Of a stretch of DNA of 64,000 nt, positions 1-64,000 are shown in pieces. A program made the translations under genes and the position numbers. The number at the start of each line of letters is the position of its first letter. Position 1 is the stretch's first letter. Under the pieces are notes generated by a model, which was not told where the DNA came from, searched no databases, and saw nothing but the letters and a program-made list of their open reading frames with translations. Source of the DNA: a virus; the IMG/VR virus record IMGVR_UViG_3300034103_001746, positions 32,001-96,000 of that record; one strand, written 5' to 3'.

Positions 1-1
1 T

Positions 2-2149
2 ACATCGTCTTATGATTTAGCCTTACATCATAGTGATATGATAATTATTAGTCCAGAAGACACTAGTAATAATCCAATCTATACTGGTATTACTTTATTA
101 GTAAGCCGCCCAGGAGGTTTTCCTGGCGGTCAAACTTCTATAGATTTTGATACTAGAGATCGTGGCAATAATTTTAATCGCGGAACAATGGCAAGAATTG
201 TCGGCGGCAATACGTCAGGCACCGACGCTAATCGGCCTCATGGTGGCGAATTGTATTTCCAGACAGCACCATCAGGTAGCTCCTCACCAACAACTAGAAT
301 GTTTATTAATAGAGATGGAAATATTGGTATTAATACTGCCTCTCCAAGCGGTCAATTACATATTATAGGCACAGGAATAGTATCATCTAGATTAGGAGTA
401 GGTACTAATACTCCTACTCATGATTTGGATGTAAGAACCAATAGTGTTAATGCTTTATATATTGCTCAAGATAATAATACTAGATTTTTAAGTTTTGGAT
501 CTAATGGATTTATTAATAATACAACCTTAGCAGTTTCAAAAAGTACATGGGATAGTTTAGCTAGTTTGGAGATTGGTACTACGATTGCTGGTCGTAGAGG
601 TGTGGTAGTTCAACAAGTGTCTAATCAAACCGCTAATCCTATAGAGACTAGAAATATTGGAGGCACACCAATATCATATATTACTGCTGGTGGAGGAGCG
701 TATTTTGCTAGTGGCGTTGGTATAGGTACAACGACACCCAGCGGATTATTAGATGTTGCTGGAGATGTTTATGTACGTAATTCTACTAATACTTTAGGAA
801 ATCTATATTTTAAATCTACTAATGCAAGTAATGAAAACTCATTAAGAGTTAGAAGTGATACATTAGGCAATCTTTATCTAGATGGTGGTGGACCATATCT
901 TAAAGTTGGTAATCAAAGTGCAGACGCAGAAATATATGCAGGAGGCGCGGGTCCAGTAAGAATAGGTCACGTAAGTGCTGGAACAGTTGCTAATCAAAAT
1001 ATCATATTTAGGCCCGCTGGTACTGAAAGAATGAGAATAGATGGTAGCGGCAATATTGGTATAGGCACAGCTTCTCCTTTAACCAGACTTCATCTTGGAG
1101 CTAATATCGCAGGAGGAGCCGTTGGAACGACTGGACTACTTATTGATACAACACATAGTTCTTCTATCGTTAATTTACAAAGCCACTCAGCTGCTGTTAT
1201 AAATCCTACCTTTAATACTGCTGGCAGTAACTTGGCTAATACTTATGGTTTATATATACAGTCTCAGCATACTGGAGTATATACTACTACTAATCATTAT
1301 GGATTATATGTTAATAATTCTAATTTACAAGCTGGCACATTAAATAATAATTATGCCGCAGTATTTATGGGTGGAAATGTTGGTATTGGATTAAATAATC
1401 CATCGTCTACTTTACATGTGGGTGGTATTGCAAATTTTCAATTTGGATCAGTATCTACTGCTATTAGTGGTTCTAATATTAATACTAATCAAAATGATAT
1501 TCATTTATCTGCTAGTAATCAGACTATTTTTAGAGGATTAGATGGTTGGACAACTACTTGGTCAGATTCTGCTATTACCACATATTTTCAAGTTGGCAGA
1601 GCTTCAGGAAATACATTTTTTACATCACGACAAGGTTTTGCTTTTAATAGACTAGCTTATAGTGCTGAGAAAATATTATTTACTAATCAAACATCTAATT
1701 TATCCATTCCTAGTGGATACTTTACAGTTGCTTATAACAATAATAATTTATTAAGTATTAGTACTAGTGGAAACGTTGGAGTTGGAACAAATAGTCCGAG
1801 TGGTCTTTTAGACGTTGCTGGCAACTTAACATTCAATACATTTACAGAAAAAGTAATTACTAATACAAATAGTGGTAGTGGTGTTGTTCTTAGTATAGAT
1901 AGTGGAACAGTTCATAGAATTACACTAACTAATAACTGCGCTTTTACTATGCCAAGCGTTGTCGCCGGTAAGAGTTTTAGTTTATTTTTAAATAGTGGAT
2001 CTGGTAACTATACAGCTAGTTTTAGTGGAGTATTATGGAGTGATAGTGCGCCTCCAACAATTACTACAACAGCTAATAAAGTTGATATTTTAAGTTTTAT
2101 TAGTGATGGAACTTCTTGGTATGGATCTTATTCTCAAAATTATGGATAA
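2..2149 (+). CDS. Tail fibre protein, 5'-truncated by the window edge
   Basis: The frame is open from position 2, upstream of the ATG at 38. It has repeated G(N/R)(I/V/L)G(I/V)GT..P...L(H/D)V motifs typical of phage fibre shafts. The C-terminal beta domain ends PTITTTANKVDILSFISDGTSWYG, common in fibre proteins. Confidence 0.8.
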   Translation, partial: TSSYDLALHHSDMIIISPEDTSNNPIYTGITLLVSRPGGFPGGQTSIDFDTRDRGNNFNRGTMARIVGGNTSGTDANRPHGGELYFQTAPSGSSSPTTRMFINRDGNIGINTASPSGQLHIIGTGIVSSRLGVGTNTPTHDLDVRTNSVNALYIAQDNNTRFLSFGSNGFINNTTLAVSKSTWDSLASLEIGTTIAGRRGVVVQQVSNQTANPIETRNIGGTPISYITAGGGAYFASGVGIGTTTPSGLLDVAGDVYVRNSTNTLGNLYFKSTNASNENSLRVRSDTLGNLYLDGGGPYLKVGNQSADAEIYAGGAGPVRIGHVSAGTVANQNIIFRPAGTERMRIDGSGNIGIGTASPLTRLHLGANIAGGAVGTTGLLIDTTHSSSIVNLQSHSAAVINPTFNTAGSNLANTYGLYIQSQHTGVYTTTNHYGLYVNNSNLQAGTLNNNYAAVFMGGNVGIGLNNPSSTLHVGGIANFQFGSVSTAISGSNINTNQNDIHLSASNQTIFRGLDGWTTTWSDSAITTYFQVGRASGNTFFTSRQGFAFNRLAYSAEKILFTNQTSNLSIPSGYFTVAYNNNNLLSISTSGNVGVGTNSPSGLLDVAGNLTFNTFTEKVITNTNSGSGVVLSIDSGTVHRITLTNNCAFTMPSVVAGKSFSLFLNSGSGNYTASFSGVLWSDSAPPTITTTANKVDILSFISDGTSWYGSYSQNYG

Positions 2150-2154
2150 TAGTT

Positions 2155-3219
2155 ATGTTTAGTGCTAATTTTAATTCAAATCAACGATCTACGAGACTAT
2201 TGAGAAAAAGACAATTATTAAGCATGGATATTATATATAAGGCTCAACCGTATGTTGATGTTATTGGTAAAAATCAATATACTTATGGATTAGATTTTAT
2301 ACAAAACGGAAAGCCGTTTACTGGCGCTTATGATATTAATGTAAAAAAAGATTTTCCATTCACTATTACTGGATCTAATCACCCCGATGTACAACTATGG
2401 CAATATCTTGGCGGAACTGCTAGTTCTACTACTATTAATGCTATGAATACTTTTTGTAACACCATTGATAGCAATGGTTTAAGAAATAAATTTTATAGAC
2501 TTAATTTATTTTGTGGAAATAATCTTAATTCTTGTTTAATTCCACTATATAATAGTAGTCATTGGATTAATCCTACTTATGGATTTTCAAAAGATATAAA
2601 TTATAATTTTGTTGAAAGCGATTATGTTGAAACGGGGAGTAATGCTGGATTAACTTCTAGTGGCGCTGATGTAGTACAACAAAACGTAGGATCTAAATAT
2701 TTAGATTTGGGTATAGTGGCTAGTATAATTAATCCTATAGGTTTGGTTCCAACTAATATGCATCTATCAGCGTCGATATCATGTACACCTGTATCGGCCA
2801 ATGCTACAAATATATTTTATAATACCTTTAACTATTCAGATTTTTATGCTTTAGGTATACAATTATTATCTGGTAATGCTAATATTAGAGGAACGATAGG
2901 TAGTCAGACTGTTAATAGCACCATCACGCCAGTATCCACTGGCTTCGTACCATTAAATTATTATATAACATCCAGAATAGCAAACAACGATAGTAGAAAC
3001 TATCAAAACGGCACTCAAATTGGATCTACAAACACCACAATAGCAACAACTATAATGTCAAACGGATTACCGTCATTTTTAATGTATAGACAAACTGCGG
3101 GATATTATGGCAATATGAGAATTACTAATTATTCAATTGGTTTAGGATTAAATTCTAGCGAAGCATCTATAGTATCTAGTGCGATAGCAGCCTTCAACAC
3201 TGCGTTAAATAGGAGTTAA
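2155..3219 (+). CDS. Virion accessory/fibre-associated protein, probable LamG/concanavalin-like fold
   Basis: The ATG at 2155, just after the upstream stop, is preferred over 2116. The sequence is beta-rich and N/S/T-rich, with a C-terminal SRIANNDSRNYQNGTQIGS segment resembling LamG-like phage domains. Confidence 0.55.
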   Translation: MFSANFNSNQRSTRLLRKRQLLSMDIIYKAQPYVDVIGKNQYTYGLDFIQNGKPFTGAYDINVKKDFPFTITGSNHPDVQLWQYLGGTASSTTINAMNTFCNTIDSNGLRNKFYRLNLFCGNNLNSCLIPLYNSSHWINPTYGFSKDINYNFVESDYVETGSNAGLTSSGADVVQQNVGSKYLDLGIVASIINPIGLVPTNMHLSASISCTPVSANATNIFYNTFNYSDFYALGIQLLSGNANIRGTIGSQTVNSTITPVSTGFVPLNYYITSRIANNDSRNYQNGTQIGSTNTTIATTIMSNGLPSFLMYRQTAGYYGNMRITNYSIGLGLNSSEASIVSSAIAAFNTALNRS

Positions 3220-3220
3220 T

Positions 3221-6200
3221 ATGGGAACATTATTTGTGGATTATGAAAATGGTAATGATAATTATGCTGGAACTAGTTTTTTACCACTAGCTTCTGGTGT
3301 GGATGGTGTTATTTCTGGTGTTGTTAGTGGATATGGTATATTTAGCTCTGCTAGTGCTAATTTTCCTAACAATAATACTATAGCTCCAGTGAAAAATGAA
3401 GCTTGGTATTCTGAAGATTTATCAACTTATGGTTCTGTTAATAATTTAACTATTGTTAGAGATTCTACTATTAGTCCTCCTAGTGGTATTAGTGGTAATG
3501 TTTTTAAACTAACAGAATCTGTTGGATTCTTAACTGTGCGGCTATCATCAATTACAAATTATACTCCAATTTATCCAGCTACACAATATACGTTTTCTAT
3601 TTATGCTAAAACTGATGGTCGAAATAAAGTTATCTTAAGATATGATGCTGATGTTAGATCAGCTAGATATAACTTATCGAATGGGACTGTTGAAGAAACA
3701 GGAGCAAGCGCCACATCATCCATAACGTCTGTTGGTGACGGATGGTACAGATTAACCTTAACTATTACTACTCCCGCTGGCTCAGGATATTCTGCTGAAA
3801 ACTGGCAAATTTTGATGATAGATAACAACTATTCTGGTTTAGCATTTTCGTCTGCCGGATACACGGGGGATGGAATTAGTGGTTTATATATTAGTGGTAT
3901 GCAAATAGAACCAGGATCATCCGCAACAGTTTATGAGTTACCAGCATATCAATTATTAAGTATTTTTACTGGTTCAACATATACTACTTTTCATATTACT
4001 GAACGAATTAGTTCTACTAGTTTGCGTATTAATTTAATGAACAGTAGTACAGCACCAACAGCACAAAGCGCAAGGCAATATTTTATTGGAGGACGATTAA
4101 AAACTATATCCTCTACTGGAGTTAGTGCTGCCAGAACCATTCCTGGAGATACTGTGCGTATTATGGCTAGTCCACTACCAACAATACTGGGTAGCGGAAC
4201 TTGGAGTACATTAACCGGAGTCGTTGGTGCAGGATCTAGTAACGTAGTATCAGCAACGAATACATCTCCTATTGTGGTAACCTGTGCTAGTACTATGGCA
4301 ACACTAGGCATTAGTAATGGAGATACTGTTTTAATTAATTTTAATACAGCAAATACTAATAGTAATGGAACATGGGAAGTAACCGCTGTTAGCGGAAGCA
4401 CTTGTGCATTAGTAGGATCATCTGGTAATTTTAACCAAACAACCAGTGTTGGCCTTTTGAGAAAAATGACTCATAGAGTAGTAAGACTAAGCACTCCAGT
4501 TACGGATAATATAGCAAGTTATGGTAATCGTGGAGAAGGTCGTACAGCGTGGATAGGATCAACCAATGTTACAGCAGATTTTGATACTAGTACCACATCG
4601 GTAGATACTAAAGAAGGAGATGTTGCTGATCGTATTGCCATAGGAGCAGCATTTACCACGGGTAAAGCAGCCTATAAGGCTACAGGATCATTAAATTTAA
4701 GTCAATACCAACAAGTTAGTTTTTATATTAAGCAAACAGCCGGAACCGTTGCTGTGTCTGGTGATATTAGCTTACGATTGTGTTCTGATACTACAGGTGA
4801 CACAACTGTTCATACCATTAATATTCCACCAATGTTAAACCTGAATTTTTGGATTCCATTTACTATAAATTTGAATGCAAATATGAATAATAATATACAA
4901 AGTATTGCTTTATATGTTGATGCTGATAAAGGCGCCCAAACATTTTTATTAAGCAATATCATAGCTTGCAAAGCAGCATCCTCGCCCGACAGTCTAAACC
5001 TACAATCTCTTATTAGTAAAAATACGGCTGATGAGTGTTGGTATCCTATTATGAGTATTAATGGTACTCGTATAACGATAAGTAATGGACCAAACCTTAA
5101 TACTAATCCTGGTTCCACAGCTAATAGAGGAGGATATTATGGAGTTACTGAAACAGTAACCACCTATAAAAGAGAAACGATTAAAACAGTTATGGTTTCT
5201 AGCTCAAACTCTATAGTACAGGAAATTCAAGAAGGTGGAATTTTAGGGTCACCAATTAGCTATGAATTTGGATGGGACAGAAATAATATGAATGTTCAAA
5301 ATTCAACTAGTTTTTTTGATGGTTTGAATGGTTTGGGTTATGGCTTATATAGTATTAGTAAAAATTATATTAATATAAACAACTATTGTGGAACTAGATA
5401 CGATAGAGCACTCAGATTTTATACTGCACAATATTATAATATTGGTTTTATAGAATCTTGTAATTGTTTAAGTAATGGGATAGATTTAGGCTTCGGTCTA
5501 AATATGGGCAATATTTCATATTTAAGATGTTGTTGTAATCAAGGGGCAGCAATACTGTTAGATTTTGGCTGTAATTCTAATATTTTTAATAAAATTATTA
5601 CTATTGGTAATTTAAGTAATGGTATCTTGTTAACGAGAGGAACTAGCAACAATCGAATTAATAATATTTTATCGGCTGCTAATTCTTTTGGAATTTTTGC
5701 AGACCAAGGACTTAATAATATTTATACTAGCGGCAATTTTATACAGAATCAAACTGATGGGGTTAGATATTATGGAGCATCTAATGACCAATACATAAAT
5801 TGTGTATCATCTGGAAATGCGACTAATGGATGGTTTACCTTTGGTGGGGATGTGTATTTAAAAAATTGTTTAGTGAACGAAAGCGCTGAATTTGGTAATT
5901 ATGCATTTGCTAATAGTAGAATATATAGTTCCAATCATGATAATGTTGCTAATAATTATATTATTAGTACGGATCTTGGGCTGATCAGACCACAAACGAG
6001 TATACGATACTCTAATAGTGGATATGCATGGGCTATGAGTCCAACATCACAACTCAGAAGCTCAATCTATCCTCTAGACTTTATAATAGCTAAAATAGCA
6101 GTATCTGCCAATAGTTTAGTAACAGTCAGAGCGTGGATGAGACGAACAAACACTCTCTTAACAACAGGATTGCGGATTAAAGGTGGTCAAATAAGTGGTG

Positions 6201-6367
6201 TTCCAAATAATATTGCCAGTTATATGAATGCTGCTGCTGATACTTGGCAACAAGTAACGTTGTCGTTCACACCAACAGAAGTTGGTGTGGTAGAAATACT
6301 AGCAGAATGTTATGGTGGCTCAACTTATACAGCTTATGTAGACGATTTAAGTGTAACTCAAGTTTAA
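3221..6367 (+). CDS. Large virion structural/receptor-binding protein with carbohydrate-binding-like domains and a parallel beta-helix region
   Basis: 1048 aa. It has a CBM-like YTFSIYAK...GWYRLTLT segment, N/G/C-rich beta-helix-like repeats (~5380-5900) and a C-terminal WQQVTLSFTP...YVDDLSV CBM-like end. Confidence 0.6.
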   Translation: MGTLFVDYENGNDNYAGTSFLPLASGVDGVISGVVSGYGIFSSASANFPNNNTIAPVKNEAWYSEDLSTYGSVNNLTIVRDSTISPPSGISGNVFKLTESVGFLTVRLSSITNYTPIYPATQYTFSIYAKTDGRNKVILRYDADVRSARYNLSNGTVEETGASATSSITSVGDGWYRLTLTITTPAGSGYSAENWQILMIDNNYSGLAFSSAGYTGDGISGLYISGMQIEPGSSATVYELPAYQLLSIFTGSTYTTFHITERISSTSLRINLMNSSTAPTAQSARQYFIGGRLKTISSTGVSAARTIPGDTVRIMASPLPTILGSGTWSTLTGVVGAGSSNVVSATNTSPIVVTCASTMATLGISNGDTVLINFNTANTNSNGTWEVTAVSGSTCALVGSSGNFNQTTSVGLLRKMTHRVVRLSTPVTDNIASYGNRGEGRTAWIGSTNVTADFDTSTTSVDTKEGDVADRIAIGAAFTTGKAAYKATGSLNLSQYQQVSFYIKQTAGTVAVSGDISLRLCSDTTGDTTVHTINIPPMLNLNFWIPFTINLNANMNNNIQSIALYVDADKGAQTFLLSNIIACKAASSPDSLNLQSLISKNTADECWYPIMSINGTRITISNGPNLNTNPGSTANRGGYYGVTETVTTYKRETIKTVMVSSSNSIVQEIQEGGILGSPISYEFGWDRNNMNVQNSTSFFDGLNGLGYGLYSISKNYININNYCGTRYDRALRFYTAQYYNIGFIESCNCLSNGIDLGFGLNMGNISYLRCCCNQGAAILLDFGCNSNIFNKIITIGNLSNGILLTRGTSNNRINNILSAANSFGIFADQGLNNIYTSGNFIQNQTDGVRYYGASNDQYINCVSSGNATNGWFTFGGDVYLKNCLVNESAEFGNYAFANSRIYSSNHDNVANNYIISTDLGLIRPQTSIRYSNSGYAWAMSPTSQLRSSIYPLDFIIAKIAVSANSLVTVRAWMRRTNTLLTTGLRIKGGQISGVPNNIASYMNAAADTWQQVTLSFTPTEVGVVEILAECYGGSTYTAYVDDLSVTQV

Positions 6368-6375
6368 GGTGAATT

Positions 6376-6555
6376 ATGAACTATACTATTAGTGAATTAT
6401 TTTTAGATCCTGCCAATAAGTACAGGGTAAGGGTCATAATAGATGAAAATAGAACTGAATTTTTTAAATTTGACCACTATCCAACTCAAGAAGAAATTAA
6501 TGAGACTGTTAATGCTTACTTAAATAATATTAATAATTTAGGAGAAAATTCATGA
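6376..6555 (+). CDS. Small hypothetical protein (59 aa), absent from the ORF track
   Basis: MNYTISELFLDPANKYRVRVIIDENRTEFFKFDHYPTQEEINETVNAYLNNINNLGENS. AAGGTG lies upstream and its stop forms an ATGA overlap with the next gene. Confidence 0.75.
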   Translation: MNYTISELFLDPANKYRVRVIIDENRTEFFKFDHYPTQEEINETVNAYLNNINNLGENS

Positions 6556-6869
6556 GTTTACCAATATTATCAGCAACAAACCCAACCACTGTACCAGCCA
6601 TAGTTTATGACAAGTGGTGGATTCAAAAAATAGAAATTCAAGCACCAAGCCCTAATCATGACGCTAGTGCTAATATAATTTTAGTTAAATTTGCCACCAA
6701 TGAAGATGGTATCGCAACAGTTTCTAATGAAACGGTTGCTATGGAAATGAATAACTTATTATCAAACGCTACTAATGATCCTGAACTCGCTATGGTTATT
6801 GGGGGTTTGATGAACTATATTATGAAAGTTGGTCAGAATCGTGGAATTGTGGCCGCAGAAAGTATTTAG
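6552..6869 (+). CDS. Hypothetical protein (105 aa), possible fibre assembly factor
   Basis: ORF preceded by an AGGAG ribosome-binding site, at the end of the fibre cluster. Confidence 0.7.
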   Translation: MSLPILSATNPTTVPAIVYDKWWIQKIEIQAPSPNHDASANIILVKFATNEDGIATVSNETVAMEMNNLLSNATNDPELAMVIGGLMNYIMKVGQNRGIVAAESI

Positions 6870-7051
6870 AATCTACACACCATCCATCTAATCGATATAT
6901 CGCCTAATCAAAACAACTCTTTTAAGAACTGATGGATTTATCCATCTTTAATCGATAAAGATTACCTGACTAGATATATCAAATAGATCGATATTTCTTT
7001 AAATAATGGCTAATTTATTTAGAATTTAGATTTTATACTTTATAAGAGCAG

Positions 7052-7070
7052 GGTGTATCTATAAATATAA
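7052..7070 (+). promoter_or_regulatory. Candidate late promoter (GGTGTATC-TATAAATA)
   Basis: TATAAATA (7060-7067), the T4-type late promoter consensus, sits in a true intergenic gap about 35 nt before the neck gene. The AT-rich background weakens this. Confidence 0.35.
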
Positions 7071-7100
7071 TGACGCCACAATTCTTTAAAAAGGTCTAAT

Positions 7101-7616
7101 ATGAGCTGGCAAACGGAAATACCCATAATTGTTCGCACTCTTATTAATGACTGGTCAGATCAGCCAGTTTATAGTGATGAAAGAATAATACAGGTTATAG
7201 CTGTAGCAGCACAATATGTGCAATTTGATGTTGTTTTAGATCAGAAATATTCAGTAGACATAACGAGTCCCGCAATGTCTCCAGATCCAACATTAAATAG
7301 AGATGAAATTTTTATTAGTTTAGTTTCATTAAAAGCCGCTTGTATAATAGATCAAAGTAATCTGAGAACCAAAGCCGCTATGGAAGGTATTAGGGCTGCT
7401 TTAGGACCAGCAAGTTTAAGTGTTGGTGGTAGCTTAGAGGGTATAAAAATGGTATTAGAACATGGTCCTTGCGCATTATACGAGGAATTAACTTCTCATT
7501 GGGATGTTAAGGATGCTACCGCTGTTAGGGCTATACTTAGTCCATTTGTTGGTAATAATTTTAATCCCAGATATATTCAGAGCTATGGTTATAGAGCTAG
7601 AGATTTTTATTCTTAA
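7101..7616 (+). CDS. Putative head-tail connector/neck protein
   Basis: 171 aa. The N-terminal VRTLIND....YSDERI pattern resembles gp6/gp15-like connectors, and the position in the structural block fits. Confidence 0.55.
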   Translation: MSWQTEIPIIVRTLINDWSDQPVYSDERIIQVIAVAAQYVQFDVVLDQKYSVDITSPAMSPDPTLNRDEIFISLVSLKAACIIDQSNLRTKAAMEGIRAALGPASLSVGGSLEGIKMVLEHGPCALYEELTSHWDVKDATAVRAILSPFVGNNFNPRYIQSYGYRARDFYS

Positions 7617-7631
7617 TAGGATGTACTAACG

Positions 7632-8072
7632 ATGCCAGCCGCCGAATATAATTTTAGTATTGAAAAAGGTACATCTTTTGTAATAGCTTTTGAATATAAA
7701 GACGATAGTAATATACCAATTAATATTACAAATTGGTGCGCTAGAATAAGATGGATAGAGGATCAGAGTACACCCACAACCAGAACTTTTGTGACGAATA
7801 CCAGGAATAGTGATTATGAATTCACTATAGATCCATTATTAGGTAAAGTTGTATTAAAACTAAGCGCAGCATTTACTGCCTCGTTTGATTTTGGTAGTGC
7901 TAGATATGATTTTGAACTACAAGAACCCAATGATTTGTACACTGGTGGTGGGCGTAAAATATTTAGAATCCTCCAAGGCTCTATCGGACTCGTTACCAGA
8001 AATGTGCCAGGGAACGATTCGTTCTCCTGCAATACAGATGTACAAAATGATTGTGGAACTTGTAACTCATGA
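7632..8072 (+). CDS. BppU-N-like fibre attachment/adaptor protein
   Basis: YNFSIEKGTSF...PINITNWCAR...GKVVLKLSAAFT...ARYDFEL...RILQG matches the pattern of BppU-like Ig-fold adaptors. It immediately precedes the giant fibre gene. Confidence 0.6.
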   Translation: MPAAEYNFSIEKGTSFVIAFEYKDDSNIPINITNWCARIRWIEDQSTPTTRTFVTNTRNSDYEFTIDPLLGKVVLKLSAAFTASFDFGSARYDFELQEPNDLYTGGGRKIFRILQGSIGLVTRNVPGNDSFSCNTDVQNDCGTCNS

Positions 8073-11000
8073 CAATTGTAAATGTTATTGAAGAAAATAA
8101 TACTACTAAATATTTAATTATTAGTCAGCAAAAAGACCCTAGTACTCTAATTACTACTAGGGTTGCTATTACTGATAATGCTAATAATACTATTAAATTA
8201 GTTGATATACAAAGAGGACCACAAGGAGAGCCCGGCCCAATGGGGCCTGCTGGTCCAGCTGGTCAAGACGCTATTACTTTCGAACTCTTGCCAATTATTA
8301 GTGGTGGTACTAATAATACTATTTTCACTAATGATAAAATTATTTATTATGATGGTTCTAAACTATCTAGTACTAATTATAGTATTAATGATTTATTAGC
8401 CATTAGTAATGCCGACGCCATTACTGGTATAATACCAAATACAGGATTATCTAAAATTACTAATGGGTCAACCGTTATACTAAATACTAATTTGGGAGAT
8501 GGCTTAACTGTTGATAATAGCAATAATATTATAGTTGATGATACTATTGCTAGAAGAGTAGAATTAACTGTAGGAAATATTTCTGGTATTTTGGGCATTA
8601 ATAAGGGCGGTACAAATAATTCTGTTTTTAATACCAATCGTTTAGTTTATTTTGATGGTAGTAAGCTTACTAGTTTTCCTTTGGATACTGGTCGTATAGT
8701 CACTAGTGGATCTACTATAAATATAATAGCAGGTTCTGGATTAATTGGAGGAGGTGGATTGTCTCTGCCAAGTGGCTCTGTAGTGATTAATATTGGCAGT
8801 TCTGAAGATATTCTAGTAGCAGAAAATACTATTGAATTATCTATCACCGGTGTTCCTGGTACATATACCAAGGTTACAACAGATACTAAGGGACGTATAG
8901 TTTCTGGTACATTTTTAACACAACAAGATATTATAGATATATTAGGATACATTCCATGGAATCCCAATAACGATGGTGAAAACAGTGGATTAGACGCAGA
9001 TTTATTAGATGGTCAGGATGGTTCATATTATTTAAACTTCTCTAATTTTACAGGCACCATACAAACTAATGTGCTTCCATCCAATACGGTTCCCGGCACA
9101 TATTCTAAAGTTACTGTTAGCGATAAAGGCTTGGTATTAAATGGAGACAATATCAATTATGCTGATGTTGTAACTGCTTTAGGCTATAGACCAGTTAGTG
9201 TTTCTGGTGACACAATTAATGGTGATCTAGATATTATTGGAAATGTTGATATTAGCAATGGTAGTTTAACTCTAGAAGATAATCTTCCAATTTTTGCATA
9301 TGATAATGCTAGTTTATTACCTAATGATCCTAGAGGTTTTAGTTTCGTATATGGTAATACATTTAAACAAACTGGCATATTGGCTTATTATCCAGCAGAT
9401 AATCAACTCAAACTAATTACTGATATTTTCGGTACTGGAACAAATGATTTAGGTGGTGGTAACAGTGAAAATAATTTCAATGGAGAAATTGATGGAGGCA
9501 ATTCATCAAGCATTTATCTGCTAGGTAATATGCAAGGTGATGAAGCTATAGTTCTATTACAGCATATAGCTGACCAGAGATACATTAGTTTAACCGCTAG
9601 TCAAATTATTAGTGGAATTAAAACTTTTAGTGATTCGGTTAATATATTCAAATATGTGAATATTGTTCAAGGAACTGGTTATAGTGGTCCGCCAATCTTT
9701 GTTGGTGGCAATAGTGGATTAATTACTAATTTAAATTCTGATTTATTAGATAGTAATCATGGAGCATATTATCGTAATGCAGTAAATTTAACTGGCGTTT
9801 TAGACTATAATAATACAACTGTCAGTAATATTAGTGGTATCACAGACTACTTACCAAAATTTGATAATAGAACATTAGGACCAAGCAGAACTATATCAAA
9901 CTCTATAGTTAAACAGTCTGGTGCTTCTTTAATTGTGGTGGAAAATGGGTCGTTATCTGTCGGTTCCAATAATACTGTACAAGGCACAAACTCTTTATCT
10001 GTTGGTGCTAATAACAGAAATAATAATACAAATACTTTATCTGTAGGTATTAATAATTTAACTAATGCTAATAATAGCGTAGCCATAAATAATGGCTCCC
10101 AGACAACTGCTCAAAATTCATTAGCTATGGGTTCTTATGGTACTACCTGGCTACAAAATCAAATCAGTATTGGAGCATTTGAAGAATTAAATCCTAATGA
10201 TAATATTACTAGAATAGGTCTTGGTCAGCATTCTACAGCAGCAATTGGGTATAATGGTGTTACCAACGGATCATATCAAAACTTAAGTCCGTTAATCACT
10301 ATACCAAATAATAAGACGATACTATATAATATTGATTTACTATTCACTAAACTTGGCGGTAGTGGCGCCGCTGCGTTTTCTTTTGCTAGCGGCATAGCCA
10401 AGAACGTCAATGGAGCATCCTATATTCTGCAAAATCATAGTAAATCAGAACTTTATAATGATTCTCAATTAAGAGAGTATATTTATGCCATTAGAGTTGG
10501 CAGTGCGACAAATCAAAACCAGATACTATCTGTAGAAAAACCTCCATTAAAAAATAATTTATTAGAAATTCAAAATTTATCTTCTATTAATAGAATTCGT
10601 CCAGAACTTACAGAAATTAGTGGATACTTCTATAAAACATTTGATGGTAGAATATTGCTTCAAATGAACAAGCCTATATCTAGCGGATGGTTTGAACAAT
10701 ATGAAGATCAATTTATTATTAAAGTAAAATCATACAATCATGGAGCTGTTACTGGTTGTATTGTTAATACTCAGTATACTTCAGGCATTTTATTTAAACC
10801 ACCAAGTTCAGGACATCTTGTCAAATATGTTTACAATAAAGACGAATTTGGAATTTCTGATTACTTTTGGAGAGGTCATTATAAAAATGGTTTTATAGAT
10901 ATACTAAACAATGATATTACTAGTATAGATTCTGCGAATAAATTTATTTTTAGCGGTAATCTATCTAATCTATCTAACAATATTACAAATTGTTCTCCGT

Positions 11001-14000
11001 CTCTTAACGGAAATTTATCTTCTGGCATGCCACTATATTTTGCGGGAGCTGGTTTTAGTGGCACCCCTGTTGTTACAAGTGTTTCTGGTACTACGGTAAC
11101 TTTAAATATACCATATACTGGGTCTAATAGTAATGATAGAGTATTCGAGTTTAATCAATATTCCTATTATAGATTTTCAAGAAGTAAATCAGTTTTTATA
11201 GACGACATATTGTCTAATTATAATTTAGCAATAGACAAGACTGGAGAAGTAATTGTTACATCTTCAGGAATTAAAATAGGCACGTCCGGTTTTACTGGTC
11301 CAATCACCATTAGTCCATTATTAGTGTGTCCAACTATTAATAATTCTGGTAGACTTATTTGTACGCACAAGAGAAGCTATGATGGTAGATATACTAGATC
11401 ATCAGCCTTATTTACTCCTTATTACTCTTCTTATATACAATATCCATCAACAAATAATTTTGGTTTAATAGATATAAAAACAAACAGTTTGATTCAGAGT
11501 TTTGCTCCTAATTATAATCCATATATTAAATTTTTGAGCGCCACCAATGCCTTTAGCGGGGTTTTAACGAGCGGGTCTAATATTATTACTAATTGTTCAC
11601 CAGTTCAATCTGGTAAAATTATTTCTGGAATGATATTATCTTCTTCTGTGTCTGGTTTTCCATTAAATAATATTGTTGCTATATCACCAACTGGTAGTAG
11701 TATTACTATGACTCTTCCTTTTAGTGGAATAAACACAACAGGTCTAATTGTATATAGCGGAAATTTGCCTCCGACCGATAATTATTATAAAGCCCAAACA
11801 TTATATAATGGTTCTGGTTTACAAGTAGAAAGATTATATAGCAGCGGAACAGGCTATTATTTAACTGGTGAGGCTATAGTTTATCCTGATTATGGGGTAG
11901 CTAATTTAGCTATATCTTTATTTGATATTGCTAATTTTTCTGAAAAAGAACTAACATATATAAAATTTAATAGTGCTAGTAATGGTCTTATACCGGTATC
12001 AGATAATTACTATACTAGCGGAGTATCTGAAAGTGCTTTTTCAATTAGAACACTACATTTAATGCCAGATTCTGGGGTTTCTTCTACGGGTTTATTAGTA
12101 TCCACATTTGATAAAGATCACGGATTTGTTCAGCCGGCATCATTGTCAAATTATCTACAACAGATACCCTCAGTATTTTCTGCCCCAAGTAAATATATTG
12201 TTACTAGTGGTAGTAGCGCATCATTTTATACTGGAGACAATCCATCAAACAGAATTCCTAAAAACAGTATTTTTGATATTATAAGTGTTACTGGTGATTA
12301 TATTATTATTAATGATAATAAAAATTATTTAATTAAAGAATCAAATAATGTTCCGTTTTTTGACATATATCAAACAACCTCATATATTCGAGACACAAAT
12401 AATAATACTATAGAACTAAGTTTTAATAAAAACTATCTTCAAGTCCATGATCAAATTTACTGTTCTTTTAATAGTCTTAATGGACAAGATCAACAATTTA
12501 GGATTACTGGTATTGATACCTCTTTAAATAAATATTATGCAAGACCGGTCTCTGGTTCAGTTACTGGGCTTAATAGCTCTGGTTCACTATCTTATATAGG
12601 AGCTAGTAGCGGATATATTTATAGCCCCATCAATAATTTGTCTTTTCATTTATATGGTGGAAAATCAGAGTCTTGGGGTAGAGACTCTACCGGTAAATAC
12701 GTTAATCCTCCGCTTACAGGATTTTTTAGAGTATATGACTCACCATTTTTATGTAAGAGCGGAACATTATGTATTCATATCAGCGGTATAAACGACTTTA
12801 GTCCTATAAATAGTGGTCAGTATTTTTATTTTGACTTTATAGATATGGTCAATAGTCCATTAATTGGTATTTTTGGTGTTCATGATAAAATTAATAATAA
12901 TATACTAACTTTAAATATCCCTTATAATAATAATTATATCAATCAAAGCGGTTTAGTTTATGTTATAGATAGTTTAGAAAACATAAAAACTAACAAACAC
13001 CCAAACTACGATAATAGTTTCAGCTCTGCTGCATTATTTACCACCAATAATAATCCTGGTGTTTATACCCATAATTTATTAAGATATAATGATGCTAATA
13101 ATAGATGGAAATATTTTATAGGTTTAAAAAATAATTTAAACCCTAATAAATACACAGAAACTTTTACTATTGGACTAGATTCTCAGTGGACTTCACAACA
13201 AACTAGATTTATTGTCTTTACTCCAGAAGATCTGTCATGTTCTATACAGTATAGTATCGATAATGTTAATTATATAGATATTTCTAATAATACTATGTCT
13301 ATACCTTCCGGTGTTTCTCTCAGACTTAAAGTTATTACTAAAAATGGAGCAGGCTATTGGTCAACGACAGTAAACGAATCTGCTCCACGAGTGAATATTA
13401 TAGGCATAGCTAACTACGAAATTGTAGACAATGAAAAAACATATAATGCTGCTTTGGGTCAATGGGAGATCATAGTAAGATGTGGAACAATTAATACTCT
13501 TACTAATAATAAACCCATTACAATAACAGTATCAGACGAAAGCGACAGAGTATATAAAAATCTATTTTTAACTGTTACTCAACCATTATCTTCTAGTGAT
13601 CTATCTAATGTTGGATATGGATATGTTGGAGGATCATATTGGAGAGTTTTATTTGAGGTTTATGGCGGAAATTTAAGTGAAGCTCAAACACCTAATATTT
13701 CTTTAATTAGTCAAGGCTATCCTGAATTTGCTACCGCTTATTCTACAGTGGAATATCTGGGCTATCCAAGTGGATGGTATGGTGTTTTAATACAGGGTTC
13801 TCCAGGATCTACTACTGGAGTGTTTAATCCGGTTGTTGCTATTAATGATGGTTCAACCACAATCTACAAAACCGGAACATTAATTGTAAGACCTGGTGCT
13901 GGTCCCATACAACAATATTCTATTGTTCCTAGAACATTTAATAATAATATCGTTAATAAGTATTTAAATACAGATATAAACGATTTTGGTTTTCTCATTC

Positions 14001-17000
14001 CTGTTGAAACTAATATTAATGCTAATTTTAATGTATTATTAACTAATACTTCATCACTTACTATTAATAATCCTATTATAGAATATAGACCCAATTTAAG
14101 AGCATATACTTATAGAGCAAATATTAGTGGAAATCCTGGTTATTATACGCCTTTCGTTAATATTAGCGTATCTCAACCTAGCGGATTATCTTATGCTTCT
14201 TATTCTTTATCCACCGGTATAGGATTGACAATACACAACAATATTTTTATTGATTCAGCAGAGCTTATTCAGCCCTTAACATTTGATATTAATAAAGACT
14301 GGTCATTTGATTTTTATATTAATGGAGGTGGTTCTGCACATAGAGAAGATGTGCCACCCAAAGTTTATTTGAGTAATACTCCTAATATTGGTATATATAA
14401 TACTAATGAAAGCGGTCCGCTAGAATATAGAATAGCATACAATTACAATAGTATCAATAAATATTGGAAAATCTCTGTAACAGGTAAAAGAGATTTATTT
14501 GGAGAATCTGCGGTTAGTACAGGCAATTATCCAATATATATATATGCTGAAGATTACACAGGACATATTTATGGAACAATTAATACGAATGTCACTGGTG
14601 GCTTATATCTTAAAAATATAAACACTAATAAATATGCTACTCCTAACAATGCATTTGAGTTTAATGCTGATGTTGGTGGAGCAGAATACGGACAGGCTCC
14701 ATCGTTATCTATTCCAGAAAACTTAAAAGAAGCACTTATTATTCCCACACGCACATATTATAAATACGATCCAGACATTAAAATTTGGGAAGCGTCTTAT
14801 AGTTGCTCTCCATTAACAGAAAAATGGGACGCGTCTGTTTCATTAGAAAATAATAATTTATTAGTTAAAGCTAAAGGTATTTTAGCGGATAAATTGTATG
14901 TGGCTGGGAGAATTACTACCGTTGAAACAGAAAATACTTTAAGTGTTTTTAAGCCATTAAATATTAAAAGTTTAAATGCTCTATATGAAGTTGAAGAAGG
15001 TTCTGCGTGGGATTTTACATTTATAACCGAAGGTGGTCTCGAAGACAGTAAATATCCTCCAGAAATTCAGTTATCAAATATGCCTACTGCGTGTACAGGA
15101 TATGATCCTAGAATACCTGATGCGTCTAATAATAGTTGTTTATTTACTAAACAGTGGATTCCCAGTAATAAAGAATGGATTTATAGATTTATTGGCTCTC
15201 CTATATGCTTATCTCAGGGCGAATTTAATGTTAATATTTTTGCTAGAGATAGAATTGGTGAAGCTACATATGGAACAGATAGTGCTAATACAATAATTAG
15301 ATATAGACCACTAGGTGATCATCCCTCGCCAAGTATTCAATCTATTTCAGATACATCATTATATCCCAAGTGTCAATTTTATCAATCTCCACAGGCTCCA
15401 TATAAAATTAATGTGCGTCAAACATGTCCTAGGCCAACAGGAATTACAGGATTAATTATATGGGGTTCATTGCCTTCAGGACTAACTATCTCTGATTCTA
15501 GAGCTGGTACATATACTCAGCCATATAGTGATTTAACAGGTGGTTTCATTACTATACAAGGATTTCCTACAACTTTTGCTAATGGTGGTCAATATTCTGA
15601 AAGATTAAATGTAGCTGTGGTAGATGCAAGAGGTAAATCTGGTGTTGTAAATAATATTACTTTTACTGACGTATCAGCCCCAATAGAGATTTCTCCAACA
15701 GATATATCAATTTATTTTGCCACGTCCGGTTACAGATCTACTCCAGCACTACCATCACAATTGTCTGGTACTGATATTATTAGCAATGAGTCTCAACATA
15801 TGTTAAGACCACCAGCAGTGCCATTTTCTATGGAATGTTTGAGTATTTTGCCACATAATAAATGTGTTTATTCTACTGGATTATATACTATAATTAATAG
15901 TAATAATATCAGACTAAGTGGCTACGGTACTAGTTCATCTTTGCCCTTTAGTAAACAAATTAGCAATAATCAAAAAATTTATGTAGAATTTGATGTTCAA
16001 GTACCCTCAATATTAAATAAAGAATATATAGCTACTAGAATTGATCAAAATACTATTCAAATCACAAGTAGTGGACACGGAATCAATACTTCTATATCTG
16101 GTTTGGCTAAAATATTAAAAACAGAAGGTAATATACAAACAATTTCTGTTAATAGTGCTGTTTATGGCGGAAATCCAACAATGACAGTTTCAGATATTAC
16201 CACAACTGGTTTATTAGGCGGTGGTGAGTTTAAAACAGTGAATTTTACTAGGGGTTTTGCAGGAAGAATGAAGCCATCGGTATACGCTACATTGGCATCG
16301 GGTGTTAATAGGACGAATAGTTTACACCTAGAAGACTTCAACATATCGGCAATACCCGGAGAAAATACTAATCCATATATTATTAAATTTACTAATTGTT
16401 ATGAGACAGGTTATTTTAGAGTCAGTGGAATCGTATTACCCACCCCGTCCTTAGACAGCACCGATCCTCCGCCCGGCGGCGGTAACAACTACTCATACAA
16501 TGATGGTGGTGCTATTGCTGTTGCTATTAGAACCTCTTATGGGTCAACAGAGTCTCAGAAATCTAATTCATTAAACGCTAGATCTTTGGGTGTTAATTAT
16601 CAAATTTTTAATATTACCAATAATTCTATATTAGAATCTGGTAATCTTAATACTAATAATAGTGGCATAACTAGTTTTTCCTTTATTCCTCCTAATTTAA
16701 GTAGTGGAGCTGTTTATAGTTTGTATTTACAGCATCTATCCAATCAAGCGTTCCCCACATATAATAAATTTGCTACTCCCTCTTTGCAAAATGTTTATTA
16801 TTGGGTACATAAGGCTGGTGCAAACGATGGAACGCCAGTTGCGACATCTTTTCCATCAGTAATTCCAGTAGAAGATAAATCTTTATTATTTGTGAGTGGT
16901 AATAATATTAGTAATGAAATGCGATTTGTGGGCGGGTATATTCCTAAAAATACTCTATCATTTCCTTATGGGCAATGGGCTTATTCTGAATATATTCCAC

Positions 17001-18298
17001 ATATTACAGGATATATACAAAAAACTATACCAGAAATTAAGTATGCTGGTACATATATACAAAATTTTAATAGTTCTGATTTATATTTAAATATTCCAAA
17101 TAATCCATTTATTAGTGGAAATAGGATTGGTGTTCAATTTACTTCGTATCCAGGATATACTAGTTTACCAACATCTTCTACAGGCTTGGTTTTAACAGAT
17201 GTGACTGGGAATATAATTTTATTAAGAAATGCTATTTCTCCAATATGGGGTACTAGAAGCGGAACCTTAAGTGCTTATGATATATTTGCAATCAGTTCCG
17301 GAGAAATTAGCAATCAAATTAAAATTATACACAGAACTGGTCTAGCAAATGAATTTGTTGTTAATAGACATATTGACTTAATAAATATGGCCGACTCCAC
17401 GACTTCTGTTCAAGGTAATATTTTTCCAAATCCATATAGACTACATATTATCTCTGGAACACCAACTCAATCATATGCTGCTGTTGGTTCTTTAGTATTC
17501 AGCGGTACGTTAACTAGCGGCAGCCCCACTATTACTAATTGTAGTGTTAATCCTTTAAATATCTTATATACAGGGGTTAAATTATCTAGTCCTACTCATA
17601 ATATACCTAGCAATAATCTAGTATCTTCGATTACTGCTAATAGTATTACATTAACATCAAATTATAGCGGAGTAACAAGTAATAATGTATTGATATACTA
17701 TAGTGGCTATAACATATCCGGTTACTATTCTAACATATTAAACAGCAATGGCACAGGACTATGTGAGGCTAGATACAGCATATATCGGTCAAATAATTTG
17801 CCTGAAATAGCATTTAGTTCAGGAATAGGAGTTAATGCTAATGGTCAGTCTAGATTTGCTGTTACTGGGATTCCTTTGTCTATAGGATCATATACATATA
17901 GAGTAATGACTTCTGAAAATTCGGGCCTTCCATTAGTTACTGGAACAACACAGTGGCCAGCTAAAAAGTATGGTAAAGACTATCCATTAACCATTACCAT
18001 TCCACCAACCATCGTAGCTCCTTCAGCCACAGTATCTTTAGTTAATAATTCTTGGTCTTATAGTTTTGCTGTAACTGGAGGCTACTATCCTAGGTCTGGA
18101 AGTTTCTTAGAGGTTGAGTTAAATGGTTATATTCATACTTTTAATCGCTCTGATACAATAGTGTCCGATTCTGGATTATTAATAACACTTAGTTCTAAAC
18201 CAGGATTTAATTGGTCTGGTATATTCCAAAGTCCAGTAGCTCTTAAAGTGTATGATGAAACAGGATATGACTTAGAATATATTAATGCGGTATATTAA
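8069..18298 (+). CDS. Giant tail fibre/adhesin (3409 aa)
   Basis: Contains collagen Gly-X-Y (GPQGEPGPMGPAGPAG), two GTY(T/S)KVT.D.KG fibre repeats, the SGLDADLLDG fibre motif, YadA-like NSLSVG.NN repeats and multiple Ig-like domains (e.g. GSLPSGLTI). Confidence 0.8.
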   Translation: MTIVNVIEENNTTKYLIISQQKDPSTLITTRVAITDNANNTIKLVDIQRGPQGEPGPMGPAGPAGQDAITFELLPIISGGTNNTIFTNDKIIYYDGSKLSSTNYSINDLLAISNADAITGIIPNTGLSKITNGSTVILNTNLGDGLTVDNSNNIIVDDTIARRVELTVGNISGILGINKGGTNNSVFNTNRLVYFDGSKLTSFPLDTGRIVTSGSTINIIAGSGLIGGGGLSLPSGSVVINIGSSEDILVAENTIELSITGVPGTYTKVTTDTKGRIVSGTFLTQQDIIDILGYIPWNPNNDGENSGLDADLLDGQDGSYYLNFSNFTGTIQTNVLPSNTVPGTYSKVTVSDKGLVLNGDNINYADVVTALGYRPVSVSGDTINGDLDIIGNVDISNGSLTLEDNLPIFAYDNASLLPNDPRGFSFVYGNTFKQTGILAYYPADNQLKLITDIFGTGTNDLGGGNSENNFNGEIDGGNSSSIYLLGNMQGDEAIVLLQHIADQRYISLTASQIISGIKTFSDSVNIFKYVNIVQGTGYSGPPIFVGGNSGLITNLNSDLLDSNHGAYYRNAVNLTGVLDYNNTTVSNISGITDYLPKFDNRTLGPSRTISNSIVKQSGASLIVVENGSLSVGSNNTVQGTNSLSVGANNRNNNTNTLSVGINNLTNANNSVAINNGSQTTAQNSLAMGSYGTTWLQNQISIGAFEELNPNDNITRIGLGQHSTAAIGYNGVTNGSYQNLSPLITIPNNKTILYNIDLLFTKLGGSGAAAFSFASGIAKNVNGASYILQNHSKSELYNDSQLREYIYAIRVGSATNQNQILSVEKPPLKNNLLEIQNLSSINRIRPELTEISGYFYKTFDGRILLQMNKPISSGWFEQYEDQFIIKVKSYNHGAVTGCIVNTQYTSGILFKPPSSGHLVKYVYNKDEFGISDYFWRGHYKNGFIDILNNDITSIDSANKFIFSGNLSNLSNNITNCSPSLNGNLSSGMPLYFAGAGFSGTPVVTSVSGTTVTLNIPYTGSNSNDRVFEFNQYSYYRFSRSKSVFIDDILSNYNLAIDKTGEVIVTSSGIKIGTSGFTGPITISPLLVCPTINNSGRLICTHKRSYDGRYTRSSALFTPYYSSYIQYPSTNNFGLIDIKTNSLIQSFAPNYNPYIKFLSATNAFSGVLTSGSNIITNCSPVQSGKIISGMILSSSVSGFPLNNIVAISPTGSSITMTLPFSGINTTGLIVYSGNLPPTDNYYKAQTLYNGSGLQVERLYSSGTGYYLTGEAIVYPDYGVANLAISLFDIANFSEKELTYIKFNSASNGLIPVSDNYYTSGVSESAFSIRTLHLMPDSGVSSTGLLVSTFDKDHGFVQPASLSNYLQQIPSVFSAPSKYIVTSGSSASFYTGDNPSNRIPKNSIFDIISVTGDYIIINDNKNYLIKESNNVPFFDIYQTTSYIRDTNNNTIELSFNKNYLQVHDQIYCSFNSLNGQDQQFRITGIDTSLNKYYARPVSGSVTGLNSSGSLSYIGASSGYIYSPINNLSFHLYGGKSESWGRDSTGKYVNPPLTGFFRVYDSPFLCKSGTLCIHISGINDFSPINSGQYFYFDFIDMVNSPLIGIFGVHDKINNNILTLNIPYNNNYINQSGLVYVIDSLENIKTNKHPNYDNSFSSAALFTTNNNPGVYTHNLLRYNDANNRWKYFIGLKNNLNPNKYTETFTIGLDSQWTSQQTRFIVFTPEDLSCSIQYSIDNVNYIDISNNTMSIPSGVSLRLKVITKNGAGYWSTTVNESAPRVNIIGIANYEIVDNEKTYNAALGQWEIIVRCGTINTLTNNKPITITVSDESDRVYKNLFLTVTQPLSSSDLSNVGYGYVGGSYWRVLFEVYGGNLSEAQTPNISLISQGYPEFATAYSTVEYLGYPSGWYGVLIQGSPGSTTGVFNPVVAINDGSTTIYKTGTLIVRPGAGPIQQYSIVPRTFNNNIVNKYLNTDINDFGFLIPVETNINANFNVLLTNTSSLTINNPIIEYRPNLRAYTYRANISGNPGYYTPFVNISVSQPSGLSYASYSLSTGIGLTIHNNIFIDSAELIQPLTFDINKDWSFDFYINGGGSAHREDVPPKVYLSNTPNIGIYNTNESGPLEYRIAYNYNSINKYWKISVTGKRDLFGESAVSTGNYPIYIYAEDYTGHIYGTINTNVTGGLYLKNINTNKYATPNNAFEFNADVGGAEYGQAPSLSIPENLKEALIIPTRTYYKYDPDIKIWEASYSCSPLTEKWDASVSLENNNLLVKAKGILADKLYVAGRITTVETENTLSVFKPLNIKSLNALYEVEEGSAWDFTFITEGGLEDSKYPPEIQLSNMPTACTGYDPRIPDASNNSCLFTKQWIPSNKEWIYRFIGSPICLSQGEFNVNIFARDRIGEATYGTDSANTIIRYRPLGDHPSPSIQSISDTSLYPKCQFYQSPQAPYKINVRQTCPRPTGITGLIIWGSLPSGLTISDSRAGTYTQPYSDLTGGFITIQGFPTTFANGGQYSERLNVAVVDARGKSGVVNNITFTDVSAPIEISPTDISIYFATSGYRSTPALPSQLSGTDIISNESQHMLRPPAVPFSMECLSILPHNKCVYSTGLYTIINSNNIRLSGYGTSSSLPFSKQISNNQKIYVEFDVQVPSILNKEYIATRIDQNTIQITSSGHGINTSISGLAKILKTEGNIQTISVNSAVYGGNPTMTVSDITTTGLLGGGEFKTVNFTRGFAGRMKPSVYATLASGVNRTNSLHLEDFNISAIPGENTNPYIIKFTNCYETGYFRVSGIVLPTPSLDSTDPPPGGGNNYSYNDGGAIAVAIRTSYGSTESQKSNSLNARSLGVNYQIFNITNNSILESGNLNTNNSGITSFSFIPPNLSSGAVYSLYLQHLSNQAFPTYNKFATPSLQNVYYWVHKAGANDGTPVATSFPSVIPVEDKSLLFVSGNNISNEMRFVGGYIPKNTLSFPYGQWAYSEYIPHITGYIQKTIPEIKYAGTYIQNFNSSDLYLNIPNNPFISGNRIGVQFTSYPGYTSLPTSSTGLVLTDVTGNIILLRNAISPIWGTRSGTLSAYDIFAISSGEISNQIKIIHRTGLANEFVVNRHIDLINMADSTTSVQGNIFPNPYRLHIISGTPTQSYAAVGSLVFSGTLTSGSPTITNCSVNPLNILYTGVKLSSPTHNIPSNNLVSSITANSITLTSNYSGVTSNNVLIYYSGYNISGYYSNILNSNGTGLCEARYSIYRSNNLPEIAFSSGIGVNANGQSRFAVTGIPLSIGSYTYRVMTSENSGLPLVTGTTQWPAKKYGKDYPLTITIPPTIVAPSATVSLVNNSWSYSFAVTGGYYPRSGSFLEVELNGYIHTFNRSDTIVSDSGLLITLSSKPGFNWSGIFQSPVALKVYDETGYDLEYINAVY

Positions 18299-18300
18299 TT

Positions 18301-19446
18301 ATGGCTAATATTATAGTTCAAACACCTCCGCAAAATGTTTTAGTAATCAATCAGTCTACCGATGGTAATTCTGATGGTGTGATTACTACCAATGTAAATA
18401 TTAACGATAATTTGCATAATTTTATTTCTTTAATTAGTGTTGATAGGGGTTTGCCCGGATTACCTGGGCCACAAGGACCGCCCGGCCCACCTGGTCTTAG
18501 TGTTATTGGACCTCAAGGACCACAAGGCATCCAGGGTTTGTCGGGTGTGCAAGGGCCCCCAGGAAGCGGCATCAATCAACTTAAAATTAACAATGTATTA
18601 ACATTAAGCGATCAATTTTCTAATCTTAATATTTTGGGTAGTGGCGGAATTTTTATTAATACAACATCCTCTGGTCTGTCTATTGGATCCATAATTCCCG
18701 CACCATTAAATCATGATCATTATGCTGCTAATATTATTGGTATACAAGAATATATAGATGACAGAATAGACACTTTATTACAACCAGGGACCGGTATATA
18801 TTTCAACTATAATGATCAACTAGATATATTAAATATTAATATTACTGGTTTAAAAATAGGTCAAGATGTTCAGGCTTTTAGTAGTGGTTTATTAAATTTG
18901 GCTAATTTATCCACCACCAGTGGAGACTATATTTACGCTACTGGTAACCAACAATATACTACTGGTAGAATATCGTCCGCTGGTAGAGCATTAATAGATG
19001 ATTTAACTTCAACAGATCAAAGATCCACTTTGGGTTTAGGTTCAATAGCCACTTTATCTTCTGGTGATTTTGCCAGAATAATAGGAGATAATAATTTTAA
19101 TGGTAGTCAATCTTTTTCTGACGGTTCCTTAAGCAGATTTTCTTCATATAATAATATTATAAGTGCATCTAGCTATAATATTCAACAGTCAGATAATGGC
19201 AATGTTTTAGTCTTTACGGCAAATAGTGTAGTTAATGTTGTGGTTCCATCTAATTTATTGGTAGGATTTAATTGTTTATTGGTACAAACCGGAAATGGAC
19301 AAGTTAGATTAAGTGGAATTAATTTAGTCAATAGAATTGGACACACAAAATTAGTTGGACAATATTCTATAGCAACATTGGTTAAACCCACAGCTAATTT
19401 GACAGTATTAAGTGGAGATACAACTAGCAGTAATAATAGTGGATAA
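18301..19446 (+). CDS. Collagen-repeat tail fibre protein
   Basis: About 12 Gly-X-Y triplets, an HDHYAANIIG His motif, an SAGRALIDD...QRSTLGLG fibre motif and a C-terminal beta domain. Confidence 0.75.
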   Translation: MANIIVQTPPQNVLVINQSTDGNSDGVITTNVNINDNLHNFISLISVDRGLPGLPGPQGPPGPPGLSVIGPQGPQGIQGLSGVQGPPGSGINQLKINNVLTLSDQFSNLNILGSGGIFINTTSSGLSIGSIIPAPLNHDHYAANIIGIQEYIDDRIDTLLQPGTGIYFNYNDQLDILNINITGLKIGQDVQAFSSGLLNLANLSTTSGDYIYATGNQQYTTGRISSAGRALIDDLTSTDQRSTLGLGSIATLSSGDFARIIGDNNFNGSQSFSDGSLSRFSSYNNIISASSYNIQQSDNGNVLVFTANSVVNVVVPSNLLVGFNCLLVQTGNGQVRLSGINLVNRIGHTKLVGQYSIATLVKPTANLTVLSGDTTSSNNSG

Positions 19447-19450
19447 AATC

Positions 19451-19732
19451 ATGATATTACCACCATTTTTCGGATCAGCAACAAAATCTGATGATAGAAG
19501 TTGGGAAAGTATGAGATGTTCTTATATTGGTATAGATACTTTGATTTTTCCTTTACCGGAACTTTTTATAAGACTGTCTTATCTTGGAATGGATTGTTTA
19601 AACTTTAAATTACCAGATAAACTAATCAATATGACATATGGCGCCATAGACACTATGACATACGAACTACCAAATAAAAAATTGCATTATACATATATTG
19701 GAATAGATTTATTAACATATGAGGTGCTATAA
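19451..19732 (+). CDS. Small protein of four 19-aa tandem repeats
   Basis: The ATG at 19451 is preferred. Repeats: MRCSYIGIDTLIFPLPELF / IRLSYLGMDCLNFKLPDKL / INMTYGAIDTMTYELPNKK / LHYTYIGIDLLTYEVL. Confidence 0.7.
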   Translation: MILPPFFGSATKSDDRSWESMRCSYIGIDTLIFPLPELFIRLSYLGMDCLNFKLPDKLINMTYGAIDTMTYELPNKKLHYTYIGIDLLTYEVL

Positions 19733-21165
19733 TGTCTACACTATTTTTTGAAGGGTTTAATCTTAAAAATACCGACAATACTATTTATTTAGACCCAAGA
19801 TATTGGAGTAGACCATTGAACGTTGTACCAGAAGTAACTTTTTGCGAGCTTCCTAATTTTAGTATTTGGCCCGCATATCGAATAGGAACCCAAGGACACA
19901 TTAAAATCTCTGGATATCGACTAGATTCTAATCCAGCGCAAAGTCCCACACCTCTGCAATTAAGTGGGGTTTCGGAACTGAATAGTGATAAAGTTTATAT
20001 TAGTTTTCGTGTTCAAGGTTTAACACATAATTATATATACAATAATACTCACCCCTATGCTGCAAAATTTTTTACCTTATGTAATGGAGATAGTGAAAGT
20101 TTAAGTTTTGAAACTGTAAGCATTAGCGGCGCCACTATTCAAGGAGGATCGTGGGGAAGCGCTGCTAATGTAAGTATGGGTATTTCTGTTAAGCAGTCTG
20201 GTAATCAGATTGGATTATTTGATTTTAGGGTTGGAGGCATAAGTGCTTATGGCATGATGGACAGATCAGCATATCATCCTGGAGGATTTCACCCATATTG
20301 GCCAATAGCAATAATCGACGATGCGGAATTAAGTAGGTTTGTACATTTAGAATTTCTGATAGATCGTACTACCAATATAGTTAATCTAAAAATAGAAGGA
20401 TTTGATGTATTAAATAGGCTGACAGCTCCATATACTTCTAATGTTAGTGGTCAAGCTTTTGATGTTATCAATAATATTAAATTTTATCCTATCGGCATAA
20501 CTTCTAATGTAATGAACACTAATTGTTCTTGGTCCTACTATGGATTAAATGGTGGAAGTTTAGCTATAGACGATCTTGTTATCGTAAATAATAGTGGAGC
20601 AAATCCTAAAACTTGGATTGGTCCAAAAAGCAGAATATATCATATGAAGCCCATGTCATGGTATGGGACTCCAGAGGCAATGCAAGTTGTTGGGGTTCAG
20701 TTTACTGCTGGTCCAGATCATGGGCTAGCTGATTGGCTACCTACTCCAAGTTATCCAGGCGTTCCTAATTTGGGTTCTAATATAATTACGTCTAGCGACG
20801 GAGACAATAGTTTTATTAGTACTGAAAGAAGTGGAGCAATAGCTGCTTCTAGACCACAGCTAGTTGGAGACTATAATAGTTTTTATCTTAATGGCATAGG
20901 TGGAATCAGAATATATAATGATGTTAGAAAAACATTTTTAGATAGTGATTTTGTAAATGTATATGGCACAGGAGACAGAATGACTTCTGGTAATTATCAA
21001 AATATTGGTCCCATACATACAGTATCAGGCGCGTTCTATGATTTAAAAAATTCTTTTATATTTAATAATCCAGAGACGAATACTCCATGGACATCTGGCA
21101 CATTTTTTAGGGTAGAAAATAATTCTGTGAAGGTGTCGGGATATTTTGGGGTTAAAAAATTATGA
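19732..21165 (+). CDS. Virion structural protein, probable lectin-like (LamG) beta-sandwich
   Basis: Starts TLFFEGF and contains FVHLEFLID...NLKIEG, AIDDLVIVN and NPETNTPWT motifs seen in phage tail-associated proteins. TAATG coupling to the upstream gene. Confidence 0.55.
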   Translation: MSTLFFEGFNLKNTDNTIYLDPRYWSRPLNVVPEVTFCELPNFSIWPAYRIGTQGHIKISGYRLDSNPAQSPTPLQLSGVSELNSDKVYISFRVQGLTHNYIYNNTHPYAAKFFTLCNGDSESLSFETVSISGATIQGGSWGSAANVSMGISVKQSGNQIGLFDFRVGGISAYGMMDRSAYHPGGFHPYWPIAIIDDAELSRFVHLEFLIDRTTNIVNLKIEGFDVLNRLTAPYTSNVSGQAFDVINNIKFYPIGITSNVMNTNCSWSYYGLNGGSLAIDDLVIVNNSGANPKTWIGPKSRIYHMKPMSWYGTPEAMQVVGVQFTAGPDHGLADWLPTPSYPGVPNLGSNIITSSDGDNSFISTERSGAIAASRPQLVGDYNSFYLNGIGGIRIYNDVRKTFLDSDFVNVYGTGDRMTSGNYQNIGPIHTVSGAFYDLKNSFIFNNPETNTPWTSGTFFRVENNSVKVSGYFGVKKL

Positions 21166-21515
21166 AAGAAAGAATACGTTTAAGACGAGATAGTTCTTTT
21201 AATTGGTCTGTTAATAATCCAATTTTAGGTAGTGGCGAACCTGGTGTAGAACTGGATACTAATAGACTGAAAATTGGCAATGGAATTTCTGAGTGGAATA
21301 CTTTGCCATATATGCTTGGTAATATATCAGGATTACAATTAACTATTGGGAATGGACAAGTTAATAGTTTGTATTGGGATGCGGGTGAAAGACTAGATAT
21401 TGTTGGCTCCGGAGATACGCAAGTATATTTTAATGATATTAGTAATACTATTACAGTATATAGCAGTGGCTCATCTTTGGGTGCTATTACGCGCATAGAT
21501 GGTGGAACACCTTGA
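21162..21515 (+). CDS. Short protein with Mtd_N / hyaluronidase-N-type fibre anchor domain
   Basis: RIRLRRDSSFNWSVNNPILGSGEPGVELDTNRLKIGNGISEWNTLPY is the major tropism determinant N-terminal motif. The protein ends IDGGTP. Confidence 0.8.
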   Translation: MKERIRLRRDSSFNWSVNNPILGSGEPGVELDTNRLKIGNGISEWNTLPYMLGNISGLQLTIGNGQVNSLYWDAGERLDIVGSGDTQVYFNDISNTITVYSSGSSLGAITRIDGGTP

Positions 21516-21599
21516 TTCGTACTCGTACCAAGGCTCTTAGAATTTTAGGGGTCTAATCTTCTGAATTTAGTTGTTAGTTAATGTCGTTCAATGGGATTA

Positions 21600-21861
21600 A
21601 ATTATTATTGAAATATTCAGAATATCTCATTATTAATAAATGATTTTATTTTATTTAATAAAAAGTCTTATAATTTAAGATTAAATAACCATGTATATCT
21701 TTATAGATGTTGATGGTGTATCTCATCAAATAGACTTAGTAAGTTTAATCAATTTAATACTACAATACGGCCAAACCAGATCATTGCTTAATCAATAATC
21801 CGCTAATCAAAACTGAATTAAACAAGCATCTTCTATAGCAGAATTGGATAACATAATATGA
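21600..21861 (+). pseudogene. Degraded tail fibre assembly-type gene (DUF4376-like)
   Basis: One frame from 21691 reads MYIFIDVDGVSHQIDLVSLINLILQYGQTRSLLNQ*SANQN*IKQASSIAELDNII*, with two internal stops. The final TGA still overlaps the next ATG (ATGA). I..A.SI.EL..I is a typical fibre-assembly C-terminus. The 5' boundary is approximate. Confidence 0.55.
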
Positions 21862-22391
21862 CAAACATATTTCATAATATATTCACAACAGATTTTAAAA
21901 ATGTTTTTAATAATGCTATTGATTCATTATTAGAAGAGAACGCATTAACGTTACCATGTAAATTAATATATGCGAACACCAACCCCATACTTTGCAATAA
22001 TTGTATTTTTGATGCTGTATCAAATCGTTCTTTAAATAAATACAATGGAACTGGACCATCTCCTTTTGGAGAATTTAGTATATGTCCAGTATGTAATGGT
22101 TTTGGTTTTGACTCATCAAATAAAGAGGAGCTAGTCCACTTGGCTGTGCTATTTGATAGCAAACATTGGTTTAATTGGAATTCTAAGTCTAATACAATCA
22201 GAATACCTGATGGTATGATTCAAACAATTTGTAAATCAGACCTATTACCTAAGATTAGAAATGCAGATAAAATTTTAATAGATACCAATAAAATAAATTA
22301 TGGATCCTATTATTATACCAGAGCAAACGATCCCGAGTTTGGTGGGTTTGGTGATACGCGATATATTTTTACCATGTGGCAGAGAGAGTAA
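21858..22391 (+). CDS. Putative head closure/stopper protein with Zn ribbon
   Basis: 177 aa with CNNC and CPVC(NGFG) pairs, located in the neck gene cluster. Confidence 0.5.
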   Translation: MTNIFHNIFTTDFKNVFNNAIDSLLEENALTLPCKLIYANTNPILCNNCIFDAVSNRSLNKYNGTGPSPFGEFSICPVCNGFGFDSSNKEELVHLAVLFDSKHWFNWNSKSNTIRIPDGMIQTICKSDLLPKIRNADKILIDTNKINYGSYYYTRANDPEFGGFGDTRYIFTMWQRE

Positions 22392-23035
22392 TGAAAGTAT
22401 CGTTTAATCTAGTAGATAGTGATAGTGTTATTCAAAAACAAATTTTAGATTTGCTTAGAAATAATATGGACATTGCTTTCAAAAAAGCTTTACCTAAAAT
22501 TAAAGATAGAATCAAAAAAGAAGTAAGAGACGCCCTTACTGCTGAACCAGAATACCAATCTCTAATATCTGGAAAATTAAAATATGAATTTGGTATTTCG
22601 TCAAACCAAAAGATAGAATCTATCATAGATATTTGGATAAATAATATTATGGTAAATTATACTGGTATTAAAAGTGGTACAAGAGGCTTAAACGGTAGTT
22701 TATCTTTAAATATGATAAAATCATCTTATGATGATGTACTGGCCAATGATGGAGCTGTTGTTATAGATAGTAGTTCTGGAGCCGTGCTACCTTGGTTAGA
22801 GTGGTTATTATTATATGGCGGTAAAATTATTGTAAGAGATTATAGAGTACAAATTGGTCCTAATGCTAGATCTAGAACCGGTATGGCTATTATGGTACAA
22901 TCTAGTGGAAATAATTGGAGGGTTCCACCAGAATTTGCAGGAACAGCATCTAATAACTGGGTAACTAGAGCACTAGATAAAATTGATAACAAAATTAGCA
23001 ATATATTAGAAACAGAACTGGAGAAAGCTATATGA
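22391..23035 (+). CDS. Putative neck/tail completion protein
   Basis: ATG at 22391 by TAATG overlap. It has LPWLEWLL and a C-terminal GTASNNWVTRAL reminiscent of HK97 gp10-like proteins, and the synteny fits. Confidence 0.5.
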   Translation: MKVSFNLVDSDSVIQKQILDLLRNNMDIAFKKALPKIKDRIKKEVRDALTAEPEYQSLISGKLKYEFGISSNQKIESIIDIWINNIMVNYTGIKSGTRGLNGSLSLNMIKSSYDDVLANDGAVVIDSSSGAVLPWLEWLLLYGGKIIVRDYRVQIGPNARSRTGMAIMVQSSGNNWRVPPEFAGTASNNWVTRALDKIDNKISNILETELEKAI

Positions 23036-23991
23036 GTTGTGAAGATTATACTCGTTTTAATAATGTTTCTAATATAGGTCAACATTTTTTAATTGAACAA
23101 CTAGAAGATAATTTAAAAAGTTTTTTAGACTGGGGCTTATTAAATATAGGCGCATTTGTAAATGTTGATATTCCAACTAGTGGTATTAATAGTAATTTGC
23201 CTCATCAGCTTAAACAGACCAATGATCCAGGGTTTGTGGCTGGCAGAGTATGGCAAACTTTTCGAAAAGATTTAGTATGGGAAACCGGAGTAAATTTTAA
23301 TGGATATAGTCCAAATAATATTTCTGGTATAAAAATTAATAATATTACATACCCAGCTCCAACCGGTAGTGGTTCTTATGGATATTATATTAATTATCCT
23401 ATGGGCAGGATTATTTTTAATACTCCCGTTGTAAACGCATCACCCACTATGGAATATAGCTATAGATGGTGTCAAGTATATAAAGCCAGTAGTTCTCCTT
23501 GGTGGACAGAATTACAAGGAGACTTATTAAACCCTAATCCTCAATTTGCTCAAAAGGATAAAGGAGATTTTAATATTACGGCCAACCAGAGAGTACAAAT
23601 GCCATGTATAATTATTGAGCCAATTTCTAGAAGTAATTCTACTCCATGGCAGCTTGGTGCTAATGATTTTATGATTAATCAAGATATTTTATTACATATT
23701 TTTACAGAAAGAGCATCTGATAAAAATACTTTAGCCGATATAATTAGATTACAAAAACATAAAACTATTTGGCTATATGATATTAGGAAAGTAGTTACAA
23801 GCGGAGCAAATGGTTTAGACCATAGAGGAGCACTAAATATTAATGGTAAAACATATCCAGATTTAGTTACGAACCCCGACTATAGATGGTATAAGTGCTT
23901 TTTTAGAGATATTAGCATATTAGACATGGAAACAGCGAACAACAGCCTTTTTTGGTGTACAATACGTTTGACCACAGAAGTTATTATCTAA
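23032..23991 (+). CDS. Putative tail terminator protein
   Basis: VQMPCIIIE...QLG...QDILLHIFTE pattern, directly upstream of the tail tube gene. Confidence 0.5.
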   Translation: MSCEDYTRFNNVSNIGQHFLIEQLEDNLKSFLDWGLLNIGAFVNVDIPTSGINSNLPHQLKQTNDPGFVAGRVWQTFRKDLVWETGVNFNGYSPNNISGIKINNITYPAPTGSGSYGYYINYPMGRIIFNTPVVNASPTMEYSYRWCQVYKASSSPWWTELQGDLLNPNPQFAQKDKGDFNITANQRVQMPCIIIEPISRSNSTPWQLGANDFMINQDILLHIFTERASDKNTLADIIRLQKHKTIWLYDIRKVVTSGANGLDHRGALNINGKTYPDLVTNPDYRWYKCFFRDISILDMETANNSLFWCTIRLTTEVII

Positions 23992-24029
23992 TTCGCAACT
24001 TTTAAAGTTCCAATAATCCGGAGACTATC

Positions 24030-25064
24030 ATGCCAAATAATCGTATTTTTTATGCTTGTCAAGCAGTTCAACTAAGAGGTCCAAGTGGTGATGTTTCCCC
24101 ACAGTTTACCACATACGACACAATAGCGGGCTTACAAAGTGTTGGTATGAATACCAATTTTAATCTTGAGCCAATTTATCAATTAGGTCAACTAGATTTA
24201 TATGATAATTTTGAAGAAATTCCAGAGGTTGAAATTACACTTAATAAAGTTCTTGATAGTAGTGCTACTATTTATAGTATGGCTATGGGTACTGGTAATT
24301 TAGTCAGTTTAGGGAATAATCGTTGTGGAGCCAGACTACTACTTTACCCAGACACAAACACTGCTGCAACAGGTGTCCCCCTCGCTCAAGTAGAGTGCGA
24401 GCCAGCATACCTATCATCTGTTACATATACTTTCCCAACAGAAGGTAGTGCTACAGAAGAGGTTACTCTTGTAAGTAATGATAAAACATGGGCTACAACA
24501 CTAGCTTCACTATCTGGAGCACCAGAACATACCTCTCCTGGTGGGGTTGGTATTATTCGTCGTGGCTTGGTAAATAGAGCAGCATGTCTATTTCCAACAG
24601 GTGTTAGTGGTAGTCTTGAGAGTCTCGCTGTCTCTGGAGGCATGCCTGCTGGAATTACCATTAGCAACATTACAGTTAGTATGAATCTTGGACGCGAGCA
24701 GATTCGTGAACTCGGTCGCAGAACACCAGTTGTTCGTTATGTAAGTTTCCCAGTAGAAGTTACATGTGAAATCGAAACAGTAGCAAACACTGGTGATATG
24801 GTCGGTGTTTCTGGTTCTGCTTCTGCTTCTTGCTCTAATCCCAAGGCTCTTGCCAATAAAGCGATCAGAATCGCCCTTTGCGACGGTATGGTTATTGATC
24901 TTGGTAATAAGTGCAAGCTTACTAGTGTAAATTATACTGGTGGTGATACTGGTGGTGGCAATGCTGCTATTACATACAGCTACCAGACATACAATGCTTT
25001 CACATATACTGCCCCAACCGGAGCAGCTAGTGATACATTATCTCAGACCGAAGTTTTAGACTGA
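24030..25064 (+). CDS. Major tail tube protein
   Basis: GGAG RBS, then NRIFYA...GLQSVGMNTNFNLEPIYQLGQLD with an internally duplicated second half (NLGREQIRELGRR). It has higher GC and is followed by a strong hairpin, upstream of the chaperones and TMP. Confidence 0.7.
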   Translation: MPNNRIFYACQAVQLRGPSGDVSPQFTTYDTIAGLQSVGMNTNFNLEPIYQLGQLDLYDNFEEIPEVEITLNKVLDSSATIYSMAMGTGNLVSLGNNRCGARLLLYPDTNTAATGVPLAQVECEPAYLSSVTYTFPTEGSATEEVTLVSNDKTWATTLASLSGAPEHTSPGGVGIIRRGLVNRAACLFPTGVSGSLESLAVSGGMPAGITISNITVSMNLGREQIRELGRRTPVVRYVSFPVEVTCEIETVANTGDMVGVSGSASASCSNPKALANKAIRIALCDGMVIDLGNKCKLTSVNYTGGDTGGGNAAITYSYQTYNAFTYTAPTGAASDTLSQTEVLD

Positions 25065-25092
25065 TTATAGTTAGCTAGATAATAACTCAATT

Positions 25093-25134
25093 ATAATAAG
25101 AGGCGTCGCTTGACAAGGCGATGTCTCTTATTAT
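25093..25134 (+). terminator. Stem-loop terminator after the tail tube gene
   Basis: ATAATAAGAGGCGTCGCTT-GACA-AGGCGATGTCTCTTATTAT: a 19-bp stem whose 3 mismatches are all G-U compatible on the + strand, with a T-rich tail. Confidence 0.75.
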
Positions 25135-25185
25135 TTATATATAGTGCTATTGTTTAATTAACTATTAATTTAAAAGGAATTATAT

Positions 25186-25314
25186 ATGGAAGAACTATTT
25201 ACTCTTATTGGTAAATTATACTATGACCTTGTTCGCGCACAAGGTATTATAGAAAATCTTAAAAAACAACTAGATGTTGCTAAACAGGTTCAAGCTGTTA
25301 ATGATCAAGAATAA
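25186..25314 (+). CDS. Small coiled-coil protein (42 aa), absent from the ORF track
   Basis: AAAGGA RBS; MEELFTLIGKLYYDLVRAQGIIENLKKQLDVAKQVQAVNDQE; ends 2 nt before the next start. Confidence 0.75.
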   Translation: MEELFTLIGKLYYDLVRAQGIIENLKKQLDVAKQVQAVNDQE

Positions 25315-25316
25315 GA

Positions 25317-26348
25317 GTGTTAGACCAAAGAAATATTGAATATTTAGTTCATAGAATATTGTCTGGAAAAACTGTTTTTCAATATAATAATATTCTTTAT
25401 GAATTACATAAACCATCTTTAGAATTAAGACTACAATCTGATTTAATCTATCAAGAAGCATATGCTTCTAATTTATATGATAATTTTTGGTTATTAGAAG
25501 ATATACCTAACCTAGCTATAGAAATTGGATTGTTAGATTTAAACTATAAGAAAAATATAGAGAGAATAGAAAAAATTTTGGAAAATAATAAATTAGAATT
25601 ATTTCAACAATATTTTGATTTAACTAAAAGAAAAAAAAATAAACTAAGAATAGAACAAACTAAAAAACAAGTTAATAAACTATATCAAGATCTTCATTAT
25701 TTAGATTATTTATCTTTAGAGCATTATTGTGAAAAAATTAAAAATGAATTTTTAATTACACATTGTTTATACTATGTTAAAGATTTTAAATTAGTATTTA
25801 ATTATAAAAATATAGAATATAATACATTTAATAGTATTATGTCAGAAATATCTAATAATATTATACCGATAGAAACCTATAAACAAATAGCTAGGCATGA
25901 ATATTGGAAAAATCTGTGGGCTAATAATAAATTTAATATTTTAAACGAACCAGTCAATCAATGGTCCGATGAACAAAAAACAATATTTAATATTTCAACT
26001 ATGTATGATAAAATATACGAACATCCCGAGGCTCCTGTTGAAGATATTATAGCTGATGATGATGCTCTTGATGGCTGGATGATTCATCAAAGAAGAGAAA
26101 ATTTAAAACAAAAACAAGAAAAGGGTGTAGATACTATGTTGTCAGACAAAGTTCGTAACTCGTCTGAAATATTTTTGATGGCCCCTAATAAAGAACAAGC
26201 GGAAACTATTAAGGAATTTAATAGCGAACATTCATTGAGACGAATGCAACAGAAGATAGACTTTGTTAAGTCTCAACAAGGACCAATAAAAGAAGCTCAG
26301 TTACCGGATGTAAGAGAAGACATTAGAGAACAAATTAAAGGAAAATAA
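25317..26348 (+). CDS. Hypothetical helical protein, possible tail assembly chaperone
   Basis: 343 aa, charged and helical, between the tube and TMP genes. It has a conserved-looking YDKIYEHPEAP...DDDALDGW motif. Confidence 0.5.
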   Translation: MLDQRNIEYLVHRILSGKTVFQYNNILYELHKPSLELRLQSDLIYQEAYASNLYDNFWLLEDIPNLAIEIGLLDLNYKKNIERIEKILENNKLELFQQYFDLTKRKKNKLRIEQTKKQVNKLYQDLHYLDYLSLEHYCEKIKNEFLITHCLYYVKDFKLVFNYKNIEYNTFNSIMSEISNNIIPIETYKQIARHEYWKNLWANNKFNILNEPVNQWSDEQKTIFNISTMYDKIYEHPEAPVEDIIADDDALDGWMIHQRRENLKQKQEKGVDTMLSDKVRNSSEIFLMAPNKEQAETIKEFNSEHSLRRMQQKIDFVKSQQGPIKEAQLPDVREDIREQIKGK

Positions 26349-26350
26349 TT

Positions 26351-26653
26351 ATGTATGATCCAGATCGTTTACGTTTTTATATGGAAAAAAGAATTCAAAC
26401 AACCATGATAGGTGCCTTAGCTCGCATAGAGGATAGTTTAGGGTTTTTGTGGGGACAAGATAAAGACCCAAATATCCCACTAACCCCAGAAGAAGAAAAG
26501 TTTGCAGATATCTGGGACTATTTGCGTAACGATATTTTAAATTACGGAAATAAACAAATACGACAACTTAAGGATGATTTTCATAAATATGGCGGCATCT
26601 TTAAAAGCACTTACCAATACAACTTCCCCGTTAAAAAGGATAATGACAAATGA
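26351..26653 (+). CDS. Hypothetical protein (100 aa)
   Basis: ORF in tight operon with TTMIGALARIE..GFLWG and RNDILNYGN motifs. Confidence 0.7.
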   Translation: MYDPDRLRFYMEKRIQTTMIGALARIEDSLGFLWGQDKDPNIPLTPEEEKFADIWDYLRNDILNYGNKQIRQLKDDFHKYGGIFKSTYQYNFPVKKDNDK

Positions 26654-27525
26654 AAACTGAAAACTTTACTGTTACAAAAGACGATAAAGATATTGCACTA
26701 GTTGTTCGATCACCTTCTTTAGAAGATCAAAGAGAAGCACAAAAAACGTATAATCAAGCTTTTACAGATGCTATCAAATCCAAGGCTGTAGTAAGAGCAA
26801 AATTAGACGATTTATTAGAAGAACAAGGTTTGTGGAATAAAGAGAAACAGGCTAAGTTTACAGAGCTACAACAACAAATTCTTGATGGCGAAAAAAGATT
26901 AGCTAAAGGTGGCTTTAATATTAAAGAGGCTAAAAATTTAGCTCTAGAAATGAAAAAGACCAGAGAAGAAATAAGAGAACTTATTAGTGTTAGAACATCA
27001 TTAGATAACCATAGTGCAGAAGGACAGGCAGATAATGCTAGATTTAACTACTTAGTATCATCTTGCGTGGTGTATAAAGATACTAATGAACGTTATTTTA
27101 AAAGTTTGGAAGATTATTTGAGCAGACCTGATGATCCAGCAGCGCTACTTGGTGCTCAAAAATTGGCTAACATGATATATGGTTTAGATAATAATTTTGA
27201 AAAAAACTTACCAGAAAACAAGTTTTTACAAAAATATAGGTTTGTTGATGATAAGTTGCGGTTGATTGATAAACAAGGTCGTTTGGTGGATGTTGAAGGA
27301 CGATTGATAGACGAAAATGGTCGGTTTATTAATGATAAGGGTGAATTTGTTGATAAATTCGGCAATAGAGTAGACGCAGAAGGTGATTATGTTGTTGATG
27401 CACAACCATTTTTAGATGATGACGGAAACCCCATAGTTCTAGCAAATGAAAACACCATTACAACAACTACAGAAACAGAACATTCTAGCGTACCATCACC
27501 AGAAGTGGCTAAAGAAGACGTTTGA
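26650..27525 (+). CDS. Putative tail assembly chaperone with C-terminal 7-aa DxxG repeats
   Basis: AAGGA RBS; coiled-coil N-terminal half; immediately upstream of the TMP gene. Confidence 0.55.
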   Translation: MKTENFTVTKDDKDIALVVRSPSLEDQREAQKTYNQAFTDAIKSKAVVRAKLDDLLEEQGLWNKEKQAKFTELQQQILDGEKRLAKGGFNIKEAKNLALEMKKTREEIRELISVRTSLDNHSAEGQADNARFNYLVSSCVVYKDTNERYFKSLEDYLSRPDDPAALLGAQKLANMIYGLDNNFEKNLPENKFLQKYRFVDDKLRLIDKQGRLVDVEGRLIDENGRFINDKGEFVDKFGNRVDAEGDYVVDAQPFLDDDGNPIVLANENTITTTTETEHSSVPSPEVAKEDV

Positions 27526-27559
27526 TTTAATTAATATTGTAATTTTGAGTTTTTCAAAC

Positions 27560-27599
27560 ATAGCACCACGCTGTCGCAACAGTGTGGTGTTATTTTTTT
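27560..27599 (+). terminator. Rho-independent terminator directly upstream of the TMP gene
   Basis: ATAGCACCACGCTGT-CGCA-ACAGTGTGGTGTTAT, a 15-bp stem with 2 G-U pairs, followed by a T run. Confidence 0.8.
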
Positions 27600-27610
27600 A
27601 GGGAAAAATT

Positions 27611-30600
27611 ATGTCTAGAGGATTTAATTTAACAGCAGAAATCAATCTTCGTGGACCCGCAAATATTCGTACTGTTGTTGCGGATATTAGGCGTCAATTA
27701 GGCACTATTACGGCAGATGTGAATGTTAGAGTTAGTCCTAATGCCACAAGAAATATTACAGCTATTAATCAGGCTCTTAGTAGATTAAATACAACCTTAA
27801 GCGATACCAATAGATTAGCTACACAAGCTACTACCACACTAAATGGGCTTGCTAACGCTGGTCGGCAAGTATCTACTAGTTTATCTAACTTGCCGCGCAC
27901 TATTCAAAACTCAGCCTCTGCCGTTACACAGCTAAATAACAGAACAAACCAAGCTGCTCAAAATTTACAGGTCGCTAGAACAGAATTTGAAGAATTCGGC
28001 AGACAATCGGCTTTGGCCGTTAGAAGATTTGCTGCTTTTGCTACGGTAACCGGAGCAATATTTAAAGTAAGCAATGCGATTAGCTCCGCATCAGCAGAAT
28101 TTGTAGCATTTAATAAAGAATTAGTTAGAGTAGCTCAAGTTACAGACACGTCTGTATCTAATCTTGGTGGATTAGTTAAAGAAATTACATCTTTGTCTAC
28201 TAGATTTGGAGTAGCGTCTAAGGAATTAATACAAGTATCTAGCACATTAGCACAAGCTGGTTTAAGCGCTAGAGATACAGAGAAAGCTCTTCAGGCATTA
28301 GCTCTTAGTGCTATGGCTCCGTCGTTTGATAGCTTAAACGATACCGTAGAAGGTAGTATTGCATTGATGAGACAGTTTAATATTGGGGCTAAAGATTTAG
28401 AAAAGGCTTTAGGTTCTGTAAATGCTGTTTCTGCTAAGTTTGCTGTAGAAGCTAGTGATATTATCACAGCCATACAGCGCACAGGTGGTGTGTTTGCGGC
28501 TGCTAGTAGAGGCGTTAGCGAAGGTACTGATGCTCTCAATCAATTTATTGCAGTATTTACTAGTGTGCGAGCCACAACTCGTGAAAGCGCTGAAACTATT
28601 GCTACTGGTTTAAGAACTATTTTTACGCGTATTCAAAGATCAGGCACAATTGATGCATTAAAAGAATATGGTGTTGTATTAACAGATTTACAAGGCAAGT
28701 TCGTTGGACCATATGAAGCTGTTCGTAAATTAGCAGAAGGCTTGAATCAATTAGATCCAAGAGATTTAAGATTCTCAAGAATTGTAGAAGAACTTGGTGG
28801 TTTCCGTCAGATTGGCAAAGTGATTCCACTTATTCAACAATTCGCAACGGCGCAACAAGCATTAATAGTGGCTCAAAAAGGACAAGGCTCTTTAGCTAAT
28901 GACGCGGCTACGGCTCAACAAGCATTGGCTGTTAAAATTTCAAAAGTTAGAGAAGAATTTATAGCATTAATTAGAAGCGTTGGTCAAAGCGATAGTTTTC
29001 AAAATTTTGTTAAATTAAGTTTAGATTTAGCTAGTGCTTTAATAAAAGTAGCAGATTCAGCAAAAGGCGTGCTCCCTGCTTTAACAGCAATTGCCGCTAT
29101 TAGAGGAGTTAGTTTTCTTACACAATTTTCTAGGGGTTTTGCTGGAGGTTTACGTCGCCAGAATAGCGGTGGTCCAGTAAGAGGATTTGCGTCTGGCGGC
29201 TTGGTTCCTGGTGTTGGGAATGGAGATACTGTTCCCGCCATGCTTACACCAGGAGAATTTGTTATTAGAAAAAAAGCCGTAGAAACCATTGGTACTGAAA
29301 ATTTAGCTAAAATGAATAGAGGAGGCAATGTTCAGAAATTTGGTATGGGTAGGGGCGTTAAAGGTCGTAGAGGCGCTCGTAGTCGTTTTAAAGAACTTAC
29401 TTCGGAAGAAATGGATAGTTTAAGCACCCCCGATCTTATCAAATACGGCAAGGCATTAGCTAGAGATATATTTAGCACTGGAGGAGCAGGATTAGTTACT
29501 AGTAGTAAGTTCATTCCTGTTCCACAAGAAAGAATAACACCAGAACTTGAACCGCATTTGCAGAATTATCTTGGTAAAAAGGGCTATTGGAAACCAGAAG
29601 TGTCTAAATTCGGCAGGATGGATGAAACCAAAATATCCAAACAAAAAAATAAATTATCACGAGAAGAAGCGCTTAAAAAACAAGAATCACGACTATCAGA
29701 TGAAGTTGCTGCACGAGCACAACAATGGACTAAAATTAGAACTGGATCATCTATTGATAATTATTTATTATCTGTATTGAAAGATCCAATTTTAACTGAT
29801 TATAAAACAGCTCGTAGCGGAAGTAGTTTATCTAAACCATTCCATAACACTAGACTAAGACAAGAAGTTAATAAAGCATTAGAACAATTTGATGATTTTG
29901 ATTATAGCGCTGGTAATATTGATAAATTAGTCTCCAGTTTCGCTGCTAAAAAATTTGCAGATGGTGGTATGGTTCAAAAATTTATGGCTGGTACATTTGT
30001 CAAAAAAATACAACCTAAGAATAAACAACCTAAAATTTTAACAAAACTTCAAGAACAACTATTATCTAATGTAGAGAGTTTGGGTGGCCCTAGCAGAGTT
30101 GGTCAATTAGCATTCAATGCTCTCAATGATATAGATAGAAGAGCATATTCAGTATCATATCCTAAAGATATTCAAAATATAGTTAAATCAAATAGTATTA
30201 AGTCCGCTAGTCCGACAATACTAGATAAAATTCAATATTTTGTATCTAAGGCTAAAGAAAATATAGCCAAAACCAAAGAACAAGAGTCTCAGAAACAAAA
30301 TAAAATTGACGAGCAAATTAAATCTAATAACTATTTAGAGTTTGCCATTGCTGGCCTAAGACAAGGCGGCGGGTTTCCAAGTGCAATAACTGAGATTACA
30401 CCAGAAACCCAGCAAACAGTTAAATTATATAGTGGTTCATTAAATAATCGACAAGGTAAAAAAATAGAAAGAAAATTATTTCAAGATTTTCGTAACACAA
30501 TCGCTAAGATTGCAAGTAGTTTATCTAGTACTATTAATGCTCAACCTAACTTAAATTTATTAGATCAATCAATTAATAATTCTGGATTTTCTAATGTAGT

Positions 30601-33600
30601 AGGTTCCGCACTAGAATCTGTGATAGGTGTTATCGGTGCCCCTTATGTACAAAAAACCGAAGAAAGTAAATCTATTGACTTTCGAGAAGGATTAGGATCA
30701 GCGGCAAAATTATTTGGTTTGCCTAAATCAAATATACCTACTGATGTTACTAGAACTCTTGGTGGCAACGGTAAAAGTCTTAATGATATGATTGGCCAAA
30801 TCGATAGATATTTAAAAAATTATAAAAAATTTCCAGTTAAAAAAGCATTAGGTGGATTGATACAGGAGTTTGCTCAAGGAGGATCCCCTGAAGATACTGT
30901 TCCAGCGCTATTAACTCCAGGCGAGTTTGTTATTAACAAGAAGGCTGCCGCTAGAATAGGATCCGCCACACTTCATAAATTAAATCATGCTGATAAAGTA
31001 CAAGGATTTAATAGAGGTGGTCCAGTTGGAGGGGTTTATAGATTTGCTAGAGGTGGATCAGCACCAGGAGACTATACTGCTAATATAGAAGGAGCAGTAC
31101 AAAGAGCGTTTCAAGATTTTGATGGTTTTATGAAAACTTTTGGCGATATGGTAAGTAGTAGAAGAGATGCTTTATATAAGCAAAATCGTAGATCAGGTAT
31201 GTCAGCAAGTGATGCTAAACAAAGTGCTGATATTCAAGCAAGAGGAGAAGGTGCTCAGTATTTAGCTGATAGAGGCATTATCAGACAAGGAGTGGCAACC
31301 GGATTAGGTAGAACATTGAATCCATCTGGTCCAGAAGCTCAGGCTGGGGCTAGATTTATTGTTCAAAGCATGCAAAAAGCCGCACAAGCTTCACAACAAG
31401 TGGCTCAAAATTCTAGCAAGACAGCTGGGTTTTTTGATAAATTAAAATCTACAGCATCATCAGCTGCCACTTCTATCGGTGGATTTTTAGGCAGATTCAG
31501 AGGTGGCAATCTTACTCCGGAAGAAAGACAAGCTAAACAAAATAGAAGAATGGCAATTGCAAACGCTGGTATGGCAGCCACATTTGCTTTACCTATGTTA
31601 GCAGATCAATTGGGTGGTTCTATTGGTGGTAAAACCGGCGCTGGTATTGCTGGTGCAGCCACGGGTTTCGGTACCGCTGTTGGTATAGGTTCTCAATTTG
31701 GTCCTTATGGAGCTTTGGCTGGAGCTATCGCCGGTACTGTTATGGCTATTGATGGATATAATCAAGGTATTATTCAGAGAGAAAAAGAAATCAGTGAAAA
31801 GAAAATCGAGACAGAAAGCAAAACAGCTGATACATCTTTACAAAACTTAGAAAAAAACCCCAATAATATAGCCGCAACATCAGCCGTAGTGAACAGTATA
31901 CAAAGGATGGCCACGGAAGAAGATAAGATTATGTCTAATAATCGAGAGTTGAGAAAGCCCACAACTCTACAAACTGTGGGATCTTATCTATCGTTTGGTT
32001 ACTATAAACCAGGACAACAAAGTAATGAAGAGATTGGCCAACAAAATACTGCTGCAAATAGAGCCGCTTCGGATGCTGCTATGCAACTATTAACAACCAA
32101 AGTTAATAGTGGTATGGGATTTGATGCTGCTTTAGCGTCAACTGGTAATGCGGCACTAATAAAAGAACAAATTGCTCAAGGTGTTGGTGGAGAGTTTGCT
32201 ACAAAAGACGCTTCTTTACGAGAAACAAGAGCTAAATTTGCCGGAAAAACAGACTCCACCAGCAAAGAAATAGTTGCTCAATTAGATCAAAATATAAAAG
32301 CTAATGCTGATGCTGCTTTTGCTTCTGCTACGGCTGGTCTTAAAGCTGCGGACGCTGATATACAGAGAGCCAAGGCCGCTCAAAAAGTGGCAAAAGCATT
32401 AAATTTAGCTAGCGTTAGTATTGATCGTACATTCTCTAATATGGAGTCTGCGATTAGTAAAGCTAGCGCCCAGTTAGAAATGTCCGGTGAAGACTTAGAT
32501 GCTATTGCTAGTGGAAGAATTTCTACCAAAACCAGATTCTCGCAGCAAAATGTACTAGAAAACCCAAATGCTTATTCTAGCGCAGAGAGAAGCGCTGCTG
32601 TTAAACAAGCTGGTAATGTTTTTGGACAAGACTTTGCTTTTGTTAGCAAATTAACAGATGTTGGTAATAATATTAAGAATACTATGACTCGTATGGGTGT
32701 TGAGGCTCAACAATCTGGCAAACCAAAAGAAATGGTTGCGGAAGAAATTCAAAGAACAGTAGATAAACAACTTAGAGATGCTTTTGGAGATAATAATTTA
32801 AGTAGACAAATTAGCGAACAACTTAAATTAGCATTACAAAACCAATTAGTGGATAAAGAATCTAAAGAAATAGATCTTGATAAGTTAATGGCCGAGACTA
32901 CAGGTTTAACTAACTTATTAGAATCTGAGAAAAAAGCGTACAAAGCATTAGCCGATGCTGCTAAGTTAGCTACAGATTCTATAAATCAATATAGTGATCA
33001 AATAGATAAAGCTAATGCTATGCTTAATGAAGTTAATGGCATGAGAGGCGATGCTATTGCTACTAAAGCATCTAATGACTTTAGACTTACAGAGGTTTTA
33101 GGTGGCAAAGTCTCATTAAGAGATAGATTTGGAGCAAGATTAGAAGAAGGAGCCGCAAGAGCTGGTGTCAAAGCTAATCAATTTAATTTACCAAGCCTAC
33201 AAAACAGATTAACACAACTGTCTACCAATATTAATGCAACTAATAATGCTAAAAATAATTTTCAACAAAATAACGCTATTACAGATCCTAAAACAATACA
33301 AGGTGTAGCTAATTTTAATAGAACTATTAGCTCATTAAACAACGATATTGAAAATACTAAAAGAGCTATTAAAGATTTACCAAAAGATATTCAAGGATTT
33401 ATAGATGATACTTTTAATGAATTACAAAAGAAAGTTAGTGATTTTGAAACCAAACAACAGGCCGGAGCATCTTTTGGAGAAAAATTAGTCACAAGTACCC
33501 CACAAGAATTATTGGATTTAAATAATACATATACTTTAGTTAATAATACATTAAATGGCCAAGTTAGAACCATTCAACAGTCCATATCTGCACAACAGGC

Positions 33601-36600
33601 TTATGCTAAAGTTATAAACGATGGTGGCAATGCTGTGGATGCTATGAGCGCTGCTCAAAATGCTTTTGCCGGTGAAAATAGAGCAGCCTTTAGTATGTTT
33701 AGTGAATTAATTAGTGTGGCTGGTATAGAAAAGCCTCAAGCCAATCAAATGAGAGCGGATTTCCTTGAAAACATGGCTAAGTCTCAAGGAATGAATTTAC
33801 AAAATAACCCACTATTAAATTCTATTGTCGCGAATTTAAGAAAAGAACCGGGTGAAGATCCAGAAATTAAAAAACTTAGAACTCTTTATCAAGATTTACA
33901 AAAGGCTCAACAAGATGCTGCCGACGCAGCTAGAACAATGGTTGTTGATGATGCTACTAAGCTTATTAATGCTGCTGGAATCGCAGTAACTAAAGCTATT
34001 GAAACTGCTAGAATTAGCTTTAATGAACAACAATTAAATGATGTTGGGCTAGGTATTAGTAGACCATCTCAAGTCATGAATAAGTCTGAGGGCGGTGTTG
34101 TTTATGCTAGTAATGGTAAATTTATACCAAAAGGTACAGACACAGTACCAGCAATGCTAACACCAGGAGAGTTTGTTGTTAATGCTAAAGCTGCTAGTAG
34201 TCATTTACCATTATTAAATGCTATTAATAAATCTAAGGGTGGTGTTATACAGTATTTATCTGCTGGTAGTGATAATCCTGTTGGATATACAGGATCACCA
34301 ATGGATAGATATAGATTAGCTCGTCAGATGTTCGGTCCCTCTCATAGAATTACTCTTAGAGAAGGTGCTGCTGCTGGTTTAAATCTCAATAGTCTTGGTA
34401 ATCAAATAGATCCCTATTTAGCAGATCCGAATCGTGGTAGAGTATCTCAAGCACAAGCAGATGCAATTATAGACGATCATAATCGTAGCGCTAGACAGTA
34501 TAGTTTAGATAATGATTTTGTAAATCAAAAACCAACTCCATCAACACCTAAATCAAGCAGACCAAGTTTAGGACAAAGAGTACGAGAGGGTTTTAATTAT
34601 GGAATGGGGGCTATTAGAAATGGTGCTTCTGCTGTTGGTGAATATTTAGGAGACATGGGTAGATTTGCTAATAGACCATATGCCGATGCCGATGCTGCCG
34701 AAGGCATAATGAGTGGCTTGTGGAGAACAGGAGTAAGAGTTGTTAGAGGTATTGGTTATGCTGGGGTTACAGGAACAACAGGATTGGGTCGTGTTGCAAG
34801 TTCTTCGAATTTAGGTGGTGGTTTAGCCACAGCTGGTGCTGGTATGGCTGTTGATTTTGCTCTCGGACAAGCCGGTGTTTCAGAGGGTGCTAGAAGTTTG
34901 GTGGGTGCTAGCATAGATGCTGGTAGTACACTACAACAAGGCACTCAAATAGGTATGGGCGCTGCCGCTTCTGCTAGAATTTTAGCAGAGCTTGGTATTC
35001 AATCAGCGTATGAGATTGGTAGTGCCATTTATGATAATAAAGCTTATGTAAATAAAAAACGAGAAGAAGGTGATGCTCAACAACAAGCCAGAAATGATTA
35101 TGGTGTTGTTGGAGGTGTTAGCAGCAATATTCTAGGTAATATTTTTGGAACAGATGCTAGTATATATAGACCGGGAACATGGATTCCAGGCAGAGGTATT
35201 CCTGCTGCCATAGGTAGACTAGTGCAAACTGTTAACGACACCGAAACTGCGCAAAAAGCAGCGGTAAATTCTCAGAAGGCCGTAGAAGCAAAACAAGCAG
35301 AGATGAATTCTAAGTATGAAATGAAAATGACAGATGGACAAACTAGAGCACTTGGTGTTCAGGGTGAACAATGGGTAAGAAGAAGGACAGAACTAGAGAT
35401 GGAAAGAGCGACTCTGGGTGAGGCTGAATACAATGCGCGTTTAGCTAATCTAGAAGCTGATAGAAATGCTGTAAATGTTCAAAAGGGTTGGTTTAGTAAT
35501 ACAACCACTCGTAGAATGAGCGCTAGTAATGCTGATTTAAATTATGCATACCAACAAAACTATAGAACAGCACAAGATAATCAAAAACAACAAAATGCAG
35601 CAGAAACAGCCAGAAGAGATGCAGAAGCGCAAAAACAAAGAGAAGAAGCTGAAAGAAAAGCTAAAGAAATAGAAACACAACAACAGCAAACTCAACAAAC
35701 TATGACAGCAATTGGTAATGGAACAATAGCTTTATGGAATAATGCTGTTAATGCATATAATCAAGGAGTACAACAAAAACAAGAAGCAGACACTAGAGCA
35801 TTAGCTGGTAGGGACGCTAGCAGATTTTTAACCAATCCTGCTTCCCCAGCATTAATCACAGACATGAATAAATTAGGGGCAGAGAGAGCAGCAAAGCTAG
35901 CAGAACTAGCAAAGACTCCGCTTTCTGATCCTATGACACCTGAACAAAAGAGGCTTCAAGATGAGATATATGGTATTAATCAAAGAATAGTTGATTCTAA
36001 TCGCGCCATATTTGCCAAAAGCAGCAATAAAGAACTACAAGACGAATGGGCACAATATAATAAGATGCAAGATAGAGCCGCTAAAAAGGCCGCAATTGAA
36101 CAAGTTAAGCAAAAGAAATTACAACAAACTCAAGCTATTAATAAAGAACTTAAGCTTAGAGAAACACTTTCTAAGGCTACGGGTTTGTCCGTTCCTCAAG
36201 ATCCTGAAAAATTAGCCAATTGGAGAGATAAAGTTCTCAAGAAGATTCAAGATAAATTCTATTTAAGCGGAGATACCGCCAAAGATATAGAATTAATGAC
36301 CTCATACGGTATGAGTCCAGATTTAGCAAAAACAATTCTACGGCCAATGACAGATGCTCAAAAATCTGCTGTATATGATATTATGGCTAGTCAAACCCAA
36401 GGAGGCGTTGCTAAATATAGTGATAATGATCTTAAACTATTAAAAATGAGCGAAGAAGAAATTGTCAAACAAAGAGCTACTGCAACAGAACAATATGGTG
36501 GAGAACGTCAGTCTTTAGCCATTAAAAATGAATCACGTAGACAAAAACTTGAAAGAGCTAGAGAAAAAGAGTTCGGTAAAGCTGTTAAACAAATGGGTAG

Positions 36601-37897
36601 ATTTAACGCTTTAGCACAAAAAGGTATGAGTGGTTCACCAGGACAACAAAGAGCTATTCAAAGTAATTTATTTAAGAAACTATCTAAGGCAGGATATATT
36701 GACCCATCGTTGAGCGCAGAAGAAAATACTCAAAAATTATCCGCTTTAAATATGGGTCAAACAGCTTCTTTCCTATATCCAAATCAAGCTGGTGGTATGT
36801 TAGCAATGAAAAAATCTCGCGGAGGCATAATTTATGCTGCTAAGGGTCAGCTAATTAATTTTCAGCCACAAGGCACGGATACTGTTCCTGCTATGTTAAC
36901 ACCAGGAGAGTTTGTGGTTAATGCAAAAGCCACCCAAGCACATCTTCCATTATTAAAGGCTATTAATAAACAAAGAGGAGGCCATATTGGATATTATGAT
37001 GCTGGTGGCACAGTAGAGTCATCATTATTAAGAAATCAGCAATCTGTTGCTAACGTGTCCAATAGACAAGATCAAACACTGCGTTCAATATATAGTCAAA
37101 CTAATTCTATTAATAGAAAAACATCCTCAATAGATAATAGTAATTCAGCAATAGAGCAGAATATTCAAGAAAATTATAATAGTACTAATAAAGATCTTGG
37201 TAGATTACAGTCTACGGCCGCTAAAACTCTTGACTCTTCTGAATCTACAAGAATGGATCTACAAAATACTGGATATATTAATAGGTTTAATAAAGGTGGT
37301 GTGGTATATGCCGCTAATGGAATGCTAATACCTTATCAGCCAAAAGGCACTGACACTGTTCCAGCAATGCTAACGCCCGGGGAATTTGTAATAAATAGAA
37401 ACGCAACTGCTAAAAATTTACCATTACTTCAAGCTATTAATAATGGCGGTACATCATTTATGGCCAGGGGTGGTCAAGTAAATTATATGGCTGGTGGTGG
37501 ATTATTGGGTCAAATTTTAACTCCAATGTTTAATTCTTTTGTTTTATTAAATGAGTCTATCAAACAAAGCATTAAGGCGTTACAAGATTATCAAAGACAA
37601 TTAGCATCAACACAGCCAAATAGTGTATCTACTAATGGTGGCGCTGGACAGCTTGCTGGTCTAGATGGATTAGGCCAGTTTGTAGTAAAATTTGATCAAT
37701 TTATTGCCGCAGTAAATGCGATCAACTTACCACCAGTTATTAGTTTACAAGTAGCACCAATACAAGTAAATATTACAGGAGCAGAAGCATTGACTCAAGC
37801 ACTACAAGGACCAATGGGAGAAATGCTAACCAAGCAAATTAGTTCAGCATTCGGTAGACTATCTGCGGCTACAGAAGGAGCATTACAAGTAGGTTAA
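27611..37897 (+). CDS. Tail tape measure protein (3428 aa), modular
   Basis: Has a TP901-family TMP domain at about aa 150-420 (FNKELVRVAQVT...LAQAG...RESAETIATGLRTIFTRI), Ala/Gln-rich helical composition and hydrophobic Gly-rich segments. It lies downstream of the tube and chaperone genes. Confidence 0.9.
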   Translation: MSRGFNLTAEINLRGPANIRTVVADIRRQLGTITADVNVRVSPNATRNITAINQALSRLNTTLSDTNRLATQATTTLNGLANAGRQVSTSLSNLPRTIQNSASAVTQLNNRTNQAAQNLQVARTEFEEFGRQSALAVRRFAAFATVTGAIFKVSNAISSASAEFVAFNKELVRVAQVTDTSVSNLGGLVKEITSLSTRFGVASKELIQVSSTLAQAGLSARDTEKALQALALSAMAPSFDSLNDTVEGSIALMRQFNIGAKDLEKALGSVNAVSAKFAVEASDIITAIQRTGGVFAAASRGVSEGTDALNQFIAVFTSVRATTRESAETIATGLRTIFTRIQRSGTIDALKEYGVVLTDLQGKFVGPYEAVRKLAEGLNQLDPRDLRFSRIVEELGGFRQIGKVIPLIQQFATAQQALIVAQKGQGSLANDAATAQQALAVKISKVREEFIALIRSVGQSDSFQNFVKLSLDLASALIKVADSAKGVLPALTAIAAIRGVSFLTQFSRGFAGGLRRQNSGGPVRGFASGGLVPGVGNGDTVPAMLTPGEFVIRKKAVETIGTENLAKMNRGGNVQKFGMGRGVKGRRGARSRFKELTSEEMDSLSTPDLIKYGKALARDIFSTGGAGLVTSSKFIPVPQERITPELEPHLQNYLGKKGYWKPEVSKFGRMDETKISKQKNKLSREEALKKQESRLSDEVAARAQQWTKIRTGSSIDNYLLSVLKDPILTDYKTARSGSSLSKPFHNTRLRQEVNKALEQFDDFDYSAGNIDKLVSSFAAKKFADGGMVQKFMAGTFVKKIQPKNKQPKILTKLQEQLLSNVESLGGPSRVGQLAFNALNDIDRRAYSVSYPKDIQNIVKSNSIKSASPTILDKIQYFVSKAKENIAKTKEQESQKQNKIDEQIKSNNYLEFAIAGLRQGGGFPSAITEITPETQQTVKLYSGSLNNRQGKKIERKLFQDFRNTIAKIASSLSSTINAQPNLNLLDQSINNSGFSNVVGSALESVIGVIGAPYVQKTEESKSIDFREGLGSAAKLFGLPKSNIPTDVTRTLGGNGKSLNDMIGQIDRYLKNYKKFPVKKALGGLIQEFAQGGSPEDTVPALLTPGEFVINKKAAARIGSATLHKLNHADKVQGFNRGGPVGGVYRFARGGSAPGDYTANIEGAVQRAFQDFDGFMKTFGDMVSSRRDALYKQNRRSGMSASDAKQSADIQARGEGAQYLADRGIIRQGVATGLGRTLNPSGPEAQAGARFIVQSMQKAAQASQQVAQNSSKTAGFFDKLKSTASSAATSIGGFLGRFRGGNLTPEERQAKQNRRMAIANAGMAATFALPMLADQLGGSIGGKTGAGIAGAATGFGTAVGIGSQFGPYGALAGAIAGTVMAIDGYNQGIIQREKEISEKKIETESKTADTSLQNLEKNPNNIAATSAVVNSIQRMATEEDKIMSNNRELRKPTTLQTVGSYLSFGYYKPGQQSNEEIGQQNTAANRAASDAAMQLLTTKVNSGMGFDAALASTGNAALIKEQIAQGVGGEFATKDASLRETRAKFAGKTDSTSKEIVAQLDQNIKANADAAFASATAGLKAADADIQRAKAAQKVAKALNLASVSIDRTFSNMESAISKASAQLEMSGEDLDAIASGRISTKTRFSQQNVLENPNAYSSAERSAAVKQAGNVFGQDFAFVSKLTDVGNNIKNTMTRMGVEAQQSGKPKEMVAEEIQRTVDKQLRDAFGDNNLSRQISEQLKLALQNQLVDKESKEIDLDKLMAETTGLTNLLESEKKAYKALADAAKLATDSINQYSDQIDKANAMLNEVNGMRGDAIATKASNDFRLTEVLGGKVSLRDRFGARLEEGAARAGVKANQFNLPSLQNRLTQLSTNINATNNAKNNFQQNNAITDPKTIQGVANFNRTISSLNNDIENTKRAIKDLPKDIQGFIDDTFNELQKKVSDFETKQQAGASFGEKLVTSTPQELLDLNNTYTLVNNTLNGQVRTIQQSISAQQAYAKVINDGGNAVDAMSAAQNAFAGENRAAFSMFSELISVAGIEKPQANQMRADFLENMAKSQGMNLQNNPLLNSIVANLRKEPGEDPEIKKLRTLYQDLQKAQQDAADAARTMVVDDATKLINAAGIAVTKAIETARISFNEQQLNDVGLGISRPSQVMNKSEGGVVYASNGKFIPKGTDTVPAMLTPGEFVVNAKAASSHLPLLNAINKSKGGVIQYLSAGSDNPVGYTGSPMDRYRLARQMFGPSHRITLREGAAAGLNLNSLGNQIDPYLADPNRGRVSQAQADAIIDDHNRSARQYSLDNDFVNQKPTPSTPKSSRPSLGQRVREGFNYGMGAIRNGASAVGEYLGDMGRFANRPYADADAAEGIMSGLWRTGVRVVRGIGYAGVTGTTGLGRVASSSNLGGGLATAGAGMAVDFALGQAGVSEGARSLVGASIDAGSTLQQGTQIGMGAAASARILAELGIQSAYEIGSAIYDNKAYVNKKREEGDAQQQARNDYGVVGGVSSNILGNIFGTDASIYRPGTWIPGRGIPAAIGRLVQTVNDTETAQKAAVNSQKAVEAKQAEMNSKYEMKMTDGQTRALGVQGEQWVRRRTELEMERATLGEAEYNARLANLEADRNAVNVQKGWFSNTTTRRMSASNADLNYAYQQNYRTAQDNQKQQNAAETARRDAEAQKQREEAERKAKEIETQQQQTQQTMTAIGNGTIALWNNAVNAYNQGVQQKQEADTRALAGRDASRFLTNPASPALITDMNKLGAERAAKLAELAKTPLSDPMTPEQKRLQDEIYGINQRIVDSNRAIFAKSSNKELQDEWAQYNKMQDRAAKKAAIEQVKQKKLQQTQAINKELKLRETLSKATGLSVPQDPEKLANWRDKVLKKIQDKFYLSGDTAKDIELMTSYGMSPDLAKTILRPMTDAQKSAVYDIMASQTQGGVAKYSDNDLKLLKMSEEEIVKQRATATEQYGGERQSLAIKNESRRQKLERAREKEFGKAVKQMGRFNALAQKGMSGSPGQQRAIQSNLFKKLSKAGYIDPSLSAEENTQKLSALNMGQTASFLYPNQAGGMLAMKKSRGGIIYAAKGQLINFQPQGTDTVPAMLTPGEFVVNAKATQAHLPLLKAINKQRGGHIGYYDAGGTVESSLLRNQQSVANVSNRQDQTLRSIYSQTNSINRKTSSIDNSNSAIEQNIQENYNSTNKDLGRLQSTAAKTLDSSESTRMDLQNTGYINRFNKGGVVYAANGMLIPYQPKGTDTVPAMLTPGEFVINRNATAKNLPLLQAINNGGTSFMARGGQVNYMAGGGLLGQILTPMFNSFVLLNESIKQSIKALQDYQRQLASTQPNSVSTNGGAGQLAGLDGLGQFVVKFDQFIAAVNAINLPPVISLQVAPIQVNITGAEALTQALQGPMGEMLTKQISSAFGRLSAATEGALQVG
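29225..37390 (+). repeat. Five dispersed DTVPA(M/L)LTPGEFV repeats within the TMP
   Basis: Copies start at 29225, 30893, 34139, 36878 and 37352. The peptide is nearly invariant while synonymous sites have diverged. Confidence 0.95.
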
Positions 37898-37922
37898 TTT
37901 TTTTAAAAGGGTTGTATAAACT

Positions 37923-40900
37923 ATGAGCCAAAATATTACCACAGAAACATTGTATATTGGTACTGGTGTTCCATATAATAATATTATATCAGCATCTGGT
38001 GGCACCAATACTGTTTTTAATCAAAATAAACTAAATATAGACTTTGAAGTTAGAGGCACAGGTAATTATGCTTCTTTGTATTATGATGCTTCTACTGGTA
38101 GATTAGGCATAGGCACAGGACTCCCCGATGCTGTGCTTCACGTTATTGCTCCGTGCGCTAAAGATGGATTAATAGTAGAAAGTATCACAAATTGTCCTAC
38201 TGGAGTAACTTTATTATTAGTTCATAATCCACAGACCCCACCACAAACTGGTAGTTATCCAGCTATGATTACATTAGCTGGTCGTGATACCAACTATAAT
38301 GAAATTGCTTATGGTCAAATCAAATCCAGAATTTTAAGTCCTGTTACATCCGCAACTAGTGGAGAAATTTTATTTTTAGTTGATCATACAGGAGTAGCTA
38401 AAGAAGTTTTTGTAGCAGGTTTGACCAATTTAGTTTTAGGGGCTAATAATAGTGTGTCTGGTTTTTCTTATGAAGTATTGGGTCATAAGAATATCGGATC
38501 TGGAAATTATTATCTCACTATAGGATCAAATAACTCTGGATCATTAATGACTAATTCATTAAATATTGGTAATGATAATATCTTACGTGGACCTCAGATA
38601 TTTGCCATATCTAATGATTCTGTATTAAATGGTAGTGGGTTGTTTGTTCTTGGACTAGATAATACTGTTTCTGGTAATAACTCTGTTTTCTGCGGATCCG
38701 CTATATATGCAACAGGATCCAATAGCTTATTTGTTGCTAATAATAGTATAGTGCGAGGAAGCTACGGGGTCGGACTGGTGCAAAATGCTATGGTATCAGG
38801 ATTATCTGGTGTTATTTTAGGTACAAATTCTTTTGTTTCTGGTAATAATAATATCGCTATAGGTAATGACAATGCAATCGTTGGTAGTTCAACAAATGCT
38901 ATAGGTTCTTCCGTAGTCAGTTCTGGTAATAGAAATGTGGTTTTTGGTAATGATGTATTTTTGAGCGGACATAATTTAATTGCTATAGGTTCTAATCAAA
39001 TTGCATCCGGAATTAATAACGGTATTTTTATTGGTAATGATTTTGATCTTTTAAACACAGAGAATGTTCTTTATGTTGGTTTTAACAATACTACCGAGTC
39101 CGGATTAGTAAACAGTGTAGTGTTGGGTGCCAATAATGATTTAGATAATGGCTCTTTATCTAATGTTATTCTATTAGGTCAATATAATCTTACTAAAGAT
39201 ATATATAATTCAGTTATTATAGGCAATACTAATAATACCAGTGGAACATTAAAAAATAATATTTTAATTGGTAGTGGAAATGCCTTGATAGCGAATAATT
39301 ACAATAATATATTTTTAGGAGCACTAAACAATCAAACTGGAGTTTATATTAACTCTCAGGGTGAGGTTAGTGGTAACGCCAGAGCTATTAATGCCAATAA
39401 TACTAACTCAATATCTATTGGCACCAATAATTTATCAACCCTTAGTAATTCTAACGTGTTTGTTGGTAATAAAAATATAGTATCCGGGTTGAATGTTAGC
39501 GTTCTTGGATCATTCAATAATACCAGAAATACCAACAGAGTTTATATACTTGGTAATTCTAATTATGTTGAAGGTGAAAATCTTATTATTCTAGGTAAAA
39601 ATATTCTTGCCCTAGGCAAAGATATCATTGGGATGAACAATACGAATAGTCCTATGGATATTTATGGTAGTGGCTCTGTGTCTATTGGTAACAATACAGT
39701 TGTTTGCAGTGGTATAGCAGTCGGTTATGGTAATAATATGAATGGTGTTTCTGGTTTAATCTATGGTAAAAATAATACCTTGGGATTAGCCAAGCATATG
39801 TTCACTTTTTCTACTATCACACCATCTCAGTTAAATATTAATGGATTAGTTGGGGCGTTTTATAAAGCAAATGACGAAGTATTAGTACAGGTTAAAAATC
39901 CAGCTGGGACAGATAATTTATATAAATTTCAATTAAATTCTGTAGTAGAAGACGTATTTAATACTACTACGACACTAAATCTTGGTGGTGTTATTAATAC
40001 TGCTGGATTATCTAATAGATACTATGCTATTAATAATTCTTTTGATGATAATAATAACCCAACGATTACTGGTAGTGGTATCGTTATAGCCTTAAAGAAT
40101 TATGAAGAGTCCAAATTTTATGGCTCTAATAATATAGTTGTTGGAAGTACGAACACCGTAAGATACAGCGATAGTATCATTATCGGTAATAAAAACGTAT
40201 CTTCAGGAAATAATAGTATAGTTATTGGTCATAATATTAGTGGTGTTAATGATGGAGCCGTACATATTGGTACATCCAATGCGAATAAATTAATATTAGA
40301 TAATGAGCAAATAGTTATTAATAGCGGTACTGTACAAGAAAAAATAGTTATTCGTGGATATAATGGTAATATAGTAGAGTATCATGATTTAATTAATTCT
40401 AGACTAGGTATTAATAATACAGTTCCAAGATCAAGTTTAGATGTTAGTGGCACGGTTACAGCCGAAGCTTTTAGAATGGGCTTATCTACCACTAGCGGTT
40501 CTGTATTAACAGCTAATTCTAGTGGTATAGCTTCTTGGGTATTGCCAGTTAATTTATCTGGTACAAACCAAGGTTTATTATTTAGAGTGAGTGATAAAGT
40601 AGCTAGTGGTATTGATAGTATTAGATATGTTAGTGCCAGCACCGGTATTAATTTTTATGATAATATCTATATATTAAGAAATTCCGGTATCATAATAAAT
40701 GCTGATAAAGGTAGTAATATTTTACCAGTTAATTTTACGATTTGGGGATCTGGTGCAGCGTTTGCTCCTAAACTTTTAGAGGTAATTCCCGGACAAAACA
40801 TTACTAATTTTTATCAATTTACAGCAGATTCTGGTTCGCTTACTGGATTATCTGTTAACACAGCACTAAATGTTCCTAGAAGCTTAACTGGTACATTTTT

Positions 40901-42191
40901 ATATGCTACAACTGGAGGTAATTTATTAAGTCAAACTGTTTATCCTCATAATGTATTATTTAGTAGTTCTAATTCTTGGGCTAGTGGTAGTACCAAGTTT
41001 AGATGGGTAGACTCACAATCAACACTAGTGTTGGGTCCAACATCGGGATTAGTTTCTACAACTATTTCTACTAATCCTATTGATACCACATATAACATTG
41101 TTCTAAGTTCAGATTCTACTATTAATACATCATTTAATAATAGGGGTTTATCAAATGTATTTTCAGTTTATAGATCTGGTGATGCTGGAACCGCTAGTAG
41201 ACAAGGATTCCACATTTTACCAAACAGCGGACAAGTTGGTATCAACACTACTACTGGTACAATCCTCGGTAGTGATGCTTCCTTATATGTTAATGGTAAA
41301 ATAGCCACTAATGGATTAAAACTTTTAACAAACCCCGCCACCGGCCTGTATTTAAGAACAACGTCTAATGGAGATATTATTACTGGTGGTTTAGATATAT
41401 CTGTTGGTTTTAGTGGCTCGTATCCTATGAGAGCCACAACCAATAATGTCACTAATGTGGTCACTATAGATATTAATCCGCTCAAACCTAATGGGTCTTC
41501 TTATGAAGTATCAGAGTATGGTAGAACTTTAGTTCATAATGGAACAAATTGGACAGTTGGTTCTGGATTACAAGTATGGCAAGATACTAATGGTAATGGC
41601 ATTAAAGGATTATCATTAGGATATGGAACATCTTTAGGGGGATCAGATGATGGTAATCCAAATTCCTACAATGGAATAGTATCTGCTGGCGGATCTTTTA
41701 ATTTGGGTAGTCCTCTTAAACGAGGATCATCACAATTTAGTCAATTCTTCTTAAGAACTAGATCTTCTGATACTAATCAAACACCATATTTAACCATGGA
41801 TTGGCAAACCACCAATGCAACAGCTCGTAGTTCTAGTAACACTATCAAATTCCCCGCTGCTAAACACGGCGTTTGGACATATACAGCATATGTAAATGTT
41901 CTTTGGGCAGATAACTTAGGAAATAATAAGGGCGCTGGAGGATATATTTTACAAGGCACTATAGCTAATATAGATAATACTATTACTCAAGTTGGTAGTG
42001 GAACCATTATTAAGAATGTAACTAATACAACGCCGGCAAATAATGTGTCTATAGAATTAAATACATATGGTGGATTTAATGCAATGGATCTTAGAGCATC
42101 TGGTGTGGCTGGATACGTAATGTTGTGGTCTGCAACAGTTAATCTGAATCAGCTTCATTGGTCAACATCAGAAGCCTTTACGGCCACATAA
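37923..42191 (+). CDS. Tail fibre/adhesin with YadA-head-like repeats (1422 aa)
   Basis: A long run of ~14-aa (I/V)G..N...G.N...repeats (~38430-39790), GRLGIGT..P fibre motifs and a C-terminal beta-sandwich ending WSATVNLNQL. Confidence 0.75.
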   Translation: MSQNITTETLYIGTGVPYNNIISASGGTNTVFNQNKLNIDFEVRGTGNYASLYYDASTGRLGIGTGLPDAVLHVIAPCAKDGLIVESITNCPTGVTLLLVHNPQTPPQTGSYPAMITLAGRDTNYNEIAYGQIKSRILSPVTSATSGEILFLVDHTGVAKEVFVAGLTNLVLGANNSVSGFSYEVLGHKNIGSGNYYLTIGSNNSGSLMTNSLNIGNDNILRGPQIFAISNDSVLNGSGLFVLGLDNTVSGNNSVFCGSAIYATGSNSLFVANNSIVRGSYGVGLVQNAMVSGLSGVILGTNSFVSGNNNIAIGNDNAIVGSSTNAIGSSVVSSGNRNVVFGNDVFLSGHNLIAIGSNQIASGINNGIFIGNDFDLLNTENVLYVGFNNTTESGLVNSVVLGANNDLDNGSLSNVILLGQYNLTKDIYNSVIIGNTNNTSGTLKNNILIGSGNALIANNYNNIFLGALNNQTGVYINSQGEVSGNARAINANNTNSISIGTNNLSTLSNSNVFVGNKNIVSGLNVSVLGSFNNTRNTNRVYILGNSNYVEGENLIILGKNILALGKDIIGMNNTNSPMDIYGSGSVSIGNNTVVCSGIAVGYGNNMNGVSGLIYGKNNTLGLAKHMFTFSTITPSQLNINGLVGAFYKANDEVLVQVKNPAGTDNLYKFQLNSVVEDVFNTTTTLNLGGVINTAGLSNRYYAINNSFDDNNNPTITGSGIVIALKNYEESKFYGSNNIVVGSTNTVRYSDSIIIGNKNVSSGNNSIVIGHNISGVNDGAVHIGTSNANKLILDNEQIVINSGTVQEKIVIRGYNGNIVEYHDLINSRLGINNTVPRSSLDVSGTVTAEAFRMGLSTTSGSVLTANSSGIASWVLPVNLSGTNQGLLFRVSDKVASGIDSIRYVSASTGINFYDNIYILRNSGIIINADKGSNILPVNFTIWGSGAAFAPKLLEVIPGQNITNFYQFTADSGSLTGLSVNTALNVPRSLTGTFLYATTGGNLLSQTVYPHNVLFSSSNSWASGSTKFRWVDSQSTLVLGPTSGLVSTTISTNPIDTTYNIVLSSDSTINTSFNNRGLSNVFSVYRSGDAGTASRQGFHILPNSGQVGINTTTGTILGSDASLYVNGKIATNGLKLLTNPATGLYLRTTSNGDIITGGLDISVGFSGSYPMRATTNNVTNVVTIDINPLKPNGSSYEVSEYGRTLVHNGTNWTVGSGLQVWQDTNGNGIKGLSLGYGTSLGGSDDGNPNSYNGIVSAGGSFNLGSPLKRGSSQFSQFFLRTRSSDTNQTPYLTMDWQTTNATARSSSNTIKFPAAKHGVWTYTAYVNVLWADNLGNNKGAGGYILQGTIANIDNTITQVGSGTIIKNVTNTTPANNVSIELNTYGGFNAMDLRASGVAGYVMLWSATVNLNQLHWSTSEAFTAT

Positions 42192-42229
42192 TAGTAATAA
42201 GGAATTATTTTAATAGGAAAAAATAATAT

Positions 42230-43831
42230 ATGTCATATATTAAATATGGATTATTTAATTTTATAGCAGATAGTGGGTATCCTGTTCCTCAAATATCTAT
42301 TTCTGTTGATCAAGACAGAGATGGTGGTGGTAGGATTATTGGCTCAAAAACTGTTGTTACATTAGAAGGTGTTATATATTCAGCTAGTGGTAGCAGGGGT
42401 TTTGAATCTTTAACATCTAAAGAAAATGGACTCAGAGAAGCTTTTAAATCTGATGGACAAATGCTTCAAATTGGTTGCACCGGTACCGGTGGCTCTAATT
42501 TACCTCCATACTTTTCTGGATATCCAAAAGTTAATAGATATTCAGCAGAAAAAACTGATAATTATTGGGTGAATACTATTAATTATAGCATTGAGCTACA
42601 GATAGAAAGTAGCGGCAATGGTAGTGGTATTTTTGCTGTAACTAGTACTCAAGATGAGTGGAATATAGAAATATTAGACGATACATCTTTTGTGAATAAT
42701 CCAGTAGGGGGTTCTGTACTAAGACAAGCTCTATCGATTCCTGATGGGACTGGTTTTCCAACATATAGAGTAAGCAGAACGTTAGGGGCTGTCGGTAAAT
42801 ATATTCCGACGGGTGGTAATGGTGGCCTGAGCGCAGTAGACAATGCTAAAAAATGGGTTCTATATCAAGCTTCTAGTGGTTTAACTTTAAGTGGAATAAT
42901 TAATGGATTACAATTATATAACTTTACTAGATCGATTAGTGTTAGTGATGTTGATGGGTCTTATAGATTAACAGATAATTGGATTGCTGTACCATCTGGC
43001 GCATTAAGCGGAAATTATGTAGAATCTTATACTGTTGAAAGTTCATTGGATAATAGTTATCTTCGCAGCGTGGTGATCAATGGTACAATTAAAGGATTAG
43101 AACCGTTTAATACTGGAGCAATTTATCAAAACAATACTATTGGATCTGGTATTAGCGGCAGTATATATCCAACTGTAGCCGGTCCTGTAAGAGTAACTAA
43201 TACTAGTAAATTTGATAAAGCTGTTAGTGGGTATTCTGGAGTGAAATCCTTAATTTACAATAGGGCCCAGTCTTTTATAGAAAAACAAAATAATACTTCA
43301 GGTATTTTTAGACGTTTTTTTGGTAGAGACGAAGCTATGCTTAATCCTTTACCATTATCTATAACAGAAGGATATAATCCCACAGAGGGATCTGTAACAT
43401 ATAGTTGGACATTTAATAACAGACCATTAAATTTAGTAAGTGGTTCGATTAGCGAAGTTTTAACAGTTAATGATAATTTTCCAACACAACAAGTAGCAGA
43501 AATTTTTGTACTAGGTAGAAGACTTGGTCCTATATTACAGGATTTGGGTACATATACTACAGCAAGCAGAGATGTAAACTTTGAAGTTGTTATGTTGCGC
43601 CCAACAGGTTTAAATGGATTAAGGTTTCCAAAAACTGCTTATACTGCTATTACAGGTATAGTAGAAACATTTAATCCAGCCTATTTATTTGGTGCTGGTG
43701 GTCAATGCAAATCTTTTGTGAAAAATAATACTGAAAATTGGAGCGTATCAGAAGGTAGATTTGTTAAAACTAAAGGTTGGTCATGGACAAAATGTGATGA
43801 TATTCCTGGAACAAATCCCAATGTGGGATAA
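42230..43831 (+). CDS. Putative distal tail/hub protein
   Basis: 533 aa and beta-rich, with repeated (I/V)(N/T)YS..(L/F) strands as in tube-fold hub proteins. It lies downstream of the TMP. Confidence 0.45.
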   Translation: MSYIKYGLFNFIADSGYPVPQISISVDQDRDGGGRIIGSKTVVTLEGVIYSASGSRGFESLTSKENGLREAFKSDGQMLQIGCTGTGGSNLPPYFSGYPKVNRYSAEKTDNYWVNTINYSIELQIESSGNGSGIFAVTSTQDEWNIEILDDTSFVNNPVGGSVLRQALSIPDGTGFPTYRVSRTLGAVGKYIPTGGNGGLSAVDNAKKWVLYQASSGLTLSGIINGLQLYNFTRSISVSDVDGSYRLTDNWIAVPSGALSGNYVESYTVESSLDNSYLRSVVINGTIKGLEPFNTGAIYQNNTIGSGISGSIYPTVAGPVRVTNTSKFDKAVSGYSGVKSLIYNRAQSFIEKQNNTSGIFRRFFGRDEAMLNPLPLSITEGYNPTEGSVTYSWTFNNRPLNLVSGSISEVLTVNDNFPTQQVAEIFVLGRRLGPILQDLGTYTTASRDVNFEVVMLRPTGLNGLRFPKTAYTAITGIVETFNPAYLFGAGGQCKSFVKNNTENWSVSEGRFVKTKGWSWTKCDDIPGTNPNVG

Positions 43832-43843
43832 TGAGGAGTGTAA

Positions 43844-46800
43844 ATGGCATACTGTAATTTACCGGAAAAAATAGTAGGACCATACAACCAAGTATTGTTT
43901 TTAGGTTGTAGTGTTACTAGTTTTAATTGTAATTTAGGCTGGGGAGCAGAACAAAGTACTCTTAATGTAAATCTAGTAGAAGATAAATGTTTTCATCCAC
44001 AATCTAATGAGTATAGTCCAGTTGATGTTAAATTAAATACATTAGTACAACAAGATGATAATATAGAGGGTGGAACGGCATTTAAGAAAAAAGCAGATGA
44101 CTCGTATGAAACATTAGATCCAACAAAAGCTCTTCATAAGAATATTGCTTTTCAAATGAAGGGTCTCGAAGATGCTAGAGATCAAGAAAATATAGAGTTA
44201 TCACCAGAATTTAAAGATTATGGCAAATTATGTTATGATATTAATGGCAATAGAGTATACTGGAGAGATCCAGATCCTATGTTTATAGGACTTTCTGGAG
44301 CATTTCATCCTAGTGGCTTAGATATTTTAGGTACTCCAGTAAGATTTAAATTTAATAATTTTAGTTTTGGCGGGTTGGTTTCTTCTTGGAAACAAAATGG
44401 TTCTCAAGGAGGTTCTCGTTCTTTTGAAGTTGAGATCAAAAGTTTTGCTAGTCTCTTAAATGGTTGTCAATTAATAGTTAGTAAATATGCTGGTACAGTT
44501 TGTGGCATTGTACCTAACACTAATATTCCTACAAATCCTATTGATAAAAACATAGCAATGCCGATGCCATATAACATAGATAATACAACCACTCCTCCCA
44601 CGTTTTATTTTTTTGATCATAGAGCTTCCATAGAACAAGGTAACATTCCCAATGTTTTTAATATATTTGGATATCTAGAATATTTAGGATACAAAGATAA
44701 AATATATGGTAATGCTGGAGTGACTGATGAGGGTATTAGGGCTCAATATATTTATGATGCTTTAATTACACTATTGAGTCCAAATAATGAAAATCATGTA
44801 GATAATAAAGGTCCTTTTTCTCCTTATGGGGCTATAATATCTCGCTCAGTTAGGGTCAACGGCACGTCTGATCAAATCGATCCATTAAATCTTATATTAA
44901 ATGCTTTTGATGGTGGACAAATTAATTTAACACACATGGGGATATGTCCTAATTCTGTAGCCATAGATAATTATCGTAGATGTCGTTTAAAACTGGATTT
45001 ATCTGAGGTGCCAAGACCACCAAAGTGGTTAAGGATGCAAGGGCCAGTAATCAGTCTGATGCAGTTTATTACTGAAATTTGTGACGGGACTGGTTTTGAC
45101 TTTTTTATTGATTTTATATATCCTACAACCGAACAAATTCAGCAAAATATTTCTGGTACCATTAAAATACGTACTGTTTCTAGGAGAAAACAACCAAAGA
45201 AGGATCAAATTGAAAAATTAATTGAATATTTAACTAATAATGGGGGAGTTTCTTCTTATACTAAAGGCAAAGAATTTACTGATGTTAATACCAGAACAAT
45301 GTATGTTGGAGGAAAACAAAAAAGATTATTGCAATTAAAATGTACACGATTAGCATTCAAGCAAAATACTTTGATATATGATCCTTGGGCTAATAATGGC
45401 AATGGGGCGATGATCAATTATGATCAACTACCTGCTGTCGGGTCTACTCCTAATCAATTAAGAATGCCAAATACATCATCTACTAGAAGATACTCTTTTA
45501 AATATATTGGTGGAGCTGCTGTTGCTAGCGAATCAGCGACATTCGATAATTCGGTTAATTTTGTTAATGCTGCGGATTCTAGACATATATCACAGGGTAA
45601 CTATTATCCTGCGGTTAATCTAGCGGAGGCTCAGGGGTTTTTGGGTAGTATTGGTCCGATAGGAAAAAACATAGAGTTATATAAAGATACCATATGTCCT
45701 TATTTTGGTGTTGGATCTAACGGATTAATACGTCAAGTATATTTTGATAAAAATATGGGTCAAATGCAAATTATTTTTCAAACAGCTGATGTACAACAAT
45801 TAACATCTCTTCCATTGTCTAACTATAATCCATATTCAGCAGCGGGTCAAGTTACGGGCACCACATCTAGTAGTCCAATATTTTTAGTTTTGGAAAATGA
45901 ACTTAGAGCTGCTGCTGGAGGATTTAAATCTTGGCTAGATTACTGTTTTGGCAATTTGTTTACTACAGATATCGCAGAAATTTTATATAAAGGATTTCGT
46001 GATAAATACGGATTTGGTTTTATTCCTAATGGATCTGTAGCCATGTTTGCTAATCTAAAAAACGAGTTTTTAACAGGCATCAGTTTGATTCACGCTAAAG
46101 CATCTCAAAAAACAATTATTCGTAACGGAAGACCTATGCAAGTTAATCTTTCTGATTTAGCTCCTCATTTTAAAGCTTTGTATAAAGACTTAGAAAATAT
46201 TCATCAATTTTTTCAAAATGTTGCTAACGAGCATTATGGTAAACAATTTATGATTAGAATACCAGAGTTAGCATGGTATAGGGATTTATCTACTGCTTAT
46301 GATAACAATAACCAGCCCATCATTTTAGACTATGATGAGGATGGATATCCAATTTATGCTGTAGAAGGCACAGGCAAAGTTTTTACAAATTATTCTATAT
46401 CTACAGATGGGGCATGGGAGGAACCAGGAAATTTTATAGATGACGCTCTAGTTGTTGGAGGAACAAGAGTTTCAGCCATGTCTGACGATTCAGGTAAAAT
46501 TCCTTGTATATTAGGCTATAATGCTTCATTAGAGAAAGATTATTCTAGACAGTGGAATAGGCAACAGTTTTTAGCAGCTTTATCAGTAAGAAGATTTAGT
46601 GATGTATCGTTTAATTGTGTTACAGACTGGGCGTTTGTCTTACAAAATATGTTGAGCGATCCAGATTTACAGGACGCTAATCATTATTTTATGTCATTGA
46701 GACATAGTTTACCTCCAGAAGAATATTCTTTGCTATCTTATATCGCGCCCGCCGTTCCTTTTACTACCGCACATGGATTAACTATTCCAGATGATAGTAA

Positions 46801-47767
46801 ATATAAGCTATATGTTAGAGGTAATCCGAGTGCGGATATACAATTTTTAACACCAGATTACGGAGATGCCAGAGCCATCGTTTCTGTATCATCTCCAATT
46901 TTTATTGGACAAGATAAGCATGGTGTTGATTATAATGTCATGGCAATGGGGGCGCAAGATAGTTTATTAAGACTAGTTAATGGAGCAAGCATTCCGGTGA
47001 TATTAGCTGGTTTAAGTATAGGATCTGCTGGCGCTACCACGATTCTAGGAGGTCTTGGTCCAAATCCTATTTCAAATGCTTTAATGGGTACTAATTTCCC
47101 CGAGGCTATTCGTAATTTACAAATGGTTCATGGTTCATTTTGGGGAGATGAGGCCAGGGAGCATGACGATAACAGTCGCACAATTGAAAAAATTCTACCC
47201 AAAGCTGCTATTCCTATGTTTTGTGCCTTGCCTATTGAATTTAATGATTTTGTTTATGGTCCATGGATTAATCATCCTGGTTTAATTGCTAGTACTATTT
47301 TTCCAGATTCCACAGATGCAAATGTGCATAGGTTAGAAGTAGAAAATTTAGTGGGTGGAGTTAAGGTTTCTGTTGATGAAAGTTTAGTTCCATGGAATTA
47401 TGGTGGTATGACAGCTCTGGACGAAGCTGTAATGCTTAAAATTGCTGATGAAGTTAATTATCAACAAACACTAGAAATGGGAACGATACAAATTCCTGGT
47501 TTTGACAATTTTAGTTTAGGCGATATGATAAAATATTATGGTAATTTATTTGATGGTCCAATTATTAATAGTATTCAAGTTCAGATAGGAGAAGGTGGAA
47601 TTACTACAACATATAATTTTAGAACCTATCTAAGAAAATTAGGACTTTTTAATAAAGAAAATGCAGAAAGACTTAAAGCTATTAATCAAGAAGCTATTAA
47701 ACGTAATAAAGAAATTAACACTAAATTATTACAATTATCATCCAAAATAAATATTAAAATTTTATAA
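43844..47767 (+). CDS. Putative tail tip/baseplate hub (Tal/gp27-like) protein
   Basis: GAGGAG RBS. N-terminal FLGCSVTSFNCNLGWG..STLNVNLVED and C-terminal GPIINSIQVQIGEGGITTTYNF match hub-protein architecture. Confidence 0.55.
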   Translation: MAYCNLPEKIVGPYNQVLFLGCSVTSFNCNLGWGAEQSTLNVNLVEDKCFHPQSNEYSPVDVKLNTLVQQDDNIEGGTAFKKKADDSYETLDPTKALHKNIAFQMKGLEDARDQENIELSPEFKDYGKLCYDINGNRVYWRDPDPMFIGLSGAFHPSGLDILGTPVRFKFNNFSFGGLVSSWKQNGSQGGSRSFEVEIKSFASLLNGCQLIVSKYAGTVCGIVPNTNIPTNPIDKNIAMPMPYNIDNTTTPPTFYFFDHRASIEQGNIPNVFNIFGYLEYLGYKDKIYGNAGVTDEGIRAQYIYDALITLLSPNNENHVDNKGPFSPYGAIISRSVRVNGTSDQIDPLNLILNAFDGGQINLTHMGICPNSVAIDNYRRCRLKLDLSEVPRPPKWLRMQGPVISLMQFITEICDGTGFDFFIDFIYPTTEQIQQNISGTIKIRTVSRRKQPKKDQIEKLIEYLTNNGGVSSYTKGKEFTDVNTRTMYVGGKQKRLLQLKCTRLAFKQNTLIYDPWANNGNGAMINYDQLPAVGSTPNQLRMPNTSSTRRYSFKYIGGAAVASESATFDNSVNFVNAADSRHISQGNYYPAVNLAEAQGFLGSIGPIGKNIELYKDTICPYFGVGSNGLIRQVYFDKNMGQMQIIFQTADVQQLTSLPLSNYNPYSAAGQVTGTTSSSPIFLVLENELRAAAGGFKSWLDYCFGNLFTTDIAEILYKGFRDKYGFGFIPNGSVAMFANLKNEFLTGISLIHAKASQKTIIRNGRPMQVNLSDLAPHFKALYKDLENIHQFFQNVANEHYGKQFMIRIPELAWYRDLSTAYDNNNQPIILDYDEDGYPIYAVEGTGKVFTNYSISTDGAWEEPGNFIDDALVVGGTRVSAMSDDSGKIPCILGYNASLEKDYSRQWNRQQFLAALSVRRFSDVSFNCVTDWAFVLQNMLSDPDLQDANHYFMSLRHSLPPEEYSLLSYIAPAVPFTTAHGLTIPDDSKYKLYVRGNPSADIQFLTPDYGDARAIVSVSSPIFIGQDKHGVDYNVMAMGAQDSLLRLVNGASIPVILAGLSIGSAGATTILGGLGPNPISNALMGTNFPEAIRNLQMVHGSFWGDEAREHDDNSRTIEKILPKAAIPMFCALPIEFNDFVYGPWINHPGLIASTIFPDSTDANVHRLEVENLVGGVKVSVDESLVPWNYGGMTALDEAVMLKIADEVNYQQTLEMGTIQIPGFDNFSLGDMIKYYGNLFDGPIINSIQVQIGEGGITTTYNFRTYLRKLGLFNKENAERLKAINQEAIKRNKEINTKLLQLSSKINIKIL

Positions 47768-47778
47768 TAGGATTGAAT

Positions 47779-49410
47779 ATGTATACCAATCTTCCCAATG
47801 TTCTTATAGGAATGAATTTTTTTACTGTTCATAGCAGTGCAGAAATATCTAAACAAAGACAATTAGATTTTTCTCCAGAATGGCTAGAAAGACCATATAA
47901 TCCCACCCAAGATATATCTTTTACCCCAAAAGATTATCCAAGAGTTCAGACAAATATCAATCTTAGATCTAATGACGATTGTGCAGAAGAGCTTATTGAG
48001 GGGTATTCAGCTAAGTCTATGATGAGTTTAGATGGTATTTTTTCGCCAATATCATTTTATCCCACACCATATAGCGCCACATTTAATATTACTAAATATC
48101 CAACGCCAAGTTGTCCTTTTTGTTTTGGCACTAAATCCTATACATATAAACTAGAAAATGATAATTTACAACTTAATATGAATGGGGTTAAAGAAATATC
48201 TAATCAAGAATCTGATATAACCAGAATTTGTCCATTTTGTGAATCTATAAATACAAAATTAGATAAACAATATATTGGTGTCTCGCCAAGAGAAACTATG
48301 CCACCCTTCATTATCGCTAGTGGAGACGATCTAACAATTATATCTAAACTACCAACTACGGGATCAAGCGGCATACCTATTATTAACTATGCTACTCTTA
48401 ATCCAGTAGTATTATCTGGTGGTGAATTTAGTAATTTTCAAAATAAACAGAGCGGGGATTTAACAGGACATTCTATTGATTTGGTGGGTTTTGGATTAAC
48501 TGTACCTAGACAAGTAGACGGCATAAGGCCATCATTTTCATCAAATATTGATAGATCATATGCTGATTACGATTTAAATTTAGTGTCTTGGAGACAAGAC
48601 ATCATGAGTAAAGGTATTCCTGTGCCAGAAATACCACCTATAGCTAATAATATGAGATTTTTTGGTTTGCGCGGACCATTAATGGTTCATGGGTGGGGTT
48701 ATGATGTTGAGGGTTTTCCTGTACCAAATTCTTCAGGAGAGCCGTTAATTCAAAATGGTCAGGTTGTCAGAGATTCTAATGGTAATATCTTAGGTAAAAA
48801 TCAAAAATGGATTAGTACCGCAAATGGGGGATACTGGTCCAAACCATATAAAGAAAATACTTTTTATAAAGGTTGGGCACAACAGCCTGGATCTTGGCCG
48901 GTTGGACCTATAGACTTAAGATGGGATGAAATTGGAGGAGTATGGACAGTAGGAGCTAGCTATAAGCCGGTTTATGTTGTTATAGAAGAAGATTTGGTGG
49001 GTACTAGACCATCAAGAGGTGAACTCATAGATAGTACTTATGATAATAATCCTTTACCAGACCAATTAAGAAGATTAGTTTTTGTGAAAGATTCATTGGG
49101 TATGTATCCGGCTCCACGAGGAGCGGCTCTTTATTGTAAATATAACTCGAATAACGGTTTTTATGAGCCTATAGGACACAGACCGTTCGTAACATCTGGA
49201 AATATTTTATCTGCCAATACTGTTGAAGTTTATAAAATATATAGTAAGCCGAATAATCCAGATATCAGACTATCAGATGATCCAAAATTAGAAAAATATG
49301 AAACCCTATATAAAAATCCTTTGGAGTATAATATTACAGTAGGAGATATAGGATTATTTACATTTTTAGATGGATACTGGACATTGTATTCTTACAATCC
49401 AGATAAATAA
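47779..49410 (+). CDS. Tail tip-associated structural protein with Zn ribbon
   Basis: The ATG at 47779, with AGGA 6 nt upstream, is preferred to the TTG at 47773. It has two CPFC motifs plus LRGPLMVHGWGYD and WPVGPIDLRWD motifs. Confidence 0.55.
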   Translation: MYTNLPNVLIGMNFFTVHSSAEISKQRQLDFSPEWLERPYNPTQDISFTPKDYPRVQTNINLRSNDDCAEELIEGYSAKSMMSLDGIFSPISFYPTPYSATFNITKYPTPSCPFCFGTKSYTYKLENDNLQLNMNGVKEISNQESDITRICPFCESINTKLDKQYIGVSPRETMPPFIIASGDDLTIISKLPTTGSSGIPIINYATLNPVVLSGGEFSNFQNKQSGDLTGHSIDLVGFGLTVPRQVDGIRPSFSSNIDRSYADYDLNLVSWRQDIMSKGIPVPEIPPIANNMRFFGLRGPLMVHGWGYDVEGFPVPNSSGEPLIQNGQVVRDSNGNILGKNQKWISTANGGYWSKPYKENTFYKGWAQQPGSWPVGPIDLRWDEIGGVWTVGASYKPVYVVIEEDLVGTRPSRGELIDSTYDNNPLPDQLRRLVFVKDSLGMYPAPRGAALYCKYNSNNGFYEPIGHRPFVTSGNILSANTVEVYKIYSKPNNPDIRLSDDPKLEKYETLYKNPLEYNITVGDIGLFTFLDGYWTLYSYNPDK

Positions 49411-49412
49411 TT

Positions 49413-52400
49413 ATGAGTAATAATTGTACTATTTTTAAAAAAAGCTTATTTAAAGATGTTTCTAATTTATCTAATTTTACTTTAGAGATAGATTGGTTAA
49501 AAGGACTAATCCCAGAGTATCAAGCGGATAATAGTGGTATTTGGCTACCAATTGTAGTTAAAAAAGATCAAACAAAAATTAACTTTGTTGATATACTTTC
49601 TAGAGCAGAGTCAGAACAATCATTATTTGATCCTTGTGATTGTATTGCTACTACTGGCAATTCTTTGGAAGACGAAAATTCAGAAGACATTTCTTTAGAT
49701 TGCATTTATTGTTATAAAAATGGAATTGATTATCAATTTGATTGGCAATTAGTAGATCAAAATAGGAATATTAGTAGCCCTGTTATCAATTCTAAGTGTT
49801 GTGACGGTGCCTGTGATGTTAGAATGACTAAAGATGATTACTTAGCAAAGTTACCGGTGCTTAACTCATCATATATTACTAAATTTTATGATTGGAAAAA
49901 TAAATTACAATTTCCCGCATGTTCTAATAAGGGTCTAGGATACGAACAATTTGCATATAATAATGTATTAAGTTCTTTTAAAAATAATATTCCAAGATTA
50001 ATGATAGATTGGAAAATTAAAGAAAGAATATCTGAAATACCACCAAATGATATTGATAGTTATCATAAAGATATAGATACTCATGAAAAATCATATACTA
50101 GATCATTAATCAATAGCAAAACATGTGGTAATTTTTTATTAACTAAATTAAATGAGTCTTATATCAAGAATCCGATTTATCCTGTATTGAGTGGCTTAAT
50201 CGGAGATATTGCGATGACAGGCAATTTTTCTAAGTTAATTCCAGCGGTAAAAGATTTTACTAAGCCATATGGTTTTAAGAATCAAGACCACTTTAATATT
50301 TTTGCTAAAACAGAAAAAGTTGGCTCTTACTGGAAATGGAATTATAGTTCTGGTGTTTTATGTTGGTATAGGTATTTTGATATAGATTTACCAGAAAACG
50401 AAGATAATAGACTTATTAAAGGTGTGGATCTTTATATTTCTGATGGAGATATGTTTTATGCTACAAATGATGGTCCGGAACCAACACCAGTAGATCAAAA
50501 TCAAAACCCTCCAAATATTAAATCATGTCCTTCTGGTTTAAAGCTTGTTAAGAACAATACTATTACAGGAATTATTCCTAGTGGTTCAGAATTTATATAT
50601 ATATCTGAAAATATATATAATAAAGTATATAATATTATTAATAAATTAGACGATTTAGAAGCCTCATTAGACATAGCTGATGATAATAAAATTTCACCAA
50701 TTAATAAATTACAATTGTCAGCATTACTTGCTACTGGCCCTAATTATTATGAGGTCACAGTTGATTTATTAAAAACTATACCAAATTTAGAAGATTTACA
50801 AAAAGATTATGCCAGAGATGTATATCAACAAATCAAGGTCTTTAATAGTGGTATGTTGTTAAAACAACAACACCAAGCTAATAAATTAAATATTGTTAAA
50901 ACCAAAGAAGATCTAATTAACACTCTTGTTAATAAGTATGGATACTATGTTTGGTGTCCACCAAATAGTAGTATTTCTTTAGATTTTAAAAAATCTTACG
51001 ATGTTCATGCATATATTGATTTAGATTTTGAGCCAGTAGTTCAAGAAACAAACACCTTTTTCAGTAGACCTTGTACTCCACCGACCGATTGTTTAGATAC
51101 AACGACAGAGCGAAATTTTAGTTATGATCAGAAAATTGTAGCTGGTAATTTAATATTTAGTACTAATATTGATAAAAGATATAAAAGTCAAATTTGTAAA
51201 AATGGAGAATTTAGTATCGATAGAGCGGTTAACATTATTAGTGCTTATTTTAATGATAGACTGATTAAAGAAGAAATTTATGGTAGTGGTTGTACTGTTT
51301 TTAATCAAAAATACTTAAGAGCACCATCATTTGATATTGCTCTTGATAAAATAGGCAATACGTTATGTTCTCAATATAAATTATGCAATAAATCTTTAGC
51401 ATTTACTTATAACAATGACAATAATTGGTTTGGTACCAATAACGAACTTAAGGAAGGAAAATTTTTAGATGCTTCTGTAGTCTTAGGCCGTAGATATCCT
51501 GCTAATGCTAGTAATATTAATATAGATCGTATAGGATTTCATACAGACGGTGGGTTGTATTACGATAGTAATAATTTAGGTTCGGGAAATGTACTATTTT
51601 TGAACGATATATCTTCTTCTGATCCTGGTTTTTATTCTATACAATTTAAAACAAAAGATGTTGGTATAAAATTATATGATATAAATATTCACCATTTGAG
51701 AGATAAAAAATTTAGTAAATGTAAAACTTTCCCATTGGATCAAGCCTGCAAATGTTTCCCTCTGAGTTCTGTAACAGGGTATAGGTATAATTGTGATGGT
51801 TCTTTAACTTTTAGTAATGATGGAGCTGTTTTATATACTCCTAATATATCTACACAATCTAGTCCTGTTTTATTAAGTTATGGTGGATATTCTAGTGAAG
51901 AATTATTAAATATTATTCAAGAACAAAGAATACCGAATCATCCAGACCCGGAAATAATTTTAAATACTGTTAATAGAATTATAGATCCATTAAATCCATA
52001 TGGGTGTAGCAAAGAAATTAGTGCTGGTTTTCCTAATTATCTATATACTAAATGGTCTATGGGATTACCCAACTATAGTACGGATCATATTGATGTTTGG
52101 ATGAAGCTCTTTGAAAATGTTAGCTTATTCAATCCTACAATACCAAAATATGATTATGAGACTGGAGAATTTGAAACAATTAATAATCCATCGTATAGAA
52201 GATATACTACAAAAGCTATAGTAAATGGGAATACGATATATAATAATCAACAAAAAGTATTATTTGATAAAGACACCAGCATCCCCAACTCTTTTGATAT
52301 AGAATTAACTAATCCGTTTTTATTTGCTTTATTGAGTCAATTATCCGAAGACATGGAAAAAAATAAACTTTTATATACTAATTTGCCATGTTCTTTAGAC

Positions 52401-55400
52401 ACAACTAATAGAGATGCATATCTTAATAATATTAATTTAACCTTTAAACAGGTACCTCGCAAACAAGTTTTAAATTTTCAAATACAACCCTTATCATCTG
52501 CTGGCAAAATTAATAAAACGTTTTTTCATCCTAATGAAGGCATTATTAATAATTCTATATTCTATAATTTAACATCTTTAACTTTTAATAATAAAAATTG
52601 CTCATTTGATTTTGCTTATGAAAAACAACTATTTGAAAACGGAGCAATAGATTACTCAGATGAAGGGATAATGTTTTCAGGCCATATATCTAATCAAATG
52701 AAACAAATCTTAGATTTAAATAATAGTCTTTTAAACCATAAAAAATTAAGACTTTATATTAAATACAATAATATTTGGTATGAGTATTTAAACCCTCATT
52801 TATTTGGTTTTAATAATAAAATTAATAGTACTATATATCCTGGTTTTCCAACATTTTTTGAATACGCTAAACAAGATAAATACAAAGCATTATTGCATAT
52901 GACAGAGTATGCTAATAACGCTCTGAATACAAACAAATTACCAACTATAACTACTCCATCACAGCTAATTCCTGCATCGGTTAAGAATAATACTGAATTT
53001 CTATATTTTCATAATACAAAACCAACGGGCCTTATTAATGGCTTATCTCAAGAGTTTTATCCATTATTATATAGTAATTTTATTTTAGATAAAAATTCTC
53101 AACGTAAAATTGTGCTCAAAGGATCTAGGCCATATTTTATGTTTGAAGAACAAGATCCGGCTATCTTTGTTGAAAATATTACTACGATGCCTATCTCTCA
53201 ACAGGATTTAATTTTTAGAAACACCTTTATTGTAGACGCCGAGGAAAAAAGATGGAGATATAAAGGAGAAGGAAATAAACAACTTTTAGATTCTTATGAG
53301 CTAGTTCCACCAAGAGACTATAGAGATAGTAATTATAATGAATTGTGGATTAATTATAGTGCAACTAATAATGATGGATATATTGCTAATACAGAATTAA
53401 AAACAAAACCCACAAAAATTCAACTCATTGATAAACAAAATCCCAAAATTAAATTCGAATACTCGGTTATATCCAAATCGCTCTATGCTCAAAAAGTTGA
53501 TGCGTTTGGTAATGAGTTGGATTCATTTGGATACTTTAAGCAACGACAACATTTAGATGTTTATACCGTGCTTGAAATAGATATTTGTGAAAATTGTATT
53601 TTAAAATTATCAGAGGGAATAGTGCAGCTGGTGACACCTACGCAGAATACTAATGTCAATAATACTGATTCATTTGTGATACTTCAAAATTTTAAAGACT
53701 CATTAAAATCAGAATCTTATCCATTATTAAGAAATAAGTATTATGAAACCAAATGGGGCGATTTGATTCATTTTGATAATAAAACATTTCAGGATCTTAA
53801 TAATTCCACAATTTTAAATCATGCTCTTGATTTATATTATCCATCATCATTATATGATAATATTTTGTATAGTATATCTGTTAATAATTTAGAAACTGGG
53901 AATTTTAAATTTTTAATTACTTCGACCAATAATTCAAATTTGCAAACTATTAGTGGAGTTACTACATACGACGATGTTGTATATTACAATATTCATCAGA
54001 AATATAATATTGGTTTAAATAATTTATATATGGAAAATATTATTACTGATTATCAAAATTATTTACCATTTATAGATATTAATTTTATTAATAGTTCAAA
54101 AATTAAAAATCAACCCTGGTTTAATAATATTTATCAAAATTTTGAGACAAACACACTATCAACAGGACAATTTTATATTAGTGGAATTAGATCTTTTGTA
54201 GAAACCAAAGATTTAAAGGTTGATCCATCTAAAAATTCAGTATTTTTTATATCTTTAAATAAAGAACAAAAATTAAAACCGGTATTATTTAATAAATCTT
54301 TTTATTATAATACTTTAAGAGTAGATGATGTTTATTATAGATTGGCTAAATTAGAAAAAGAAGATGTTTATAATTCAACGCAATGTGCTACTATTTTTAT
54401 GCCAAAAATAAATTTTTCTAGTCAAACATTTACGGACTATTTTGATACTAATGGTTTTGATGCATCATCTTCTCTAATAAAAACTACATTTGATACATTT
54501 CCAATATATTGTGATACAGATAAAGCCCAAGCATTATGCGGTAATGAATCCTGTTCTATTAAAACTATTGGATTTACTAGACTTAAAGCCGGATACCAAC
54601 ATTACAACTACTCATATATTACAGCAAAAGATTTGGAGGGGTCTAATTCTCTAGAATTTGCACTATCGGTAGACGAGGGTTTGTATAATACTATTGGTAC
54701 TAATATGGTTCCTTATATTCAAAGATTTGAAATTCCACCGAACTCTAATTTATTTAATAATATTACATTAGACGGAACAGACAATTGCTTGATTGGAGCA
54801 GATAACCGACCATCGAGACAACAAAATTACATAGATACCGAATATCAAAACAAATTAGTTGAATATATTTTACCAGAAGATAAAAAAGGGGACTTGGTTC
54901 GTGATACTGATATTCTTGCTAATGAAATGTTATTTAGGTTAATTTATGGTTCTAAACAACAAATATCTTATGATAATATTAAAAAGAAAACCACAGCAGA
55001 CATTATTAAAGACAATACTAAAAAATCGATTTCCTATTTATTACAGTATTCTGAGCCACGCACTACTGCTGATGTAATATATGATTTAATTCCTTATGAT
55101 TATTCAGTAAATGCTGATGTGTCAAAAAGAAAAATTAATGGATCTATTAGTATAGACGGCGTACTTGCTGTGGGATCAAATGTGTCTGTTAATATTGGCG
55201 GATATGTGATAACAATTTCTATACAAAATATTAATAACAAAATTTGTGCTGTTGCGTCCTGTAATGGCAAAACATATACTAGTTCGTTTTTTGATACCAA
55301 GCCCACTAGTACCACGACTACTGCTGTAACTGCTGGCACAATACTATATCCTCCATCTGAAAATAGTAGAATAGTTAAGCTTACAACCTGTAGGGGCGGT

Positions 55401-57377
55401 GTTACACCGTTGTACTGGTCACTGAATAAGCATTTTACTAAGATAGAAATCGAAGGAGGAGAAGAAAATTTTGACCTTGTAGCAGAATATAAACGATGTG
55501 TAGAGACCAACCCCGGTGGTTGTATTACTAATTCAGTAAATCCGGCCGTTACATCGCTTGCTACAATCGGACCAGGCCCAATTTGTCCGTTTACTTGTCT
55601 TGTCTGTAACCCAAGAGGTTGGGCCAGCAGCCCTGCTGTGCCATCTAATTGTAGTATATTAACAAGCACAAATAAATCTGTTAAAATTGGTAGTGTTAGT
55701 AGAGGGGTGTTTTCTTATTATTCTTGTTCACCAAGACATAGTAGTGTTAGTTTATCTCCCGCTTTATATGAAGGAGACTTTGATGGTCTTATGGGTGGTT
55801 TAGCTATTAGAGATCATAGTTTTGTAGCCAATTGCAATCCTAAACCAGCCCCATGCAAAGGTAATTGTGTGTCTTTAGATGCAGAAGATCAGTTTGGTAA
55901 AATTTTTGATCCATTAAGATATACAGCTAATTCTTTATATACTCCGTGTGAATGTCAATCATACTCATATGATTATTGTACTATCACAGAAAATTCTTGT
56001 AATTGCAAAGCATATGCTAAAGGGTTTCCAAAGATTTTTGATTATGAATTCGATAATTGTAACTATACATTTAATAATATGAAAGGTCATTTGTATAAAT
56101 ATGAAGATGGCGATCCTATAGAATCTAATAAAGTTTCTGAAGATTATGGGTGTTCACCGCAAGCGGAAACTCTAGCTATTGGACAAAGAAACGGAAAGGC
56201 TGATGAATTTTGTTATTGGCTTGAATGTGAGGGACCAACCCCTCCCAATTGGGATATATATAATATTATTACATCCACTCCGAGTCCATATGAACCAAAA
56301 TGTCCGGTATTTTTATGTTCTATAACTTATGATAATAATACTGCCACCGTTAATTTAGCTGGGGGAACAGCAGGATGTTTTGATATTAATCTTAGAAATG
56401 ATTGTCCAGTCATATCAATTACACTACCTAATAATTCATTTACATTTACAGACTCTATTAATAGTGAATGTACAGAATGTAATGTAGATAAAAATATAAT
56501 ATCTATGAATCCAAAAGAGCAAAATCCAGACTGGGATATTATTACAGAAACTAGAACTGCAATATTAGGATATCTACCAATAGAGGGCAATAAAAACGTA
56601 GATGTAATTGGTGGTGGCGGTCGAACATTTGCAGATAACATAATATGTAATCCTCTCATACAGCTTTGTTGTTACGATAATTGTTACTCATCATCATCTG
56701 CAACTTTACAATGTGGTCAATCGGCTCCTAATAGTTGGCCATGGAGTCATGCTTTGGTTTGTAATTTAAATGGGGCACCACCTCCCACATTTACTCCGTG
56801 TATTTCTAATCCTATTCCAAACGTAGGCGTTAATTCTACTATAGTAAGCAACATACTTGGTGGAATAAATTTTGCTGTAGGCTCTGATAATAGCACTGTT
56901 AAAAGAAACCATATTGCTCATTGGAAAGATTTAATGAAGGCAGCATACTTTGATGTTTCAGCTTGTCATAATAATTATGGGGTATTTCAGGTAGAAGATC
57001 TTGTAGAAGGTGTTGTCCCTGGTTCTTGTACAGATGTAAAGTTTGAAGTTTTAACATATCCAATGGTTGCATGGAGACAAACATTGAACGGTGGTCAAAT
57101 AGAAAACGGCTATTTAGGCGTTCATGTTGCATATTTTCAATATGAATATAGAAGACCAAGAACCATTCAAGATGTATTTCTTAAAGATGAAGCCACTAGA
57201 TGCTCCACAAGAATTGCATACCCTGCTCCATCCTCTTATAATATAACTGAAAAATATACTATAAAAGATTGTCAGTCCACACCATCGTGTTTCGACACTA
57301 AGATTGCTCCATGCAATGTTGGTAATATTTGTTGTGAACAACATCAATCTAATGCTAATATCACATCGAGGCCATAA
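49413..57377 (+). CDS. Giant cysteine-rich protein (2654 aa), probably a virion tip/receptor-binding component
   Basis: Uninterrupted ORF at the end of the tail module, with a Cys-rich N-terminus and about 43 Cys (manual count) in the last ~710 aa. Confidence 0.6.
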   Translation: MSNNCTIFKKSLFKDVSNLSNFTLEIDWLKGLIPEYQADNSGIWLPIVVKKDQTKINFVDILSRAESEQSLFDPCDCIATTGNSLEDENSEDISLDCIYCYKNGIDYQFDWQLVDQNRNISSPVINSKCCDGACDVRMTKDDYLAKLPVLNSSYITKFYDWKNKLQFPACSNKGLGYEQFAYNNVLSSFKNNIPRLMIDWKIKERISEIPPNDIDSYHKDIDTHEKSYTRSLINSKTCGNFLLTKLNESYIKNPIYPVLSGLIGDIAMTGNFSKLIPAVKDFTKPYGFKNQDHFNIFAKTEKVGSYWKWNYSSGVLCWYRYFDIDLPENEDNRLIKGVDLYISDGDMFYATNDGPEPTPVDQNQNPPNIKSCPSGLKLVKNNTITGIIPSGSEFIYISENIYNKVYNIINKLDDLEASLDIADDNKISPINKLQLSALLATGPNYYEVTVDLLKTIPNLEDLQKDYARDVYQQIKVFNSGMLLKQQHQANKLNIVKTKEDLINTLVNKYGYYVWCPPNSSISLDFKKSYDVHAYIDLDFEPVVQETNTFFSRPCTPPTDCLDTTTERNFSYDQKIVAGNLIFSTNIDKRYKSQICKNGEFSIDRAVNIISAYFNDRLIKEEIYGSGCTVFNQKYLRAPSFDIALDKIGNTLCSQYKLCNKSLAFTYNNDNNWFGTNNELKEGKFLDASVVLGRRYPANASNINIDRIGFHTDGGLYYDSNNLGSGNVLFLNDISSSDPGFYSIQFKTKDVGIKLYDINIHHLRDKKFSKCKTFPLDQACKCFPLSSVTGYRYNCDGSLTFSNDGAVLYTPNISTQSSPVLLSYGGYSSEELLNIIQEQRIPNHPDPEIILNTVNRIIDPLNPYGCSKEISAGFPNYLYTKWSMGLPNYSTDHIDVWMKLFENVSLFNPTIPKYDYETGEFETINNPSYRRYTTKAIVNGNTIYNNQQKVLFDKDTSIPNSFDIELTNPFLFALLSQLSEDMEKNKLLYTNLPCSLDTTNRDAYLNNINLTFKQVPRKQVLNFQIQPLSSAGKINKTFFHPNEGIINNSIFYNLTSLTFNNKNCSFDFAYEKQLFENGAIDYSDEGIMFSGHISNQMKQILDLNNSLLNHKKLRLYIKYNNIWYEYLNPHLFGFNNKINSTIYPGFPTFFEYAKQDKYKALLHMTEYANNALNTNKLPTITTPSQLIPASVKNNTEFLYFHNTKPTGLINGLSQEFYPLLYSNFILDKNSQRKIVLKGSRPYFMFEEQDPAIFVENITTMPISQQDLIFRNTFIVDAEEKRWRYKGEGNKQLLDSYELVPPRDYRDSNYNELWINYSATNNDGYIANTELKTKPTKIQLIDKQNPKIKFEYSVISKSLYAQKVDAFGNELDSFGYFKQRQHLDVYTVLEIDICENCILKLSEGIVQLVTPTQNTNVNNTDSFVILQNFKDSLKSESYPLLRNKYYETKWGDLIHFDNKTFQDLNNSTILNHALDLYYPSSLYDNILYSISVNNLETGNFKFLITSTNNSNLQTISGVTTYDDVVYYNIHQKYNIGLNNLYMENIITDYQNYLPFIDINFINSSKIKNQPWFNNIYQNFETNTLSTGQFYISGIRSFVETKDLKVDPSKNSVFFISLNKEQKLKPVLFNKSFYYNTLRVDDVYYRLAKLEKEDVYNSTQCATIFMPKINFSSQTFTDYFDTNGFDASSSLIKTTFDTFPIYCDTDKAQALCGNESCSIKTIGFTRLKAGYQHYNYSYITAKDLEGSNSLEFALSVDEGLYNTIGTNMVPYIQRFEIPPNSNLFNNITLDGTDNCLIGADNRPSRQQNYIDTEYQNKLVEYILPEDKKGDLVRDTDILANEMLFRLIYGSKQQISYDNIKKKTTADIIKDNTKKSISYLLQYSEPRTTADVIYDLIPYDYSVNADVSKRKINGSISIDGVLAVGSNVSVNIGGYVITISIQNINNKICAVASCNGKTYTSSFFDTKPTSTTTTAVTAGTILYPPSENSRIVKLTTCRGGVTPLYWSLNKHFTKIEIEGGEENFDLVAEYKRCVETNPGGCITNSVNPAVTSLATIGPGPICPFTCLVCNPRGWASSPAVPSNCSILTSTNKSVKIGSVSRGVFSYYSCSPRHSSVSLSPALYEGDFDGLMGGLAIRDHSFVANCNPKPAPCKGNCVSLDAEDQFGKIFDPLRYTANSLYTPCECQSYSYDYCTITENSCNCKAYAKGFPKIFDYEFDNCNYTFNNMKGHLYKYEDGDPIESNKVSEDYGCSPQAETLAIGQRNGKADEFCYWLECEGPTPPNWDIYNIITSTPSPYEPKCPVFLCSITYDNNTATVNLAGGTAGCFDINLRNDCPVISITLPNNSFTFTDSINSECTECNVDKNIISMNPKEQNPDWDIITETRTAILGYLPIEGNKNVDVIGGGGRTFADNIICNPLIQLCCYDNCYSSSSATLQCGQSAPNSWPWSHALVCNLNGAPPPTFTPCISNPIPNVGVNSTIVSNILGGINFAVGSDNSTVKRNHIAHWKDLMKAAYFDVSACHNNYGVFQVEDLVEGVVPGSCTDVKFEVLTYPMVAWRQTLNGGQIENGYLGVHVAYFQYEYRRPRTIQDVFLKDEATRCSTRIAYPAPSSYNITEKYTIKDCQSTPSCFDTKIAPCNVGNICCEQHQSNANITSRP

Positions 57378-57379
57378 TA

Positions 57380-57871
57380 ATGATATCTGATACCAGCCCA
57401 TATTGTAACTTAACCGATACCGGCACAATATTTAATAACAAAAAAGTATATTCTTGTGAGTATTGTGGAATTAAAATTGGACTAGATAATCCTGATACAA
57501 AAATGTTTTGTTTTAAAAAAATACAAGATTTTTCAATGTCTATTAAAAAATATGCTAATCCATCAGCAGTTGTTAATCCTATTGATATAGGAGAAAAAGA
57601 ATTTTTACAAGATATTGTCTTAAACAAAGTTATTCAAGATCATTCCGAAGAGCAAAAAATTAAAACTAATGAAAACAATCCATTAAATCTTTGCAGTGAA
57701 GAACAAATAGAATCAAGACTTAAAGTATGTAGATCATGTGAATTTTATAAAGATAATTCATGTATGTTATGTGGGTGTCAAATAGTTAGAGAAGCTAATC
57801 ATATGAATAAGCTAGCTCATAAAGATCAAAAATGCCCAGCAGATAAATGGGGGCCTATCGTTGACGAGTAA
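57380..57871 (+). CDS. Cys-rich small protein (DUF6171-like C-terminus)
   Basis: RLKVCRSCEF....CMLCGC...KLAHKDQKCPADKW, with an N-terminal C..CEYCG...C cluster. Confidence 0.65.
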   Translation: MISDTSPYCNLTDTGTIFNNKKVYSCEYCGIKIGLDNPDTKMFCFKKIQDFSMSIKKYANPSAVVNPIDIGEKEFLQDIVLNKVIQDHSEEQKIKTNENNPLNLCSEEQIESRLKVCRSCEFYKDNSCMLCGCQIVREANHMNKLAHKDQKCPADKWGPIVDE

Positions 57872-58820
57872 AAGTTGTTATGCGGGTAACCGGATCCCCG
57901 TATTTAACTATTACAGGAAAACTTTTTGTTTCACCGTCTACTTTGATGACTAATATTCCTCTAATTTGTTGTGCTCGTGACCAATTCATAAAGAAATGAA
58001 CACCAACAACATATTCCGCAAACGGAGCGTTTCCTCTCGCCCAAAATATGTTTTCTATCGGTCTTTGATTTAATAGCCTGGGGTGAGCATTCATATCTAT
58101 ATCCAAAGCCCCGCCACAAATACCAACTCTGTTTGTCCAGTTAATATCAGATCCTATTGGTTTAACTAGAACATATAGATCTAAATCGTCTATAGTATCC
58201 CAGGATAAAGAAATTTGAACATCTCCAGTTTTTGCTCCGTACTGCTGAAGTCTTTTTTGCATCTCTCCAACCTGTGTTTGTTCCATTATATTAGGAACAC
58301 TTTGTTGTTGCGCAATTCCTCTTCTCGATAAAAGAACCTGGTTTGTACGTCCAGTATATTCTATCTTTTTTTCTTCTTTATTAGAGGGCTGCTTAATTTC
58401 TTGTGCAAGATCGGCTGTGTTGATACTGTCTATTAGATCTACTTGTTTCTCTATGCCGGTGTCGGGTATAGCGATACTAGGGATCTCAACACTATCTTCT
58501 AATAAAGACACAGTATCTAGTCCAATTTTTTGAGAAGTGGATTCTAAAGAATCTTTTGATTCTTCAAGAGAAACAATTTTAATCGGATGGTCTTCAAAAG
58601 TTTCTAGATCAGGTTCAGTAGTTTCTTCTGTTGATGTAAAATGTAGAGTTAGTTGTATTTTTTGTTTGTGAACTTCAGAGGGAAACATCATAGCTAAAAT
58701 TAAAAATAATACAGTATGTACTATTAAGCTATGCCAAACCCCTCTATAGTAAAGAATACTAACTATAGACTCAATTTTATTTATGTTTGACTGTCTGTGT
58801 TTTTTTGCCATTTGTGCCAA
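57855..58820 (-). CDS. Membrane-anchored protein with YfaP/DUF2135-like domain
   Basis: A TM helix SLIVHTVLFLILAMM, an acidic linker, then GDVQISLSWDTIDDLDLYV...GALDIDMN...PIENIFW. The start may be 58811. Confidence 0.7.
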   Translation of the reverse strand: MAQMAKKHRQSNINKIESIVSILYYRGVWHSLIVHTVLFLILAMMFPSEVHKQKIQLTLHFTSTEETTEPDLETFEDHPIKIVSLEESKDSLESTSQKIGLDTVSLLEDSVEIPSIAIPDTGIEKQVDLIDSINTADLAQEIKQPSNKEEKKIEYTGRTNQVLLSRRGIAQQQSVPNIMEQTQVGEMQKRLQQYGAKTGDVQISLSWDTIDDLDLYVLVKPIGSDINWTNRVGICGGALDIDMNAHPRLLNQRPIENIFWARGNAPFAEYVVGVHFFMNWSRAQQIRGILVIKVDGETKSFPVIVKYGDPVTRITTFTRQR

Positions 58821-59113
58821 CCATTATGTGGTAACCAATTGTTGTTGTCATCTTTTCTTTTGGGGAAAAGAGTACCACCCTTCTTATGTTGTCCGAAAGC
58901 CAGAATTGCTCCACAATCACTGCATCGCAATTCATAGTAATCATTGCCGTCTACATTCCTGACGATATATTTAATATTGTTTTTGCTACATAAACCACAC
59001 TTCTCTTCACCAAAAATTTCTTGAATTAGCGCCAGTTCTTTAAAAATCTCTTTTTGTCCAGAACCTTCTAATTCGAATTCTAGTTTTGAGTTTGGTTTAT
59101 ATCGTAGTTTCAT
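58781..59113 (-). CDS. Zn-ribbon protein (110 aa)
   Basis: CGLC...CSDC motif pair with a basic and aromatic C-terminus. Confidence 0.65.
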   Translation of the reverse strand: MKLRYKPNSKLEFELEGSGQKEIFKELALIQEIFGEEKCGLCSKNNIKYIVRNVDGNDYYELRCSDCGAILAFGQHKKGGTLFPKRKDDNNNWLPHNGWHKWQKNTDSQT

Positions 59114-59116
59114 AAG

Positions 59117-59833
59117 TTACTTTCTTTGTTTCCAGTTAGGTTGATAATTCAACAGGTCTGGAGATATATTTTCCATATTTTGTTGAAGTTTTGTTAATTC
59201 TTTGATGAGCAACACAGCGTCATCATGAGATATATTATCTATATTATCTGATGATATTGCAAGCGTTTGCATTAAAGAAACCACATTAATATTTAATCGC
59301 TTAGACATTACGTCTATAAAGTTGACCTGATTGTTGCTGATTTTAGAGACCGAATTTTCGTCGGGATTATCTTCTATGTCTTTAGCAATTTCTTCAGCCG
59401 CCACAACTTTACGCAATCTTAATGCTCTACGCAAAGCTCGACCTTCTGCTCTGGTTTCGGCCACAGCCACAGGATGATTACGATATACTTTGTCACAATT
59501 ACCCCAATAAACGTCGGCAGAGCCATCCACAACCACTTTATTTAAAAGAGTAGGGTCCGAAGATGGTTCATTTAAATAAAACGCTATGGAATGAACTACG
59601 GTCGCTCTTTTTTCATTATTTGGGTCCGGAGATTGGACCACTTTTGATACAGATTCTACAACTCTACAATTCATAACCTTTTCAAAAATACGTCTCAAAC
59701 CATCTGTTGTGGGATTTCCGGCTATTTTTTCATCTTCAGATAATAAACTTAATACATGATCGGTCCATTCCAAATCATGAATAGAGGGCATCTTATCTTT
59801 TTCCTTTTTTTCCGATGACTTTTCTTTGCTCAT
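59117..59833 (-). CDS. Putative single-strand annealing protein (Rad52/Sak-like)
   Basis: GSAD...AVAETRAEGRALRRAL motif after a beta-meander, and a C-terminal ISNNQVNFI...DAVLLI small helical domain typical of phage SSAPs. Confidence 0.55.
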   Translation of the reverse strand: MSKEKSSEKKEKDKMPSIHDLEWTDHVLSLLSEDEKIAGNPTTDGLRRIFEKVMNCRVVESVSKVVQSPDPNNEKRATVVHSIAFYLNEPSSDPTLLNKVVVDGSADVYWGNCDKVYRNHPVAVAETRAEGRALRRALRLRKVVAAEEIAKDIEDNPDENSVSKISNNQVNFIDVMSKRLNINVVSLMQTLAISSDNIDNISHDDAVLLIKELTKLQQNMENISPDLLNYQPNWKQRK

Positions 59834-60627
59834 AGTGAATCCTCTATTTCTATTGTCTTTTCGTTTGAGTTTTTTATGTCTTTAATAGCGTTGATTAATT
59901 TAGTATAAACAATACTTGCTCGTGATTGAGAATAGTCATGTATTTGTTTAACCCTAATCAAGGACAATCCTTTTCCTATTATCAATCCTGTTTTTTTCTT
60001 ATCATACTTTTGATTTCTAGCCAAAACATCTTCTCCCCACACGGGAAGAAAATGAGAAGGACCATCAACCTCAATTGCTAGATTCATTGTAGGAAGAAAG
60101 AGGTCAATTTGCAACTTTGTATTTGATAAGATTTGTTCTTTATGAAACTCTACAACAAACCCATCTTCTAGTAATTTTTGTAGAAGAAATTTTTCTAGTT
60201 TTGATCCTGTTTTACTGCTTTTCCTCACAGCTTGATTAGCTGATGCTATAATATTTTCTTTTTGATCGTCATCTAATGCTTGCCATGCTAATTTACTTTT
60301 ATGTTTTCTAGCATCCAGCGTTTGCTGATCCATATCATCCCAAGACTTCATTACAGACAATCCAATTTTACTTTTTGTAATTTCGTCTCTTGATAAACCT
60401 TTAGTTGGATGTTTATGTTTACCAGTCTGTAACGCATTTATTTGGGCTGCGCTTTTGTCTCTAATTGGTATACCTAATTTTTTAGCGTCTCTTCTAATTT
60501 TATTGGCATAGGTTCCACACTCACTAGCTATGTCGGCAAAACTTTTTTTCTGAACTAAATATTGTTCATTAATTAAAGCTATTTTTTGTTGATCTGATAA
60601 TTTATTATACTTTGGTAATAACATCAT
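59830..60627 (-). CDS. Vsr/DUF559-like endonuclease with N-terminal HTH
   Basis: SKLEKFL...IDLFLP...AIEVDGPSHF...DKKK...G..LIRV nuclease core, an N-terminal SFADIASECGTYANKIRR HTH, and a basic linker. Confidence 0.75.
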   Translation of the reverse strand: MMLLPKYNKLSDQQKIALINEQYLVQKKSFADIASECGTYANKIRRDAKKLGIPIRDKSAAQINALQTGKHKHPTKGLSRDEITKSKIGLSVMKSWDDMDQQTLDARKHKSKLAWQALDDDQKENIIASANQAVRKSSKTGSKLEKFLLQKLLEDGFVVEFHKEQILSNTKLQIDLFLPTMNLAIEVDGPSHFLPVWGEDVLARNQKYDKKKTGLIIGKGLSLIRVKQIHDYSQSRASIVYTKLINAIKDIKNSNEKTIEIEDSL

Positions 60628-61069
60628 AAAGTTCCTTAGCGTTTATGTTTTCTATCGTTGCTATAGGTTGCGACCAGCATATACTTAGTAAGTCTTCTAT
60701 TTCTTTATTTCTAGCTATAAGCTTAATATCTGGATTAACATATATACCATGCCAAAACATTACTGGTATAGTATGGTCATTAGACCAGCTTAATTCATCA
60801 ACATAAAGTATTTGTTTTTCTGGAGACGGAAAGGTTTTTGTGACCATAGCGCTTTTAATATCAAAGCACACCAATTTGCCTCTAAAGTATTTGGCTTGAT
60901 TAAGATGTATTATAGGAAATTTTTTATTGGAATCTGTACGATTAAATTGACTATTAAATAGTATGATATTATCATAAGGATGTTGATCGATCATGTCGTT
61001 TAATATATCAATAATCCTATTGCATTTATCAGAATGATCAGCGTTTATTAAATAAAAAGCTATGTCCAC
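60605..61069 (-). CDS. Hypothetical protein, possible GT-B half-domain
   Basis: 154 aa with an alpha/beta pattern (IAFYL..., KQILYVDELSW, LIARNKE), inside the glycosyl cluster. Confidence 0.45.
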   Translation of the reverse strand: MDIAFYLINADHSDKCNRIIDILNDMIDQHPYDNIILFNSQFNRTDSNKKFPIIHLNQAKYFRGKLVCFDIKSAMVTKTFPSPEKQILYVDELSWSNDHTIPVMFWHGIYVNPDIKLIARNKEIEDLLSICWSQPIATIENINAKELYDVITKV

Positions 61070-61070
61070 T

Positions 61071-61796
61071 TTATGCCTCTATAAGTTTTAGAAGTTTATT
61101 GTTTATAAAATTTTCCATAGAATATTGTTGAATATTATCTTTTAACGATATCAAATTTAATTCTTTTATATTGTCTATTAAATTACCATTTAAAGATATA
61201 TTTTTAATTCCACAAGACTGTGCCTCAAGACTATAAGATTGTGTTAAATCTAACACATATTCAAATTTATTCAATAATACAGCCATATCAGCGCTATTAG
61301 CTAGTCCAATATTTTGAGGGTGATTAAATTGGGGATTATTGATTAATACAATTTTAGTATTACTTTTAGGATATAGGATATCGTCTAACAGCTGATGATT
61401 GATAGTATTATCATTATGCAATATAGTTAAAATTTTATCATTTCTTTGTGTTTTTAAATCCACAAATACTGTTGAATCATATATATATTCATAAGTTTCA
61501 CCTTGCTTTATGGTTTTAATATTAAACTTATGACAATATTCGGTTAGATCCTTATGGACAATATCACCCATAAAAATAACGATGTTAATTTTGTCTTTAA
61601 ACGTATCAACAAACTCATGGAATTCTTGAGTATATTCATATATTGGTAAGATCACCGTATTTGGTTGATATTTATGATAGGCATCAAAAATATTACCATG
61701 TAAAGACCCATTAATAATATCAATCTTTTGATTAAGTTGTTGTAATAGTGGAAAGTATATTCTTTGATTGCAAACATGGGCTAAGATTTTATTCAT
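61071..61796 (-). CDS. Divergent glycosyltransferase-like protein
   Basis: C-terminal HPQNIG...DMAVLLNKFEYVL....YSLEAQSCG resembles the GT-B E-x7-E/EA..CG region. Confidence 0.5.
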   Translation of the reverse strand: MNKILAHVCNQRIYFPLLQQLNQKIDIINGSLHGNIFDAYHKYQPNTVILPIYEYTQEFHEFVDTFKDKINIVIFMGDIVHKDLTEYCHKFNIKTIKQGETYEYIYDSTVFVDLKTQRNDKILTILHNDNTINHQLLDDILYPKSNTKIVLINNPQFNHPQNIGLANSADMAVLLNKFEYVLDLTQSYSLEAQSCGIKNISLNGNLIDNIKELNLISLKDNIQQYSMENFINNKLLKLIEA

Positions 61797-62485
61797 ACTG
61801 TTTCTTTTATTTTGTTAGAGTCTTTTATACTGGAAATTTTGATAATACTATTATTTTTAGTTTTGACCGGATGATAAAGTGTACCAGCATCGATTGATTT
61901 ATTAATTAATTCAAATAAAAACATATTTCTCATAGACTGGTTGTATATAGTCTTATATTTGAGCATAGACGAGTTGTCAATGTATATTATTTCATTCCAC
62001 GCATTATCTGTTAAATTAAAAAACATGTGTTGTACTTTAGAATCAATAATCGTAAAACCAATAGGAAAATCCGCTTTATTAGAATTAGTATAATAGATTT
62101 TTGGTATTGTAAGATCAGAATTTAATAAATTATTTTTGATATCGTTATTAAACAATATGCCATTATTAATAATAATACATCCGTCATATTTTTTTGTATT
62201 GTATTGATTTAGTATAAGTTCAAAAGCATATCCGTGATTAGCTGATTCATATAAATCATTTTTTATGATATAAACATTTGGATATTCGATTCTTTTTTTA
62301 ATTTTATCCAATCCAAAACCCAAAATAACATACGTATCTATTACCTTATCTCTGATGTTGGCAATTTGACAATTTATTAATTCTTTAGATTTAGATTTTT
62401 TAGATTTTAATAAGCCTTTTGGGCCTACAGATTTCATACCTCTAGTAATTTCATAAGATAGAATAAAACAAGCTAATTTTTTCAT
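61793..62485 (-). CDS. Sugar-phosphate nucleotidyltransferase-like protein (LicC/MobA fold), divergent
   Basis: FILS....GMKSVGPKGLL...LINCQI...VILGF...IIKNDLYESAN...IINNGILF follows the NTP-transferase motif order. Confidence 0.65.
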   Translation of the reverse strand: MKKLACFILSYEITRGMKSVGPKGLLKSKKSKSKELINCQIANIRDKVIDTYVILGFGLDKIKKRIEYPNVYIIKNDLYESANHGYAFELILNQYNTKKYDGCIIINNGILFNNDIKNNLLNSDLTIPKIYYTNSNKADFPIGFTIIDSKVQHMFFNLTDNAWNEIIYIDNSSMLKYKTIYNQSMRNMFLFELINKSIDAGTLYHPVKTKNNSIIKISSIKDSNKIKETV

Positions 62486-62892
62486 AGTTTCTTTTGTAAA
62501 ACAATAACAACATGATTATTGTCATTATATATTTTATATATTTTGATACCATCCATTTGTGAAATAATTTCTATCATATCAGAATCTAAAAATAAAGACT
62601 TAGACTGAGCTACAATATTGGATAAAAATTGACTATTAGCATTTCCCTTAGCGACATCTTTGCAAATTTTTGTGGCGTTAAGAAACTTAAAAGTTAAAAA
62701 GCCAGAATTGGTTAGTTTTTTACATAAATTTACAATATACGAAACCCTATCCTTATACAAATAAGAGTCTAATACTCCACAGATAATTTCTCCGCACGTA
62801 CCATTAGTTACCTTATCTAGATGATCAATAGTCAAATTGAAATAACCATCAAGATTATCTGATTCTGTAATAACAATATTAAGTTTATTCAT
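62482..62892 (-). CDS. Truncated class I methyltransferase-like protein
   Basis: CGEIICGVLDSY...NLCKKLTNSGFLTF resembles MTase motifs (D.I....L...L.PGG.L). No N-terminal GxGxG. Confidence 0.4.
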   Translation of the reverse strand: MNKLNIVITESDNLDGYFNLTIDHLDKVTNGTCGEIICGVLDSYLYKDRVSYIVNLCKKLTNSGFLTFKFLNATKICKDVAKGNANSQFLSNIVAQSKSLFLDSDMIEIISQMDGIKIYKIYNDNNHVVIVLQKKL

Positions 62893-63806
62893 ATGATATA
62901 TGCCTCATTATTAGACTGATTAATAAGATTGCTGGTATGATTTTTAAATTTTTCAAAGTTGTAATTCAATTCTAGATGTGTCGTATATGTTTCTGTCAAT
63001 GGGGATATTAATGCTTGTTTAGCAACAGAAATAAGATCCTGAACGGTTCTTGCCATATATAAATTTGGCGTATTTGTATAATTATTAATTATCATGGGCG
63101 TAGCATATGTAATAACCTTACATCCACAAGCAACAGCGCACAAGAGATTAATAATATTATGTTCACCAAGATCTATACATACGGAATATTGATTAAATAA
63201 ATCTCTTATTAAGTCTATATCAAAATGAATCTCTGTTAAAATATCAATTTCGAGTCCTTGGCTGTGTAAAAATTGAGCTAATGGTTCTATATTTGGGGAT
63301 TTTTCAAAATTTAAAAGTAATACTTTGTTTGATCTAACTTTTTTCTCTGGATATAGTTTATTTGTAGGAACACCATAATTGTAGACAACGCGATTGTTGA
63401 GCCTCCACGAGTCCGCAACATCTTGAGAAAAGAATACTTTAGTATCTCTTCTTAGGTTTTGATCTAACAATACAACATCTTCTTTTTTAATTTGTTGTGG
63501 TTTATATGAGTGTGTAAAGATAATAGCGTTTAGATGCTCTACAGCAAATCTTTTGTGTGTCGAATATCCAATAATATTATTTGTAATACCAAGATTATAA
63601 TTAAATAGATGCTCTTGATTATTATCAACAAGAGTCATATTAGATTCTTTTAATCCTAAAAAATTATATGTTTTTGGTGAAAAAAGTCTAAATCCACTTT
63701 CTGATAATAGAAGATCAAATAAGCTTCTTTGTGGTTCATATAAAATGTTGATTGGTTGATTATTAAATTTATTTAATATATTACCAGTAATTTTGCTTAG
63801 ATACAT
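62889..63806 (-). CDS. Glycosyltransferase-like protein (GT-B)
   Basis: KVFFSQDVADSW...VYNYGVP...LFNQYSVCID...LLCAVACGCKVIT follows the GT4-like C-terminal motif. Confidence 0.6.
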   Translation of the reverse strand: MYLSKITGNILNKFNNQPINILYEPQRSLFDLLLSESGFRLFSPKTYNFLGLKESNMTLVDNNQEHLFNYNLGITNNIIGYSTHKRFAVEHLNAIIFTHSYKPQQIKKEDVVLLDQNLRRDTKVFFSQDVADSWRLNNRVVYNYGVPTNKLYPEKKVRSNKVLLLNFEKSPNIEPLAQFLHSQGLEIDILTEIHFDIDLIRDLFNQYSVCIDLGEHNIINLLCAVACGCKVITYATPMIINNYTNTPNLYMARTVQDLISVAKQALISPLTETYTTHLELNYNFEKFKNHTSNLINQSNNEAYII

Positions 63807-64000
63807 AGCTTAGAGCCTATACTTTCATAGGAGAAGTTATTTAAACACGACATACCATTTTGTTGTTTTCTTAAAAGTAGAGAATCCTGTTTTTGATGCA
63901 TATCATAAACCATTCTCATTTTTTCTATGAGATCATAAATATCAACTTTATACCAATATTCATTAGCATTATAAATATCAAAATCTTCAGACAGTGTTCT
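63797..64000 (-). CDS. C-terminal fragment of a probable glycosyltransferase (5' end outside the window)
   Basis: Open frame RTLSEDFDIYNANEYWYKVDIYDLIEKMRMVY...NFSYESIGSKLCI*. W...D...L...MR..Y and FSYE.IG are typical GT4 C-terminal features, and the stop overlaps the next start. Confidence 0.55.
   Translation of the reverse strand, partial: RTLSEDFDIYNANEYWYKVDIYDLIEKMRMVYDMHQKQDSLLLRKQQNGMSCLNNFSYESIGSKLCI

Follow-up and report, generated by a model that had tools for sequence, protein, structure and literature searches.

Repeated modules as joints for the exchange of predicted folded domains in a giant tape measure protein of an uncultured phage

Introduction

Phage tape measure proteins are usually regarded as passive rulers that carry at most one lytic domain. 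To our knowledge, after fifty years neither the site nor the catalyst of the cut made in the lambda tape measure protein gpH has been identified. The published account places this cut in a Gly-rich region, names its products gpH* and gpHC, and gives both mechanism and site as unknown; residues 751-785 of gpH follow the Gly-rich cut region, and the N-terminal part of gpHC (about 690-817) is unresolved (PMC12617516). In phage T5, the tape measure protein pb2 is cut after R1127 during tail assembly, which separates an extra domain, and is metastable within the tube (PMC10038345). The protein of Thermus phage P23-45, gp96, has 5,002 aa and is fused to a virion RNA polymerase (PMC10770324), and the cultured Nodularia phage vB_NpeS-2AV2 has a tail of 795 nm (PMC6293099). 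Polyvalent proteins are large virion-associated polypeptides whose shuffled domains are presumed to be delivered along with the DNA (Iyer et al. 2017, PMC5512222); the paper that describes them makes no mention of tape measure proteins.

Here we describe a giant tape measure gene in a window of 64,000 nucleotides (positions 32,001 to 96,000 of IMG/VR record IMGVR_UViG_3300034103_001746), to which all nucleotide positions refer. An initial annotation had noticed a repeated module in this protein and read it as a processing or docking signal, multiplied so that the tail lumen could carry several separately released cargo proteins. Part of this reading survives the present analysis. The modules do fence unrelated and partly swapped segments, but about half of the protein is backbone rather than cargo.

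Results

A giant tape measure gene and its neighbours

Judged by its sequence, the ORF at 27611-37897 (plus strand) is the tape measure protein of this phage, of the TP901 type, and is called P0001 here. Pfam places PF10145 (PhageMin_Tail) at aa 191-384 with an E value of 3e-22 and a score of 79.8 bits, above the cut-off of 33.2. Among the PHROGs, the tape measure families 28, 167 and 4211 are matched as well. The source genome, from an uncultured phage, has 149.5 kb (~150 kb). Gene order around the gene is identical in the contig of the relative P0002, and the order of the large ORFs that lie downstream is preserved in relatives. Two overlapping ORFs directly upstream (Table 1) have equivalents in front of the relatives' tape measure genes, with lengths of 100/292, 105/294 and 97/288 aa. 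Because neither this pair nor the downstream ORFs matched a named family, it is position that suggests that the pair encodes the tail assembly chaperones.

A megablast search with the gene found nothing among 50,697 phage records, and a search for related loci in viral contigs confirmed no relative. The comparison set for P0001 consists of 120 fetched relatives.

Table 1. Features of the tape measure gene and the ORFs before it, with positions in the window and in the protein
Feature	Nucleotides	Residues	Strand	Core (aa; nt)	Remarks
Two overlapping ORFs, 100 aa and 291 aa	26351..27525		+		directly upstream of P0001; tail assembly chaperone position
Tape measure protein gene P0001	27611..37897	1-3428	+		single ORF, 3428 aa
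S0, conserved N-terminal region with PF10145	27611..29146	1-512	+		118/120 relatives, median 66% identity
Module M1, subtype A	29147..29380	513-590	+	539; 29225	P0002 breakpoint at aa 573, inside
Cassette S1a, rare mobile segment	29381..29953	591-781	+		~10/120 relatives, 60-74% identity
Half-module KFADGGMVQKFMAG, joint S1a/S1b	29954..29992	782-794	+		AF2 pLDDT <50
Cassette S1b, predicted folded alpha/beta domain	29993..30826	795-1072	+		pLDDT mostly >90
Module M2, subtype A	30827..31075	1073-1155	+	1095; 30893	P0002 similarity resumes at aa 1087, inside
S2, conserved backbone	31076..34069	1156-2153	+		aa 1501-2153 in 110/120 relatives, ~30% identity
Module M3, subtype B	34070..34279	2154-2223	+	2177; 34139	
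S3	34280..36796	2224-3062	+		variable Gly-rich 2224-2560 (S3a), partly conserved 2561-3062 (S3b)
Module M4, subtype B	36797..37021	3063-3137	+	3090; 36878	first row of alignment A2
S4, short Q/N/S/T-rich spacer	37022..37270	3138-3220	+		P0002 and P0003 only, among 120
Module M5, subtype B, last module	37271..37516	3221-3302	+	3248; 37352	
S5, C-terminal tail and stop codon	37517..37897	3303-3428	+		72/120 relatives

Five copies of one module under selection on the peptide

The exact pattern DTVPA[ML]LTPGEFV occurs five times in P0001 (Table 1), for which the expected chance count with 12 fixed core residues is 2e-12. Similarity extends over about 65-80 aa around each core, giving a module of about 70 aa, and the copies match one another with E values of 3e-15 to 8e-31. 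They fall into two subtypes, M1 and M2 against M3, M4 and M5, and xxGG motifs flank all five cores. The five near-identical cores, their GG brackets and a half module at about 29954, all described in the initial annotation, are thus present where it placed them, the half module being KFADGGMVQKFMAG. The module is confined to the tape measure gene and absent elsewhere in the 149.5-kb genome. As the same annotation had held, the segments between modules are mutually unrelated, with no BLAST match among them at E<=0.01.

It had further claimed that the peptide is conserved despite synonymous change, and this agrees with an inter-copy identity of 0.29-0.57 at codon position 3 against 0.54-0.93 at positions 1 and 2. 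No exact nucleotide match between copies is longer than 19 nt. Given these saturated synonymous sites and the short maximum match, selection acts on the peptide and not on the DNA, and the copies are under strong purifying selection without gene conversion. All of them retain at least 14 invariant residues, and D, L, G, E and N positions are invariant across 524 modules, among them D27, E37 and N56 in the numbering of the module. An AF2 monomer of M4, built from a 26-row alignment, has a pLDDT of 56 and a single helix and is therefore not usable for a fold search; the module profile gave only chance-level rows against PDB sequences.

An ancient element related to the C-proximal part of lambda gpH

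At E<=1e-3, 21,264 cluster representatives match a profile of the module, and 1,165 still do so at E<=1e-30; individual proteins have as many as 12 copies and are as long as 7,872 aa. Multi-copy arrays are found in more than 1,000 cluster representatives from uncultured phages, and every one of the 120 relatives carries between 2 and 8 modules. Copies are orthologous by position: M1 pairs with M1 in 78 of 78 cases and M2 with M2 in 49 of 49, which indicates that the copies are old and individually maintained.

In cultured phages of Gordonia, Mycobacterium, Ralstonia, Rhizobium, Paracoccus and Pseudanabaena the tape measure protein has the module in single copy, and the cultured phages of the reference set have one module place per record. 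The profile of 524 modules also matches lambda gpH in hmmsearch (E 3.9e-7) at aa 751-785 (RGEFVFTKEATSRIGVGNLYRLMRGYATGGYVG), within a tested element of about 727-785, and an FATGG motif lies upstream of that stretch. The invariant module D and N are not conserved in the gpH alignment. At the level of sequence, these matches show the module of about 70 aa to be a multiplied form of the single conserved C-proximal element of lambda gpH, in keeping with the link to single C-proximal motifs and to gpH processing that the initial annotation had drawn. P0001 departs from the single-copy C-proximal arrangement, with five copies spread over aa 513-3302.

A colinear backbone with variable slots

On the evidence of conservation, about half of P0001 (aa 1-512, 1156-2153 and 3303-3428) is a colinear backbone and not cargo. 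The distance from the last module to the C-terminus has a median of 131-134 aa across relatives; for M2 to M3, the median over 104 relatives is 1095 aa, with about 1,000 aa in P0001. Hydropathy marks a Gly/Ala-rich hydrophobic stretch in S2 at about aa 1314-1400. By analogy with residues 818-849 of lambda gpH (PMC12617516), S5 may dock in the tail tip. Within S3, the first part (S3a, 15% Gly) is found in 9 of the 120 relatives and the second (S3b) in 34, and Q, N, S or T make up 53% of S4.

Exchange of segments at the joints

Comparison with relatives shows that the module, together with its short form (F/Y)AxGGxVQxF, is a joint at which accessory domains, predicted to be folded, are inserted and traded between phages. 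For example, P0002 is 90% identical to P0001 up to aa 573, unrelated from 574 to 1086, and 73% identical from 1087 onwards. The cassette S1a is absent from the closest relatives and in the closest one is replaced, with breakpoints within M1 and M2. Its carriers have backbones that are 24-30% identical to P0001 or undetected, against the 60-74% of S1a itself. GGxVQxF motifs fence S1a in every carrier, the sequence that follows the half-module varies among these carriers, and in P0053 S1a stands in reverse order relative to S1b. The C-terminal part of S1b, some 160 aa, recurs in 45 of the 120 relatives at about 36% identity, with E1002, F1035 and D1045 conserved. Near the other end of the protein, P0012 is 87% identical to P0001 from aa 3229 to the end and 51-55% identical elsewhere, and P0003 has a breakpoint at aa 2461-2468, within S3 and outside any module.

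Among 663 internal ends of similarity blocks, 62% lie in modules ±15 aa where 16% are expected, a statistic that is only descriptive because the modules are conserved islands and partly cause the clustering themselves. Relatives differ in total length, from about 2,200 to 7,900 aa, a variation driven by the variable slots.

These observations bear on the proposal that the segments vary in presence, order and identity while the modules persist. Presence and identity do vary at aa 591-780, 2224-2560 and 3138-3220. Order varies in P0053, whereas the three backbone regions remain colinear. A related suggestion, that the repeats act as recombination points, fails within the gene, since copies sharing no more than 19 nt of identity have too little DNA in common to serve as recombination sites; between phages it holds, with breakpoints inside modules.

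Predicted folds and candidate functions of the inserts

An AF2 model of aa 586-1075 has a mean pLDDT of 82.5. S1a is predicted to be alpha+beta (block pLDDT 50-93), and the half-module, at model residues 200-220, is predicted to be disordered. Rather than the plain extended helix that the initial annotation had set against a cargo role, the model predicts folded alpha/beta domains of no known fold between M1 and M2. Foldseek against the PDB returned nothing for this model at E<=0.001 and a BFVD search nothing; a wide VIA-align search reached a Z of at most 5.8, with helical pieces, an Atlas shape search TM values of at most 0.24 by the model, and an Atlas feature search with aa 591-1072 an uninformative best score of 0.80. 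Pfam, PHROGs and NCBIfam assigned no enzyme or effector family to P0001, and S1a had no family or fold match. Because a word-index search found no stand-alone homologues of S1a and S1b, these segments may be structural domains specific to tape measure proteins rather than cargo. The case for cargo in P0001 is therefore made by its relatives, since its own inserts have no recognisable function.

Among those relatives, Pfam searches of 12 found PF10145 only, and Pfam at E<=1 (P0002, P0005) and PHROGs (P0002, P0011) gave tape measure families with sporadic weak matches. An insert in P0011 looks like a HAD phosphatase: by Atlas features only, it scores 0.93-0.94 against viral HAD-family clusters, with 179-191 shared features. 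ADP-ribosyltransferase-like motifs (xSTS ... ExE) seen by eye in P0002, P0011 and P0013, and zincin HExxH motifs seen likewise in 23 of 121 relatives, were unsupported by Pfam and by PDB sequence searches and are leads only. Reading the E...D...D of S1b as a PD-(D/E)xK motif was abandoned, as the Lys is not conserved and no nuclease fold matched.

Discussion

We consider it probable that P0001 is a tape measure protein on an ancient scaffold, in which the modules act both as exchange joints and as flexible linkers for folded riders. Its layout would then read as the PF10145 region, M1, a variable slot, M2, the conserved backbone, M3, a semi-variable region, M4, a spacer, M5 and a tail, and the scaffold would be shared by very many giant tape measure proteins of uncultured phages. 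The joints may be flexible linkers that are recognised by a partner, and such linkers could let extra folded domains pass the threading of the tail tube and be ejected ahead of the DNA. If the linkers act in this way, the accessory domains at aa 591-1072 would arrive in the host envelope or cytoplasm together with the tape measure protein. The full 3,428 aa might in addition set a tail of some 500-800 nm.

Alternatively, the modules could be periodic structural elements that serve self-association, chaperone binding or tube anchoring, with all segments counting toward tail length and no host effector present. Copies that are ancient and position-specific are what fixed parts of a scaffold should look like, and the first and last modules do lie at a constant distance from the termini, with a conserved length between M2 and M3. 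The tape measure protein of Nodularia phage 2AV2, with 3,404 aa for a 795-nm tail, fits a full-length ruler and would agree with giant module-bearing proteins being nothing more than very long rulers; because this protein carries the module as well, length alone does not imply cargo. The cultured phage Mic1, whose tail is 400 nm and whose longest ORF has at most 2,572 aa, is in line with the same idea, as are the P0001 inserts, with neither stand-alone homologues nor an enzyme signature. Nevertheless, a purely structural role is hard to reconcile with the range of length among relatives, caused by variable slots, with the horizontal movement of inserts between distant backbones, and with a HAD-phosphatase-like insert in at least one relative (P0011). 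Moreover, compact alpha/beta domains of the kind predicted would give little length per residue. We regard this alternative as unlikely.

More doubtful is a processing signal, in which each module or GG flank would be a site of assembly-dependent proteolysis, multiplying the cut that turns gpH into gpH* and gpHC. The tail lumen would consequently hold about six separate polypeptides, released successively into the host. The candidate cleavage sites in P0001 are the GG flanks. In gpH the homologue of the module directly follows the Gly-rich cut region (PMC12617516), the disorder predicted for the joints would make them accessible, and the complete conservation of D, E and N in 524 modules exceeds what a passive linker needs and fits a recognition or self-processing element. 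However, no protease was found: a search of the 149.5-kb genome for Prok-JAB and NlpC/P60 domains gave none, and P0001 has no HExxH motif, no Cys, 9 His and no match to a peptidase family in Pfam. In gpH the module D and N are not conserved, and since the cut in lambda is assigned to a place upstream of the part that aligns, no known cleavage site is included in the homology. Nor were split genes seen at the joints, since the short module-rich proteins P0170 and P0231 sit at contig ends. In a fuller version, the module would be a processing element that depends on assembly and perhaps catalyses its own cleavage by means of the invariant Asp, Glu and Asn, and the tape measure proteins of the family would be true polyproteins whose members are exchanged at the joints. 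This version seems to us quite improbable.

That the extra modules are recombination scars carried along with cassettes, functionless beyond the terminal copy, is scarcely credible: breakpoints between related proteins do fall inside modules, but all copies keep their invariant residues despite saturated synonymous sites, are orthologous by position throughout the family and share at most 19 nt within the gene.

Exchange joints with folded riders, the reading that we prefer, would have consequences beyond this phage. A large uncultured family shows fixed, ancient joints with predicted folded domains inserted and traded between them, and if the inserts ride along, the tail lumen would be a second compartment, itself able to evolve, for proteins that arrive in the host ahead of the DNA. 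The module is also the only strongly conserved feature beside the gpH cleavage region of lambda. A family whose proteins have five to twelve copies each offers a direct handle on the question of gpH cleavage. Should the polyprotein reading turn out to be true, the tail lumen would store a train of separately released proteins, with phages swapping its members at the joints.

Among described systems, lambda gpH has one copy of the module in 853 aa, whereas P0001 has five in 3,428 aa, with predicted folded inserts between them. The extreme C-terminus of gpH docks in the tail tip (PMC12617516). Cleavage has been shown for gpH. The domain of a lambda-type gpK (JAB or NlpC/P60) was not found in the genome that encodes P0001. 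The tape measure protein of 2AV2 (KU230356) has the same size as P0001, but similarity is detectable only in the module region, with 32% identity over 133 aa, and its two cores, a number that the Nodularia kac phages share, are adjacent (aa 1005-1045 and 1079-1111), in contrast to the spaced array of five in P0001. T5 pb2 resembles P0001 as a tape measure protein that bears an extra domain; its one known enzymatic domain is a peptidoglycan hydrolase, it is cut only once, and it has neither a repeated fence motif nor cassette exchange.

Polyvalent proteins share with P0001 the combination of variable, shuffled domains in a single large polypeptide, but they have recognisable effector domains and frequent metallopeptidases, neither of which was detected in P0001. 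A further likeness is that to gp96, also a giant tape measure protein, which comes from a very long-tailed siphophage and whose folded functional domain presumably enters the host along with it. Thermus phages are not among the organisms listed for the module search of cultured phages. The one identified enzyme of gp96 is N-terminal and no repeated joint has been reported for it, whereas P0001 has internal inserts fenced by repeated modules, in which Pfam and fold searches recognised no catalytic domain comparable to the gp96 fusion. If the inserts of P0001 and its relatives are indeed delivered through the tail lumen, they would join one published case, that of P23-45.

The tape measure protein and its module

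The window covers bases 32001-96000 of one 149.5-kb virus record, which is rated as complete. The 3,428-aa product of the ORF at 27611-37897 (see table) is a tape measure protein. It matches PF10145 in a Pfam search (aa 191-384, E 3e-22) and, among PHROGs, the tape measure families 28, 167 and 4211. By tblastn, its residues ~45-550 match the tape measure genes of Enterocloster and SPbeta-like phages, and the gene order, with a pair of small overlapping ORFs preceding the gene and large ORFs following it, is that around relatives' genes. The second giant ORF matches no Pfam family and has a weak PHROG tail-fibre match (phrog_8443, E 2e-5, aa 302-389), and the 381-aa ORF, with a weak collagen-repeat match (PF01391, E 2e-4), is probably a fibre component. 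The downstream run, whose ORF sizes recur beside the gene of P0002, the closest relative, has one family match, its first ORF matching a beta-roll (PF21300, E 5.5e-7), and presumably encodes the proteins of a highly divergent tail tip (distal tail, hub and fibre).

Features of the window and occurrence of tape measure protein segments among 120 relatives
Feature	Position	Strand	Relatives	Identity or description
Tape measure protein gene	27611-37897	+		ORF, 3,428 aa
Second giant ORF	8069-18298	+		3,409 aa, upstream of tail genes
ORF with weak collagen-repeat match	18301-19446	+		381 aa
Two ORFs in tail-chaperone position	26351-27525	+		4-nt overlap (26650-26653)
Run downstream of tape measure gene	37923-57377	+		ORFs of 1,422, 533, 1,307, 545 and 2,654 aa
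N-terminal segment	aa 1-512		118/120	66%
Modules M1-M5	aa 513-590, 1073-1155, 2154-2223, 3063-3137, 3221-3302		120/120	62-66%
Cassette before half-module	aa 591-780		10-11/120	60-74%
Half-module	aa 782-794			KFADGGMVQKFMAG
Segment in M2-M3	aa 1501-2153		110/120	~30%
Segment after M3	aa 2224-2560		9/120	
Segment between M4 and M5	aa 3138-3220		2/120	
Basic stretch before S1a	29345-29385 (aa ~579-592)			G(R)GVKGRRGAR/S
S1b pattern	30600-30760 (aa ~1000-1050)			GxxLE(1002)...IDF...LF(1035)G.P..IPTD(1045)

The initial annotation was accurate on the repeat itself: five exact cores lie at aa 539, 1095, 2177, 3090 and 3248 (chance expectation 2e-12), and the stand-alone half-module is present. Around each core, a module of 65-80 aa follows the consensus xxGG-(V/I)-x-(Y/F)-A-x-x-G ... 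G-T-DTVPAMLTPGEFV-(I/V)-N-x-x-A ... LPLL-x-x-IN ... GG-x-V-x-Y-x-x-GG, with two subtypes (M1 and M2 versus M3, M4 and M5); AF2 gives no confident fold for the module alone. Identity between copies is 29-57% at third codon positions versus 54-93% at positions 1 and 2, as the reported synonymous divergence would have it, and no two copies have more than 19 nt in common, which argues that the copies are old and kept by peptide selection rather than gene conversion. Likewise as described, the inter-module segments compared within the protein show no mutual resemblance, likeness being confined to the modules, and a search of the 149.5-kb genome found the module nowhere else.

When modules are compared between proteins, the closest counterpart nearly always sits at the corresponding place in the array (M1 78/78, M2 49/49, M3 82/92, middle copies 120/135, last copies 72/93), and the array must therefore be older than the divergence of the family. 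Among 524 modules, D27, L33, G36, E37 and N56 are 100% conserved, and A13, G16, A31, V39 and L52 more than 99.6%. The age and conservation of the copies speak strongly against recombination scars or passive linkers, and suggest instead that a conserved partner recognises the module or that the module has a chemistry of its own.

A length-matched search yielded >1,400 relatives of 1,885-5,999 aa. All 120 that were fetched carry 2-8 modules, the first from ~aa 517 and the last ending ~130 aa short of the C-terminus. When a profile of 26 modules was compared with 1.84 billion cluster representatives, 21,264 proteins matched at E<=1e-3 (1,165 of them at E<=1e-30); arrays contained as many as 12 copies, and the proteins carrying them were as long as 7,872 aa. 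Records from cultured phages have one module each, in tape measure proteins of phages of Gordonia, Mycobacterium, Ralstonia, Rhizobium, Paracoccus and Pseudanabaena. Nodularia phage 2AV2 has two cores in its 3,404-aa protein. Multi-copy arrays thus characterise a large and essentially uncultured group that extends beyond this window. Full-text searches of the literature with the core peptide turned up no account of the module.

Exchange of folded inserts

Segments and modules of the window's protein were scored against the 120 relatives (see table). The prediction that segments vary while modules persist holds for aa 591-780, 2224-2560 and 3138-3220, but not for aa 1-512 or 1501-2153, which most relatives retain. 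P0002, which has the same flanking genes, is 90% identical to the window's protein up to aa 573, unrelated over 574-1086 and 73% identical from 1087, with both breakpoints inside modules; one breakpoint of another relative, P0003, falls outside modules at aa 2461-2468. None of the three closest relatives has the 591-780 cassette, and its carriers have backbones only 24-30% identical to that of the window's protein, or undetectable. In every carrier it is fenced by GGxVQxF...RGxR upstream and K-FAxGGxVQxF downstream, past which the carriers diverge again, and in P0053 it comes after, not before, a segment like S1b (aa 795-1072). Internal ends of similarity blocks >=150 aa lie within modules ±15 aa in 62% of cases versus 16% expected from length (n=663, descriptive), an enrichment partly due to the modules being conserved islands. 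In 104 relatives, the length of the M2-M3 backbone is stable (median 1,095 aa). The M1-M2 slot spans about 0 to 1,700 aa, and the region after M3, at 0 to 2,900 aa, drives total length (r = 0.93). These comparisons show a mosaic tape measure protein, built on an ancient five-joint scaffold, whose folded inserts are exchanged at module bounds.

The M1-M2 slot is not the plain extended helix that the initial annotation had named as the contrary case. Run with a 26-row alignment, AF2 gives a mean pLDDT of 82.5 for aa 586-1075 and models S1a (aa 591-781) as alpha+beta and S1b as a well-defined alpha/beta domain (pLDDT mostly above 90), with the half-module between them disordered. Neither fold has a match in any fold library searched, neither segment matches a family in Pfam, PHROGs, NCBIfam or Atlas features, and a word-index search found no stand-alone homologues. 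The whole protein has 0 Cys, nine His and no HExxH, and JAB and NlpC/P60 domains were not found in the genome. The S1b pattern is conserved across 25 relatives; its likeness to a nuclease-type E...D...D-x-K is unsupported, as the Lys position is Thr here and no nuclease fold matches.

One relative, P0011, has an insert at aa ~971-1190 (L003:4911-5570 of its locus) whose language-model (Atlas) features resemble stand-alone viral HAD-family phosphatase clusters (scores 0.93-0.94, 179-191 shared features), the ten best named matches all belonging to one clan. Its motifs read DxDxT ... TARP ... DDD, and the insert is also visible in P0005, P0007, P0008 and others. A pattern resembling that of ADP-ribosyltransferases, xSTS ... 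E-x-E-(F)-I-L, occurs in P0002, P0013, P0020 and P0022 (aa ~640-800) and at L003:5841-6410; in P0002 it occupies exactly the slot that holds S1a in the window. This by-eye motif gained no support from Pfam, PHROGs or PDB sequence searches, nor did a by-eye zincin motif in relatives from Pfam or PDB sequence searches.

Possible roles and relation to known tape measure proteins

Siphophage tape measure proteins leave the particle ahead of the DNA (PMC10038345, PMC12617516), and the RNA polymerase fused to the tape measure protein gp96 of Thermus phage P23-45 is a published precedent for action in the host (PMC10770324). By analogy, we infer that the inserts would ride along with the tape measure protein and have their effect in the envelope or cytoplasm of the host. 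The family makes the stronger case for this, and the window's protein a weaker one, as no function can be recognised in its own inserts. Precedents exist for domains embedded in tape measure proteins, for processing of these proteins and for polyvalent proteins that are injected; the polyvalent-protein paper (PMC5512222) makes no mention of tape measure proteins.

The modules may be purely structural: in a very long tail they could provide periodic anchoring, bind chaperones or self-associate. This is at least as likely as cleavage at the joints. A giant tape measure protein that carries modules can be a genuine long ruler: the 3,404-aa protein of 2AV2 goes with a 795-nm tail, and Mic1, with no ORF >2,572 aa, has a 400-nm tail.

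Cleavage at the joints is plausible by parallel with lambda gpH. In a one-sequence test, the 524-module profile matches gpH at aa 751-785 (E 3.9e-7), directly downstream of a FATGG motif; together with the cultured-phage matches, this upholds the single C-proximal motif named in the initial annotation. In lambda, gpH is cut into gpH* and gpHC in a Gly-rich region that precedes the homologous stretch (PMC12617516). The homologous stretch itself includes no mapped cleavage site, and gpH lacks the invariant Asp and Asn. The part of its gpHC product that contains the homologue (~690-817) lacks a resolved structure, and residues 818-849 bind gpI in the tail tip (PMC12617516). In T5 pb2, a cut after R1127 likewise separates a hydrophobic stretch from the peptidase domain (PMC10038345), and with the gpH cut this bears out the tape measure processing cited in the initial annotation. 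The basic stretch before S1a, conserved in 10/10 carriers, recalls the Arg-type cut of T5 pb2.
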